Positions 1 to 56,180 of a stretch of 56,180 nucleotides of DNA are shown piece after piece. The first letter of the stretch is position 1. Each line of letters starts with the position of its first letter. Under the pieces are notes generated by a model, which did no database searches, was not told the DNA's origin, and worked only from the letters and a program-made list of their open reading frames with translations. Position numbers and translations under genes: made by a program. This DNA is from Asaia bogorensis. GTDB taxonomy: Bacteria; Pseudomonadota; Alphaproteobacteria; SHVZ01. The stretch is from positions 1 through 56,180 of the forward strand of contig CAMDFP010000002.1 in NCBI GenBank assembly GCA_945897335.1. The letters run 5' to 3'.

Positions 1-2
1 AA

Positions 3-134
3 GCTCGGCATCTCATCGAAAATTTCTTCTGCAAGCTCAAGCAGTTCCGAGCCATCGCCACGCGCTACGACAAACGTGCCAGAAACTTCCTCGCCGCAAT
101 CTATCTGGCCTCGATCGCCATTTGGCTTAATTGA
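3..134 (+). mobile_element. 3' end of an IS5-family DDE transposase gene (5' part lies outside the window)
   Basis: Frame +3 reads ARHLIENFFCKLKQFRAIATRYDKRARNFLAAIYLASIAIWLN followed by TGA (132-134). The F(R/K)xIATRYDK...WL tail is the conserved C-terminus of IS5-family transposases. It is absent from the ORF track because there is no start codon in the window. The IS terminal repeat probably lies just downstream (about 135-160) but was not identified. Confidence 0.75.
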
Positions 135-203
135 GGACACGCCCTAGCCAATGATGCCCTTTCTCGTCCCTTCTCAACCGTTGGCGGTAGCCGGCGGGAA
201 AGT

Positions 204-1634
204 GTGATTTCCGTGTCGCCAACGCCCATGCCGATCCGGCCGGATGCGCTCGGCAGTCCCGCCTTTCTGGCCTGTCACGGCGTGCGGCTGGCCTATGCCG
301 CGGGCGGCATGGTCAAGGCCATCGCCTCGGCCCCCATGGTGGAACGCCTGGCCAGGACCGGGTTGCTGGGCTTTCTCGGCACCGGCGGCGTGGCGGCGGC
401 GCAGATCGCCGACGACGTCGCCGGCCTGGCACGGACGCTCGGACCGGATTTGCCGTGGGGCGTCAATTTCCTGCACAACTTCGTGCTACCCGAGGCCGAG
501 GAGCGGGTGCTCGACATCCTGCTCGCCCACGACGTCCGGCGCCTCGAGGCCTCGGCCTTCATCGTGCCGACGCCGGCCTTGGTGCGCTATCGGCTGACCG
601 GCCTCGCCACCGGACCGGACGGCGCGCCGACCGCGCGCCATCTCATCATGGCCAAGGTGTCGCGCCCGGAGGTGGCGCGGCGATTTCTGGCACCGGCCGA
701 ACCGGAGATCGTCCGGGCCCTGCTCGCCCGCGGCCAGGTGACGGCGGAGCAGGCTGCGCTGGCTGCCCGCATCCCGCTCGCCGACGACCTCTGCATCGAA
801 GCGGATTCAGGTGGCCACACGGACAAGCAGGTGTCGCTGGCATTGCTGCCCAGCATGCTACGCCTACGCACCGAGATCGCGCGCGGCTTCCCGCCGGCCG
901 GGGGCGTGCGGATCGGCGCCGCCGGCGGCATCGGCGCGCCAGAGGCGGTGGCCGCCGCCTTCGTGCTCGGTGCTGACTTCGTGCTCACCGGCTCGGTCAA
1001 CCAGTGCACGGTCGAGGCGGCGACCAGCGACCTTGCCAAGGACATGCTGGCGGCAGCCGGCCCGCAGGATTTCGACATGGCGCCGGCAGGCGACATGTTC
1101 GAGATCGGTGCCCGCGTCCAGGTGCTCAAGCGCGGCACGCTGTTCGCCGCCCGCGCCAATCGCCTCTACGAGCTGTACAGGACGCACCGATCGCTTGACG
1201 ACATCGCGCCGGCGGTGCTGCGCGAGATCGAGGAACGCTATTTCGGCCGCAGCGTCGCCGAGGTCTGGGCGGAGACGGCGGGCCACTATGCGGCGGCGGC
1301 ACCGGGAGAACTGACCGAAGCCGAGGCCAACCCGCACAAGAAGCTGGCGATGGTCTTTCGTTGGTACTTCATCCACACCGCGCGGCTTGCGCTCGACGGC
1401 ACGATCGCGGCGCGCAGCAATTTCCAGATCCACGCCGGCCCGGCGATGGCGGCATGCAACGCGTGGCTGGCCGGAACCGCATTGGCGGACTGGCGCCGCC
1501 GTCACGTCGACGATCTCGGCATCCGGCTGATGACCGAGGCCGCGGGCCATCTGGAGCGGCAGTTCTCCGCCTGGACCCAGGCGTCAGCCGAAGCGCGGCC
1601 ACGCCCTGTTTCTCGAACGGGAACCGACCGATGA
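204..1634 (+). CDS. PfaD-family trans-acting enoyl reductase (FMN-dependent, nitronate-monooxygenase-like; PksE-ER/PfaD type)
   Basis: 476-aa ORF. LGSPAFLACHGVRLAYAAGGMVKAIASAPMVERLARTGLLGFLGTGG, CIEADSGGHTD, GAAGGIGAPEAV and GSVNQCTVEA are typical of the PfaD/trans-ER family found with AT-less PKSs and PUFA synthases. The start is uncertain (GTG 204 or ATG 228). The stop overlaps the next start (ATGA 1631-1634). Confidence 0.85.
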   Translation: MISVSPTPMPIRPDALGSPAFLACHGVRLAYAAGGMVKAIASAPMVERLARTGLLGFLGTGGVAAAQIADDVAGLARTLGPDLPWGVNFLHNFVLPEAEERVLDILLAHDVRRLEASAFIVPTPALVRYRLTGLATGPDGAPTARHLIMAKVSRPEVARRFLAPAEPEIVRALLARGQVTAEQAALAARIPLADDLCIEADSGGHTDKQVSLALLPSMLRLRTEIARGFPPAGGVRIGAAGGIGAPEAVAAAFVLGADFVLTGSVNQCTVEAATSDLAKDMLAAAGPQDFDMAPAGDMFEIGARVQVLKRGTLFAARANRLYELYRTHRSLDDIAPAVLREIEERYFGRSVAEVWAETAGHYAAAAPGELTEAEANPHKKLAMVFRWYFIHTARLALDGTIAARSNFQIHAGPAMAACNAWLAGTALADWRRRHVDDLGIRLMTEAAGHLERQFSAWTQASAEARPRPVSRTGTDR

Positions 1635-2953
1635 ACCATGGCTTGCCGCCAGGCCCAACCTTCGCGCTGGCGTCCCGATTGAACTACGTCAGGAACCCCT
1701 ACGAGCTGTTCGCCGAGTGCCGGCGGAAATACGGCGATCCGTTCACCGTGACGACCTCGATGAAGACGGTGATCACCGGCGATCCCGCCGCGGTGAAGCA
1801 GATCTTCACCGCACCGACCGAGCATTTCAAAGCGCTGCAGAGCGAGGCGCAAAGACGCGTGATCGGCGACTCCTTCACCTCGATGTCCGGGCCGCCGCAC
1901 CGGGCGCAGCGCGAGATCGTTACGCCGGGACTGAGAGCCGATGGACTGCGCAGCCTGGCGCCGATGATGGTCGACGCCGTGGTGGCGCAGATGGAGAGCT
2001 GGCATCCCGGACGCACGCTCGACATGGTCGAGGAGGGCGTGACCATCGCGCTGGAGATCATCGTCAGGACCATCTTCAGCGTCGAGGATCCCGCCGCCAT
2101 CGCCGAGCGGCGCACCGCGATCCGTGATTTCGGCGACCGGCTGAGCAACAAGACCTTCCTGATCCTCTCGGTGCTCGGGTTCCTCAACGAAAGCCTGCCG
2201 CCGAACGCAAGGTTCCGCGCCGCCCAGATGCGCCTGAGGCAGCTTCTCCACGAGACCATCGACCAGATCCGCGCCGCCCCGGAGCAACGGCGCGGCCTGC
2301 TCTCCCGCATCGTCGGCACGCGGACCCCGGACGGCGCGCCGGCGATGGCGGATTCGGTGATCGTCGACAACATGGTCACCATGCTGATCGCGGGCCACGA
2401 GACCTCGGCGATGTCGATCGGCTGGGCCATGTTCTGGGCGCATTCCAATCCCGAGATCTACCGGAAGCTCATGGAGGAGCTGGCCGATGTCGACGTCGAG
2501 GGCGACCCGAACGCGACCCAGACGCTGCCCTATCTGAACGCCTTCGTGCGCGAGATGATGCGTTTCTTCCCGCCGGTTCCGGACATCATCCGTGTCATCG
2601 GCGAGACGCCGCTCGAGGTGAAGGGCTACCGGCTGACCGAGAACACGCAGGTCGCGGCCTGCGTGTTCCTCACGCATTTCGATCCCGCCATCTACCCGGA
2701 GCCGGACGTGTTCCGCCCGGAGCGCCACCTCGAGCGACGCTACTCCGCCTTCGAATACTATCCGTTCGGCGGCGGCGAGCGGATCTGCGTCGGCAACACC
2801 TTTGCTCCGATCGAGATCAAGATCGCGCTCGCCGTGCTGCTGAAGCGCGGCCGCTTCACGCTGCTCAACACGAAGCGGCCCCACGTCGCCCGCACGCGCT
2901 TCCTGATGGGCCCGAAGGAGCCGATCATGTGCCGCTATGAGGGGCCGTTGTGA
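1631..2953 (+). CDS. Cytochrome P450 monooxygenase (copy 1)
   Basis: Starts MNHGLPPGPTF at ATG 1631; the 1361 start in the track is an upstream extension inside the ER gene. I-helix LIAGHETSA, ExxR (FVREMMRFFPP) and heme loop FGGGERICVGNTFA with the Cys codon at 2786-2788. Confidence 0.9.
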   Translation: MNHGLPPGPTFALASRLNYVRNPYELFAECRRKYGDPFTVTTSMKTVITGDPAAVKQIFTAPTEHFKALQSEAQRRVIGDSFTSMSGPPHRAQREIVTPGLRADGLRSLAPMMVDAVVAQMESWHPGRTLDMVEEGVTIALEIIVRTIFSVEDPAAIAERRTAIRDFGDRLSNKTFLILSVLGFLNESLPPNARFRAAQMRLRQLLHETIDQIRAAPEQRRGLLSRIVGTRTPDGAPAMADSVIVDNMVTMLIAGHETSAMSIGWAMFWAHSNPEIYRKLMEELADVDVEGDPNATQTLPYLNAFVREMMRFFPPVPDIIRVIGETPLEVKGYRLTENTQVAACVFLTHFDPAIYPEPDVFRPERHLERRYSAFEYYPFGGGERICVGNTFAPIEIKIALAVLLKRGRFTLLNTKRPHVARTRFLMGPKEPIMCRYEGPL

Positions 2954-2963
2954 CGGCCGGCGC

Positions 2964-4289
2964 ATGAGCCGCGCCGCGACCCTGCCGCCGGGCCCGCGCG
3001 GCACCCTCGCCTCGCTGGCGCGCTTCGCGCGAGATCCCGTCGCCACCCATGCCGATTGGGCGGCACGCTACGGCGACCCGTTCACGCAGCCGATGCCGGG
3101 CTTCCCCATGGTCGTAACCGGCCGACCCGATGTCATACGCCGGGTGCTGACGCTGCCGCCGGAGGCCTTCGGCGTCATCGATGCCGGCACCGAAGTGATG
3201 GGGCGCTTCTCTCTGATCCGCCTCGATGGCGCCCAGCACCAGGCGGTGCGCCGACAGGTCGGCCCGCTGGTGATGGACCCATTGCGCCACGGCAACGGCC
3301 AGGCGATCCAGGAGATCGCCCGGCGCCACTTCGCCGCTGCTGCCGGACAGCCGTCCGCGCCGGCGATCGGGCTGACCAAGCGGCTGACCCTGGAGGTCAT
3401 CCTGCGCAGCGTGCTCGCTTTGGCGGACGCCGCCACCCTGGACCGCTTCGCCGCCGCGTATGGCGCCTTGCAGTCGAAAGCGAGCTTCCTGCTGCATTTC
3501 GTGCCGGCGCTGCAGATCGATCTCGGGCCGTGGAGTCCGTGGGGCCGCATCAAGCGGGCGCGACAGCAGGTCGACACGATCATCGCCGCAGCGATCGAGG
3601 CCGCCGGGGCCGCGACGGACCCGTCCGGCCCGCTTGCTCCGATCGCCCGGGCCGCGGCCGAGGCATCCGACCCGGTTCTCGGCATCGAGTCTCTCCGCCA
3701 CCAGGTGTTCACCCTGCTGTCGGCCGGCCATGCCTCGACGGCGCAGGCGCTCGCCTGGGCGGTGCATCATGGCTGGAGCGACGGCACCATCCTGGCGCGG
3801 CTGCGGGCCGAGCTGGATCCGATGACACCGAACTTGGACCCGGGTCAGGTGATCCGCCTCCCCTATCTCGATGCCTTCTGCCGCGAGGTGCTTCGCCTCC
3901 GTCCGATCGGCCCGATGATCGGGCGCAAGCTGAACCAGCCGATCGAGATCGGCGGATGGTCGCTTCCGGCCGGGACCGTGATCGGCCTCTCCGTCTCCCT
4001 GGCGCACCGCGCTCCGACGGGATTCGCGAAACCCGACACCTTCCGGCCCGAGCGCTTCCTCGAAGGCCGCGAAGCCCAGGCCCACGCCATCCCGTTCGGC
4101 GGCGGCGTGCGCCACTGCCTCGGCGCCAACCTGGCTCTCACCGTGATGAAGCTGGCCCTGGCCGAGCTGATCGCCGGTTACGACGTGACCCTGCTCGACC
4201 GCCGCCCGCCCCAGCATCGCCTGATCGACGCCGTAGCCGGCCCGGCCGGCGGCGTGATGGCACGCATCACGCCGCGGAAAGCCGCTTAA
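2964..4289 (+). CDS. Cytochrome P450 monooxygenase (copy 2, atypical I-helix)
   Basis: Starts MSRAATLPPGPRG at ATG 2964 (alternative ATG 2937). ExxR (FCREVLRLRP) and heme loop FGGGVRHCLGANLA with the Cys codon at 4116-4118. The I-helix reads SAGHASTAQ, so the usual acid-alcohol pair (E/D-T) is Ala-Ser (3732-3737). Confidence 0.88.
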   Translation: MSRAATLPPGPRGTLASLARFARDPVATHADWAARYGDPFTQPMPGFPMVVTGRPDVIRRVLTLPPEAFGVIDAGTEVMGRFSLIRLDGAQHQAVRRQVGPLVMDPLRHGNGQAIQEIARRHFAAAAGQPSAPAIGLTKRLTLEVILRSVLALADAATLDRFAAAYGALQSKASFLLHFVPALQIDLGPWSPWGRIKRARQQVDTIIAAAIEAAGAATDPSGPLAPIARAAAEASDPVLGIESLRHQVFTLLSAGHASTAQALAWAVHHGWSDGTILARLRAELDPMTPNLDPGQVIRLPYLDAFCREVLRLRPIGPMIGRKLNQPIEIGGWSLPAGTVIGLSVSLAHRAPTGFAKPDTFRPERFLEGREAQAHAIPFGGGVRHCLGANLALTVMKLALAELIAGYDVTLLDRRPPQHRLIDAVAGPAGGVMARITPRKAA

Positions 4290-5110
4290 GCCTCCATCGG
4301 CAGGATTCGGCGGAGGCCGTAGTCGACCGCTCGTGTCCGCGCCGCCCTCTCGCGCGGATAGCCCAGCGACACTTCCTGGAACCGCACGCCGTCATAGGTC
4401 TCGCTCACCGGGATGTGCAGATGGCCATAGACGGCACACACCGCCCGATAGCGTCGATGCCAGTCCGCCGTATGGCGAGTGCCGCACCAGAGGCTGAATT
4501 CCTGATACCACAGGCGGCCGACCGGGCTGGGATGCAAGGGCCAGTGCGAGATCAGGACGGTCCGCGTTCCATCCGGCAAGGCGACCAGGCGGCCAACGCT
4601 GTAGTCGAGGCGCGCCGCGCACCAGGACTCCCGGTTGGGATAGGGATCAGCGGGCAGCAACGTCTCGTCGCTGCACATCACCCGCGAGACGGCCATGGCC
4701 TGGTCCTTCGTCAACCCTTCCGGCCGCATCGTGTAATCGTAGAGAAGGAACAACGGCGCGACGGCGATGTCTCCCGCCGGGTCCCGCCACAGCGGATAGG
4801 GATCTTCCGGGGTCAGCACGTCGATCTCGCGGCAACGTTCGACCAGGTGCAGATACCGGTCCTGGCCGCGTCGCTCGCTCTCTCCCGTGTGCCAGAGGTC
4901 GTGATTGCCCGGCGCGAACATCACCTTGGCGAAGCGGTCCCGCATCCGGCCGAGGAAGCCGATGATGTCGTCCTGCCGATGCGCGACATCGCCGGCAACA
5001 GCCAGCCAATCTTCCGGGCCGTCGGGCTGGAACGCGTCGGCGATCTCGCGATTCTCACGGTAGTTCAGATGCACGTCGCTGATGGCGAAAAGCCTGGGAC
5101 CGAACTCCAC
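4286..5110 (-). CDS. Calcineurin-like metallophosphoesterase
   Basis: 274 aa with a GTG start at 5110. All metallophosphoesterase motifs are present: SDVH (DxH), AGDV (GD), GNHDLW (GNHD/E), SHWP (H) and GHLHIP (GHxH). It is the last gene of the minus-strand operon. Confidence 0.85.
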   Translation of the reverse strand: MEFGPRLFAISDVHLNYRENREIADAFQPDGPEDWLAVAGDVAHRQDDIIGFLGRMRDRFAKVMFAPGNHDLWHTGESERRGQDRYLHLVERCREIDVLTPEDPYPLWRDPAGDIAVAPLFLLYDYTMRPEGLTKDQAMAVSRVMCSDETLLPADPYPNRESWCAARLDYSVGRLVALPDGTRTVLISHWPLHPSPVGRLWYQEFSLWCGTRHTADWHRRYRAVCAVYGHLHIPVSETYDGVRFQEVSLGYPRERAARTRAVDYGLRRILPMEA

Positions 5111-5118
5111 GTTTTGCG

Positions 5119-5123
5119 TCTCC
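5119..5123 (-). promoter_or_regulatory. Shine-Dalgarno-like site for the metallophosphoesterase gene
   Basis: The minus strand reads GGAGAC-gcaaaac-GTG, so GGAGA sits about 7-8 nt upstream of the GTG at 5110. Confidence 0.5.
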
Positions 5124-5135
5124 GATCGTTCGCCG

Positions 5136-5369
5136 TCAATCCTCCAGGTGCCCTTTCAGCAGAGCCAGAAGATCGCCAACCGTCCTCACCTTTTCCATGG
5201 CGACGCCGCTCAGCTTCACGCCCCAGGTATCGGCGACCGCGCCGCGGAACTCGGAGCTGGCCAGCGAATCCCACTCGCCCAGTCCGATCAGGACCTGATC
5301 GTCCGTCGTCGTGCCCGGCTCGAGGCGCGCCAGGTCTTCGACGATGGCCAGGATCTCTTTGCGTTTCAT
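5136..5369 (-). CDS. Free-standing acyl carrier protein
   Basis: 77 aa. The phosphopantetheine attachment motif is GLGEWDSLASSEF (DSL). Size and helix pattern fit a discrete carrier protein. Confidence 0.85.
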   Translation of the reverse strand: MKRKEILAIVEDLARLEPGTTTDDQVLIGLGEWDSLASSEFRGAVADTWGVKLSGVAMEKVRTVGDLLALLKGHLED

Positions 5370-5375
5370 TGTCCG

Positions 5376-5381
5376 CTCCCC
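5376..5381 (-). promoter_or_regulatory. Shine-Dalgarno-like site for the free-standing ACP gene
   Basis: The minus strand reads TGA-GGGGAG-cggaca-ATG, in the 12-nt gap between the C-domain stop (5382) and the ACP start (5369). Confidence 0.55.
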
Positions 5382-6713
5382 TCAGATCTCGATGCCGTCG
5401 GCAATCGCCGCAAGAAAGCGCTCAACGTCAACGGCGGGATAATCGTCGATGTAGTACGACATCGTCAGCGTCACGGCCCGGCCATACTCAGATGCAACCA
5501 CCAGCACCAAAGGCAGGGACAGCGGCATCGCGCAGAGCGTCACGGCGCTCGGGGACGATTCCGCGAAGCGGACGCGCCGCTCCGAGACATGCCCGACATT
5601 GGTGAAAGTCGGCGGGGCCGGTTTGTTCAACCCCTTTTCCATCAGGCGATCGAGAGTCCGGCGCTTGCGCGCATAGGTCATCGCAGAAAACATCTTGGCG
5701 GCGAACGGATTGGCCGCCCCCATGAAGGATCCGCGATGACGCGCCATCTCGCGCGAGACGCGGTCGAGCGTGTCGCTGAAGCGCTCGCCGAGGTCCGGCT
5801 CGACATAGACATTGGCGATGCCGCCGAGATTGCAGATCGCCGGCCGACTCTCCACCTCCGCATAGCGGCGCATGTTGATCGGCATGACGATTTGCAACGG
5901 CCGGCCCGGGTCGCCGCGACAGAACGCCATGAAGGCCCGCGCATATCCGGCGAGCAGCATGTCGTTGCGCGACAGCCCGCGTATCTTGGCGGCGGCATCG
6001 ATCTCAGCTAGACGTTCGGCCGGAATCTGCACTCTGGCGAGGGCCGGGCGCGTGCGCGCCGCTGCGGCGAATGCAGAACGACTCCGCAGGAAGCCTTCGT
6101 GACGGCGCAGCATGCGCGGCAACTCGCCGAGGTCACGCAACAGCACCTTAAGCTTGTCCTTCAGGCTGAAATCGGCAAGCCAGCGGAAGCTGTCGCGCGA
6201 GGCAGTGTTGGTCGGCAGCCGAAAATCCGGGTCCGCGGCAATGCCGCTGTACAACGCCGCGAAACGCTCCAACGCCAGGATCAGGGCGCCGCCGTCCGCC
6301 ACGACATGGGAAACTCCCAGGATCAGCCGGTCGCCGCCGCGATGGCGCAACAGTTGCACCGTCACGTTGCGGCTGCGCATGGCGTCGAACGCCGCACCGA
6401 CCATCTTCGTGGTTTCGCCCTCGACGTCCTCGACATCGTCGAGCATGACGAAGCCTGGAACGTCATCGAGGTCGTCGCGGCGACGCCACACCGGCACCGC
6501 GCCGCTGTCGTCGAATCGGCAGCCGAGCACGGGCTCGGCATCGAGTAATCGCCGTGTCGCCTGCCGGACGACGCTCGCGTCCAGGGGTGAGACGAAGTCG
6601 AGTACCATGTAGACATAGCTGGTGGTGTCGTAGCTGGCGAAGATCTGCACCATCTGGTCCTGGAACTCGGCGGCGATGGTGTCGGGTTCTGTGGCCGTCA
6701 TCGATTGCCCCAT
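5382..6713 (-). CDS. Stand-alone condensation-domain-like acyltransferase (HxxxDG family: NRPS C / PapA5 / WS-DGAT type)
   Basis: 443 aa. The catalytic motif SHVVADGGAL has His at 6306-6308 and Asp at 6294-6296, at the position expected for HHxxxDG about 135 aa from the N-terminus. No A, T or other domains are present. An alternative start at ATG 6701 would form an ATGA overlap with the ECH2 stop. Confidence 0.75.
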   Translation of the reverse strand: MGQSMTATEPDTIAAEFQDQMVQIFASYDTTSYVYMVLDFVSPLDASVVRQATRRLLDAEPVLGCRFDDSGAVPVWRRRDDLDDVPGFVMLDDVEDVEGETTKMVGAAFDAMRSRNVTVQLLRHRGGDRLILGVSHVVADGGALILALERFAALYSGIAADPDFRLPTNTASRDSFRWLADFSLKDKLKVLLRDLGELPRMLRRHEGFLRSRSAFAAAARTRPALARVQIPAERLAEIDAAAKIRGLSRNDMLLAGYARAFMAFCRGDPGRPLQIVMPINMRRYAEVESRPAICNLGGIANVYVEPDLGERFSDTLDRVSREMARHRGSFMGAANPFAAKMFSAMTYARKRRTLDRLMEKGLNKPAPPTFTNVGHVSERRVRFAESSPSAVTLCAMPLSLPLVLVVASEYGRAVTLTMSYYIDDYPAVDVERFLAAIADGIEI

Positions 6714-7447
6714 CGGTCGCGGATGCGTGCCTGCACATCGGCATCTGCGAAGGTCACATCATGCATCGCCGCCTCGGCTTCGACCGCGGCCGGCAGCCGC
6801 TCCTTCAGCCCGCGAGTCAGCTGCGCCTTCAACAGCCGCAACGCCGCCGCCGGCTTGTCGGCCAGCTCCCGAGCGAGTCCGAGGGCCGCATCGACCACAC
6901 CGTCGCGCGGCACCACCGGGAAGGGCAGCCCGCGCTTCTCCAGCGCGCCGCCGTGATAGCTCCTGGCGCTCATCAGCATCTCCGATGCCAGCGCCGGCCC
7001 GAGCTTCTCCGGCAATAGCAGCGTCGAGCCCATTCCAGGAGTGAAACCGTACTTCATGAAGTTGGCGGAATAGAGCGCCTCGCGAGCCAGAACCACCATA
7101 TCAGCGTAGAGCCCGAACACCAGCCCGCCGCCCAGTGCGTGCCCCTGCATGGCGCTGATCACCGGCACCGGGCAGTCCAGCAACAGGCGATAGAAGCCCG
7201 CCTCGTCGAAGCGCGTGCGGCGTTCGGCGATTCCGATCAATTCTTCGATCGTGCCGCCGGCCAGGAAGATGCTGTCGAAGCCGTGCAGAACCACGGCGCG
7301 GGCCTCGGCGTCGGCGGCGATCTCAGCCATGGCATCGAACAGGCCGCCGACGAGCGCGCGCGTGAAGGTATTGCGGCCTTCGCGGTCCTCCATGGCCACG
7401 ACCCAGATGCCGTCGGCCTGTCGCGTGCGTCTTACGACTTCCGCCAC
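6698..7447 (-). CDS. Enoyl-CoA hydratase/isomerase-family decarboxylase (ECH2, PksI/CurF-ECH2-like) of the beta-branching cassette
   Basis: The crotonase fold begins at VVRRTRQADGIWVVAMEDREGRNTF... and contains MQGHALGGGLVFGLYAD. A GTG at 7447 is preceded by GGGAGGAGGG. The 383-aa ORF in the track (to 7849) is an upstream extension running through the ECH1 gene. Confidence 0.85.
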   Translation of the reverse strand: MAEVVRRTRQADGIWVVAMEDREGRNTFTRALVGGLFDAMAEIAADAEARAVVLHGFDSIFLAGGTIEELIGIAERRTRFDEAGFYRLLLDCPVPVISAMQGHALGGGLVFGLYADMVVLAREALYSANFMKYGFTPGMGSTLLLPEKLGPALASEMLMSARSYHGGALEKRGLPFPVVPRDGVVDAALGLARELADKPAAALRLLKAQLTRGLKERLPAAVEAEAAMHDVTFADADVQARIRDRWGNR

Positions 7448-8211
7448 GGCAACCCTCCTCCCTCGAGGAAGCGGCGGATACCTGTCATCACGCCTGGATC
7501 GGCGATGCGGGCGCAGATGAGATCGAGCGCACGTCGTTCCATCCCGGCATCGATCGGCGCCAGGTCGCGGAAATAGGCCTTGGCCGCAGCCACCGCACCG
7601 GGATCCATGCGATCGACCTTGATCAGCACGCGGCGAAGCGCGTCGTCCAGGTCCGGGGCAACCTCGTCGACCAAGCCGATCGCGCGCGCCTCGGTGGCGT
7701 CGATGCGCTGGGCGGTCAGCGTCAGCCGCCACGCCGCCTGCCAGCCGGTACGACGGACCAGGAAGGGCGCGATCGTCGCCGGCACCAGACCGAACAGCAG
7801 CTCGGTCAGGATGAAGCCGGTGCGCGGGGAGGCGAAGACCAGATCGCACGCCGCCGCCAGGCCGAGACCGCCGGCGCTGACCCGGCCGTCGACCGCGGCG
7901 ATGACCGTCTTGTCCACCTGTCCGAGCCGCATCAGCAACCGCCAGAACGGTGCGATGCGATCCTCGAGGTCGCCCGGCGTCGAAACCTCGGTGGCCGTCG
8001 CCTCGGCGAAATCCATGCCGTCGCAGAACACGCCGTCGCGACCGCGGATCACCAGGACGCGCAGGCCGTCATCCGCTTCCAGCGTGTCCAGCGCGTCGTT
8101 GAGCGCGACGATGAGCGCCGCGTTCAGCGTGTTGCCGGCGGCGGGACGCGCCAGCTCGGCGGTCAGCAGCGAGCCGCGGCGCGACAGGATGACGGGCGGG
8201 TTCAGCTCCAT
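7432..8211 (-). CDS. Enoyl-CoA hydratase-family dehydratase (ECH1, PksH/CurE-like) of the beta-branching cassette
   Basis: 259 aa. Crotonase-family sequence (LRVLVIRGRDGVFCDGMDF, AAVDGRVSAGGLGLAAACD), positioned between the HCS and ECH2 genes as in known HCS cassettes. Confidence 0.85.
   Translation of the reverse strand: MELNPPVILSRRGSLLTAELARPAAGNTLNAALIVALNDALDTLEADDGLRVLVIRGRDGVFCDGMDFAEATATEVSTPGDLEDRIAPFWRLLMRLGQVDKTVIAAVDGRVSAGGLGLAAACDLVFASPRTGFILTELLFGLVPATIAPFLVRRTGWQAAWRLTLTAQRIDATEARAIGLVDEVAPDLDDALRRVLIKVDRMDPGAVAAAKAYFRDLAPIDAGMERRALDLICARIADPGVMTGIRRFLEGGGLPWRKS
7453..7462 (-). promoter_or_regulatory. Strong Shine-Dalgarno site for ECH2 (inside the 3' end of ECH1)
   Basis: The minus strand reads GGGAGGAGGG-ttgcc-GTG(7447). 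Confidence 0.6.
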
Positions 8212-19600: not shown

Positions 19601-22600
19601 ACGCCACCGGCCAGCGCCAGCGCGCACTCGCCGTCGCGGATCGACCGGGCTGCGTAATGCACCGCCACCAGGGCGGACGAGCAGGCGGTGTCGAGTGCCA
19701 GGCTCGGGCCCTTGAGGTCGAGGAAATAGGCGATGCGGGCAGCGAGGATCGAGGTGGTGTTGCCCAGCAGCATCTGACCGGAGAGGCCGGTGCCGTCGCG
19801 CGGCAGGAGATGCACATAGTCGCCCTGCCCGGCCCCCACGAATACGCCGCAGGACGAGCCGCGGAGCGCATCCCGCGTCAGTCCGGCGTCTTCCAGCGCG
19901 TGCCAGGCCTCCTCGAGAAACAACCGTTGCTGCGGGTCCATGAATTCGGCTTCCTTCGGCGAGATGCCAAAGAACAGCGGGTCGAAACGGTCGACGCCGT
20001 CGATGAAGCCGCCCCAGCGGACCGCGGCCCTCTGGCGGTCGTCGGTCAGCACGCCATCATGCAACCCGGCCGGCCAGCGCTCCGGCGGGATCTCGACGAT
20101 CGAGCAGACGCCGTCCGAAAGATTCCGCCAGAAGCCTGCCGCATCCGATGCCCCGGGGAATCGGCAGGCGAGTCCGATGATGGCGACATCGTGATTCGTT
20201 TCTTTCCGATCGACCGCTTCGCGTCGGACCGGATCCGCCCGCTGTGGGGCAGAAACCGCGCGTTCCTGCGTCCGTACAGGAGGCGCCGCTTCCTGAACGA
20301 CCAGCTGGGTGCGGTCGACGAGGTTCCGGATGGTGCCGGCTTCGAGCAGCGCCCGCGCCTTCAGTCCGCCGCCATGCATGCGATTGAGCCGGTACGCGAT
20401 CTCTCCGGCCTGGACCAGGTCGACGCCGAGCGTGGCAAGCGGTGCATCGGGATCGGCATCCTCGACCGCCACCGTGAGCACGTCGGCAACGACCGCACGG
20501 ACGGCATCGACGAGATCGCCCCCGGGCGAGGATGAACGGACGGGCGCCGCCTTAACGGCCAGCGCCGGCGGAGTCGTCGGACGAGGTACCGGCCCGGCGC
20601 CGGTGGCCAGCAACACGGCAAGCGCTTCGAGGTCGGCGCAGCGACCGACCGCATCCAGGCCCGGCCGGAATCCGGCGACGGTCGCGAGCCGGTCGAGGAT
20701 GCCAGCGGCCGACTCCGGGCCAATGGCGAAGCTGGCCAGCGGTGCCTTGGCGTCGATGCCCTCTGGTGCCCGGTCAAGAGCGACGGCAACGGCCGCGCGC
20801 ACCGCGTCGAGCATGTCGGCCGTTCGTCCGTCACGCCTGGTCACTGCCGGCACGGCCGGCACGGCCGGAGCGGTAGCGCCGGCCGGCGCAGTCACGCGGC
20901 TGGCGACATGCGCGGCAAGCGCAGCGAGCGTCGGGTGGTCGTAGAGCCGGGCGGCCTCGAGGCCGGCGCCGAAACGGTCGTTGATCGCCTTGACCACTTC
21001 GACCGCGAGGATCGAGTCGAGGCCGAGATCGCCGAACCCGGCCGTCTCATCGATCGCGTCCGGCTCGACATAGAGAGCGTCGGCAACGATGCGGCGGATG
21101 GCGGCGTGGATCGCCGTGCCATCTCCTCCGCCGACGGCGCGCGGCAGCTCGCGGACCGGCTCGGGGGCTGCTGGCATTGCTGACAGCGGACGCGGCGGCT
21201 CCGGTGCGGCAGATCCGGTGACGAAGCCGGCCAGTGCCTCGATGGTGGGGTGGTCATAGAGGCGGGCGGCCTGCAACGTGGTGCCGAAGCTGACATTGAT
21301 CTCTCGTGCCAGCTCGACCGCGAGGATCGAGTCGAGACCGAGATCGGCGATTCCGGCAGTGACATCGATGCTGTCGGCGTCGACATAGAGCGCCGCCGCC
21401 ACCATGGCGCGGATGCGATCTAGCGCGTCGCTATGGTCGGGCACCAATCGCAATGCCGGCGCCACAGCAACCGGCGGTGGCGCCGCGACTGGCACCGCTT
21501 TGGCCGGTTCGGTCTGCGGAACGGCGGTGACGGTCGAAGCGGCGCCCGGCCGGCCGCGGAACCAATGTCGCGATCCCAGGAACGGCATGCCCGGCAACGT
21601 GACGCGACGACCGCGCGGCACGCCCGCGGCCGCCCAATCGATTGCGGCACCCGCGACCCAGAGCCGCGCCACCCGGCCAAGCCGGCCGCCGGCGATGAGC
21701 TCGCGAATAAGGTGATCGGTTGCCTCGCCCGGCTCCAGCGCCACGCCGTCGCCGGCAACGAACACGTCGCTTGCCGCGGCGCCGCCGGACAGCATCGCCG
21801 CCGCGGCGTCGAGCCGCCGGCCGAGATCCTGGTCAGCGCGAAAGACCAGCGCCGCGCGATGCGGCAACACCGCGCGCCCGACCATCAGCGTCCAGGCGAG
21901 GTCAATCGACGTCACCTCGCCCTCGCGCGCCGCCTCGGCGAGACGCGCCGCCATCGCCGGCAGCCGGTCCGCCGAGCGCGCCGACCACAGGATCAGCAGC
22001 GGACCGCCAGGCGCAGGCGAAGCCGTCGCAACCGGCGCCTCCTCCAACACGACATGGGCATAGGCGCCGCCGAAGCCGAAGGAGCTGACGCCGGCTCGAC
22101 GCCGCATGCCGCCGTCGCGGCGCGGCCAGGCGATCGCCTTGTCGGCGATGCGCAGCGGACTGCCGGCAAGGGTGATCAGCGGATTGGGTCGAGTGAAATG
22201 GATGGTCGGCGGGATCACGCCATGGCGGAGCGCCTGCACCGTCTTGATCAGGCCGGCGAGGCCGGCGGCCGGCTCCAGATGCCCGATGTTGGACTTGACC
22301 GAGCCGACCGCACAGCTTCCCGCGGCCCCGCCGCCGAGCCGACGAAATACAGCCTTCAGCCCCTCGATCTCGACCGGATCGCCGAGCTGAGTCCCGGTAC
22401 CATGCGCCTCGATCATGCCGAGGCTGGCGGCGGGCACGCCGGAGTCCGCGATGGCGGCGGCGATGACGTCGGCCTCGGCCACGGCGTCGGGCGCGGTGAT
22501 AGTCTGGGCATGCCCGCCATGGCCGACCGCAGAGCCGCGGATCACCGCCAGCACAGGATCGCCGTCGGCCAGCGCCGCGGCAAGCGGCTTCAGGACGATC

Positions 22601-25600
22601 GCCGCCACCCCCTCGCCCTTGACGTAGCCGTCGGCACCTGCGTCGAACACCCGGCAGCGGCCGTCGGACGACGCGACGCCGAGACGCTTCACGGTCTCCT
22701 CTGCATCGGGGCTGAGCATGAGGCTGACGCCGCCGGCGACCGCGATCTCCGCCTCGCCATGGCGCAGCGCCAGGACGGCACGATGCACCGCGACCAGGCT
22801 GCCGGAACACGCGGTGTCGACCGCCTCGCTCGGGCCGCGGAGATCGAACAGCCAGGAGATCCGGTTGGGCAGCAGGGCCGCGATGTTGCCGAGAGCCATC
22901 TGCGCCCGTGCCGTCTCGTCGAACGGCACCAGGGCGGCGTATTCATTGACTTGGCTCGCGAAGAACACGCCGACCCGCCGGCCGGCCAGCCCCGTGACAT
23001 CGATCCCGGCGCTCTCGAAGGCGTTCCAGGTAGCCTCCACGACGAGCCGATGCTGCGGGTCCATGAGCTGGGCATCGCGCACGGAGATGCCGAAGAAGGC
23101 ATTGTCGAACCGATCCACGCCGTCGAGATAACCGCCGCGGCCGCCACGCCTTCCGGTGATCGTCACGCGATCCTCCGGCATCGCGCCGACGAGGTCATGA
23201 CCCGACTCCAGATGGCGCCAGAACGCGTCGACATCCGGCGCGCCGGGGAAGCGGCCGGCCATGCCGATAATGGCGATCGCACGATCGTCACCCGACAGGC
23301 GCCGTTCTTGCGGGGCGGGCGCAGCCGCCGGCGCCGTGACAGATGGGGGCACGATGGTCGGCGGTGGGGCTGCCGCCGGCGGTGCTGCGCCGCCGATGCC
23401 GTGCTCGGCCGCGAGATAGTCCGCCAGCCGGGTGATGGTGCCGTGGGCGAAGAAGGCCGCCGGCGACACCGTCACGCCCCAGCGCTCGGAGATCTGCACG
23501 GCGAAGTCCTTGAGCGCGATCGAGTCGAAGCCGAAATCTGCGAGGTTGGCGTCGACCGGCAGCCGCTCGGCCGGCAGCTTCATCAGCGCCGCCACCATCG
23601 CCACCAGCAGCGGCACCACCTCGGTGCCGCTGGACGACGCGGGTGTCGCGGGCACTGGCCGCGGCGGCTCGCTCGCGCGTTCCGTCAACATCGCCCGGGC
23701 CGCATCGGCATCGGTGGGGAAAACGGCAACCTGGGCGTCGCCCGAGGCGACGGCAGCGTCGAGAAGATCGAGCGCCTCGCCGCTGGCGAGCGGTCGCAGC
23801 CCCGACGCAGCGCTGAACAAGGCGGTACCCTCGCTCGACATCACCTGACGTCCCTCGGCCCAGAGCGGCCAGTCGACCGCGACCGTGCGCCCCTGCCGTC
23901 GGCCAGCCAGCCGCTCGGCCTCGCGCCAGATGGCGAAGCGGTCGGCAAATGCGTTGGCCGCGGCGTAGTCGCACTGGCCGAAGTCGCCGAGCTCCGAGGC
24001 CAGCGAGGCGAAGGCGACGAAGAGCTGGAGCGGTCGATCGCCGATCGCAGCATCCAGCGCCGCGAGGCCACCAGCCTTGGCGCGCATGACCGCGAGCATG
24101 TCGTCCCAGCGCTTCTCGCTGACGATGCCCTGGCCCGGCACGCCGGCGAGATGGAAGACGGCCGCAAGCGCATCGAACCTTGCTTCGGCGGCCACCAATA
24201 CCGAGGCGAGCTGTTCGATCTCCGCGACATCGGCCCGCCAATAGCCCGCCTTGCCGCCCGCCGCCTCGACGGCGGCGATGGTCGCCGCCACCGCCTCGCC
24301 CGGAACCGAACGGCCGACCAGCGCGATGCGGGCGCCATGGCGCCTGGCCAAGCGGACAGCGAGCGCGCGGGCCAGCACCCCGCCACCGCCCGTGATGAGG
24401 CAAGGAGCGCCATCGGTCAGCGGCAGCGGCGATGCCGCTGCTATCACCGGCTCCAGCACACGCCGCAGCCGCTCGCCGTCGGCCAGGCGGATCTCGCGCG
24501 GGCCGGCAACGCCGAGCGACAACTCCCGGACGATCGCCGGGCCGGCCTCGGGCGCGATCGCAGCGACCTCCAAGGCGCGCACATGGGCGCGTCCGCCGAA
24601 GAACGCGATCGACCGGCCGAACGCCACCAGCGCCGCATCCGACGGCGCACCGACATGCACCACGAGCACGGGCACGGCCGGCCCCTTGGCCCGAAGCACG
24701 GTGCGGACGGCATCGAGCAACGCCTCGCCCGTCCTTCCGCTTGCCAGCACGACCACAGCGGTGGCACCTGGATCGACGGCATCGACGACACCGTCGCCGC
24801 CGGCCGACCGCCACGCCGCCTCCAGCGCCCGGGTCATCGCCGGCGTTCCGCCGACCACGGCAAGCGTACCCGCCGCCATCGCCGGCGCAGGAGCTGGAGC
24901 CGGGCGCCAACGCGGTGCCATCAGGGTTGCGGGGTCGGCGGTGCGAACCTCGACCGCCCTCGCGATCGGTACGCCCGCGTCCTTTATGTCGATCCAGTAC
25001 GGCGACAACTCGAATGGATAGGCAGGCACCGAGACGCGCCGGCCACCGGCGCCGATGTCGTCGAGATCGATGGTCTCACCGTCCCGGTAGCGGGCGGCGA
25101 GCGCTTCCAGCCGCGTCCATGCCGGATCGGACGATCCATTCAACGGCGTACCGGTGAGCGCACGTTTGAGATCTGCGATCGTGCCGACCACCACGGCCCA
25201 GCGCCGCTCGAACTGGGTGCGGCCCGCGGCAAGCGTGCGTGCAAGGTCGTCGAGCCGAGGCTCCGTCCCCTCGAGATGGGCGGCGAGGTCAGCCATGCGC
25301 CGGGCCAGCGCCGTCGGGGTCTTGGCCGACACCAGGATGAGCTGCGGACCCGCCGCGTCTACTCGCTCGACCGCCGCGGCCTCCTCGATCACGATGTGGC
25401 AATTGGTGCCGCTGAAGCCAAAGGAGCTGACGGCGGCCGAGCGCGGCTGGCCTTGCGCCGATCGCCACGGCTCCAGGGTCGTCGGAACGCGGAACGGCGT
25501 CTCGCCCAGGCGAAGCCTCGGATTCTCGGCGCGGAAGTGCAGCGAGGGATGGATCTCGCCATCCCTGACCGCCAGCACCGCCTTGATGAAACCGCCGATT

Positions 25601-28600
25601 CCCGCGGCATGCGCGGCATGGCCGACATTGGTCTTGACCGAGCCGATGGCGGCGCCGCCGCGGGGCACCGACCAATCGGCCCAGGCCCGCGACAGGCCTT
25701 CGATCTCGATCGGGTCGCCCAAGGGCGTGCCGGTGCCGTGCGCTTCGACATAGCCGATGCGGTTGGGGTCGATGCCGTTGCGGCGATAGGTCTCGCGCAT
25801 GAGCGCCGCCTGGCTTTCCGGGCTCGGCGCCGTGATGCCGTTGGTCTTGCCGTCCTGGTTGATGCCGGTGGCAACGATCACCGCCTCGATGTGGTCGCCG
25901 TCGGCGAGCGCGCGATCGAGACGCTTCAGCACGACGACGCCGGCTCCCTCGCCCGGCACGAAGCCGTCGGCGGCGACGTCGAAGGTGGCGCAGCGGCCTT
26001 TAGGCGACAGCATGCCGGCGGTCCCCGCGGCGATGTTGAAGCCTTTAGTCGTGTTGACGAACACACCGCCGGCCAGCGCCATGTCGCACTCGTCGTCGAG
26101 CAGGCTGCGGCAGGCGAGGTGCACCGCAACCAGCGACGACGAGCACGCGGTGTCGACCGTCATCGCCGGACCCTTGAGGTTCAGCATGTAGGCGATGCGG
26201 GCCGACAGGATCGAGGCGGCATTGCCCATGAACGCGAAGGCCTGTGGCTCGATGCCGGCCTGGACCATGCGATGGGTGTAGTCGCCGCCATGGGCGCCAA
26301 CGAAGACGCCGCAACGCCTGCCGTCGAGCGCCGTCTCGCCGTAGCCCGCATCTTCCAGCGCGTGCCACGCCTCCATCAGGAACACGCGGTGCTGCGGATC
26401 GGTCAGCTCGGCTTCCTTGCCGGAGATGCGGAGCGCCAGCGGATCGAAGCCTTCGGCATTGGGCAGAAAACCGCCCCAGAGCTGGAACGGATCGGGCTTG
26501 CCATCAGGTCCCAGGTCCGCCCGCCAGCGCGACGGCGGCACCTCGCCGATGCCCGAACGCCCCTCGCGCAGCATGCGGCGGAACGCCGTGAGGTCGCCGG
26601 CATCGGCAAAGCGCGCGGCCATACCGATCACGGCGATGCGGCGATCTCGCTCGGTACCGCGCTCGACTTTTGCGGTCGAGGCGAACGAACTTTCAGCCGG
26701 AGCGCGCCCGGTCTCCGCGACCAGGGTGCCCAGATGGGCACCGAGGTCGGCGACCGTCGGATGGTCGAACACCACGGTCGGCCGGAGGTCGATGCCGAAC
26801 GCCGCGTTGAGCTTTTCGACCAGCGCCACGCCGAGGATCGAATCCAGGCCGTAGTCCATGAACCGCGCTCGCCGATCGATATCCGCGGGCGCCATGGTGA
26901 GAACGCCGGCGACCGCCTCGGTGAGGAAGCGCTCGAGCTCGCCCGACGTCGGCGCTGCCACGCGCGGCTGCGGCGTCGCCGCCATCGGCTGCGACACGAC
27001 CAGCGCGGCCGGCGCCTGATCACGCGTGGTGGACAGCACCGCCTGGATCATGACGCCGTCCTCGCCGGTAAGCCCCTCCGCCTCGACGGCCGGGAACCCC
27101 GCGGTGGCAAGCGCCTGGCGCCAGCCGTCCACAGACAGTACGGGCGAACCGGGCAGCCGCTCATCCTCGAACGCCCACCAGCCATCGGTCAGGCCGAAGG
27201 TCAGCGTGGCGAAGTCCTGCGCCTGGGTGACTTCGTTCAGCACGAGGGCGGCGCCGGGAGCCATGATGCCGTGCAGGCGCGTCAGCACGTCGCCGATCCG
27301 CCGCGTCGCATGCAGCACGTTGGAGGCGATCACCACGTCGAATGGCCCGGCGACGGTGACCTCGGCAGACAGTGGGGCCTCCAAGTCGAGGACCGCGAAG
27401 CCGACGCGCTCGTCGCCGCCGAACTCGCGCCGGGCGGCGCCGACGAAGGCGCGCGCGACATCCGTGAACAGGTAGCTGACGTCCGGACCAAGCCGGGCGA
27501 GCAACGCACGCGTGGCCCCGCCGGTGCCGGCACCGACTTCCAGAATACGCAGCGACCGACGGCCCGCAACCACTGTCGAGACGCGTTCGGCCAGCAGGCC
27601 GTTGAGGTGATCGGCGAGCGGGTTGCCGCGATAGACCGCCTCGACGAGGTCGCCACGGCCGCCCGGGAACAGCACCTCCATGGCAGTGCGCCGGCCGGTC
27701 AGGACATCCGGATGGCCGGCGGTGGCCGCTGCCAGAAGGTCGAGGAACGGCTTGGCCGCCGGCGGGGCGGCCGAGCGCAGCCCCTCGACGTCGGCGGACG
27801 CCGGTACATTCGCGAGCCGGACGACGTTGCCCTCGGCGGCAAGTACGCCACCGCGGACGAGCATGTCGATCAGCGCATCAAAGAGCCGGGCGCGAGCGTC
27901 GATGACGCGAAGCCGCCGGCGTGCCCAGGCGCGGGTGAAGGTGCTGCGGCCCATGTCGAACAGGCCGAGCCGACGCATCGCTTCACCCAGCGCCGTGCGG
28001 CCCCACTCCTCCGCCGCGGCGAAGACGGCGCCGTGGGCGCGGAGCGTGGCCGGATCGATGACCGCCGGTGTTAGTGTGGTGGACACCGTCGGGTTCGGCG
28101 CAGGCGGGACAATACGCACCCGTTCGAACGGATCGCCCGGCAGCGACACCCGGCGAGCGCCGGCAACGAGCGCTATTGGCAGATCGACGGTTGAAACCGG
28201 CACCGTCGCCGACGCGATCCGGTCCAGGCCGGCCAGCACGGCCGCGCGATCCTTGGCCATGAATCCGGCGGCCACCGGCAGTCGGGCGCGGCCGGACGAC
28301 AACGTGAATGAGAGGTCGCGCAGCTCCATCTCCGGCGTCGCCGTCACCGCGACTCTGATGGCCGCTGCCCGGCGCTTCAGGGCTGCCTCGGTCCGGGCGG
28401 AGATCGCAATCGGGAACGGGCCCGAGGCTGGCGCGCGCGGCGCAAGGTCCGGCGCTTCCTCGATTACGATATGGACGTTGGTGCCGCTGAAGCCGAAGGA
28501 GCTGACGGCCGCCCGCCGCGGCGCGCCGGCGACCCGCGGCCATGGCTCGGCCCGGGTCGGCACCGTGAACGGGCTGACCTTGAGGTCGATGCGCGGGTTG

Positions 28601-29844
28601 ACGGTTTCGAAGTGAAGGCTCGGCGCGATCGTCTCGTGACGGAGCTGCAGCAGCACCTTGGCGAGGCCGGCGAGGCCGGCCGCGGTCAGCGTGTGGCCGA
28701 TATTGGTCTTGACCGAGCCGAGCCGGCAGAACCCGGTATCGGCGGTGAACTGGCGGAAGGCGGCGGTCAGCGCGTCGACCTCGATCGGGTCGCCGAGCGG
28801 CGTGCCGGTGCCGTGCGCCTCGACATAGGAGATGCCGCGCGGATCGAGGCCGTAACGGCGATAGAGCTCGGCTTCCAAGGCCTCCTGCGAGGGGCCGTTC
28901 GGCGCGGTGATGCCGTTGGTGCGGCCATCCTGGTTGACCGCGCTGCCGCGGATGATGCCCCAGACATGGGCGCCGTCGGCGAGAGCGGCTGCCAGCGGCT
29001 TCAAGACGACGGCCGCCGCCCCTTCGCCGCAGGCGAAGCCATCCGCGGCCGCATCGAAGGTGTGGCAGGCATCCGATGGCGACAGCATGCCGCCCTCGGC
29101 CATGGCTCGCATGAACTCGGGCGTGTTGATGACGCAAACACCGCCGGCCAGCGCCACCTCGACCTCGCCGCGCTCCAGCGCCTCGACGGCAAGATGAACC
29201 GCCACCAGCGAGGACGAGCAGGCGGTGTCGACCGCAAGGCTCGGGCCCTTCAGGTTCAGGAAGTAGGAGATGCGCGCCGCCAGGATGGACGGCACGTTGC
29301 CCATCAGCGCCAGCGGATTGCCGCGGACGCCGGCCGCCTTCAGAACTTCGCCATAGTCGCCGGCCCCGGCGCCGACATAGACGCCGCAGCGCAGCTCGGA
29401 CGCACGATCGCCGGCAAGCCCGGCATCCTCCAGCGCCAGCCAGGCCTGCTCCAGGAACAGCCGCTGCTGCGGGTCCATCAGCGCCGCCTCGGTCGGCGAG
29501 ATGCGGAAGAAGGTGGGATCGAAGGCGTCAGCGTCAGGAACGAAGCCACCGCTCCGCGCCAGGGCCGCCGCTTCGGGATGGCGGCCTGACGGCATGCGGC
29601 CGACGGCGGCACGGCCGCTGCGCAGCATGTCCCAATACGCGACGGTGTCGGGCGCGTCGGCAAATCGCGCGGCCAAGCCCACCACGGCGATCGCCAACGG
29701 CTCGCCCGTGCCGCGCGATTCAGCCTGGCCGCCGGCCCGCAGCAACGCTGCCGCGTCTTCGGCGGGCAGCCGGCCTTCGGCGACGAGCGCGAAGATCCGG
29801 CGTCGCCTGGCGTCGGCGGCCGATGTGGTGCCGCGTCCGGTCAT
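10675..29844 (-). CDS. Trans-AT modular polyketide synthase, terminal subunit (6389 aa): KS-cMT-ACP | KS-KR-ACP | KS-ACP-ACP-ACP*-ACP0 | KS-DH-KR-cMT-ACP | KS0-ER-ACP-TE-ACP
   Basis: One uninterrupted ORF with five KS domains (DTAC(S/T) motifs at 29218, 26143, 22807, 19681 and 14347). No AT domain follows any KS. Domain motifs are listed in the sub-features. ATG at 29844. Confidence 0.95.
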   Translation of the reverse strand: MTGRGTTSAADARRRRIFALVAEGRLPAEDAAALLRAGGQAESRGTGEPLAIAVVGLAARFADAPDTVAYWDMLRSGRAAVGRMPSGRHPEAAALARSGGFVPDADAFDPTFFRISPTEAALMDPQQRLFLEQAWLALEDAGLAGDRASELRCGVYVGAGAGDYGEVLKAAGVRGNPLALMGNVPSILAARISYFLNLKGPSLAVDTACSSSLVAVHLAVEALERGEVEVALAGGVCVINTPEFMRAMAEGGMLSPSDACHTFDAAADGFACGEGAAAVVLKPLAAALADGAHVWGIIRGSAVNQDGRTNGITAPNGPSQEALEAELYRRYGLDPRGISYVEAHGTGTPLGDPIEVDALTAAFRQFTADTGFCRLGSVKTNIGHTLTAAGLAGLAKVLLQLRHETIAPSLHFETVNPRIDLKVSPFTVPTRAEPWPRVAGAPRRAAVSSFGFSGTNVHIVIEEAPDLAPRAPASGPFPIAISARTEAALKRRAAAIRVAVTATPEMELRDLSFTLSSGRARLPVAAGFMAKDRAAVLAGLDRIASATVPVSTVDLPIALVAGARRVSLPGDPFERVRIVPPAPNPTVSTTLTPAVIDPATLRAHGAVFAAAEEWGRTALGEAMRRLGLFDMGRSTFTRAWARRRLRVIDARARLFDALIDMLVRGGVLAAEGNVVRLANVPASADVEGLRSAAPPAAKPFLDLLAAATAGHPDVLTGRRTAMEVLFPGGRGDLVEAVYRGNPLADHLNGLLAERVSTVVAGRRSLRILEVGAGTGGATRALLARLGPDVSYLFTDVARAFVGAARREFGGDERVGFAVLDLEAPLSAEVTVAGPFDVVIASNVLHATRRIGDVLTRLHGIMAPGAALVLNEVTQAQDFATLTFGLTDGWWAFEDERLPGSPVLSVDGWRQALATAGFPAVEAEGLTGEDGVMIQAVLSTTRDQAPAALVVSQPMAATPQPRVAAPTSGELERFLTEAVAGVLTMAPADIDRRARFMDYGLDSILGVALVEKLNAAFGIDLRPTVVFDHPTVADLGAHLGTLVAETGRAPAESSFASTAKVERGTERDRRIAVIGMAARFADAGDLTAFRRMLREGRSGIGEVPPSRWRADLGPDGKPDPFQLWGGFLPNAEGFDPLALRISGKEAELTDPQHRVFLMEAWHALEDAGYGETALDGRRCGVFVGAHGGDYTHRMVQAGIEPQAFAFMGNAASILSARIAYMLNLKGPAMTVDTACSSSLVAVHLACRSLLDDECDMALAGGVFVNTTKGFNIAAGTAGMLSPKGRCATFDVAADGFVPGEGAGVVVLKRLDRALADGDHIEAVIVATGINQDGKTNGITAPSPESQAALMRETYRRNGIDPNRIGYVEAHGTGTPLGDPIEIEGLSRAWADWSVPRGGAAIGSVKTNVGHAAHAAGIGGFIKAVLAVRDGEIHPSLHFRAENPRLRLGETPFRVPTTLEPWRSAQGQPRSAAVSSFGFSGTNCHIVIEEAAAVERVDAAGPQLILVSAKTPTALARRMADLAAHLEGTEPRLDDLARTLAAGRTQFERRWAVVVGTIADLKRALTGTPLNGSSDPAWTRLEALAARYRDGETIDLDDIGAGGRRVSVPAYPFELSPYWIDIKDAGVPIARAVEVRTADPATLMAPRWRPAPAPAPAMAAGTLAVVGGTPAMTRALEAAWRSAGGDGVVDAVDPGATAVVVLASGRTGEALLDAVRTVLRAKGPAVPVLVVHVGAPSDAALVAFGRSIAFFGGRAHVRALEVAAIAPEAGPAIVRELSLGVAGPREIRLADGERLRRVLEPVIAAASPLPLTDGAPCLITGGGGVLARALAVRLARRHGARIALVGRSVPGEAVAATIAAVEAAGGKAGYWRADVAEIEQLASVLVAAEARFDALAAVFHLAGVPGQGIVSEKRWDDMLAVMRAKAGGLAALDAAIGDRPLQLFVAFASLASELGDFGQCDYAAANAFADRFAIWREAERLAGRRQGRTVAVDWPLWAEGRQVMSSEGTALFSAASGLRPLASGEALDLLDAAVASGDAQVAVFPTDADAARAMLTERASEPPRPVPATPASSSGTEVVPLLVAMVAALMKLPAERLPVDANLADFGFDSIALKDFAVQISERWGVTVSPAAFFAHGTITRLADYLAAEHGIGGAAPPAAAPPPTIVPPSVTAPAAAPAPQERRLSGDDRAIAIIGMAGRFPGAPDVDAFWRHLESGHDLVGAMPEDRVTITGRRGGRGGYLDGVDRFDNAFFGISVRDAQLMDPQHRLVVEATWNAFESAGIDVTGLAGRRVGVFFASQVNEYAALVPFDETARAQMALGNIAALLPNRISWLFDLRGPSEAVDTACSGSLVAVHRAVLALRHGEAEIAVAGGVSLMLSPDAEETVKRLGVASSDGRCRVFDAGADGYVKGEGVAAIVLKPLAAALADGDPVLAVIRGSAVGHGGHAQTITAPDAVAEADVIAAAIADSGVPAASLGMIEAHGTGTQLGDPVEIEGLKAVFRRLGGGAAGSCAVGSVKSNIGHLEPAAGLAGLIKTVQALRHGVIPPTIHFTRPNPLITLAGSPLRIADKAIAWPRRDGGMRRRAGVSSFGFGGAYAHVVLEEAPVATASPAPGGPLLILWSARSADRLPAMAARLAEAAREGEVTSIDLAWTLMVGRAVLPHRAALVFRADQDLGRRLDAAAAMLSGGAAASDVFVAGDGVALEPGEATDHLIRELIAGGRLGRVARLWVAGAAIDWAAAGVPRGRRVTLPGMPFLGSRHWFRGRPGAASTVTAVPQTEPAKAVPVAAPPPVAVAPALRLVPDHSDALDRIRAMVAAALYVDADSIDVTAGIADLGLDSILAVELAREINVSFGTTLQAARLYDHPTIEALAGFVTGSAAPEPPRPLSAMPAAPEPVRELPRAVGGGDGTAIHAAIRRIVADALYVEPDAIDETAGFGDLGLDSILAVEVVKAINDRFGAGLEAARLYDHPTLAALAAHVASRVTAPAGATAPAVPAVPAVTRRDGRTADMLDAVRAAVAVALDRAPEGIDAKAPLASFAIGPESAAGILDRLATVAGFRPGLDAVGRCADLEALAVLLATGAGPVPRPTTPPALAVKAAPVRSSSPGGDLVDAVRAVVADVLTVAVEDADPDAPLATLGVDLVQAGEIAYRLNRMHGGGLKARALLEAGTIRNLVDRTQLVVQEAAPPVRTQERAVSAPQRADPVRREAVDRKETNHDVAIIGLACRFPGASDAAGFWRNLSDGVCSIVEIPPERWPAGLHDGVLTDDRQRAAVRWGGFIDGVDRFDPLFFGISPKEAEFMDPQQRLFLEEAWHALEDAGLTRDALRGSSCGVFVGAGQGDYVHLLPRDGTGLSGQMLLGNTTSILAARIAYFLDLKGPSLALDTACSSALVAVHYAARSIRDGECALALAGGVSLMLTPQMHLMTAASGMLAADGRCKTFDDGADGFVPGEGVGVVVMKRLDQALADGDRVYGVIAGSAVNQDGRTSSITAPSAASQAKLEGGLYRAARIDAGRIGYVEAHGTGTRLGDPIEISALTEAFAAAGAAGPCAIGSVKTNIGHTLAAAGSAGLIKALLAMHHATVPPSLFFARPNAHIRFEDTPFRVQTTLAPWPVERPLAAVSSFGFSGTNAHVVLAPSPLPDALRGAALAVWPIALSAPSEPALRRWAGLLADRLSDAGAPSIRDLAHTLARRRTAFKTRAALAAADVASLVPMLRALADGTAPVIGEGALPAGLVAVVRAFMAGQAADWSDLPQGRVVSLPGYPFERRRFWIEPTMPVLSVVEPAPDLVIRRDDEVIAGHMVSGRPLLPGVASLLLAARHAGQGWAEVSGLAWLAPIEVTGERRLIAKRDGAGAFTLADRDGGAPLVRATVRTGAPPSERLDPSALAAALPSEVSADAVYRFLQAAGIAYGPSFHRVESVRVGAGRALVRVRPAEVTAGPLDAEKVGHLDAALHALAAFAIADGGAATLMMPASLDRALIGPAAATAVWALLTLHPASAGGTLAADVVLTDADGVVLARLDGLRAAAPTQGPRTFVLAPEWAPAPPPGGAYDTGSIVVLHGPAAAGWAGALVAAATASGRKAWAAGLDMPLADAVGDATTVVFCGWGAGEAADGLAAIADAEKAGVVRLLALSRYLIAAGRPRRLRVLTRGAQALVPDDRILPGYAALSGFARTLAREHPALDPVVVDLPAAGAESREVARRHLAMLLSEPGTPDNVDLAYRDGRRLARRFAMLALPDVEGGRMRKAGVYLVIGGAGGIGRALSLDLARRLGARLAWVGRRAADDDIAAAVATVEAAGGAARYYKADARVPADIARVVRAVEAEWGTIHGVIHAAIVLADCRIEAMDETKLAAALHAKSRVAAALATALKGRTPDFLAVFSSSNAFTCNPGQANYAAGCTFLDAWAIAWGHAAGVPAFVIDWGFWGETGIVASDKYRQRAVAAGVDPMTTEEGLDLFRRLLGAGVTQAVVMRFAAAGRAKVEAELARRLTLTAETSIGDAGAAAHALSVPAAEPSAALRAAAAEIETIEVYARRRLLHAFSESGLLIPGRHAVDALAERARVVPGYRRLFAALLDMLARSGALKLRDGVLEIDALPAEAAPARPVVSQLAAHLALLDACLGGLADVLTGRRSYVEVMFPGGSAHLVEAVYRDNPSSDIYNALLAEAGAAFAKGATGPLQILEIGAGTGGATVGLVAALGRAGATFTYTYTDVSPRFLDYGRRLFPGRSDLHYALLDIDADPVPQGFAAGGFDLIVASNVLHAGRDLAAVVDHAKRLLKRGGVLLLNEMTARSDLATLTFGLTDGWWAFTDAGVRLAHSPLLDGDGWRGALWRAGFHDAAIGGPGGGQSVLMAVSDGWLPTRRAAQTSVSAAPVRGDVKGGQKATAAPVDKTALSAWLTHVFAETLKLEPSEIDPVESYDRYGVDSLVAMDIRANLEKSIGPLATPLLFEGVSLDGLADVLMREKPAEIAAVLGAAEPTASVSLIAAPAVPPVPVPLMPAITGREPIAIVGLSGRYPGGTDSQAFWRTLSIGASAIAAVPAARGDWQGAGAGRAGLIDDVDRFDPLFFQIAPAEAAAMDPQERLFLEVAWAAIEDAGTTPRRLGGVARRVGVFAGAMRSDYQRYGTIDFARGGPGLAGSAAWSIANRLSFLLDFRGPSLAVDTACSASLVAVRMACEHLLAGRIDAAIAGGAHLILHPQSQVAMARMGLLSPTGNGRPFAADADGFVEGEGVGAVVLKRLSDAERDGDRIRAIILGGGVNTSGRTSGYMIPNPAAEAELAEMALADAGVSASDIDYVEAQASGSPIGDPVEFAALSRAFRSAPGKRPLGSLKGTIGHLSAASGVVQLAKVVLQLEHGRIAPMAAPVRPSPEIDLDASPFRFAGDEPWPARAGRRRIATVSSYGAGGANAMLIVAEAPSPPVLHAATPDGGHVVVISARTSERLRQAAERLAAHLRTLPGLDLGAVAWTLQAGREAMAYRLALVADDAADVVASIDDFLAGRPGSWRQGKAIGHTPADLDDDAPAAAVAAAWAKGAPVDWLRLWRGKSPQPVSLPTYPFERRRCWIDMTAEPPGVVAAAPAAVPASPSTRRAVLISRPADIDEVTVAEVPLGPPGAGEIEIAVAAFGLNFGDLLSLRGAYPNLPPYPFVPGFEVAGRVAALGAGVTALAVGDAVVALTGGRGGHADRVVVPASHAIKLPDGYDLTEAAAFPIGWLTARHALDRAGVAPGETVLVTSAGGGVGPFVVQLALAAKARVLATAGSPAKLDALRRLGAEVFDYKTGDVSTWVRAGTAGRGADVVVNLLGGNAVQQGIDLLAPGGRYVEVALAGLMSGGRLDLSRFLDNQSFIAVNLGRVLAGAALTQAELAGMAAAMAAGTVRPLIDAVVPFSRIEEAYGRLARRENVGKVVVAVDAAVIRRPLVQTVRPTQPIPQAAGPLLAQLTRVAADVLGLGAAEIAPDRPLDELGLTSVSGLEIARRIEGVAGRPMPVTLLWQHRTLGRLAAALAGPALETQPAVRSPLVTIRATGTTAPVFLVHGAPGEVSWVVDLAQKLGDAVPVHAFEAPGLNGDAPVPETVEAFASIYAGLLMEAYPSGPYWLGGYSGGGAIAFAVARIMAARGRPATGLLLLDANAPGNRSLTGMDQGFGEGFIYRLAGNWLAKRWGRPMLAPDALAALDDAQRVTSVLDHLYAGAPPPMPRPEASRLIGGMDRVARVIGRALADYRAVPIEPPLRTVLFRCTQGMAPADNPLDLPAFLTDGDYRAGWDVLVGGPLELHAIECDHFSLVLEPHAGRLAAGIRTVLAGELAAGSRAHVARVVLEQVRQGLPEVPPAEIRPERSMTELGANSIDRVEVTLAAMAVLGIDIPPRDLVGLATIDALIDVLHRHAGGH
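10678..10915 (-). other. C-terminal type-II-like ACP domain fused downstream of the TE
   Basis: MTELGANSIDRVEVTLAAMAVLGIDIPPRDLVGLATIDALIDVL resembles discrete FAS-type ACPs (LGADSLDxVE....FxIxIPDE...T). Ser codon 10807-10809 (NS instead of DS). Confidence 0.75.
10975..11800 (-). other. Thioesterase domain (alpha/beta hydrolase)
   Basis: PVFLVHGAPGE, nucleophile elbow GGYSGGG (Ser codon 11539-11541), LLLDANAP and ECDHFSL (His). Confidence 0.85.
11825..12050 (-). other. ACP domain
   Basis: LDELGLTSVSGLE, Ser codon 11938-11940 (TS instead of DS). Confidence 0.75.
12109..13068 (-). other. Embedded enoyl reductase domain (MDR / quinone-oxidoreductase type)
   Basis: 320 aa from VLISRPADIDEVTVAEV to NVGKVVVAVD, with the NADPH-binding motif VLVTSAGGGVGPFVVQLA. 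Confidence 0.85.
13607..14830 (-). other. KS0 domain (non-elongating; first catalytic His replaced by Gln)
   Basis: VDTACSAS (Cys 14347-14349) is intact, but the HGTGT motif reads YVEAQASGSPIGDPVE (Gln codon 13942-13944). The second motif KGTIGH is kept. Confidence 0.85.
14945..15175 (-). other. ACP domain
   Basis: YDRYGVDSLVAM, Ser codon 15064-15066. Confidence 0.85.
15310..16000 (-). other. C-methyltransferase domain
   Basis: LQILEIGAGTGGAT, IVASNVLHAG and LTFGLTDGWW. Confidence 0.8.
16555..17690 (-). other. KR domain
   Basis: YLVIGGAGGIGRALSLDL and GQANYAAGCTF; ends near VIDWGFWGE. Confidence 0.75.
17745..18485 (-). other. DH domain
   Basis: HMVSGRPLLPGV (HxxxGxxxxP), YGPSFHRV and LDAALHALAAF. 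Confidence 0.8.
18937..20193 (-). other. KS domain (elongating)
   Basis: LDTACSSA (Cys 19681-19683), EAHGTGTRLGDPIE and KTNIGH. Confidence 0.9.
20300..21440 (-). repeat. Array of four tandem carrier-protein (ACP) repeats, each about 100 aa
   Basis: The repeat units are centred on IADLGLDSILAVE (Ser 21328-21330), FGDLGLDSILAVE (Ser 21013-21015), FAIGPESAAGIL (Ser 20710-20712) and ATLGVDLVQAGE (Leu replaces Ser, 20416-20418). The spacings are 315, 303 and 294 nt. Units 1 and 2 also share LYV(D/E)xDxID.TAG and ARLYDHPT. Confidence 0.85.
22039..23283 (-). other. KS domain (elongating)
   Basis: VDTACSGS (Cys 22807-22809), EAHGTGTQLGDPVE and KSNIGH. Confidence 0.9.
23400..23625 (-). other. ACP domain
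   Basis: LADFGFDSIALK, Ser codon 23521-23523. Has an unusual Trp at Ser+14 (ISERWGV). Confidence 0.85.
23850..24880 (-). other. KR domain
   Basis: Rossmann motif CLITGGGGVLARALAVRL and catalytic region GQCDYAAANAF; ends near VDWPLWAEG. Confidence 0.75.
25381..26643 (-). other. KS domain (elongating)
   Basis: VDTACSSS (Cys 26143-26145), EAHGTGTPLGDPIE and KTNVGH. Confidence 0.9.
26720..26950 (-). other. ACP domain
   Basis: FMDYGLDSILGV, Ser codon 26839-26841. Confidence 0.85.
27080..27740 (-). other. C-methyltransferase domain
   Basis: SAM motif I LRILEVGAGTGGAT; downstream VIASNVLHAT and LTFGLTDGWW, typical of PKS cMT domains. Confidence 0.8.
28456..29703 (-). other. KS domain (elongating)
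   Basis: VDTACSSS (Cys 29218-29220), EAHGTGTPLGDPIE and KTNIGH; ends FGFSGTNVHIVIEE. Confidence 0.9.
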
Positions 29845-29851
29845 CGCCGCC

Positions 29852-30658
29852 TCATGGGTTCAACATCATTTCGGCAAGCATGGCGCTTCCGGAGAAGGAC
29901 TGCCCGCCATCCGCAACCAGGGTGGCACCGGTCAGCAGCGAGGCGATCGGCGAGGCGAGGAACGCGGTCACTGCGGCGACGTCCTCGACCGTCCCGAAGC
30001 GGCCGATCGGCACATATTCGGCCAGCGCCGTCACATCGTCGCCGGTCAAAAGGCGCCCGAGCCCCTCGGTGTTCTCGATCGGCCCAGGCAACACGCTGTT
30101 CGCCCGGATGCCGTACTTGCCCCACTCCAGCGCGAGGCCGCGCATCAGGCTGTCGATGCCGGCCTTGGCGGCGCCGACATGGGCCTGGAAGGCGAACGGC
30201 ATGATGGCATTGGTCGCCGACACGAAAACGATGTTGCCACGCGTCCGCTTGAGCTGGGCGAAAGCGGCGCGGGCGGCGTTGAAGGAGCCGAGGAGATCGG
30301 TCGAGATCACCTTCCGGAAACCTTCCGCGCTCATCTGCTCGGCCGGCGCCGGGAAGTTCGCAGCGGCGCCGCAGACCAGGACGTCGGCCGGGCCGAAGGC
30401 CGTCTCGCTCTGGGCCAGGGCCGCCTCGAGCGCAGCGTAGTCCTGCACGTCGCATTGTACTGCCAGCGCCTTGGTTCCCTCGGCTTCGAGCTGGTGGCAG
30501 CAAGCGTCGAGCTTCTCGATGGTACGGCCGGCGAGCACGACGCGCGCGCCGAGCGAGCCCATGCCGCGGGCAATGGCGAAGTTGATGGTGCCGCTGCCAC
30601 CGGTGACGAACACGGTGCGCTGCTCGAACAGGTTCGCTACGAAAAATCGCTTAAGCAT
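29852..30658 (-). CDS. Short-chain dehydrogenase/reductase of the 2,4-dienoyl-CoA reductase (DECR)-like subfamily
   Basis: Starts MLKRFF at ATG 30658; the track start at 30949 is an extension inside the upstream PKS gene. Motifs: VFVTGGSGTINFAIA, VCGAAANFPAPAEQMS, HVGAAKAGIDSL in place of the classical YxxxK, and NSVLPGPIENTEG. This pattern matches DECR-type SDRs. The ATG lies 3 nt before the PKS stop (ATGCTTAA). Confidence 0.8.
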   Translation of the reverse strand: MLKRFFVANLFEQRTVFVTGGSGTINFAIARGMGSLGARVVLAGRTIEKLDACCHQLEAEGTKALAVQCDVQDYAALEAALAQSETAFGPADVLVCGAAANFPAPAEQMSAEGFRKVISTDLLGSFNAARAAFAQLKRTRGNIVFVSATNAIMPFAFQAHVGAAKAGIDSLMRGLALEWGKYGIRANSVLPGPIENTEGLGRLLTGDDVTALAEYVPIGRFGTVEDVAAVTAFLASPIASLLTGATLVADGGQSFSGSAMLAEMMLNP

Positions 30659-33600
30659 CGTCCACCACTTCAAGCGCCATTGCCTCGTCGACATCGATCT
30701 CGCCGGCCTCGAGCCGAGCCAGCAACTGCTCCAGCGTCGCCGCCGTCCCTCGATCCGGGTTCGGAGCGGCACCGCTCTTCGCCGCTTCGCGGGAGAGGAA
30801 TTCCGCCTCTGCGTTGACGGGGGCCGCCTGCCGCCGTGCCTCGATCCGCTCGCGCAGGCGCCGCGTCTTGCCCTTCGCCTCGGCGACGCGGCGGTCGACG
30901 GACCCATTCTCTTCGGGCCGAAGCGCCGGAGCGGTCGTCGCGAGCGCATCGACGAATTCGATCTCGATGAAGCGGGCGAGATCGCGCACGGTGGCGAAGT
31001 TGAACAGGGCCGTGGTCTTTAGCTCGATGCCGAAGCGGGCGTTGATGCGGCGCACCAGCTCGACGCTGATGATGGAGTCTGCGCCGTAGTCGGCGAAGCT
31101 GCCGCTCGGTTCGACCTCGCCCGGAGCCAGATGCAGCGCCTCGGCCACCACGACGAGCAGCGCCGCCTCGACCGCGCCCGTCGGCCCGCCCGCAGCCAGC
31201 GCCGATCGGATCTCAGCAACCTTCGCCGCCGTGCGCTCACCCAGCGGCGCCCGCGCCAGCAGCACGCTCTCGACCTCGTCGGGCCCGGCGAGCCCGGTCG
31301 CCCGCGGGTCACGGAAGCGAGCGGCCTCCAACGCCGTCGCCCAGCCGGCGCGCGACAGCAGCGGCGCGCCCGGCAGGCGTATCTCCGGGTCGTCGAAGCC
31401 CCACCACTCCGGCGTCAGGCCGAAGGTGAGCGTGTTGAAGTCATGCGCCGAGGTCGCTTCCTTCAGCACCAGCAGGCCGTCGACCTTCAACATCCGGCCG
31501 AGATGGCCGAGCGTCTCGGAAATGCGCGCCGTCGCATGCACGACGTTGGCGGCCAGCACCACATCGACCGAGCCATCGGGTATTCCCTGCGGGCCGCCGG
31601 GACGGCTGGCGTCGAGCAGCTTCGTCTCCAGCCCGGCGCGGCCTTCGAAGCGGCGGCGGGCGGCGACCAGAAAGCTCGGCCCGATGTCGGTAAAGACATA
31701 GGTCATCTTGGCGGCGAGCGACGCCAGCGCGTCGAGCACGAAGGCGGTGGTGGCGCCGGTCCCGGCACCGATCTCGAGCACCCGAACCTTTGCCTCGGGA
31801 TGACGCGTCAGGAGGCGGCGGACCTCCGCGACCACCGTCTCGGCCGCCAGCCGCTGCAGCCAATCGACCAGGCGGTTCCCCCGATAGATTGCCTGTACCA
31901 GGCGGTCTGAGCCGTCGGGGAACAGAAGCGTCGTGGCCTTGACCCGGCCGGCGACGACGTCGGGCACTGCCGGCACGGTGCGATCGAGCAGCGCCACATA
32001 GGGCGCGGCCTCGGGTCCCGCATCGAGCAAGGTTTTGCGCAGCGCCGTCGACGACGAGGTCGAAGGCGCAGCCTCGGCTACCGTCCGCGCCGCTGCAGCC
32101 AGTCGCGTCATGGCCGGGCCGTTCGGCGCCGGCAGCGGCGTCTTGGCGAGCGTCTCGGCCAGCAGTGCCCGGGCATAGCCGTCGACGGCGGCGAAGCGGC
32201 CGGGATCGAGATCGGCCGGCGGCGGGTTGGCGGCGATGAACGCCTCCAGTTCGGCCACCGCCTGGTCGTTCGCCCGCCCGGCATCGACACCGAGCGGACC
32301 AAGAAGGTCATCGCGCAGCTTCAGCACCAGCACGTGCCGGGACGTGCCGGCGAGCACGGCCGACAAGGCGGCGAAGCCCTCGTCATTGCCGATCGGCCAG
32401 ACGCCGAGGCGACGCATCTGCGCCAAGCTGGTGGCCTCGGCCATGCGTCCAGCCTCGCCCCACAGGCCCCAGTCGATCACCCGCGCCCCGGCACCGCCGC
32501 GGGCGAGCACCAGCGCGTCGATGAAGGCGCTCGCCGCCGCATAGGCCGACTGGCCGCGATTGGCGGTATAGGCGTTGCTGGAGGAGAAGGCACAGACGAA
32601 GCCGGTCTCGATGCCGTCGAGCGCCGACAGCAGATTGATCGCGCCCGCCGCCTTCGGCGCGACGACGGCCCGGAAGTCGCGCTCGGCAAGGTCGCCGACG
32701 AGGCCGTCATGCATCACCAGCGCGGTATGGAAGACGCCGTCGAGTTGCCGCGACTGCCCGGCAGCCTCGGCAACGGCAGTGCCGAGCGCAGCCGGGTCGG
32801 CGAGATCGGCGACGCGGTGGACGATGCTGCCGCGGGTGAGACCCGTGAGCCCCTCGGCTTCATCCGGCGAGGGCGGCCGGCGACCGATGAGCCAGACCGA
32901 GGCACCGTGACGCTCGGCCAGATGCCGGGCGAGCGCGCGGCCAATGCCGCCGGCGCCGGCGATCACGTAGCGGCCGTCCTCGCGGAAGGTCTGGGCGGGC
33001 ACCAGGGCCACCGGCTTCAGCCGCTTGGCGAGCCACCTGTCCCGCCGCCAGGCCAGCTCGGCATCCGCCGGCGCTTCGGCATCGCCACACGCGGCAGCGA
33101 CAAGGCCGGCTCGGGACGACTCGTCGGCCCAGGCGCGGGCGTCGAGGTCGATGAGGCGCACAGCAAGATCCGGCAAGTCGCGGCCGATCGCCTTGGCCAG
33201 CGCCGTCACCGCCGTCGGCTCCGGCATCGCTGCTTCGCCATCCACCAGCGCCTGCGCATTGCCGGTGACGACGCGGAGCGTGACGCCGGTCTCGGCAAGC
33301 CCGGCTCCGGCGATCACCTTGGCCAATCTCAGAAGAGCGATGGTCGCAGTCTCGCGCTGGCGCTCATGCGCGGCGACGTCGGCCGGAGCGTCTTCGTCCG
33401 GGCGCCAGCCGCCGAGGAAGACGATGCGCGCGATCGGCTGCGGCACGTCGGCGAGCCAGGCCTTGAGCCGCTCCAGCCCATGCGCCTGCCGTCCGCGCAT
33501 CGTCAACAGCACGGCACCCTCGCCCGCCGCAGCGGCCAGCGCCGCACCGAGTCCGCCGTCACCGTCATGCCCGACCACAAGTGTGATACCCGCCTGCGCG

Positions 33601-36600
33601 AGCGGCCGCCGGACCGCGACCTCGCGCCAGACCGGCCGCAGCACGTGTAGCGCCGGCGCGTCGTCGCCGTCGAGCCGCGGACGCGCGCCGCGCAACGTCA
33701 GGCCGTCCATGCGCGCGACCAAGCTGCCGTCGCCATCGAGCAGGTCGATGACGACGACGAGACGCCCGGGCCCGGCGGCGGTGCGACGAGCATAAGCGAA
33801 GCGCGCCATCACCAGCGGGCGCCACACGTTGACGGACTCGACCGATGCCGGCCGCAAGCCTTCGCCGCCCTCGCCCACCAGCGTGAAGCAAAGCTGCATC
33901 GCGGCGTCGAGCACGCCGGGTGCCAGATCCTCGGTCGCCGCCTGCACCGCGCCGCCCAGCCGGCCGACCGCCTCGCCATCGCCGATATGCACGGTGTCGA
34001 GCAATGCATAGGACGGGCCGTAGTCGACGCCGGCCGCCGCCAGCAACGCGTATACGCGATCATGCGACAAGGCTGTCGGACAGCGGGCCATGAGGTCAGC
34101 AAGGTCGCTCGCCGCCGCCTCGCGCGGCGTCTCTGTCGCCAGCGTCAGCGTCGTCGCGTTGCCGAGGCGAAGCGTGCGGCCGGCGGGCGTGACGGTCTCG
34201 ACAACGGCGATCTTCGTGCCCTCCGCCGGCACGGGGACTGGCGCGGTCCAGGCGATGTCGGTCAGCCGGAACGGCGCCCGCGCGCCGGCATGCGCCGCTG
34301 CCCGGGCAAGCAGCAAGGCGCCGGCTGCCAGGAGAGTGCCTGCGACCCGATGGTCGGCCACCAGCGGATCATCGGAGCGAAGCACGATCGCGTCGACCTT
34401 CGCCGTCGCTTTGAAGGCGGGGTCCGGCCGCGTCGACAGCCAGCAGCGGCGGCGCTCGAAGGGATAGAGCGGCAACCCGGTCCGGGAGAAGCCGGCGGGG
34501 AAGAACCGCCGCCAGTCGACCGCAGCCCCGGTTACCCATGCCTCGATCGCGGCGTCGAGCCCCAGCGGCGGCGGCGCGTTGCGGCTGCCCGGGGTCGCTT
34601 CGCCACGATGCGTGCCGGCGTCAGCGCCCTCGGCAAAGGCCTTGAGGCGCGCCGCCGCCTGGGTGCGGTCCACGGCGACGAAACCGAGGCGGTGCCGCAT
34701 CGCTTCGCGGCCGAGCGCGAGCGTGCCGGCGATGTCGACCAGTGCCGGCCCATCCGCAGCGGCGAGATTTTCGGCGAGCCGGCCGGCCAGCGACCGCAGC
34801 GCAGCCACGCTCCGCGCCGAGAGCAGGAGGGGTTTGGGCTGGCCATCATCCCCGCTGGCCGCGACCGGCGGCGGCGCCTCGACGATCAGGTGGACATTGG
34901 CGCCGCCGGCACCGAACGAGCTGATCCCGGCCCGCAGTGCCTGTCCGTCGGGCACCGTCCACGTCTCGGCCTTCTGCACGACACGGAAGCCGCTGCCCTC
35001 GATGCCCATGTCCGGGTTCGGCACGGCACTGTGCAGGCTCGGGGCCAGGGTGCGATGGCGCATCTGCAGCACCACCTTGGTGAGCGCCACGATGCCGGCC
35101 GCCGACTCCAGATGCCCGACATTCGATTTGACCGAGCCGATCGGACAACCCGCCGCGCCGAAGGCGCGCCTGAGCCCGTTGATCTCGATCGGATCGCCGA
35201 GCGCCGTCCCGGTGCCATGCGCCTCGACATAGGAGATCGATCCGGGCGCAACGCCGGCCCGCGCCAGCGCGTCGACGATCAACTCGCCCTGGGCCACCGG
35301 GTTCGGAACGGTGAAGCCGCTGGTGCGCCCGCCATGATTGACGGCGCTGGCCCGGATCACGGCGTGAATGCGATCGCCATCGGCGCACGCCCGGGCGAGC
35401 GGCTTAAGCACCACCACGCCCGCCCCTTCGCCCGGCACATAGCCGTCGCCGCCCTCGCCGAAGCTGCGGCAGCGGCCGTCCGACGCCGAGAAGCCCGCCT
35501 TGCTCAACACCCAGTACTTCATCGGATGCAGGCTGAGATTGACGCCGCCGGCGATCGCCACCGTGCAGTCGCCGGCCCGCAACGCCTGCATCGCCATGTG
35601 CACGGCGGTGAGCGAGGCGGAGCACGCGGTGTCGACGGCGACGCTGGGCCCGCGGAAATCGAGGAAGTGCGACACGCGGTTGGCGGCGTTCCAATAGCCG
35701 GACGCGGTGATCGCGAGCTCGCCCCGGGCCCGCGCCTCGGCGGCGAAGAGCGGATAGTCGGAATGCATCAGGCCGACGAACACGCCGCCGGCGCGCCGCT
35801 CCGGCCGCACGTCGCCGGCGAACAGGCTGTGGCGGCCGTAGCCCGCATCCTCGAGCGCCCACCACGCCGCCTCGAGGAACTTCCGCGCCTGCGGGTCCAG
35901 GCTCTCGGCCTCGATCGGCGACATGTCGAAGAAGCGCGGATCGAACCGGTCGGCGCCGTCGATGAAGCCGCCCCATTTGGCGTGGCTGGTCGATGGATTG
36001 TCGCGATCGGGATCGTAGAACCCGGCGAGCCGCCAGCGCTCCTTGGGGATCTCCCGGATCAGATCGGTACCGTCGCGCAGCAGCCGCCAGAACGCCTCCA
36101 GGTCTTCCGCGCCGGGATAGATGCCGGCGATGCCGATGATGGCGATGGCGTCGTCAGCCGACACGGGCGGCGTCATGACCGTGACAGACGACCTCGCCGC
36201 CGGTGCCAGGGTAGCCGACGTCTCGGACGTCCCTGCACCGACCAGCCGCGCCAGCGCCTCGCCATGTTCGCGATCGAGATATCCGGCGACCTCGCGCGGC
36301 GTCCGGTACTCGAAGAACAGCGTCTTCGGCACAGCGCCGAGGTCGCGCTCGAACGCGGCGTTCAGGCGCGTGATCATCATCGAGTCGATGCCGTATTCCT
36401 CGAACGGGATCTCGGCCTCGATGCGATTGGCCGGCAGCCGCGCGACCTCGGCCAAAACGCGGGCGACGTAGTCGGCCGCCGAAACGGCACGGCGCGCACT
36501 TGGTGCTTCGGCACGAGCGGCCTCGGCGAGCCCGAGGCGGCGAAGCCCGGCGGCGACGTCGCCCACGCCATGCAGGACGACCTGCACAGGCCCCGTCTCG

Positions 36601-39600
36601 CTCACCGCCGCGTCCAACGCCGTGAAGGCAGCTCCGGCCGGCAGCGGCACGAAACCGGCCTCGCGTCGCAACAGGGCGACGAGGTCGGCCGGCACCGTCA
36701 TGCCGCCGTCCAGCCAGAGCGGCCAGGCGATGGTCAGAGTCCGGCCGCGGCGTCCACCCGCACCCGCGCGCCACGCCGCGAAACCGGCGAGGAAGCCGTT
36801 GGCGGCGGCGTAGTCGCCTTGCCCGAAGGTCGGAAACTCGGCCGCGGTCGAACCGAAGGTACAGAACAGATCCAGCGGGTCATCCCGGGTCAGCCGGTCG
36901 AGCGCCAGTGTGCCCGCGACCTTGGCCCGAAGCACGGCAGCAAGATCGCTTGAGGATTTCGTCGCCGCAATGCCGTCGCGCCGCGTACCGGCCAAGTGGA
37001 AGACGGCATGGATCGGACCGAGGGAGCGACGCACGCGATCGAGTCCAGCCTCAAGCGCGCGGGCATCGGCGACGTCGCCCTCGACCAGCATCACGCTGCC
37101 GGCCGCTTCCAGCGCGGCGAGCCGGGCAACCGCGGCCGCGGGGGGCGCCCCTCGCGACAGCAACGCGACCCGTGCGCGGTGATGGCGGATCAGGTGCTCG
37201 GCCAGCAGAAGGCCGATCCCACCGGTACCGCCACTGATCACGCAGGTGGCACCGTCGCGCAGCCCTGTTCCAGTCCCCTCGGGCGCCGCCGCCAGCGTAC
37301 GGACCTGACGCCTGCCGTCGAGGATGCGGACGTCGTCCGGCGCGTCACGAGCCTCGGGCAGCGCGGTGAGAATGACGTCGGGGCTCACCTCTCCTCCTTC
37401 GAGAGCGAGCGCACGGACCCACCAGCCGGGAGTCTCGGCCGCAACGCATCGGAGCAGAGCCGCAAGTGCCCGGTGCCTAGGTGCATCGGCCGGACCGGGA
37501 GACGCAACGAGGAAACGTACGGAGGTGACGCCGGCCAAGCCTCTGACCACGCCGAGCGTCAGATCGAGCGCCGGCTGCGGGTCGATCCGGTCGACCGCCG
37601 TGGCCAGGGGCAGCGTATCCAGCTCCGCCAGATCGGTGGCGGCGTCCAGCATGAGCACCACGTCGACCTGCCGCCGGCCGGCCACCGCCCCCGTCAGTCC
37701 GTCCAGATGATCGGCCGCCAGCAGGATTGCGTCTGGCGCCGCCGCCATCCATCGGCGTCTCGCCGCCTCGGCTGCGACGACGACGAGCGCCCGGTCCGAC
37801 ACGAGCGGCGCAGTGACCGGAGCGTCGGTCCACACAGGCACGAGGCGCCGCGTGGCGACGTCGGGCTCCGACGCGATGCCGGCCATGGCGCGCGCCACCA
37901 GACGCTCGAGGACGGCGACCGGGCTGCCATCCGCAGCCGCGAGCACGATGTCGAAGACCGCACCGTCGCGGTCGATCCGCTTGGCGCGTGCATGGACCCA
38001 GACCGGAGCAGAATCGGCGAACCAGCGCACCGCACCGAGCGCGACGGGCACGAACAGGCCGGCGGGCGCACCCGCCGCCGTTCCGATACCGGCCGCCGTC
38101 TGCATCGCTGCATCCAGCGTCGCCGCGCCGCGTGCCGACAGACCTGGGCGTGCAACAAATCGTGCCAGCGCCTCGCCGTCTCCCGACCACAGGCGGTCGA
38201 TCAGGCGGAACGCCGGGCCATAGGCGATGCCGCGCGCCGCAGCGGCCTCATACATCTCGGCACCTTCGACGACGCGGCCGAGACGCGCCTGCAAGGCCGC
38301 GACACTGAGGGTCGTCGGCGATGCGGACGATGTGGTCATGGCGAGGGTCGCGTGCTCGACTCCGGCATGCGTGAGCCGCAGCGTCGTCTCTCCGGCCTCG
38401 GGCTCTAGGCGCAGATCGAACGGGCCGGTGCCGGCGATCGGCCGAGTCCACATCAGGTCGGCAAGCCCGGCCGGGGGGCGGCCGTCGCGCCTCGCCAACG
38501 CTGCCGCCGCCAACTCGATCACCGCGGCCGCCGGCAGCATCGGCGCGCCGTCGACCTGGTGCTGGTGGAGCCGCCAGTCATCGGCGTCGACACGGATCGC
38601 CATGCCCGCATTGCTCGCGGGGGTCGAGACGACGACGGCGCGGCTCAGCGGATTCCAGTAGCGGGTGCCGTCGAACGGGTAGCCCGGCAGGCTGACGATC
38701 CGCCCCGGCCCGTCGAACAGGCGCTCGAATGGCACGGCGGCACCGGCCTCGTAAGCTGCCGCAAGGTCCATGAGGGTGCGCGCAGCAACGGCGCGCTCCA
38801 CGTCGATGGGCGCCGATGGCGACGCCGCACGGTGCCCTTTCAACGCAGCAGCAAGCGTGGCCGTATCGCCGGCGACCACAGCCAGACGGTGACGGTGATG
38901 AGTGCGCCTTACCGAAAGCATCCAGGCGATATCGTCGAGATCCCGCTCAGCCGCGCTTTCGAGGCGAACGGCGAGCGCCGCTGCGAGACGATCGAGCGAG
39001 GCGCGGCTCTTGGCGGAGAGCGGAAAGATCCAAGGCCCTGCCGCACGACCGGCCGCGGGTCGCGTCGGCGCCGCCTCCAGCACGATATGGGCGTTGGAGC
39101 CGCTGAAACCGAAGGAACTGACTACCGCCCGGCGCGGCACATCCGCCGGCCAGGACATCGTCTCGGTGGCAACGCGGAACGGGCTGCGGGCGAAGTCAAT
39201 GTGACGGTTCGGCGTCCTGAAGTTGAGTGTCGGCGGAATGACGGCGTGCTCGAGCGCCAGCACCGCCTTGAACAGCCCCGCCGTGCCGGCCGCCGCCATG
39301 GCGTGGCCGATGTTGGTCTTGACCGAGCCGATGGCGCAGAAGCCGGTCCGGTCGGTGAAGCGGCGGAAAGCATCGGTCAGCGCGTTGACCTCGATCGGAT
39401 CGCCGAGCCGCGTGCCGGTGCCATGCGCCTCGGCCAGGCGAATTGTCGAGGGATCGATGCCGGCACGCTGCCAGACCTCGATTTCGAGCGCGGTCTGCGA
39501 GGCCGCGCTGGGCGCGGTGATGCCGCTGGTGCGACCGTCCTGATTGATGCCGGTCGCCAGGATGACGGCGCGGATGCGGTCGCCGTCACGCTCGGCATCC

Positions 39601-42600
39601 TCCAGTCGCTTCAGCACGGCGACGCCGACGCCCTCGCCCGGCACGAAACCGTCGGCGCCGTCATCGAAGGTGCGGCAGACGCCGCTTGGGCTCGCCATGC
39701 CGGCATCCGACAGGTAGGCCAGGATGTCGTCGGACAGGAGGTTGATCGCAACGCCGCCCGCGACCGCGAGCTCGCACTCGCCGCTGGCGAGGCTGCGACA
39801 GGCGAGGTGCAGCGCCACAAGCGAAGAGGAGCAGCCGGTGTCGATCGGGAAGGTCGGTCCCTTCAGGTCGAGCAGATAGGCCAGGCGCGCCGACAGGATC
39901 GCCATCGAGCCGCCGAGCGTCTGCAGGCTGGGCGCGCCCGGCGCCACATAGCTGTTCGCCGAGGCGCCAACGAAGACACCGGTGCGGCTGGCGGCGAGGC
40001 GGGCCGGCACGATGCCGGCATCCTCCAGCGCCCGCCACGCCTCCTCCAGGAGGAGCCGCTGCTGCGGGTCCATGGTCTCGGCTTCGGCGGGGGTGATGTG
40101 AAAGAACAACGGATCGAAACGGTCGAAGTCATCGATCAATCCGGCCCAGCGCGCGTTGATCGGAATCGGCGTGCCGGTGCCGGGATCGTAGCTTGGGGGT
40201 ACCGGGAAGCGGTCGATCTCGCGGATCGACGCCCGGCCGGCGGCTATGTTGTCCCAGAACGTGTCCAGGTCCGGCGCCCCCGGAAACCGTCCGGCCATGC
40301 CGATGATGGCGATGCGCTGGCCGTGGACGGCGGATGCGGCACGCGGATGATCCTGGCCTATCGCCCTCACCTCGACATCATCTCGACGCTGGGCCGGCAC
40401 CGCGGGAGGCGGTGACATTTCCTCGCGCTTCACCGGAGCTGCCGGCGCCGGCAACAGTCCTGAGACATGGGCTGCGAGTGCTTCGATGGTGGCGTGGCTG
40501 AACAGGTCGGTCGACCGCAAGACAACGCCGAAACCATCGGCGATCTCGTCGGCGATCTGCGGCGAAATGATGGAGTCGACCCCGTACTCGGCGAAAGGCC
40601 GTTCCGGATCGATGTCGTCCGCGGCGATCTCCAGCGCGCGGGCGACGATGACGCGCAACCGCTCGGTCACACCGCCTGCTTCAGCTGCAGGGGTCGGTCG
40701 TGCCCGGGTCGCCGCCACCGGCCGCGGAGCCGCGCTCATCGCCGGCGCACCCGGCTTCGATGTCCCCGCCTTCAACGCAACAATCACCACCTGGCTGGCA
40801 TCGCTGCTGCCCGGAGCGAGCTCGGCCACGGGATCGAGGCCGGCGCGCCGGAGCGCGGCCCGCCAGCGTGCCTGGTCGAGCAGCGGGCCACCGGCGAGAC
40901 GTCTCGCCGGATCAGCCGCGCGCCACCAGCCGTCGAGCAGGCCGAAGGTGAGTGTGGCGAAGGCCTCGACGCGAACATTCTCATTGAGGACCAGCAACCC
41001 GCCCGGACGCAGCAGGGCAGCGGCATGACCCAGCGTCGCGTCGATCCCGGCCGTGGCATGCAGCACGTTCGAGGCGATGGCGACGTCGAAGGCGGCAGCG
41101 AGTCCCTGGGTCGCAGGATCGCGCTCGATGTCGAGCACGCCGTAGTCGAGCCAAGAGCGTTCGTAGTGCGCCCGGCCATGCTGAACGAAGCCGGCGGACA
41201 CGTCGGTGTAGAGATAGCGGGTCGGCGCCGGCGCATCCTCGCCGAGCCGGTCGAGGATGGCGGCCGTGGTGGCGCCGGTTCCGGCACCGATCTCGATCGC
41301 GGCCAGCCCCGGCCGCACGGCGGCTAGCGCCGCCACGGTCTCAGCGACGATGCGATTGGCCGCCTCTAGGCCGGGCTGGTCGCGGTAGATCGGCTCGACC
41401 CGCTCCATGCTGCCGCGCGGGAACAGGATATCGGTGGCCGGTACCTCGCCGCGCAGCACAGCCGGCAGCGCCGTGACGCAATGATCCAGCAGGTCGGCCG
41501 CCGCGCCGGCGCTCGAACCCAGCGCGCGCATCGTAGCGGCGAGCGACGGATCGAGAGGTGGTCGCGCCACCCAGTGCAGCTCGGCGCCCGCACGCCGGAA
41601 CGCGCCCGCATCGCCCAGCAGGTCGATCACGGCATGAGCCAAGCCGGACAACCGTGGCAATGTGGCGAGGCGCGCGGCGACGTCGGCCATGGGCTCGCGG
41701 CTGCCCGGCTGCCCTAGCATGCCCGTCTCCGCCAGCGCAGTCGTCAGCGAGGACAGCGCATGGCGTTCGACCAAGGCATGATGGGCCGGGTCGGTGGATC
41801 TCAGTCCGGCCGCCACCTCGGCTGCCGCCGCGATGGCTGCGGCCGCCGGTCCGGAGACCGCCGCCGCGCCCATCGCCCGCCAGACCTGCTCGGACAAGGC
41901 GGCGTGGACATACTGCCTGCCGCCATCGGCCAGCATCGCATCGAGCGCGGCGAGGCACGCGTCGGTCGGCATCGGGAATGTGCCCTCCGCCTTGACCTGG
42001 GCCAGGAGGTCGGCACGCCAGGACGGATCCGCCCACAGCCCCCAATGCACGACCAGCATCGGCGTTTCCGTGCCGTTGCCGCCGGTGACGATCGCATCCT
42101 CGAAAGCGCATTGCGCAGCGTAGGCGGACTGGCCCAAGGCACCCGGGAAGCCTGCGAAGGCGCCGATCGAGGAGAAGACGACGAGCCGCCCTGCTCCCGC
42201 CGCAACGACTGCGGCCCGCAACGCCACCAGCCCGGCGATTTTCGGTCGCAGCGAAGCCAGGAACTCCGCCGGGCGCACCGTCGAGGCGCGGCCGAACACC
42301 GGGTCGACGACAGCCTGCACCACGAGATCGACAGGCCCGCCCGCCGCTGCGAAGGCTGCATGGGCACCATCCGTCGTGGTCATATCGGCAACCACGCCGT
42401 CGGCGGCGACGCCGAGGCCGCGCAGCTCGTCCAGGAAGGCGGCGCGCGCGTCGTCGATCGGCTTGCGCCCAACCAGGATCACGTGGGCCCGCCAATTCAC
42501 CGCCGCATGGCGGGCGACCGCACGTCCGAGACGGCCGAAGCCGCCGGCGATCAGCACCCTGCGGACGGGCGCCGCAACGCCGGCCTGCCACGACGCCGGC

Positions 42601-45600
42601 TCGAGCCGGCGCTCGAAGCGACGGCTCGCGCGGATGGCGACGGGCTCACCGGTCCACGCACCGGGATCGGCCAGGAGTGCCGCGACGTCGATGTGGATAC
42701 TTTCATGTGTCGCCAGGTCGAACAGGCGCGCGCTCGCTCCCGGCACCTCGCGGCCGAACACCACCTTGGCCAAGCCGAGAACGGCAGCCTGGGCCGGATC
42801 GCCCTGCTGCTCCGACCCTTCGACCACGTAAGCTCCGCGCGACACGGCGATCATGTCGAGGTCGCAACCCGCGGGGTCGATTGCGCGGGCAAGGGCGAGG
42901 ATCAGCGTCGCACCGGCATCGACGGCGGACTGAACGACGGCCGGGTCTGTCCCGTCGGTCGTCCGGGACGGCAGCAACAGGAGGCGAACCGGGCCGACCG
43001 CCGCCGATACCCAGGCCGCCGCATCCGCGACGGCGTCGCTCGTGATCCGCGTGACCGGACCGGACCCGGACAGCGCGTCTGCCAAGCGGTCGGCGAGCTT
43101 ATCGCCCGCGGCCGCAACCATCAGCGTCGCCCGTGACTCGAGGGCGCCACGGGTCAAGGCTCCGGCCTCGGTCCAGTCAAGCTTCATGGTGCGTGGTGCG
43201 GGATCGGCTACCGGCGCCGGCGCCGCTACGGACGCCGTCATCTCGCGGAGCGTTAGACCAGTGAGCGACAGCAGCGGTGTGCCGGAAGACGACAGCACGT
43301 CGATGTCGACCGTGGTCTCGGCTCCGGACGCGGCGCGTCGGCGCACCAGCAGATGCATCGTGCCCAGTCCCGGCTCGCCGTGGCGGACGAGCGCAGCGAG
43401 CGACACCGGCATGCGCGGACGCAGCGCGGCGCCGTCACCGGCCCCCGCCACCGCGGCGGCGGCCTGAATGGCGGCATCCAGCAGCCTCAGCCGCGACGGC
43501 GCGCCGGCGCCGATCACCACCGTGCCGACCGCCCCCTCGCGACCGAGCGCCAGGCGATCGAAGCCGCGGTAGCACGGGCCGAGGAGAACGCCCGGCGCCG
43601 GCTCGGCGATGCCGCCGGTCACGATGGTCTCCGCCGCCGCCTGCATCGCCAGCACCGCCGCCATGTCAGGCGGCGAAGCAGGAGGGAGAGAGCGCGGCTG
43701 GAACGACGCGATCTCGCGACCATTGCCGTCGCTGACGGTGATCCGTCCATCGGCACCCGGCGATATGATCCTAAGGCTGGCACCGCCGTCCGGCACAGTG
43801 AACGGCCGCACCCATCGCACCGCGGCGAGCGCCGGCTGGTCGATGGCGTCCAGTGCCAGATGTAGCAGCGCGGCAGCGTGCAGGATCGCGACACCGCCGA
43901 TCCGGTGGTCGCCGATCATGGGATCGTCGGGCGAGAGCGCGATCACCGTCTCGTCGCCGGTGTCGGCGGCAAGCGCGACCGCCGGCCAGTGGCTGATCCG
44001 TTGAAGCGGCTGGTCCGGCAGGTCGACCGCGGCGAACGTGGACGCATCGGCCCAGGCATCGTCTTCGCCGGCCAAGTAGCGCGCCGCTGCATCGGCCAGC
44101 GGTCCGGGCTGCGGTGCCGGGGTAGCACCGCCGCTCGCCAGCGCGTCGAGACCCTTCAGCAACTCGGCTTGATCTCCGGCGACCAACGCAGCGCGACGAG
44201 AGAAGTGACTGCGTCCACGCGCCAGCGTCGCCGCGACATCGGGAAGCGGCACGGTGATGCCGTCACCGCGCAGCCAAGTCGCCAACCCACCCGCACGCGA
44301 CGCCAGCAGCGGATCGGTCTCGGCCGAAAGCACGAACAGCCATGGTCCCGTGTCGTTACTCGACGCGGCACTCGGCCGTCCCTCCTCGACCACGGCATGG
44401 GCGTTGGTGCCGGCAAGCCCGAACGAGCTGATGCCCACGCGCCTGACCCGCCCGGCCGACCGCGGCCAGGGCTGCGCGACGTCGGCCACCGCCAGCCCCT
44501 TGCCCGCGAGCTCGATGCGGGGGTTCAGCGCATGGAAGCCGGCAAGCGCCGGGATCTCTCCCTGGCGCAGCGAGGCCACGGCCTTGATCAGGCCGACCAG
44601 GCCGGCGGCTTCAGAGCTGTGTCCGAGATTGGCCTTGGCCGATCCCAGCCGCACCGGCTCCTCGCGCCGACGGTCTGCCAAGGCGGCGGCAAGGCCGGCG
44701 ATCTCCACCGGATCGCCTAGTGGCGTGCCCGTGCCATGCGCCTCGACCAGATCGATGCCGTCGGCATCGATGCCGGCGCGCTGCATGGCGAGCCGGATGA
44801 CCTCCGCCTGGGCCCGGCTGTTCGGCGCGGTGATGCCGTTCGAGCGGCCGTCCTGATTGGTGGCGGTCGCCAGCACCACCGCATCGATGCGGTCGCGATC
44901 GGCCAGGGCCTGGTCGAGCGGCTTCAGCAGGACCGCCGCGACCGCCTCGCCGATGGCGATGCCGTCGGCGGCGGCGTCGAACGTCGCGCAGCGGCCGGCC
45001 GGCGACAGCATGCCGGCACTCTTCATCAGGCCGAGCGCATCGGGATCGATGAACAGGCCTACACCGCCCACCAGGGCCATCTCGCAATCGCCGCGCGCGA
45101 TGCCCTGGCAGGCGAGGTCGAGCGCCACCAGCGACGACGAGCACGCCGTGTCAACCGTCAGCGCCGGACCGCGCAGGTCGAGGTGATAGGAGATGCGCGA
45201 GGCCAGCAGCGCCGTCAGGTTGCCGGTCATGCCCCAGGCATCGGCCGCCGCCCCCTCCGCCTCCAGCAGCTTCTCGTAGCCGGAGGGCGAGGCGCCGACA
45301 TAGACGCCGACCCGGCGGCCCGAAATGCGACGGACCGGATATCCGGCGTTCTCCAGTGCCAGCCACGCCTGCTCCAGGAACAGCCGCTGCTGCGGATCTG
45401 TGGCGCGCGCCTCGCGCGGCGACAGGCCGAACAGGCCGGCGTCGAACAGCGCGATGCCGTCGAGAAAACCGCCGACCACGCCGGCGCCGCGACCGCCGAC
45501 CAGCCGGCGGCGCTCGCGCGGCAAGGGCCCGACCAGAGAGCGGCCGGCGCGCACCGCAGCCCAGAACGCGGCGATCGAGCCGGCCGGCCCGAAGCGGCCG

Positions 45601-45980
45601 GAGAGGCCGATCACGGCGACCGGAACCGCCCGCCCCGGCTCCACCGCCTGCGGCTGAGGTCCGATGGTCGGATGCCGCACCGGCGCGACCGGCGCATCGC
45701 CGACGACGCCAAGCCCGGCCAGCCGTGCCACCAGCGTCGCCGGGGTCGGGCATTCGAACAGCGTCTCGATGCCGAGGGTGAGGCCGAAGCCCCGGTTGAT
45801 GCGATCGATCAATCGGACGGCGAGAAGCGAACCGAGGCCGAGATCGGCGAAGCTGCGGTCCGCGCGCCGGTCGTCGATACCATGACCGAGCACGTCGCCG
45901 ACGATGGCCATCACCGCAGCGGCGAGCAACGGGTCCGCAGGCACGCCAGAGCGGCCGAGCCTGTCCGAGTAGCGGATCAT
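30651..45980 (-). CDS. Trans-AT modular polyketide synthase, middle subunit (5109 aa): ACP | KS-DH-KR-cMT-ACP | KS-DH-KR-ACP | KS-DH-KR-cMT-ACP + C-terminal tail
   Basis: The start is taken as ATG 45980 (MIRYSDRLG), which forms an ATGA overlap with the upstream stop. The track start at 46286 is a 102-codon extension inside the upstream gene. Three complete KS domains and no AT. Confidence 0.95.
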   Translation of the reverse strand: MIRYSDRLGRSGVPADPLLAAAVMAIVGDVLGHGIDDRRADRSFADLGLGSLLAVRLIDRINRGFGLTLGIETLFECPTPATLVARLAGLGVVGDAPVAPVRHPTIGPQPQAVEPGRAVPVAVIGLSGRFGPAGSIAAFWAAVRAGRSLVGPLPRERRRLVGGRGAGVVGGFLDGIALFDAGLFGLSPREARATDPQQRLFLEQAWLALENAGYPVRRISGRRVGVYVGASPSGYEKLLEAEGAAADAWGMTGNLTALLASRISYHLDLRGPALTVDTACSSSLVALDLACQGIARGDCEMALVGGVGLFIDPDALGLMKSAGMLSPAGRCATFDAAADGIAIGEAVAAVLLKPLDQALADRDRIDAVVLATATNQDGRSNGITAPNSRAQAEVIRLAMQRAGIDADGIDLVEAHGTGTPLGDPVEIAGLAAALADRRREEPVRLGSAKANLGHSSEAAGLVGLIKAVASLRQGEIPALAGFHALNPRIELAGKGLAVADVAQPWPRSAGRVRRVGISSFGLAGTNAHAVVEEGRPSAASSNDTGPWLFVLSAETDPLLASRAGGLATWLRGDGITVPLPDVAATLARGRSHFSRRAALVAGDQAELLKGLDALASGGATPAPQPGPLADAAARYLAGEDDAWADASTFAAVDLPDQPLQRISHWPAVALAADTGDETVIALSPDDPMIGDHRIGGVAILHAAALLHLALDAIDQPALAAVRWVRPFTVPDGGASLRIISPGADGRITVSDGNGREIASFQPRSLPPASPPDMAAVLAMQAAAETIVTGGIAEPAPGVLLGPCYRGFDRLALGREGAVGTVVIGAGAPSRLRLLDAAIQAAAAVAGAGDGAALRPRMPVSLAALVRHGEPGLGTMHLLVRRRAASGAETTVDIDVLSSSGTPLLSLTGLTLREMTASVAAPAPVADPAPRTMKLDWTEAGALTRGALESRATLMVAAAGDKLADRLADALSGSGPVTRITSDAVADAAAWVSAAVGPVRLLLLPSRTTDGTDPAVVQSAVDAGATLILALARAIDPAGCDLDMIAVSRGAYVVEGSEQQGDPAQAAVLGLAKVVFGREVPGASARLFDLATHESIHIDVAALLADPGAWTGEPVAIRASRRFERRLEPASWQAGVAAPVRRVLIAGGFGRLGRAVARHAAVNWRAHVILVGRKPIDDARAAFLDELRGLGVAADGVVADMTTTDGAHAAFAAAGGPVDLVVQAVVDPVFGRASTVRPAEFLASLRPKIAGLVALRAAVVAAGAGRLVVFSSIGAFAGFPGALGQSAYAAQCAFEDAIVTGGNGTETPMLVVHWGLWADPSWRADLLAQVKAEGTFPMPTDACLAALDAMLADGGRQYVHAALSEQVWRAMGAAAVSGPAAAAIAAAAEVAAGLRSTDPAHHALVERHALSSLTTALAETGMLGQPGSREPMADVAARLATLPRLSGLAHAVIDLLGDAGAFRRAGAELHWVARPPLDPSLAATMRALGSSAGAAADLLDHCVTALPAVLRGEVPATDILFPRGSMERVEPIYRDQPGLEAANRIVAETVAALAAVRPGLAAIEIGAGTGATTAAILDRLGEDAPAPTRYLYTDVSAGFVQHGRAHYERSWLDYGVLDIERDPATQGLAAAFDVAIASNVLHATAGIDATLGHAAALLRPGGLLVLNENVRVEAFATLTFGLLDGWWRAADPARRLAGGPLLDQARWRAALRRAGLDPVAELAPGSSDASQVVIVALKAGTSKPGAPAMSAAPRPVAATRARPTPAAEAGGVTERLRVIVARALEIAADDIDPERPFAEYGVDSIISPQIADEIADGFGVVLRSTDLFSHATIEALAAHVSGLLPAPAAPVKREEMSPPPAVPAQRRDDVEVRAIGQDHPRAASAVHGQRIAIIGMAGRFPGAPDLDTFWDNIAAGRASIREIDRFPVPPSYDPGTGTPIPINARWAGLIDDFDRFDPLFFHITPAEAETMDPQQRLLLEEAWRALEDAGIVPARLAASRTGVFVGASANSYVAPGAPSLQTLGGSMAILSARLAYLLDLKGPTFPIDTGCSSSLVALHLACRSLASGECELAVAGGVAINLLSDDILAYLSDAGMASPSGVCRTFDDGADGFVPGEGVGVAVLKRLEDAERDGDRIRAVILATGINQDGRTSGITAPSAASQTALEIEVWQRAGIDPSTIRLAEAHGTGTRLGDPIEVNALTDAFRRFTDRTGFCAIGSVKTNIGHAMAAAGTAGLFKAVLALEHAVIPPTLNFRTPNRHIDFARSPFRVATETMSWPADVPRRAVVSSFGFSGSNAHIVLEAAPTRPAAGRAAGPWIFPLSAKSRASLDRLAAALAVRLESAAERDLDDIAWMLSVRRTHHRHRLAVVAGDTATLAAALKGHRAASPSAPIDVERAVAARTLMDLAAAYEAGAAVPFERLFDGPGRIVSLPGYPFDGTRYWNPLSRAVVVSTPASNAGMAIRVDADDWRLHQHQVDGAPMLPAAAVIELAAAALARRDGRPPAGLADLMWTRPIAGTGPFDLRLEPEAGETTLRLTHAGVEHATLAMTTSSASPTTLSVAALQARLGRVVEGAEMYEAAAARGIAYGPAFRLIDRLWSGDGEALARFVARPGLSARGAATLDAAMQTAAGIGTAAGAPAGLFVPVALGAVRWFADSAPVWVHARAKRIDRDGAVFDIVLAAADGSPVAVLERLVARAMAGIASEPDVATRRLVPVWTDAPVTAPLVSDRALVVVAAEAARRRWMAAAPDAILLAADHLDGLTGAVAGRRQVDVVLMLDAATDLAELDTLPLATAVDRIDPQPALDLTLGVVRGLAGVTSVRFLVASPGPADAPRHRALAALLRCVAAETPGWWVRALALEGGEVSPDVILTALPEARDAPDDVRILDGRRQVRTLAAAPEGTGTGLRDGATCVISGGTGGIGLLLAEHLIRHHRARVALLSRGAPPAAAVARLAALEAAGSVMLVEGDVADARALEAGLDRVRRSLGPIHAVFHLAGTRRDGIAATKSSSDLAAVLRAKVAGTLALDRLTRDDPLDLFCTFGSTAAEFPTFGQGDYAAANGFLAGFAAWRAGAGGRRGRTLTIAWPLWLDGGMTVPADLVALLRREAGFVPLPAGAAFTALDAAVSETGPVQVVLHGVGDVAAGLRRLGLAEAARAEAPSARRAVSAADYVARVLAEVARLPANRIEAEIPFEEYGIDSMMITRLNAAFERDLGAVPKTLFFEYRTPREVAGYLDREHGEALARLVGAGTSETSATLAPAARSSVTVMTPPVSADDAIAIIGIAGIYPGAEDLEAFWRLLRDGTDLIREIPKERWRLAGFYDPDRDNPSTSHAKWGGFIDGADRFDPRFFDMSPIEAESLDPQARKFLEAAWWALEDAGYGRHSLFAGDVRPERRAGGVFVGLMHSDYPLFAAEARARGELAITASGYWNAANRVSHFLDFRGPSVAVDTACSASLTAVHMAMQALRAGDCTVAIAGGVNLSLHPMKYWVLSKAGFSASDGRCRSFGEGGDGYVPGEGAGVVVLKPLARACADGDRIHAVIRASAVNHGGRTSGFTVPNPVAQGELIVDALARAGVAPGSISYVEAHGTGTALGDPIEINGLRRAFGAAGCPIGSVKSNVGHLESAAGIVALTKVVLQMRHRTLAPSLHSAVPNPDMGIEGSGFRVVQKAETWTVPDGQALRAGISSFGAGGANVHLIVEAPPPVAASGDDGQPKPLLLSARSVAALRSLAGRLAENLAAADGPALVDIAGTLALGREAMRHRLGFVAVDRTQAAARLKAFAEGADAGTHRGEATPGSRNAPPPLGLDAAIEAWVTGAAVDWRRFFPAGFSRTGLPLYPFERRRCWLSTRPDPAFKATAKVDAIVLRSDDPLVADHRVAGTLLAAGALLLARAAAHAGARAPFRLTDIAWTAPVPVPAEGTKIAVVETVTPAGRTLRLGNATTLTLATETPREAAASDLADLMARCPTALSHDRVYALLAAAGVDYGPSYALLDTVHIGDGEAVGRLGGAVQAATEDLAPGVLDAAMQLCFTLVGEGGEGLRPASVESVNVWRPLVMARFAYARRTAAGPGRLVVVIDLLDGDGSLVARMDGLTLRGARPRLDGDDAPALHVLRPVWREVAVRRPLAQAGITLVVGHDGDGGLGAALAAAAGEGAVLLTMRGRQAHGLERLKAWLADVPQPIARIVFLGGWRPDEDAPADVAAHERQRETATIALLRLAKVIAGAGLAETGVTLRVVTGNAQALVDGEAAMPEPTAVTALAKAIGRDLPDLAVRLIDLDARAWADESSRAGLVAAACGDAEAPADAELAWRRDRWLAKRLKPVALVPAQTFREDGRYVIAGAGGIGRALARHLAERHGASVWLIGRRPPSPDEAEGLTGLTRGSIVHRVADLADPAALGTAVAEAAGQSRQLDGVFHTALVMHDGLVGDLAERDFRAVVAPKAAGAINLLSALDGIETGFVCAFSSSNAYTANRGQSAYAAASAFIDALVLARGGAGARVIDWGLWGEAGRMAEATSLAQMRRLGVWPIGNDEGFAALSAVLAGTSRHVLVLKLRDDLLGPLGVDAGRANDQAVAELEAFIAANPPPADLDPGRFAAVDGYARALLAETLAKTPLPAPNGPAMTRLAAAARTVAEAAPSTSSSTALRKTLLDAGPEAAPYVALLDRTVPAVPDVVAGRVKATTLLFPDGSDRLVQAIYRGNRLVDWLQRLAAETVVAEVRRLLTRHPEAKVRVLEIGAGTGATTAFVLDALASLAAKMTYVFTDIGPSFLVAARRRFEGRAGLETKLLDASRPGGPQGIPDGSVDVVLAANVVHATARISETLGHLGRMLKVDGLLVLKEATSAHDFNTLTFGLTPEWWGFDDPEIRLPGAPLLSRAGWATALEAARFRDPRATGLAGPDEVESVLLARAPLGERTAAKVAEIRSALAAGGPTGAVEAALLVVVAEALHLAPGEVEPSGSFADYGADSIISVELVRRINARFGIELKTTALFNFATVRDLARFIEIEFVDALATTAPALRPEENGSVDRRVAEAKGKTRRLRERIEARRQAAPVNAEAEFLSREAAKSGAAPNPDRGTAATLEQLLARLEAGEIDVDEAMALEVVDDA
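30955..31185 (-). other. ACP domain
   Basis: FADYGADSIISV, Ser codon 31074-31076. It is followed by a tail of about 100 aa with no recognisable catalytic motif. Confidence 0.85.
31300..31990 (-). other. C-methyltransferase domain
   Basis: VRVLEIGAGTGATT, VLAANVVHAT and LTFGLTPEWW. Confidence 0.8.
32445..33640 (-). other. KR domain
   Basis: YVIAGAGGIGRALARHL and GQSAYAAASAF; ends near VIDWGLWGE. Confidence 0.75.
33680..34400 (-). other. DH-like domain (variant first motif)
   Basis: ADHRVAGTLLAAGA (HxxxGxxxx with Ala instead of Pro), YGPSYALL and LDAAMQLCF. Confidence 0.7.
34878..36150 (-). other. KS domain (elongating)
   Basis: VDTACSAS (Cys 35622-35624), EAHGTGTALGDPIE and KSNVGH. Confidence 0.9.
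36250..36480 (-). other. ACP domain
   Basis: FEEYGIDSMMIT, Ser codon 36381-36383. Confidence 0.85.
36700..37790 (-). other. KR domain
   Basis: CVISGGTGGIGLLLAEHL and GQGDYAAANGF; ends near IAWPLWLDG. Confidence 0.75.
37870..38600 (-). other. DH domain
   Basis: HQVDGAPMLPAAA (HxxxGxxxxP), YGPAFRLI and LDAAMQTAAG. Confidence 0.8.
39075..40320 (-). other. KS domain (elongating)
   Basis: IDTGCSSS (Cys 39831-39833), EAHGTGTRLGDPIE and KTNIGH. Confidence 0.9.
40460..40690 (-). other. ACP domain
   Basis: FAEYGVDSIISP, Ser codon 40572-40574. Confidence 0.85.
40820..41500 (-). other. C-methyltransferase domain
   Basis: AAIEIGAGTGATT, AIASNVLHAT and LTFGLLDGWW. Confidence 0.8.
42020..43130 (-). 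other. KR domain
   Basis: VLIAGGFGRLGRAVARH and GQSAYAAQCAF; ends near VVHWGLWAD. Confidence 0.75.
43240..43960 (-). other. DH-like domain (variant motifs)
   Basis: GDHRIGGVAILHAAA (HxxxGxxxx with His instead of Pro), GPCYRGF instead of YGPxF, and LLDAAIQAAA (DxxxQ). Confidence 0.65.
44382..45625 (-). other. KS domain (elongating)
   Basis: VDTACSSS (Cys 45141-45143), EAHGTGTPLGDPVE and KANLGH. Confidence 0.9.
45735..45965 (-). other. N-terminal orphan ACP domain (completes the upstream split module)
   Basis: FADLGLGSLLAVRL, Ser codon 45828-45830 (GS instead of DS). Confidence 0.8.
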
Positions 45981-48900
45981 GGCCGCATCCTCTCGCGGTT
46001 CCACGCTTCGAGCCCAGTCATGCCGGGCCGGCGCTCCGTCGTGATCAACAGGTAGCGCAGCAGACCCTCGCGGAGCGCGCGGCCGAAACCGTCCCACGAC
46101 CGCTGGACGCGTTCGACCAGATCGACACCAGCGCCGGCCTCGCGTCCGCGCTCGTCCGCCAGCATGCCATCGAGGCCCGGATCGACCAGGAAGTTCGCCA
46201 CCTCGCGGCTGGCATCGACGCAGGCGGCAATCCGAAAGCCGTGACGAGCCAGGATGTCGGAGTAATCCGTCAGCGTGCTGGTCCACGAGCCGACCTCAGG
46301 GAGCGCGATCGGCGCCACGGTGTCGGCCGCGCAGTCGATCAGCGCCAGTGTCGCGTCATCGTCGAGATGGGCGGCCAGATTGGCGAATAGCCCGTCCTTG
46401 TCGCGGATGTGGTGGCCGACCTCGAAGCCGAAAGCGAGCTGGAAGCGACCCGGAAACGCATCGACGGCGCTGTCGCGGCAATGGATCTGGATCCGGCCCG
46501 CGAGCCCGGCCGCGTTCACGCGTTGCCGTGCCGCGGCCGCCTGGTCGGGTGAGATCGTGTAGCCCACACCCTCGATATGCGCGTGCCGGCCGGCCAGATC
46601 GATCAGGTCGGTGGCGAAGCCGCAGCCGAAATCCAGCACGCGGCGGACCTTGGCGAAGTCCACGCCGTCGAAGACCACGGCACGCATCTCGCGCTGGGCT
46701 TCGACCATCAGGCGCCAATGCGCCGGATTGGCAGAGGGATCTTGCATGGTCCGGGTCCAGGAGAATCCGGCCACCTGCTCAGCGAACGGCGCCAGGGTCA
46801 GGTAGAGCGGTCCGGTCCGCTCGCCACCGGCGCGCGCGACGTAGTCGTAGAAGGCAGGTACCACGTCCGCTGCCGTCACGGTGACATCGAGCGGGAAGCG
46901 TCGCCGCGCGAAGATGCGTCGGGGGCGTTCAGGACGCGGCCCCGCGCCCGACTGCTCGATCACGACATGGGCGCTGACGCCGCCGAGGCCGTAGGCATGC
47001 ACGCCGGCGCGCCGGATAGCACCGGCGGGCCAGAGTCCGGGCTCGGCGTGGAGGCTGAGGCCGCTGCCTGCCAGCGCCAGCTCCGGGTTCGTGGTCCGCA
47101 ACCCCGCAACGCCGGGCCGGAAGCCGTCGGACACTGCCAGGATCGCGGCGACCAGCCCGGCAATGCCACCGGCCGCATCCAAGGAGCCGACTGCCGGCTT
47201 GACGCTGCCGACCTGCCAATCGAGCGCCTCGTCCTTCACATGCAGGGTGCGGAACGCGCTCCTGATCGCCGAGATTTCCGACAGGTCTCCATGCTTCGTC
47301 CCGGCTCCATGCGCCTCGATGTAGCCGGCGCCGAAGGGGGTCGTGCCAGCATCGCGCCAAGCCGCGACGATGGCGGCCGCCTGGCTTACGGCGCTCGGGA
47401 GCGTCAGCGAGCCGGCACTGCCGCCGGCATGACGCACCGCCGCGCCGGCCACCACCGCCTGCACACCATCACCGTCGGCTCGAGCGCGATCGAGCCGCTT
47501 CAGGACCACCACGCCGACGCCCTCGCCCCGCGCCTGGCCGGAGGCCGCGGCATCGAAAGCAAGACAGCGGCCGTCCCCCGCCAGGATGCCGAGGCGCGCC
47601 AGGCTGGCGGATTCGGCGTCGGACAGCAGCAGGCTGACGCCGCCGACGACCGCGATCTCGCACTCGCCGTGGCGCAGCGCCTCGATCGCGCGATGAACAG
47701 CGACCAGGCCGCTGGAGCAGGCGGTGTTGACTGTCTCGCTCGGCCCACGCCAGTCGAAAGTGAACGAGGTTCGGTTCGCCACCATGGACGGAAGGCTGCC
47801 CGGCACCGCCAGCGGGTCGGCGCCCAGATCGCCGCGACGCTCGATGAAGCTGGTCGAGTACATCGCCGCGAACACGCCGACAGCGCGGCCTCTGAGAGCC
47901 TGGGGATCGAGCCCGGCGTCTTCGAGCGCCCGCCATACCGTTTCCAGGAACAGGCGCTGGTGGGGATCCATCAGTGCCGCTTCCGTCGGCGCCAGCCGGA
48001 ACGGCTCGGGGTCGAAGTCCTCGACGCCGTCGATGAAGCCGCCGAGCGCCAAGCTGGATGCGCCGGCGAACCGCCCGGCCGGCGGCGGCCTGAGCGCCGA
48101 GCCGCCCCTCCGCAGCAGGGCTCGGAATCCATCGATGTCCTCGGCGCCGGGGAAGCGGCAGGCCATGCCGACCACCGCCGCCTTTCGAGTGTCCGGATCG
48201 GCCGACGGCGTGGTGCTGACGACCGGCGCAGCCACGCCTCCGGACAGGGACGCCAACCGGTCCAGCCCTTCCAGGACCTCCGTGGCCGGCAGGCCGAAAT
48301 CGAGCAGACAGGCGATCTCGTCGACACCGATGGCGGCCACGCGGCGCATCATGTCGCGGCACTCGTCGAGCGTGCCGATCAGGCTGGCGGTGCGGAGATA
48401 GCGCTGGAAAGCGAAATCGGCGATGCGGTCGCGTTGCGCGCCGTCGATCTCACCCGCGCCGGGTGCGGCGCGCGCGTGCTGGTCGAGCGCGCCGCGCACA
48501 TAGCTGGTCATCGGCCCTTTGACCCGCGCCAGGGTGCGCGCGGGATCCGGATCGCAATAGGCGTGAAGCATCAAAGTGACGCGGCCGGCCGCCGGATCGA
48601 GCCCGGCGTCGCGCCGCGCCACCCGATAGATCCGGAGGCGCTCGGCCACATCGTCCATGCTGCCGCCCAGCACCATGGTCAGGACGTTGAAGCCGGCGCG
48701 TCCGGCCCAGGCGAAGGTCTCGGGGTTCCCCGTGCTGGCGAGCCATACCTTCAGATCCGGTTGCAGCGGACGCGGATGCGGCGTGACATCGATCGGTTCG
48801 CCCTTACCCGAACGCCGCTTGGCCGAGCCGCCGGCCCAAAGCTGCCGCATCTCATCTAGGCGCGCGCGCAGCACGCCCTTGGCGTCGGCGAAGGTATCCG

Positions 48901-49408
48901 GCGACAGCGCGAAGTCGTTCGGATTCCAGCCGCTGCCGAAGGCCATGTCGACGCGGCCCTGCGACAGCTGATCGACCATCGCCCAGGCCTCGGCCACTTC
49001 CAGCGGGTCGTGAAGCGGCAGGATCACGCTGCCGGCGCGGATGCGGATGCGGGCGGTGACTAGGGCCACCGCCGCGGCCAGCACCGCCGGATTCGGATAG
49101 GGCCCGCCGAACCGGTCGAAGTGCCGCTCCGGCAGCCAGACCGCCTCGAAGCCCGCCGCGTCCGCGCGCCTCGCCGCCTCGATCACCAGACCGTAGGGAT
49201 CGCTGTCAACGCTTTCGGCGGCGAAGAACATGACGCTGAGCCGAGGCAGCGCGGCCTCCGGCAGCGCTGCCGGGGTTGTGATCGGTGCCGTCGCCCTTGC
49301 CGGTTTCGCAGACGGCACTGCCAGCGCCTGGGCGCCCTTGACGCCAATACGAGCGCGAAGGCGCGTGGCCTCGGCGAGCAGGGCGTCGCGATCGGGCCGG
49401 GGGCTCAT
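45977..49408 (-). CDS. Carrier-less tri-domain PKS accessory protein: luciferase-like monooxygenase (LLM) - KS0 - SAM methyltransferase
   Basis: 1143 aa. The ATG at 49408 overlaps the upstream stop (ATGA) and its own stop overlaps the next start (ATGA 45977-45980). See the sub-features for motifs. No ACP motif occurs anywhere in the protein. Confidence 0.9.
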   Translation of the reverse strand: MSPRPDRDALLAEATRLRARIGVKGAQALAVPSAKPARATAPITTPAALPEAALPRLSVMFFAAESVDSDPYGLVIEAARRADAAGFEAVWLPERHFDRFGGPYPNPAVLAAAVALVTARIRIRAGSVILPLHDPLEVAEAWAMVDQLSQGRVDMAFGSGWNPNDFALSPDTFADAKGVLRARLDEMRQLWAGGSAKRRSGKGEPIDVTPHPRPLQPDLKVWLASTGNPETFAWAGRAGFNVLTMVLGGSMDDVAERLRIYRVARRDAGLDPAAGRVTLMLHAYCDPDPARTLARVKGPMTSYVRGALDQHARAAPGAGEIDGAQRDRIADFAFQRYLRTASLIGTLDECRDMMRRVAAIGVDEIACLLDFGLPATEVLEGLDRLASLSGGVAAPVVSTTPSADPDTRKAAVVGMACRFPGAEDIDGFRALLRRGGSALRPPPAGRFAGASSLALGGFIDGVEDFDPEPFRLAPTEAALMDPHQRLFLETVWRALEDAGLDPQALRGRAVGVFAAMYSTSFIERRGDLGADPLAVPGSLPSMVANRTSFTFDWRGPSETVNTACSSGLVAVHRAIEALRHGECEIAVVGGVSLLLSDAESASLARLGILAGDGRCLAFDAAASGQARGEGVGVVVLKRLDRARADGDGVQAVVAGAAVRHAGGSAGSLTLPSAVSQAAAIVAAWRDAGTTPFGAGYIEAHGAGTKHGDLSEISAIRSAFRTLHVKDEALDWQVGSVKPAVGSLDAAGGIAGLVAAILAVSDGFRPGVAGLRTTNPELALAGSGLSLHAEPGLWPAGAIRRAGVHAYGLGGVSAHVVIEQSGAGPRPERPRRIFARRRFPLDVTVTAADVVPAFYDYVARAGGERTGPLYLTLAPFAEQVAGFSWTRTMQDPSANPAHWRLMVEAQREMRAVVFDGVDFAKVRRVLDFGCGFATDLIDLAGRHAHIEGVGYTISPDQAAAARQRVNAAGLAGRIQIHCRDSAVDAFPGRFQLAFGFEVGHHIRDKDGLFANLAAHLDDDATLALIDCAADTVAPIALPEVGSWTSTLTDYSDILARHGFRIAACVDASREVANFLVDPGLDGMLADERGREAGAGVDLVERVQRSWDGFGRALREGLLRYLLITTERRPGMTGLEAWNRERMRP
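46000..46880 (-). other. Class-I SAM-dependent methyltransferase domain (O-MT-like; distinct from the embedded cMT domains)
   Basis: Motif I is RVLDFGCGFATDLIDLA, followed by FQLAFGFEVGHHIRDK and DDATLALID. The sequence family clearly differs from the E(I/V)GAGTG(G/A)T cMT domains. Confidence 0.75.
46955..48185 (-). other. KS0 domain (second catalytic His replaced by Ser)
   Basis: VNTACSSG (Cys 47717-47719) and EAHGAGT are present. The N(I/V)GH motif reads KPAVGSLD (Ser codon 47183-47185). Confidence 0.85.
48250..49240 (-). other. Luciferase-like (flavin-dependent) monooxygenase domain
   Basis: LSVMFFAAES, GFEAVWLPERHFDRFGGPYPNP and DMAFGSGWNPNDF: a TIM-barrel LLM signature of the kind found fused to or associated with natural-product synthases. 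Confidence 0.85.

Positions 49409-56180: not shown

Follow-up and report, generated by a model that had tools for sequence, protein, structure and literature searches.

The three genes at the tail of the polyketide operon in our window (the whole 56,180-nt stretch of DNA analysed) may form an ACP-dependent tailoring module with a condensation-like (C-like) enzyme, to which a phosphopantetheine (Ppant) hydrolase of the PptH type was recruited, within a patellazole-like operon. We give this reading as a whole about even chances. The genes are tightly spaced on the minus strand downstream of ECH2, with the following ORF coordinates and associated features read from the sequence:

6698-7450, minus strand: ECH2 of the HMGS cassette (NCBIfam PRK07110, 315 bits)
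5382-6713, minus strand: C-like gene, 443 aa as annotated ORF
6311-6288, minus strand: catalytic motif SHVVADGG (S135 to G142) of the C-like protein, read from the sequence
5370-5381, minus strand: spacer between the C-like and ACP genes, 12 nt, with an SD-like GGGGAG at 5381-5376 before the ACP start
5136-5369, minus strand: discrete ACP gene, 77 aa
5265-5267, minus strand: codon of the Ppant-attachment residue Ser35 of the ACP, signature WDSL with Phe at Ser+6
5111-5135, minus strand: spacer between the ACP and PptH-type genes, 25 nt, with GGAG at 5120-5123 before the PptH-type start
4286-5110, minus strand: PptH-type metallophosphoesterase gene, 274 aa, GTG start
10678-10920, minus strand: fused carrier domain following the TE in the last PKS; best solved match CurB (5KP6/5KP7, E 6e-7)

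All three are real genes rather than chance ORFs. The ACP and the phosphoesterase exceed the Pfam cut-offs for PP-binding (26.5 bits versus 20.8) and Metallophos (50.8 versus 21.5), and homologues of the C-like protein reach E 7e-278. A sequence-only reading had described three co-directional, closely spaced genes after ECH2; their coordinates, the 12- and 25-nt gaps and the SD-like sites all match, as do the motifs it named in the C-like protein (SHVVADGG), the ACP (WDSL) and the phosphoesterase (five metal motifs). The closest C-like homologues have 435-439 aa and begin at the second Met, so that the true start is probably the ATG at 6701 and the protein more likely has 439 aa than 443 aa. 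The ECH2 stop overlaps this probable start (ATGA). Because the spacer behind the ACP gene is too short for a promoter, the PptH-type gene is presumably co-transcribed. The operon end is convergent with a P450 gene.

The ACP gene adjoins the C-like gene, or lies one gene away from it, in all ten PKS loci examined (the window, L001, L002, L003, L080, L081, L082, L089, L090 and L091), across which C-like identity falls from 99% to 38%. W33, D34, S35, L36 and F41 are invariant in nine ACP orthologues, and 72-aa ACPs of the WDS type were found near distant C-like homologues in 12 Bacillota loci. We read the discrete ACP as a conserved, dedicated partner of the C-like enzyme; the pairing proposed from the sequence alone is thus borne out by its conservation in trans-AT PKS clusters. 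A predicted C-like/ACP complex lends weak support, scoring 0.54 versus 0.02 for the best control. Of 80 solved complexes, 58 reached the mark for a complex, as did 2 of 110 mismatched pairs; scores of 0.60 or below that still reached it came from only 7 of the solved complexes and from both of those mismatched pairs. Contacts agree between runs to at least 92%, with a partner pLDDT of 81 or more, but PCP-C complexes have already been solved and the pass may therefore reflect what the model had learnt from them.

The patellazole link comes from two single-contig, reduced genomes of 1,481,191 and 1,518,636 bp. In each, the ECH2 gene (70% identity) overlaps the gene for a 441-aa homologue of the window's C-like protein (38% identity over the full length, E 1e-101), and the overlap is of 4 nt, as in the window. 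This arrangement fits ptzG/ptzR (PMC3851785). In Ca. Endolissoclinum faulkneri, ptzR encodes the stand-alone 'C' protein of patellazole (ptz) biosynthesis (PMC3851785, Table 5). The genomes fit patellazole producers, with the 441-aa gene a candidate match to ptzR, gene lengths included. The window's C-like enzyme would then be an orthologue of PtzR and its operon a patellazole-like trans-AT PKS: the ptz accessory set (KS0, HMGS, two ECH, two P450, SDR and trans-ER) matches that of the window, and both have four PKS genes of matching sizes. By contrast, the published ptz list includes neither the ACP nor the PptH-type gene. All three families are retained in the patellazole-producer-like genomes, which have ~770 genes. 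Purifying selection acts there on the ACP orthologue (E 1e-27), with dN/dS 0.06, and on an intact gene of the PptH type, with dN/dS 0.094; both are located away from the ECH2/C-like pair. In the tree, these PptH-type copies group with a non-cluster lineage and may have been vertically inherited.

What chemistry might the C-like enzyme perform? Sequence and model place the protein in the condensation superfamily (CAT fold, HxxxD) as a putative stand-alone enzyme. In its HHxxxDG motif the canonical first His is a Ser; 38 homologues all retain H136 and D140, and Pfam Condensation and PapA_C give scores below threshold only. The AF2 model (pLDDT 94) resembles C domains and PapA5 in a structure search, and SgcC5 is also among the fold matches. 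The top VIA-align match is AzeD (PDB 8S6L; Z 34.2, rmsd 3.5 over 415 residues), about 5 Z units ahead of the next, CDA-C1 (Z 29.4). AzeD, the founder of the 'C_standalone' clade and likewise a discrete protein, is the closest solved relative and a non-condensing dehydratase; for this reason, ester or amide formation by the C-like enzyme is not assured.

The C-like protein could, like AzeD, transfer no acyl group at all, and instead dehydrate, epimerise or isomerise an ACP-bound or free substrate. Besides the structural match, the best profile matches are the epimerization (E) domains of PvdL, TycA and GrsA, and the first His of the motif is also replaced in AzeD, there by Pro. The aze cluster and the window's cluster both contain a discrete SDR, a stand-alone C protein and a P450. 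Such replacements are seen in roughly a third of 'C_standalone' members, and roughly a third sit near PKS or NRPS genes (bioRxiv 10.64898/2026.07.17.738954). However, the C-like protein and AzeD share only 13% sequence identity, and AzeD comes only tenth in the profile search (E 6.6e-8). Moreover, AzeD works without a dedicated carrier protein, its substrate for dehydration being a free bicyclic carbamate, whereas the C-like family keeps its ACP partner over wide distances. We consider non-condensing chemistry somewhat unlikely, yet the best of the alternatives.

The third gene, described from the sequence alone as a calcineurin-type phosphoesterase, is predicted to encode a PptH-type phosphopantetheinyl hydrolase. 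It matches PptH (Rv2795c, PDB 6UNC) with a phmmer E of 4e-82 and, by Foldseek, with TM 0.93, rmsd 1.7 Å and 48% identity. The two share the full-length fold and all metal-binding motifs, and the motifs (DxH, GD, GNHD, H189 and GHLH) are invariant in 32 homologues. M. tuberculosis PptH removes Ppant, modified Ppant included, from many holo-carrier proteins; it is broad in specificity, has no known physiological role and has been described as confined to mycobacteria (PMC8557913). In the window, the gene lies directly behind an ACP gene, but the host is an alphaproteobacterium, the setting is a trans-AT PKS operon and the activity is a prediction. Of the three roles suggested earlier from the sequence alone, action on the Ppant arm is the one in keeping with the family. 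Processing of a phosphorylated acceptor or precursor, also suggested, has no support; the enzyme is a close, full-length relative of a carrier-protein Ppant hydrolase.

Some related clusters do without the PptH-type gene. It is embedded only in the cluster subclade with at least 63% C-like identity, is missing from the L003, L081 and L082 clusters, and is absent from its position in L091, which has otherwise the same layout. The suggestion that the three genes form a unit is thus only partly sustained: the C-like/ACP pair is conserved in trans-AT PKS clusters, whereas the PptH-type gene belongs to that subclade. No PKS-free genome with all three genes was found. The PptH-type gene was inserted once into the cluster lineage: the six cluster-embedded copies form one clade (SH-aLRT 99-100) and keep one slot, 10-25 nt after the ACP gene or overlapping it. 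It is the sole copy in the window's genome and likewise in Azospirillum sp. B4. Among 401 sampled alphaproteobacterial genomes, ten have the PptH type, including all three with the C-like gene; neither gene was found in 9 congeners or in 30 other relatives. AcpH was not found in G000, G001, G002, G003 or G295, and no PptH type was found in G411. In Methylomagnum, which has the C-like/ACP pair, neither a PptH-type nor an AcpH-type gene was found.

Could the PptH-type gene be a passenger, a general Ppant/CoA turnover gene caught between the ACP and the P450 operon, travelling with the island and without a specific role in the pathway? The family is very large (>6800 matches), and most homologues stand alone in unrelated neighbourhoods; related clusters work without the gene at that position, and the broad M. 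tuberculosis enzyme has no known phenotype. Against this, the gene is held in its slot across clusters diverged to 63% C-like identity, the embedded copies are a single well-supported clade, it was not found in the 39 relatives without the cluster, and a PptH-type gene is under purifying selection in the ~770-gene symbiont-like genomes described above. On balance, we judge a mere passenger unlikely.

We wondered whether the discrete ACP belongs to beta-branching. As the beta-branching donor it was rejected: the CurB match belongs to the carrier behind the TE, and the discrete ACP gave no match to CurB. The TE-fused carrier domain is the probable donor ACP, which would leave the discrete ACP free for another role. 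CurB and AcpK-type donor ACPs are likewise small, discrete and encoded with the HMGS cassette; here, however, the CurB-like carrier is a domain. The ACP might still be a beta-branching carrier, holding a branched short acyl unit built by the HMGS cassette or serving it as a second acetyl donor, with the C-like enzyme passing the unit on. The order KS0-HMGS-ECH1-ECH2-C-like-ACP is kept in alpha- and gammaproteobacteria, and the ECH2/C-like overlap, a sign of translational coupling, survives genome scrambling in the reduced genomes. Ser+6, where we take the 'Trp flag' to lie, is invariably Phe in the ACP, and none of the module ACPs in the window has Trp at the flag position. Virginiamycin beta-branching ACPs have Phe there (PMC10006238). 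Against this, ACPs often carry a hydrophobic residue at this site, a free condensing KS that could make acetoacetyl-ACP is lacking, L082 has the order C-like-P450-ACP with no cassette within 10 kb, and the four-tandem-ACP module is the more usual acceptor. A beta-branching carrier thus seems quite improbable.

Enacyloxin Bamb_5915/Bamb_5917 and C-1027 SgcC5/SgcC2 are pairs of a free C enzyme and a free carrier that form esters, and the window has the same architecture. Nevertheless, the proposal that the pair off-loads the finished chain while the phosphoesterase handles a phosphorylated acceptor or precursor is very unlikely in both parts, because the last PKS carries a TE, which makes the release analogy weak, and because the window has no visible acceptor-biosynthesis genes and no kinase, and the phosphoesterase is no close relative of a small-molecule phosphatase. 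Bamb_5915 and SgcC5 are related to the C-like protein no more closely than at superfamily level.

We return to the tailoring module with its recruited hydrolase. The C-like enzyme would act on a substrate that the discrete ACP carries as a thioester. Its most likely chemistry, at somewhat less than even chances, is the passing of a short ACP-bound acyl group to the polyketide, at a hydroxyl or amine, as tailoring rather than release. We infer the acyl group and the acceptor; no acyl-loading enzyme for the ACP was found in the window. The PptH type, a binuclear metallophosphodiesterase, would hydrolyse the Ser-O-phosphodiester and free the (acyl-)phosphopantetheine arm from carrier proteins. 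It may have been recruited to reset or regulate carrier proteins of the cluster, foremost, we infer, the ACP encoded 25 nt upstream, as the proofreading equivalent of a type II thioesterase. AcpH, an HD-family ACP phosphodiesterase, and type II thioesterases are proposed functional analogues that reset carrier proteins, but the PptH-type fold is unrelated to theirs, and type II thioesterases act on the thioester rather than the phosphodiester. The operon offers a natural setting for asking what purpose enzymes that remove the Ppant arm serve.

The C-like gene, the discrete ACP gene and the phosphoesterase gene follow ECH2 on the minus strand, and their layout is as the sequence-only reading had described it: three ORFs with gaps of 12 and 25 nt and SD-like runs.

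5382-6713, minus strand: C-like gene, directly after ECH2 (ECH2 stop 6698-6700)
5136-5369, minus strand: discrete ACP gene, 12-nt gap after the C-like gene, SD-like purine run ahead
4286-5110, minus strand: PptH-type phosphoesterase gene, 25-nt gap after the ACP gene, SD-like purine run ahead

The motifs quoted there were all found as well: the C-like protein has SHVVADGG, the ACP has GEWDSLASSEF, and the third protein has all five motifs of metallophosphoesterases. On sequence grounds, all three ORFs are real genes, because the C-like protein has homologues down to E 7e-278 and the ACP and phosphoesterase score above Pfam thresholds. The real start of the C-like protein is probably ATG 6701, giving 439 aa and overlapping the ECH2 stop (ATGA), because the closest homologues begin at its second Met. 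The operon end is convergent with a P450 gene. The window's trans-AT PKS cluster contains a discrete SDR and four PKS genes, of which the last ends in KS-ER-ACP-TE-ACP. The trio comes after KS0-HMGS-ECH1-ECH2, and the opposite strand holds two P450s and a trans-ER. A 12-kb contig of the same genome (L088; contig C141, 1305-11999, minus strand) carries a single hybrid gene of 3564 aa, KS-KR-MT-ACP-KS...C-A-PCP. This gene probably represents the thiazole-forming portion missing from the cluster, split off by assembly breaks and the IS element at the window start, because a gene of that size adjoins the trans-ER in three related loci (L080, L089 and L090).

The phosphoesterase scored 50.8 bits against Pfam Metallophos, its model reached a pLDDT of 94.4, and its binuclear-centre motifs DxH, GD, GNH[D/E], H and GHxH were invariant in 32 homologues. 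Its only strong solved relative was the phosphopantetheinyl hydrolase PptH of M. tuberculosis (Rv2795c; PDB 6UNC), matched by phmmer at E 4e-82 over residues 5-271 and by Foldseek at E 2.5e-34 (TM 0.93, rmsd 1.7 A, 48% identity). Other metallophosphoesterases (Rv0805, GpdQ, PAP and LpxH) gave TM values of at most 0.5, which ruled out both a cNMP phosphodiesterase (the JGI label is 'CpdA') and a small-molecule phosphatase. PptH, which requires Mn and Fe, strips phosphopantetheine (Ppant), even when it is tagged with a bulky label, from AcpM, from the ACP of Pks13 and from ACPs and PCPs of foreign origin (PMC8557913). The earlier suggestion that the phosphoesterase may act on the Ppant arm fits this family assignment, and the seat of the gene directly behind the ACP gene is suggestive of an enzyme that may hydrolyse Ppant from holo-carrier proteins. 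PptH is said to be limited to mycobacteria, with an unknown physiological role and an open reason for its conservation (PMC8557913). We found that the family is large (6833 matches among the scored candidates): homologues from actinomycetes such as Streptomyces and Rhodococcus are 52-58% identical, and those from alphaproteobacteria 65-84%. Homologues (P0045-P0164) thus extend far beyond mycobacteria, also to Amycolatopsis and Acetobacteraceae, and number thousands at 52-84% identity; even so, few Alphaproteobacteria have a member of the family (10 of 401 sampled genomes).

The C-like protein certainly belongs to the NRPS condensation/CAT-fold acyltransferase superfamily. Its model, built from 38 homologues (pLDDT 94), has a condensation-domain fold, two-lobed and CAT-like. 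Foldseek matched the model to CDA-C1 (E 1e-21) and PapA5 (E 2.6e-20), with further matches to ObiF1, SgcC5 and Tri3, and VIA-align returned Z values of 24-34 over about 390-415 residues. Across 38 homologues, the second His (H136) and the Asp (D140) of the catalytic motif SHVVADG did not vary; Ser takes the place of the first His of the superfamily's HHxxxDG. Profile scores fell short of Condensation (PF00668, 16.0 bits vs a cut-off of 30.6, below the gathering threshold), PapA_C (18.8 vs 30) and WS/DGAT (TIGR02946, 22.6 vs 310). Canonical C, PapA5 and WS/DGAT membership was thereby ruled out, and the protein therefore represents a divergent clade. At E up to 1e-3, the family has 1148 representatives; species genomes contain 159 loci of it. 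Homologues from Heimdallarchaeota MAGs (L014 and L017; protein P0225) are annotated 'condensation domain-containing protein'.

The likeliest chemistry for this enzyme, which we propose tentatively, is a tailoring step that moves a short acyl group onto the polyketide; the enzyme would act on a thioester carried by its ACP. AzeD/E-like non-condensing chemistry is somewhat doubtful. AzeD is the founding member of the 'C_standalone' clade, a dehydratase in which the first His of HHxxxDG is replaced (bioRxiv 10.64898/2026.07.17.738954). In its favor, AzeD (PDB 8S6L) was the best structural match of the C-like model in VIA-align (Z 34.2, rmsd 3.5, 415 aligned residues; next match 29.4), and in the profile search the best solved relatives were epimerization domains. 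AzeD itself came only tenth in that search (E 6.6e-8).

A 77-80-aa ACP lies beside the C-like gene, or one gene away, in every related PKS locus that was readable. By identity of the C-like protein, these are L001 (99%), L089 (80%), L090 (69%), L080 (68%), Azospirillum sp. B4 (63%), L091 (52%), a Rhodospirillaceae MAG (50%), Methylomagnum ishizawai (41%) and L082 (38%), where the order is C-like-P450-ACP. The partner ACPs have in common an invariant WDSL and a Phe at Ser+6. Distant C-like homologues (~25% identity) with a nearby 72-aa 'EWDS' ACP were also found in 12 Bacillota loci. In Desulfosporosinus sp. BG (L060:3600-11500), the C-like homologue and ACP occur with a KAS III, an SDR, a second C-like protein, an APH-type kinase and a 4HBT hotdog protein; small clusters of that make-up occur at this locus and at 11 other Bacillota loci and may represent an undescribed lipid or small-metabolite pathway. 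The predicted complex of the C-like enzyme with its ACP scored 0.54 vs 0.02 for the best control, passing a mark that 58 of 80 solved complexes and 2 of 110 mismatched pairs also passed. Both of these mismatched pairs, but only 7 of the 80 solved complexes, passed it with scores up to 0.60. The runs agreed in at least 92% of contacts, with a partner pLDDT of at least 81. The prediction weakly backs binding between the two proteins, and its pass may reflect memory because PCP-C complexes have already been solved.

The closest described system is the patellazole (ptz) pathway of Ca. Endolissoclinum faulkneri. The published ptz list contains four PKS genes, two ECH, a KS, an HMGS, two P450s, a 'DCR' SDR and an ER, together with ptzR, a stand-alone C gene of 1326 bp (PMC3851785). 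The four ptz PKS genes match the window's four in size. PtzR was recovered neither by composition among the 150 best representatives nor via cluster names; it emerged only from an even, class-wide sample of 401 alphaproteobacterial genomes searched for the C-like protein and the PptH type. The C-like protein occurred in only three of these, namely that of the window and two that each consist of a single contig (1,518,636 and 1,481,191 bp). The L5 and L2 genomes of Ca. E. faulkneri measure 1.51 and 1.48 Mb (PMC3851785), and from these sizes and from gene lengths we infer that the two genomes are those of L5 and L2. Both (G295 and G410) encode a 441-aa C-like homologue (38% identity, E 1e-101) that overlaps a 70%-identical ECH2 by 4 nt, presumably ptzG-ptzR. 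In identity, length and ECH2 overlap, the window's C-like protein agrees with a PtzR orthologue. At L095:8819-10890 (minus strand), the ECH2/C-like adjacency and the 4-nt start/stop overlap are kept in otherwise scrambled reduced genomes; the other cassette genes are not near this pair.

The reduced genomes also retain the other two genes, at other places than the ECH2/C-like pair (L097 and L100 also carry the ACP/PptH-type genes):

L101:6364-6597, minus strand: ACP orthologue in a reduced genome
L099:6423-7247, plus strand: PptH-type gene in a reduced genome

The ACP orthologue (49-52% identity, WDSL and Phe kept) lies 1.2 kb upstream of a PKS gene, and the PptH-type gene is intact (274 aa, 42% identity). 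Between the two strains, dN/dS was 0.06 for the ACP and 0.094 for the PptH-type gene, indicating purifying selection on both. Neither gene is in the published ptz list (PMC3851785, Table 5).

Taken together, we read the trio as a core pair, a PtzR-type enzyme with its ACP, to which a PptH-type hydrolase was recruited once. The hydrolase would take the (acyl-)Ppant arm off the cluster's carriers and so reset or regulate them. In the window, L001, L002, L080, L089 and L090, the PptH-type gene is flanked by the ACP gene and the P450 operon, and these six cluster-embedded copies group as a single clade (SH-aLRT 99-100) within stand-alone copies from alphaproteobacteria. The genomes of the window and of Azospirillum sp. 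B4 each have one copy of the gene. Searches of 9 same-genus genomes and 30 other relatives recovered neither this gene nor the C-like gene; the PptH-type gene therefore travels with the cluster. The PptH-positive genomes of the 401-genome sample include all three with the C-like gene, a co-occurrence whose counts are not independent, as the genomes are mutually related.

That the PptH-type gene is a passenger is rather unlikely. In favor of PptH as part of the system, two more MAGs with C-like homologues carry the PptH type elsewhere in the genome, and AcpH (PF04336) was not found in five genomes (the window's genome G000, G001, G002, G003 and the reduced genome G295). In G412 and G413, the PptH-type genes are not beside cluster genes. 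Against PptH as part of the system, L091 has the same layout without PptH, the PptH type is absent from Methylomagnum and from the genome G411, and PptH homologues at 66-70% identity have unrelated neighbourhoods. The genome of L003 has its PptH-type copy on another contig. The reduced-genome copies group with this non-cluster copy, and the PptH type also occurs in a genome of the same family that lacks the cluster; the reduced-genome copies may therefore have been inherited vertically. In Methylomagnum, AcpH was considered as an alternative hydrolase and was not found; the idea that a host provides the hydrolase for a cluster lacking one thus has at least one exception. An ABC1/APH-type kinase gene is present at each of L081:1424-3220 and L091:11375-12184, in clusters without a PptH-type gene; the window has no kinase.

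It is distinctly unlikely that the hydrolase is an obligate partner of the PtzR/ACP pair, clearing dead-end or product acyl-Ppant from the discrete ACP and perhaps from other carriers. If true, a polyketide assembly line would have a step of proofreading or release that works on the phosphodiester, and the PptH family its first physiological role; this would also explain a PptH-type gene in a ~770-gene symbiont.

We also considered the discrete ACP as the donor of the HMGS cassette (CurB/AcpK). Its best matches were AcpM-type, with no CurB match at E up to 1, whereas the closest solved relative of the carrier domain fused behind the TE (TE at residues ~6031-6286 of the last PKS) was the donor ACP of curacin, CurB (E 6e-7). 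This ruled the discrete ACP out as donor: the fused domain is thus the beta-branching donor, and the discrete ACP must therefore serve another purpose. Among the window's carrier domains, an aromatic residue (Phe) at Ser+6 is found only in the discrete ACP and in the last-PKS ACP at residues 2075-2149 (23398-23622, minus strand); Trp at Ser+6 is found in none. Some other tie of the discrete ACP to beta-branching is quite improbable; for it speak the conserved ECH2 coupling and the Phe at what we take to be the flag position relative to the Ser. Virginiamycin branching ACPs have Phe at the flag position too (PMC10006238).

Enacyloxin-type chain release by the pair and processing of a phosphorylated acceptor or precursor by the phosphoesterase, as the sequence-only reading had proposed, are unlikely because the last PKS has a TE and neither a kinase nor acceptor-biosynthesis genes lie in the window, whereas release in the enacyloxin system depends on the C enzyme and its last module lacks a TE.

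Stand-alone C enzymes with carrier partners are already known, as is PptH. In the literature searched, we found no description of a PptH-type hydrolase inside a PKS operon, of PptH-type retention in patellazole-producer-like genomes, or of a conserved ACP partner of PtzR-type enzymes; 'phosphopantetheinyl hydrolase' appeared there for M. tuberculosis only. To our knowledge, no physiological role has been assigned to the Ppant hydrolases AcpH and PptH in the decades since they became known. With a PptH orthologue recruited into a PKS operon, where it follows a discrete ACP directly, the question of their role becomes testable, and Azospirillum sp. B4 offers a culturable host. The patellazole-type pathway gains two apparently overlooked components, a partner ACP and a PptH-type gene, and the PtzR-type enzyme and its WDS-type ACP are defined as a widespread two-gene module.

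Follow-up and report, generated by a model that had tools for sequence, protein, structure and literature searches.

A PtzB-like LLM-KS0-O-methyltransferase protein of Asaia bogorensis as the predicted core of a non-elongating alpha-hydroxylation bimodule

Introduction

The window analysed in this work, a stretch of 56,180 nucleotides from Asaia bogorensis, holds part of a PKS assembly line in which one protein combines a luciferase-like monooxygenase (LLM), a KS and a methyltransferase (MT). The locus raises the question of what such a protein does to the growing chain and on which carrier. The original prediction, made from the sequence alone, read it as a non-elongating tailoring module split over three polypeptides, and as an architecture not described before. 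Published alpha-hydroxylation bimodules (mupirocin, thiomarinol, oocydin, pederin) consist of a flavin oxygenase and a KS0 at an ACP/KS junction. MupA alpha-hydroxylates the beta-ketoacyl chain on the upstream ACP, which is followed by transfer through the MmpA KS0 (PMC10952193), and the order oxygenase then KS0 has been described for pederin, labrenzin, cusperin and lasonolide (PMC9600693).

Results

The ORF list and its translation place an ATG at the start of the target gene. Pfam matched Bac_luciferase at residues 70-364, the N- and C-terminal ketoacyl-synt models at 409-767 and Methyltransf_12 at 925-1020, so that LLM, KS and MT were all recovered, and the same search found no PP-binding (carrier) domain in the protein. 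Together with the NCBIfam domains and a predicted leader helix, these matches agree with the four-part layout (leader, LLM, KS, MT) proposed originally, whose coordinates were confirmed wherever they were checked.

45977..49408, minus strand: gene of the 1143-aa LLM-KS0-OMT protein
49340..49390, minus strand: leader helix, residues 7-23 (AF2; family-wide pattern)
49241-49339, minus strand: disordered Ala/Pro linker, residues 24-56 (AF2)
48245..49240, minus strand: luciferase-like FMN-dependent monooxygenase domain, residues 57-388
46934..48196, minus strand: non-elongating KS0, residues 405-825 (Pfam, alignments, family counts, NJ tree)
46019..46864, minus strand: PKS O-methyltransferase domain, residues 849-1130, SAM motif DFGCGFATD
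49405..49408, minus strand: ATGA stop/start overlap, upstream protein/target; also in loci L002, L003 and L006
45977..45980, minus strand: ATGA stop/start overlap, target/downstream protein; also in loci L001, L002, L003, L005 and L006

Compared with an 87%-identical homologue, dN/dS was 0.11 for the LLM, 0.15 for the KS0 and 0.12 for the MT, which marks purifying selection on each of the three; the leader, with 0.77, is under weak constraint. The AF2 model gave a helix at residues 7-23 and a low-confidence Ala/Pro-rich segment at residues 24-51 (pLDDT <50), as had been anticipated for the leader, and the helix pattern DRxALLAEAxRLRARI recurs among members of the tri-domain family. As modelled, the helix is probably a docking or dimerisation element; the pTM of the model is 0.50 and its arrangement between domains is unreliable.

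Both neighbouring proteins present a carrier to the target, and the ATGA overlaps predicted at its two junctions were found in the sequence.

about 49432..49656, minus strand: ACP closing the upstream protein, with FADLGLDS (phmmer domain mapping, sequence)
49957..52881, minus strand: upstream elongating module, with KS (~51757-52881) and KR (~49957-50496) (domain map)
about 45726..45965, minus strand: ACP opening the downstream protein, with FADLGLGS (phmmer domain mapping, sequence)

The upstream ACP is shared with Methylosinus and a Rhodospirillaceae MAG; the homologues from both, like PtzC, also open with an N-terminal ACP that has a G/N-S motif. Methylosinus and the Rhodospirillaceae MAG keep the whole block, in which KS-KR-ACP, LLM-KS0-OMT and ACP-KS lie on successive proteins that meet at ATGA junctions. 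The proposed split of the module over three polypeptides is real and shared by relatives. By analogy, the upstream C-terminal ACP is the probable site of hydroxylation, and the downstream N-terminal ACP the probable acceptor of the KS0 transfer and site of O-methylation. A start at 56031 was rejected for the upstream ORF, which extends past the window end and encodes 4797 aa on the source contig.

The positions that define the KS0 are the following.

47717-47719, minus strand: codon of the active-site Cys564
47309-47311, minus strand: His700 (EAHGAGT), first catalytic His
47183-47185, minus strand: codon of Ser742, at the second catalytic His position
46997-46999, minus strand: His804, clade-specific (alignment)

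When aligned to chain 7ZMA by HMMER, the target segment 'GSVKPAVGSLDAAGG' lies opposite 'GSAKSNIGHCESAAG', with Ser742 at the position of the second His, and alignment to the window's nine other KS domains places it identically, in line with the prediction of a KS that keeps Cys and the first His and has Ser for the second. Among tri-domain homologues, Cys and the first His are kept in 53/53 and the second catalytic His is absent in 53/53 (S in 49, A in 3, T in 1), so that the non-elongating signature holds for the family. Every LLM-KS N-terminal fusion with a complete KS among 120 matches lacks one catalytic His, and the LLM-linked KS0s separate from the elongating KSs in an NJ tree built without support values. 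The target KS0 and the thiomarinol TmpA KS0 have in common the clade marker VH(A/S)YG; His804 is invariant in the tri-domain family and missing from canonical KSs.

The LLM scored 409.8 bits over residues 57-388 against TIGR04020 (MupA/Atu3671 LLM; cutoff 244.45 bits), and its closest solved structure is the PuwE oxygenase domain (PDB 6KET; E 6.6e-86, end to end over 322 residues). These matches support its membership of a PKS/NRPS oxygenase subfamily whose characterised members, MupA and OocM, alpha-hydroxylate ACP-bound chains. PuwE, of the puwainaphycin pathway, is a cyanobacterial lipopeptide PKS/NRPS protein and, unlike the target LLM, is not joined to a KS0-OMT pair. No flavin reductase gene was found within the window.

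For the MT, the best PDB matches, at E 1e-53 to 1e-56, were all PKS O-MTs, namely StiD and StiE of the stigmatellin cis-AT PKS (PDB 6ECU-6ECX). The whole domain, with the lid region, can be aligned over 275 residues both to the StiD O-MT 6ECW (E 7e-56) and to the StiE O-MT 6ECX (E 4e-53). No C-MT was listed among the PDB matches of the target at E up to 0.001, whereas a C-MT of the window used as comparison query matched the C-MTs of DisA, CurJ, LovB and the citrinin PKS. Reciprocal phmmer searches between the target MT and the five embedded C-MTs of the window returned no match at E<=1e-3. On sequence, then, the domain is a StiD/StiE-type PKS O-methyltransferase distinct from these five, which favours the O-methylation first proposed over C-methylation.

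The claim of novelty did not hold. Homology searches recovered a tri-domain LLM-KS0-OMT family of >50 sequence clusters, one member of which is PtzB from the patellazole trans-AT PKS, a system with its hydroxylase in cis to a KS0 (PMC10952193). PtzB of Candidatus Endolissoclinum faulkneri L2 and L5 has the same domain order, likewise without a carrier, 60-61% identity to the target over the whole protein, and a KS of the same Cys-His-Ser type; the target is, as judged from these comparisons, its orthologue, and a kind of PKS subunit already described. PtzB and PtzC also meet at an ATGA overlap, and PtzC opens with a GLGS ACP and is colinear with the downstream protein of the window (47% identity, 3448 aa). 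Accessory genes are alike in both loci (two P450s, a PfaD-type ER, a DCR-like SDR, a C-like protein and a KS/HMGS/ECH cassette).

The two systems also differ. PtzB exceeds the target by ~108 aa, and a full KS-flanking linker separates its KS from its OMT. PtzA has only ~31% identity to the upstream protein of the window and stops after a KS, without the KR-ACP that the latter retains, and no KR or ACP remnant was detectable in the gap before ptzB; therefore, an ACP-KS0-ACP relay is not universal in the family. In the window the assembly line closes with a TE behind the 6389-aa protein, whereas ptz has two further PKS genes, and the products of the two pathways are probably different.

Discussion

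Our findings make it likely that, in a patellazole-like trans-AT PKS, the target protein supplies the catalytic core of an alpha-hydroxylation bimodule that does not elongate the chain and has an added O-methyltransferase. The upstream KS-KR-ACP module, whose domains are observed, would extend the chain and hand on a beta-keto or beta-hydroxy intermediate. By homology, the LLM would then act with reduced FMN and O2, hydroxylating the alpha-carbon while the chain is on the upstream ACP, and, following the MupA precedent, may do so at the beta-keto stage, ahead of KR reduction. Since Cys-His-Ser is conserved and transfer has been shown for the MmpA KS0, the chain would next pass to Cys564 and from there, with no condensation, to the ACP that opens the next protein. 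There the O-MT would methylate one of two vicinal oxygens, before elongation resumes with the next KS. The structural homologues of the StiD/StiE/CurL class methylate beta-hydroxyls, and by this precedent the beta-oxygen is favoured, with the alpha-oxygen, the target implied by the original prediction, possible; StiD and StiE, however, sit within elongating cis-AT modules, whereas the target O-MT comes after a KS0 and would meet an alpha,beta-dioxygenated substrate. The N-terminal helix, along with translational coupling at the ATGA junctions, would keep the three polypeptides in contact.

The pairs MupA with the MmpA KS0, TmlA with the TmpA KS0 and OocM with the OocN KS0 likewise combine a TIGR04020-family LLM with a KS0. 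Discrete-oxygenase bimodules resemble the target setting in that a polypeptide ending in an ACP meets one starting with a KS0, followed by an ACP; in the target, however, oxygenase and KS0 form one fusion with an O-MT behind it, and the ACP is on a separate protein. As 3 nt separate tmlA, the MupA homologue gene, from tmpA downstream of it and the two share a frame, this arrangement is one fusion step from that of the target.

It is unlikely, though worth weighing, that the KS0 is a mere scaffold or activator of the fused hydroxylase, with the upstream KS using the downstream ACP directly or the chain passing from ACP to ACP. OocM depended on its KS0 in vitro, and MupA binds the downstream ACP (PMC10952193); moreover, the ptz upstream protein has no ACP, and the N-terminal ACP of PtzC is apparently the only carrier for the last KS of PtzA. 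Against this, the invariance of Cys564 and the first His and the low dN/dS of the KS0 indicate a constraint that exceeds the needs of a pure scaffold, in vitro the upstream ACP passes acyl chains to the MmpA KS0 (PMC10952193), and both ACPs are retained in free-living homologues.

Rather improbable, in turn, is that the LLM goes beyond hydroxylation to a Baeyer-Villiger-type oxygen insertion, or to a chain shortening driven by alpha-hydroxylation, as suggested for the LLMs of calyculin (CalD) and mandelalide (MndB), although these chemistries are not separable by sequence alone. The oxygen-insertion modules of OocK, LbmC-Ox and sesbanimide also place an on-line flavin oxygenase at a split module, and these oxygenases belong to a different, FAD-dependent class. 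The PuwE pathway makes a 2-hydroxy acid, the target KS0 bears the clade marker of the thiomarinol hydroxylation KS0, and an O-MT directly after LLM-KS0 is sensible if a free hydroxyl stays. Oxygen-insertion modules of trans-AT PKSs occur in a KS-DH/MOX/ACP context and not before a KS0 (PMC9600693), a type that the window protein does not match. Of the two LLM chemistries first considered, alpha-hydroxylation is thus supported and insertion disfavoured.

That the KS still condenses and the module adds a C2 unit, with another residue such as the invariant His804 replacing the missing His, appears very improbable: the TmpA KS0 has the marker yet lost the first catalytic His and kept the second, where the target lost the second, and therefore the marker tracks clade and not compensation; complete KSs fused to LLMs all lack one catalytic His; and a new beta-keto group would find neither KR nor DH in the module to process it. 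Although Pfam matches only generic class-I methyltransferase models, the StiD/StiE matches and the empty reciprocal searches make a C-methyltransferase like the other five of the assembly line scarcely credible.

The predicted non-elongating bimodule agrees with the tailoring role first proposed for this protein. In the Asaia pathway the PtzB-like subunit would, most likely, hydroxylate and O-methylate the growing chain but leave its length unchanged.

Domain Organization of the LLM-KS0-O-MT Protein

The protein of 1143 aa studied here combines a luciferase-like monooxygenase (LLM), a ketosynthase (KS) and a methyltransferase (MT), and its gene lies between those of two PKS proteins whose terminal ACPs face it on either side. 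The gene was delimited by ORF translation and the two ACPs by domain map and sequence:

45977-49408, minus strand, gene of the LLM-KS-MT protein, 1143 aa
49432-49656, minus strand, C-terminal ACP of the upstream protein (FADLGLDS)
45726-45965, minus strand, N-terminal ACP of the downstream protein (FADLGLGS)

Pfam searches placed Bac_luciferase at residues 70-364, the N- and C-terminal halves of the ketoacyl-synthase at 409-767 and class-I methyltransferase models at about 916-1041, and found no PP-binding domain in the 1143-aa protein. In NCBIfam, residues 57-388 matched TIGR04020, the MupA/Atu3671 family of FMN-dependent luciferase-like monooxygenases, scoring 409.8 bits (cutoff, 244.45). 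The best solved match to the LLM domain was the oxygenase domain of PuwE (6KET), with an E-value of 6.6e-86 over 322 aligned residues without large gaps. At both junctions the gene overlaps its neighbor by ATGA. The domain layout, the absence of a carrier, the ATGA junctions and the flanking ACPs of the original prediction were thus all confirmed by Pfam, NCBIfam and the sequence. Its picture of the upstream ORF had to be corrected, since this ORF (49405-56180, minus strand) meets no stop codon within the window and continues past its end; on the contig of the source metagenome (ENA ERZ27280311 k141_1933371, 75 kb) it is called as 4797 aa. An AlphaFold2 model based on a 48-sequence family alignment (mean pLDDT 84.3) consisted of three well-folded domains, preceded by an N-terminal helix (residues 7-23) and a low-confidence linker (24-51); its pTM was 0.50, so that the relative placement of the domains is not trustworthy.

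The Ketosynthase Has Lost a Catalytic Histidine

The KS triad reads Cys-His-Ser, and both Cys564 (47717-47719) and Ser742 (47183-47185) lie exactly where they had been predicted. In the HMMER alignment with 7ZMA, a trans-AT bimodule structure, 'GSVKPAVGSLDAAGG' of the protein stands over 'GSAKSNIGHCESAAG', and His occupies the Ser742 column in each of the window's nine other KS domains. The loss runs through the family: in 53 of 53 aligned members the Cys and the first His are kept and the second His is missing (Ser in 49, Ala in 3, Thr in 1). Among the hits, the other N-terminal LLM-KS fusions also lack a catalytic His in every case with a complete KS, and their partner domains differ, being for instance a DH-like domain plus another type of methyltransferase, or ACP-TE.

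It had been foreseen that a compensating His would overturn this reading. The sole clade-specific invariant His in the family is His804 (46997-46999, minus strand), found in VHAYGLGG as opposed to the canonical VSSFGxGG. The KS0 of TmpA from the thiomarinol locus (L012, 7045-8600) bears the equivalent motif GIHSYGAGG; in this KS0 it is the first His that is gone (EAQGMGN), the second being retained. Since the residue is common to two KS0s whose catalytic His losses differ, His804 is better read, from these alignments, as a marker of the hydroxylation-associated KS0 clade than as a replacement base. LLM-associated KS0s have V-H-(A/S)-Y-G where VSSFG is canonical, whether they are fused (ptz type) or discrete (thiomarinol TmpA), and the motif may serve as a sequence marker for hydroxylation-linked KS0s.

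A second KS0 occurs in the window at about 13730-14830 (minus strand), as the last KS of a 6389-aa protein (10675-29844). There, EAQASGS stands for EAHGTGT, the first catalytic His being lost, and the terminal module of this protein is KS0-ER-ACP-TE.

The Methyltransferase Groups with O-Methyltransferases

The alignment of the MT with the crystallized O-MT domains of the stigmatellin PKS, StiD (6ECW, E 7e-56) and StiE (6ECX, E 4e-53), spanned its full length, 275 residues including the lid region, and C-MTs were absent from its list of structure matches. As a control, a C-MT of the window used as query matched the C-MTs of DisA, CurJ, LovB, PsoF, AprA and the citrinin PKS. No similarity between the MT and the five C-MT domains of the neighboring megasynthases was detected at E<=1e-3. 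The domain therefore has the features of a StiD/StiE-type enzyme, namely end-to-end similarity that extends to the N-terminal lid, and distinctness from PKS C-MTs, and on sequence grounds it is an O-MT; the possibility that it clusters with C-MTs, raised as an objection to the original prediction, was not borne out. His999-His1000, conserved in the family, were considered as catalytic residues and dropped, as StiE has Gly-Leu at this position.

A Conserved Family That Includes PtzB

The LLM-KS-MT architecture had been thought undescribed, a claim that failed: a word-indexed protein search found at least 52 sequence clusters with this layout, of 1100-1300 aa and 45-97% identical, including PtzB of the patellazole (ptz) pathway. 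A whole-protein HMMER search was dominated by multi-KS megasynthases and gained little over it. Other members come from Azospirillum sp. B4, Methylosinus, Methylogaea oryzae, Marinivivus, Falsiroseomonas, Roseomonas and several MAGs. A specific description of 'Ox-KS0-OMT' was not found in a literature search. A 97%-identical contig of 4.5 kb is binned in the MAG 'Rhizobium sp. Q54', an assignment that looks doubtful because the closest named relatives belong to other genera (Azospirillum sp. B4, 75%; Candidatus Endolissoclinum faulkneri, 60-61%).

Mean family identity to the protein is alike across LLM, KS and MT (0.61, 0.60, and 0.65). Against an 87%-identical homologue (L017), dN/dS was 0.11 for the LLM, 0.15 for the KS0, 0.12 for the O-MT and 0.77 for the leader, values that come from this pair only, as comparisons with the more distant relatives L006, L002 and L001 were saturated or skewed by GC bias. 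Given the low dN/dS of all three domains and their similar mean identities, no domain is decaying. The alignment separates two length classes at residues 820-890: short forms, such as the present protein, have about 25 residues between the last KS strand (819) and the first lid helix of the O-MT (849), and long forms, such as those of PtzB and Methylosinus, are about 110 residues longer here, the additional stretch corresponding to the RhiE-like KS flanking linker.

PtzB of both strains of Candidatus Endolissoclinum faulkneri has the same tri-domain order without a carrier and is 60-61% identical over residues 5-1141. PtzC is colinear with the downstream protein of the window (47% identity over 3448 aa), and the PtzB-PtzC boundary has the ATGA junction and the unusual GLGS ACP motif seen in the window. 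Domain order, full-length similarity and synteny with PtzC thus agree with a PtzB orthologue, whereas an equivalent of PtzA is not found: PtzA is about 31% identical to the upstream protein and ends after a KS without KR-ACP, and the upstream side of the window is closer to Methylosinus and a Rhodospirillaceae MAG. Methylosinus trichosporium and this MAG have in common with the window the block KR-cMT-ACP, KS-KR-ACP || LLM-KS0-OMT || ACP, KS-(DH)-KR-cMT-ACP, KS-..-KR-ACP, KS, where || marks gene boundaries; these fall at identical places, with ATGA overlaps at both junctions, so the split over three polypeptides is conserved.

The ACP after the O-MT departs from the usual GLDS motif ahead of its phosphopantetheine Ser, reading GLGS, GVGS or GLNS (window, L001, L002, L005 and L006), unlike the upstream ACP, whose motif is canonical. 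In both ptz loci, PtzA lacks KR-ACP after the KS plus linker (L001 7008-10001; L005 8319-10001), and a gap of 1.7-3 kb with 28-29% GC precedes ptzB, where free-living homologues have KS-KR-ACP; no KR-ACP remnants were detected in either gap by tblastn at E<=10. In M. trichosporium OB3b, a methanotroph that serves as a model and can be cultured, the homologous trans-AT PKS with an LLM-KS0-OMT gene (L013) is located on plasmid pOB3b1 (285 kb; NZ_CP023738.1, about 37-93 kb), where this assembly also has an IS4 transposase within the cluster region. A literature search found no product for the Azospirillum or Methylosinus clusters.

Proposed Mechanism

In the 'alpha-hydroxylation bimodule' a flavin oxygenase acts where an ACP-ending module meets KS0-ACP (Winter et al., 2023, PMC10952193). 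MupA hydroxylates the beta-ketoacyl chain on the upstream ACP only, before ketoreduction, and also binds the downstream ACP; the KS0 of MmpA takes chains from the upstream ACP, and the activity of OocM depends on its KS0 (PMC10952193). The order oxygenase-then-KS0 recurs in pederin, labrenzin, cusperin and oocydin (PMC9600693). Such a bimodule calls for an LLM of the MupA/Atu3671 subfamily, a KS0 directly after it, an ACP-ending polypeptide before it and an ACP after the KS0. The first is seen here in the TIGR04020 score, the second in the triad, the family-wide loss of the second His (53/53) and the marker common with TmpA, and the placement in the two flanking ACPs. On the thiomarinol plasmid the gene of the MupA homologue ends 3 nt before tmpA, in-frame; the oxygenase is discrete there and fused here, and a single small step separates the two forms.

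The best-supported reading, whose chemistry we infer from homologues, comprises four steps. The upstream KS would extend the chain; the LLM would act on the chain while it is bound to the upstream ACP, hydroxylating its alpha-carbon, probably while it is still a beta-keto chain, before reduction by the upstream KR; the KS0 would accept the chain on Cys564 and pass it on to the N-terminal ACP of the downstream protein; and the O-MT would methylate it on that ACP. The functional part of the original prediction, a non-elongating module that oxygenates and then methylates the intermediate, is largely supported by the O-MT class, the KS0 signature and the three-polypeptide split.

Two alternatives concern the KS0 and the site of methylation. 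That the KS0 serves partly as a scaffold for the hydroxylase is kept alive by the ptz genome, in which PtzA stops after its last KS and the AT-rich gap before ptzB holds no trace of KR or ACP, so that a relay there cannot start from an upstream ACP. It is less likely than not that the O-MT methylates the hydroxyl installed by the LLM, giving an on-line alpha-methoxy group without methoxymalonyl-ACP, with the LLM-KS0 fusion as a self-contained hydroxylase-KS0 complex. StiD/StiE-class O-MTs are not known to methylate alpha-hydroxyls. An alpha-hydroxy-beta-methoxy product is favored over the alpha-methoxy one implied at first, since solved relatives of this O-MT type methylate beta-hydroxyls and psymberin carries an alpha-hydroxy-beta-methoxy unit.

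Genomic Context and Significance

The remaining genes of the window mirror the ptz accessory gene set (PMC3851785):

204-1634, plus strand, PfaD-family trans-ER
1361-2953, plus strand, P450
2937-4289, plus strand, P450
4286-5110, minus strand, metallophosphoesterase
5382-6713, minus strand, 443-aa protein with weak condensation similarity (WS/DGAT- and PapA5-like)
204-10678 and 29852-30949, accessory regions with ECH, HMGS and free KS (beta-branching cassette) and a 2,4-dienoyl-CoA-reductase-like SDR

No megasynthase of the window matched Acyl_transf_1, RhiE-like/CurL-like linkers were seen, and no discrete AT gene lies within the window. Because of these AT-less megasynthases and the ptz-like block and accessory genes, the locus, which comes from an environmental metagenome, is predicted to be an orphan trans-AT PKS related to that of patellazole.

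The protein is a well-conserved further case of a known module type, a free-living example of the alpha-hydroxylation bimodule class. It matters in two respects, neither conceptually surprising. As OocM needs its KS0 and MupA contacts both ACPs, a natural fusion of oxygenase, KS0 and O-MT on one 1143-aa chain is convenient for structural or in vitro study of their cooperation with the ACPs. In addition, the window and its relatives have the module block and the accessory set in common with the patellazole pathway, which comes from an obligate symbiont that is uncultured; therefore, culturable access to patellazole-like chemistry may come via Azospirillum sp. B4 and Methylosinus trichosporium OB3b (pOB3b1).
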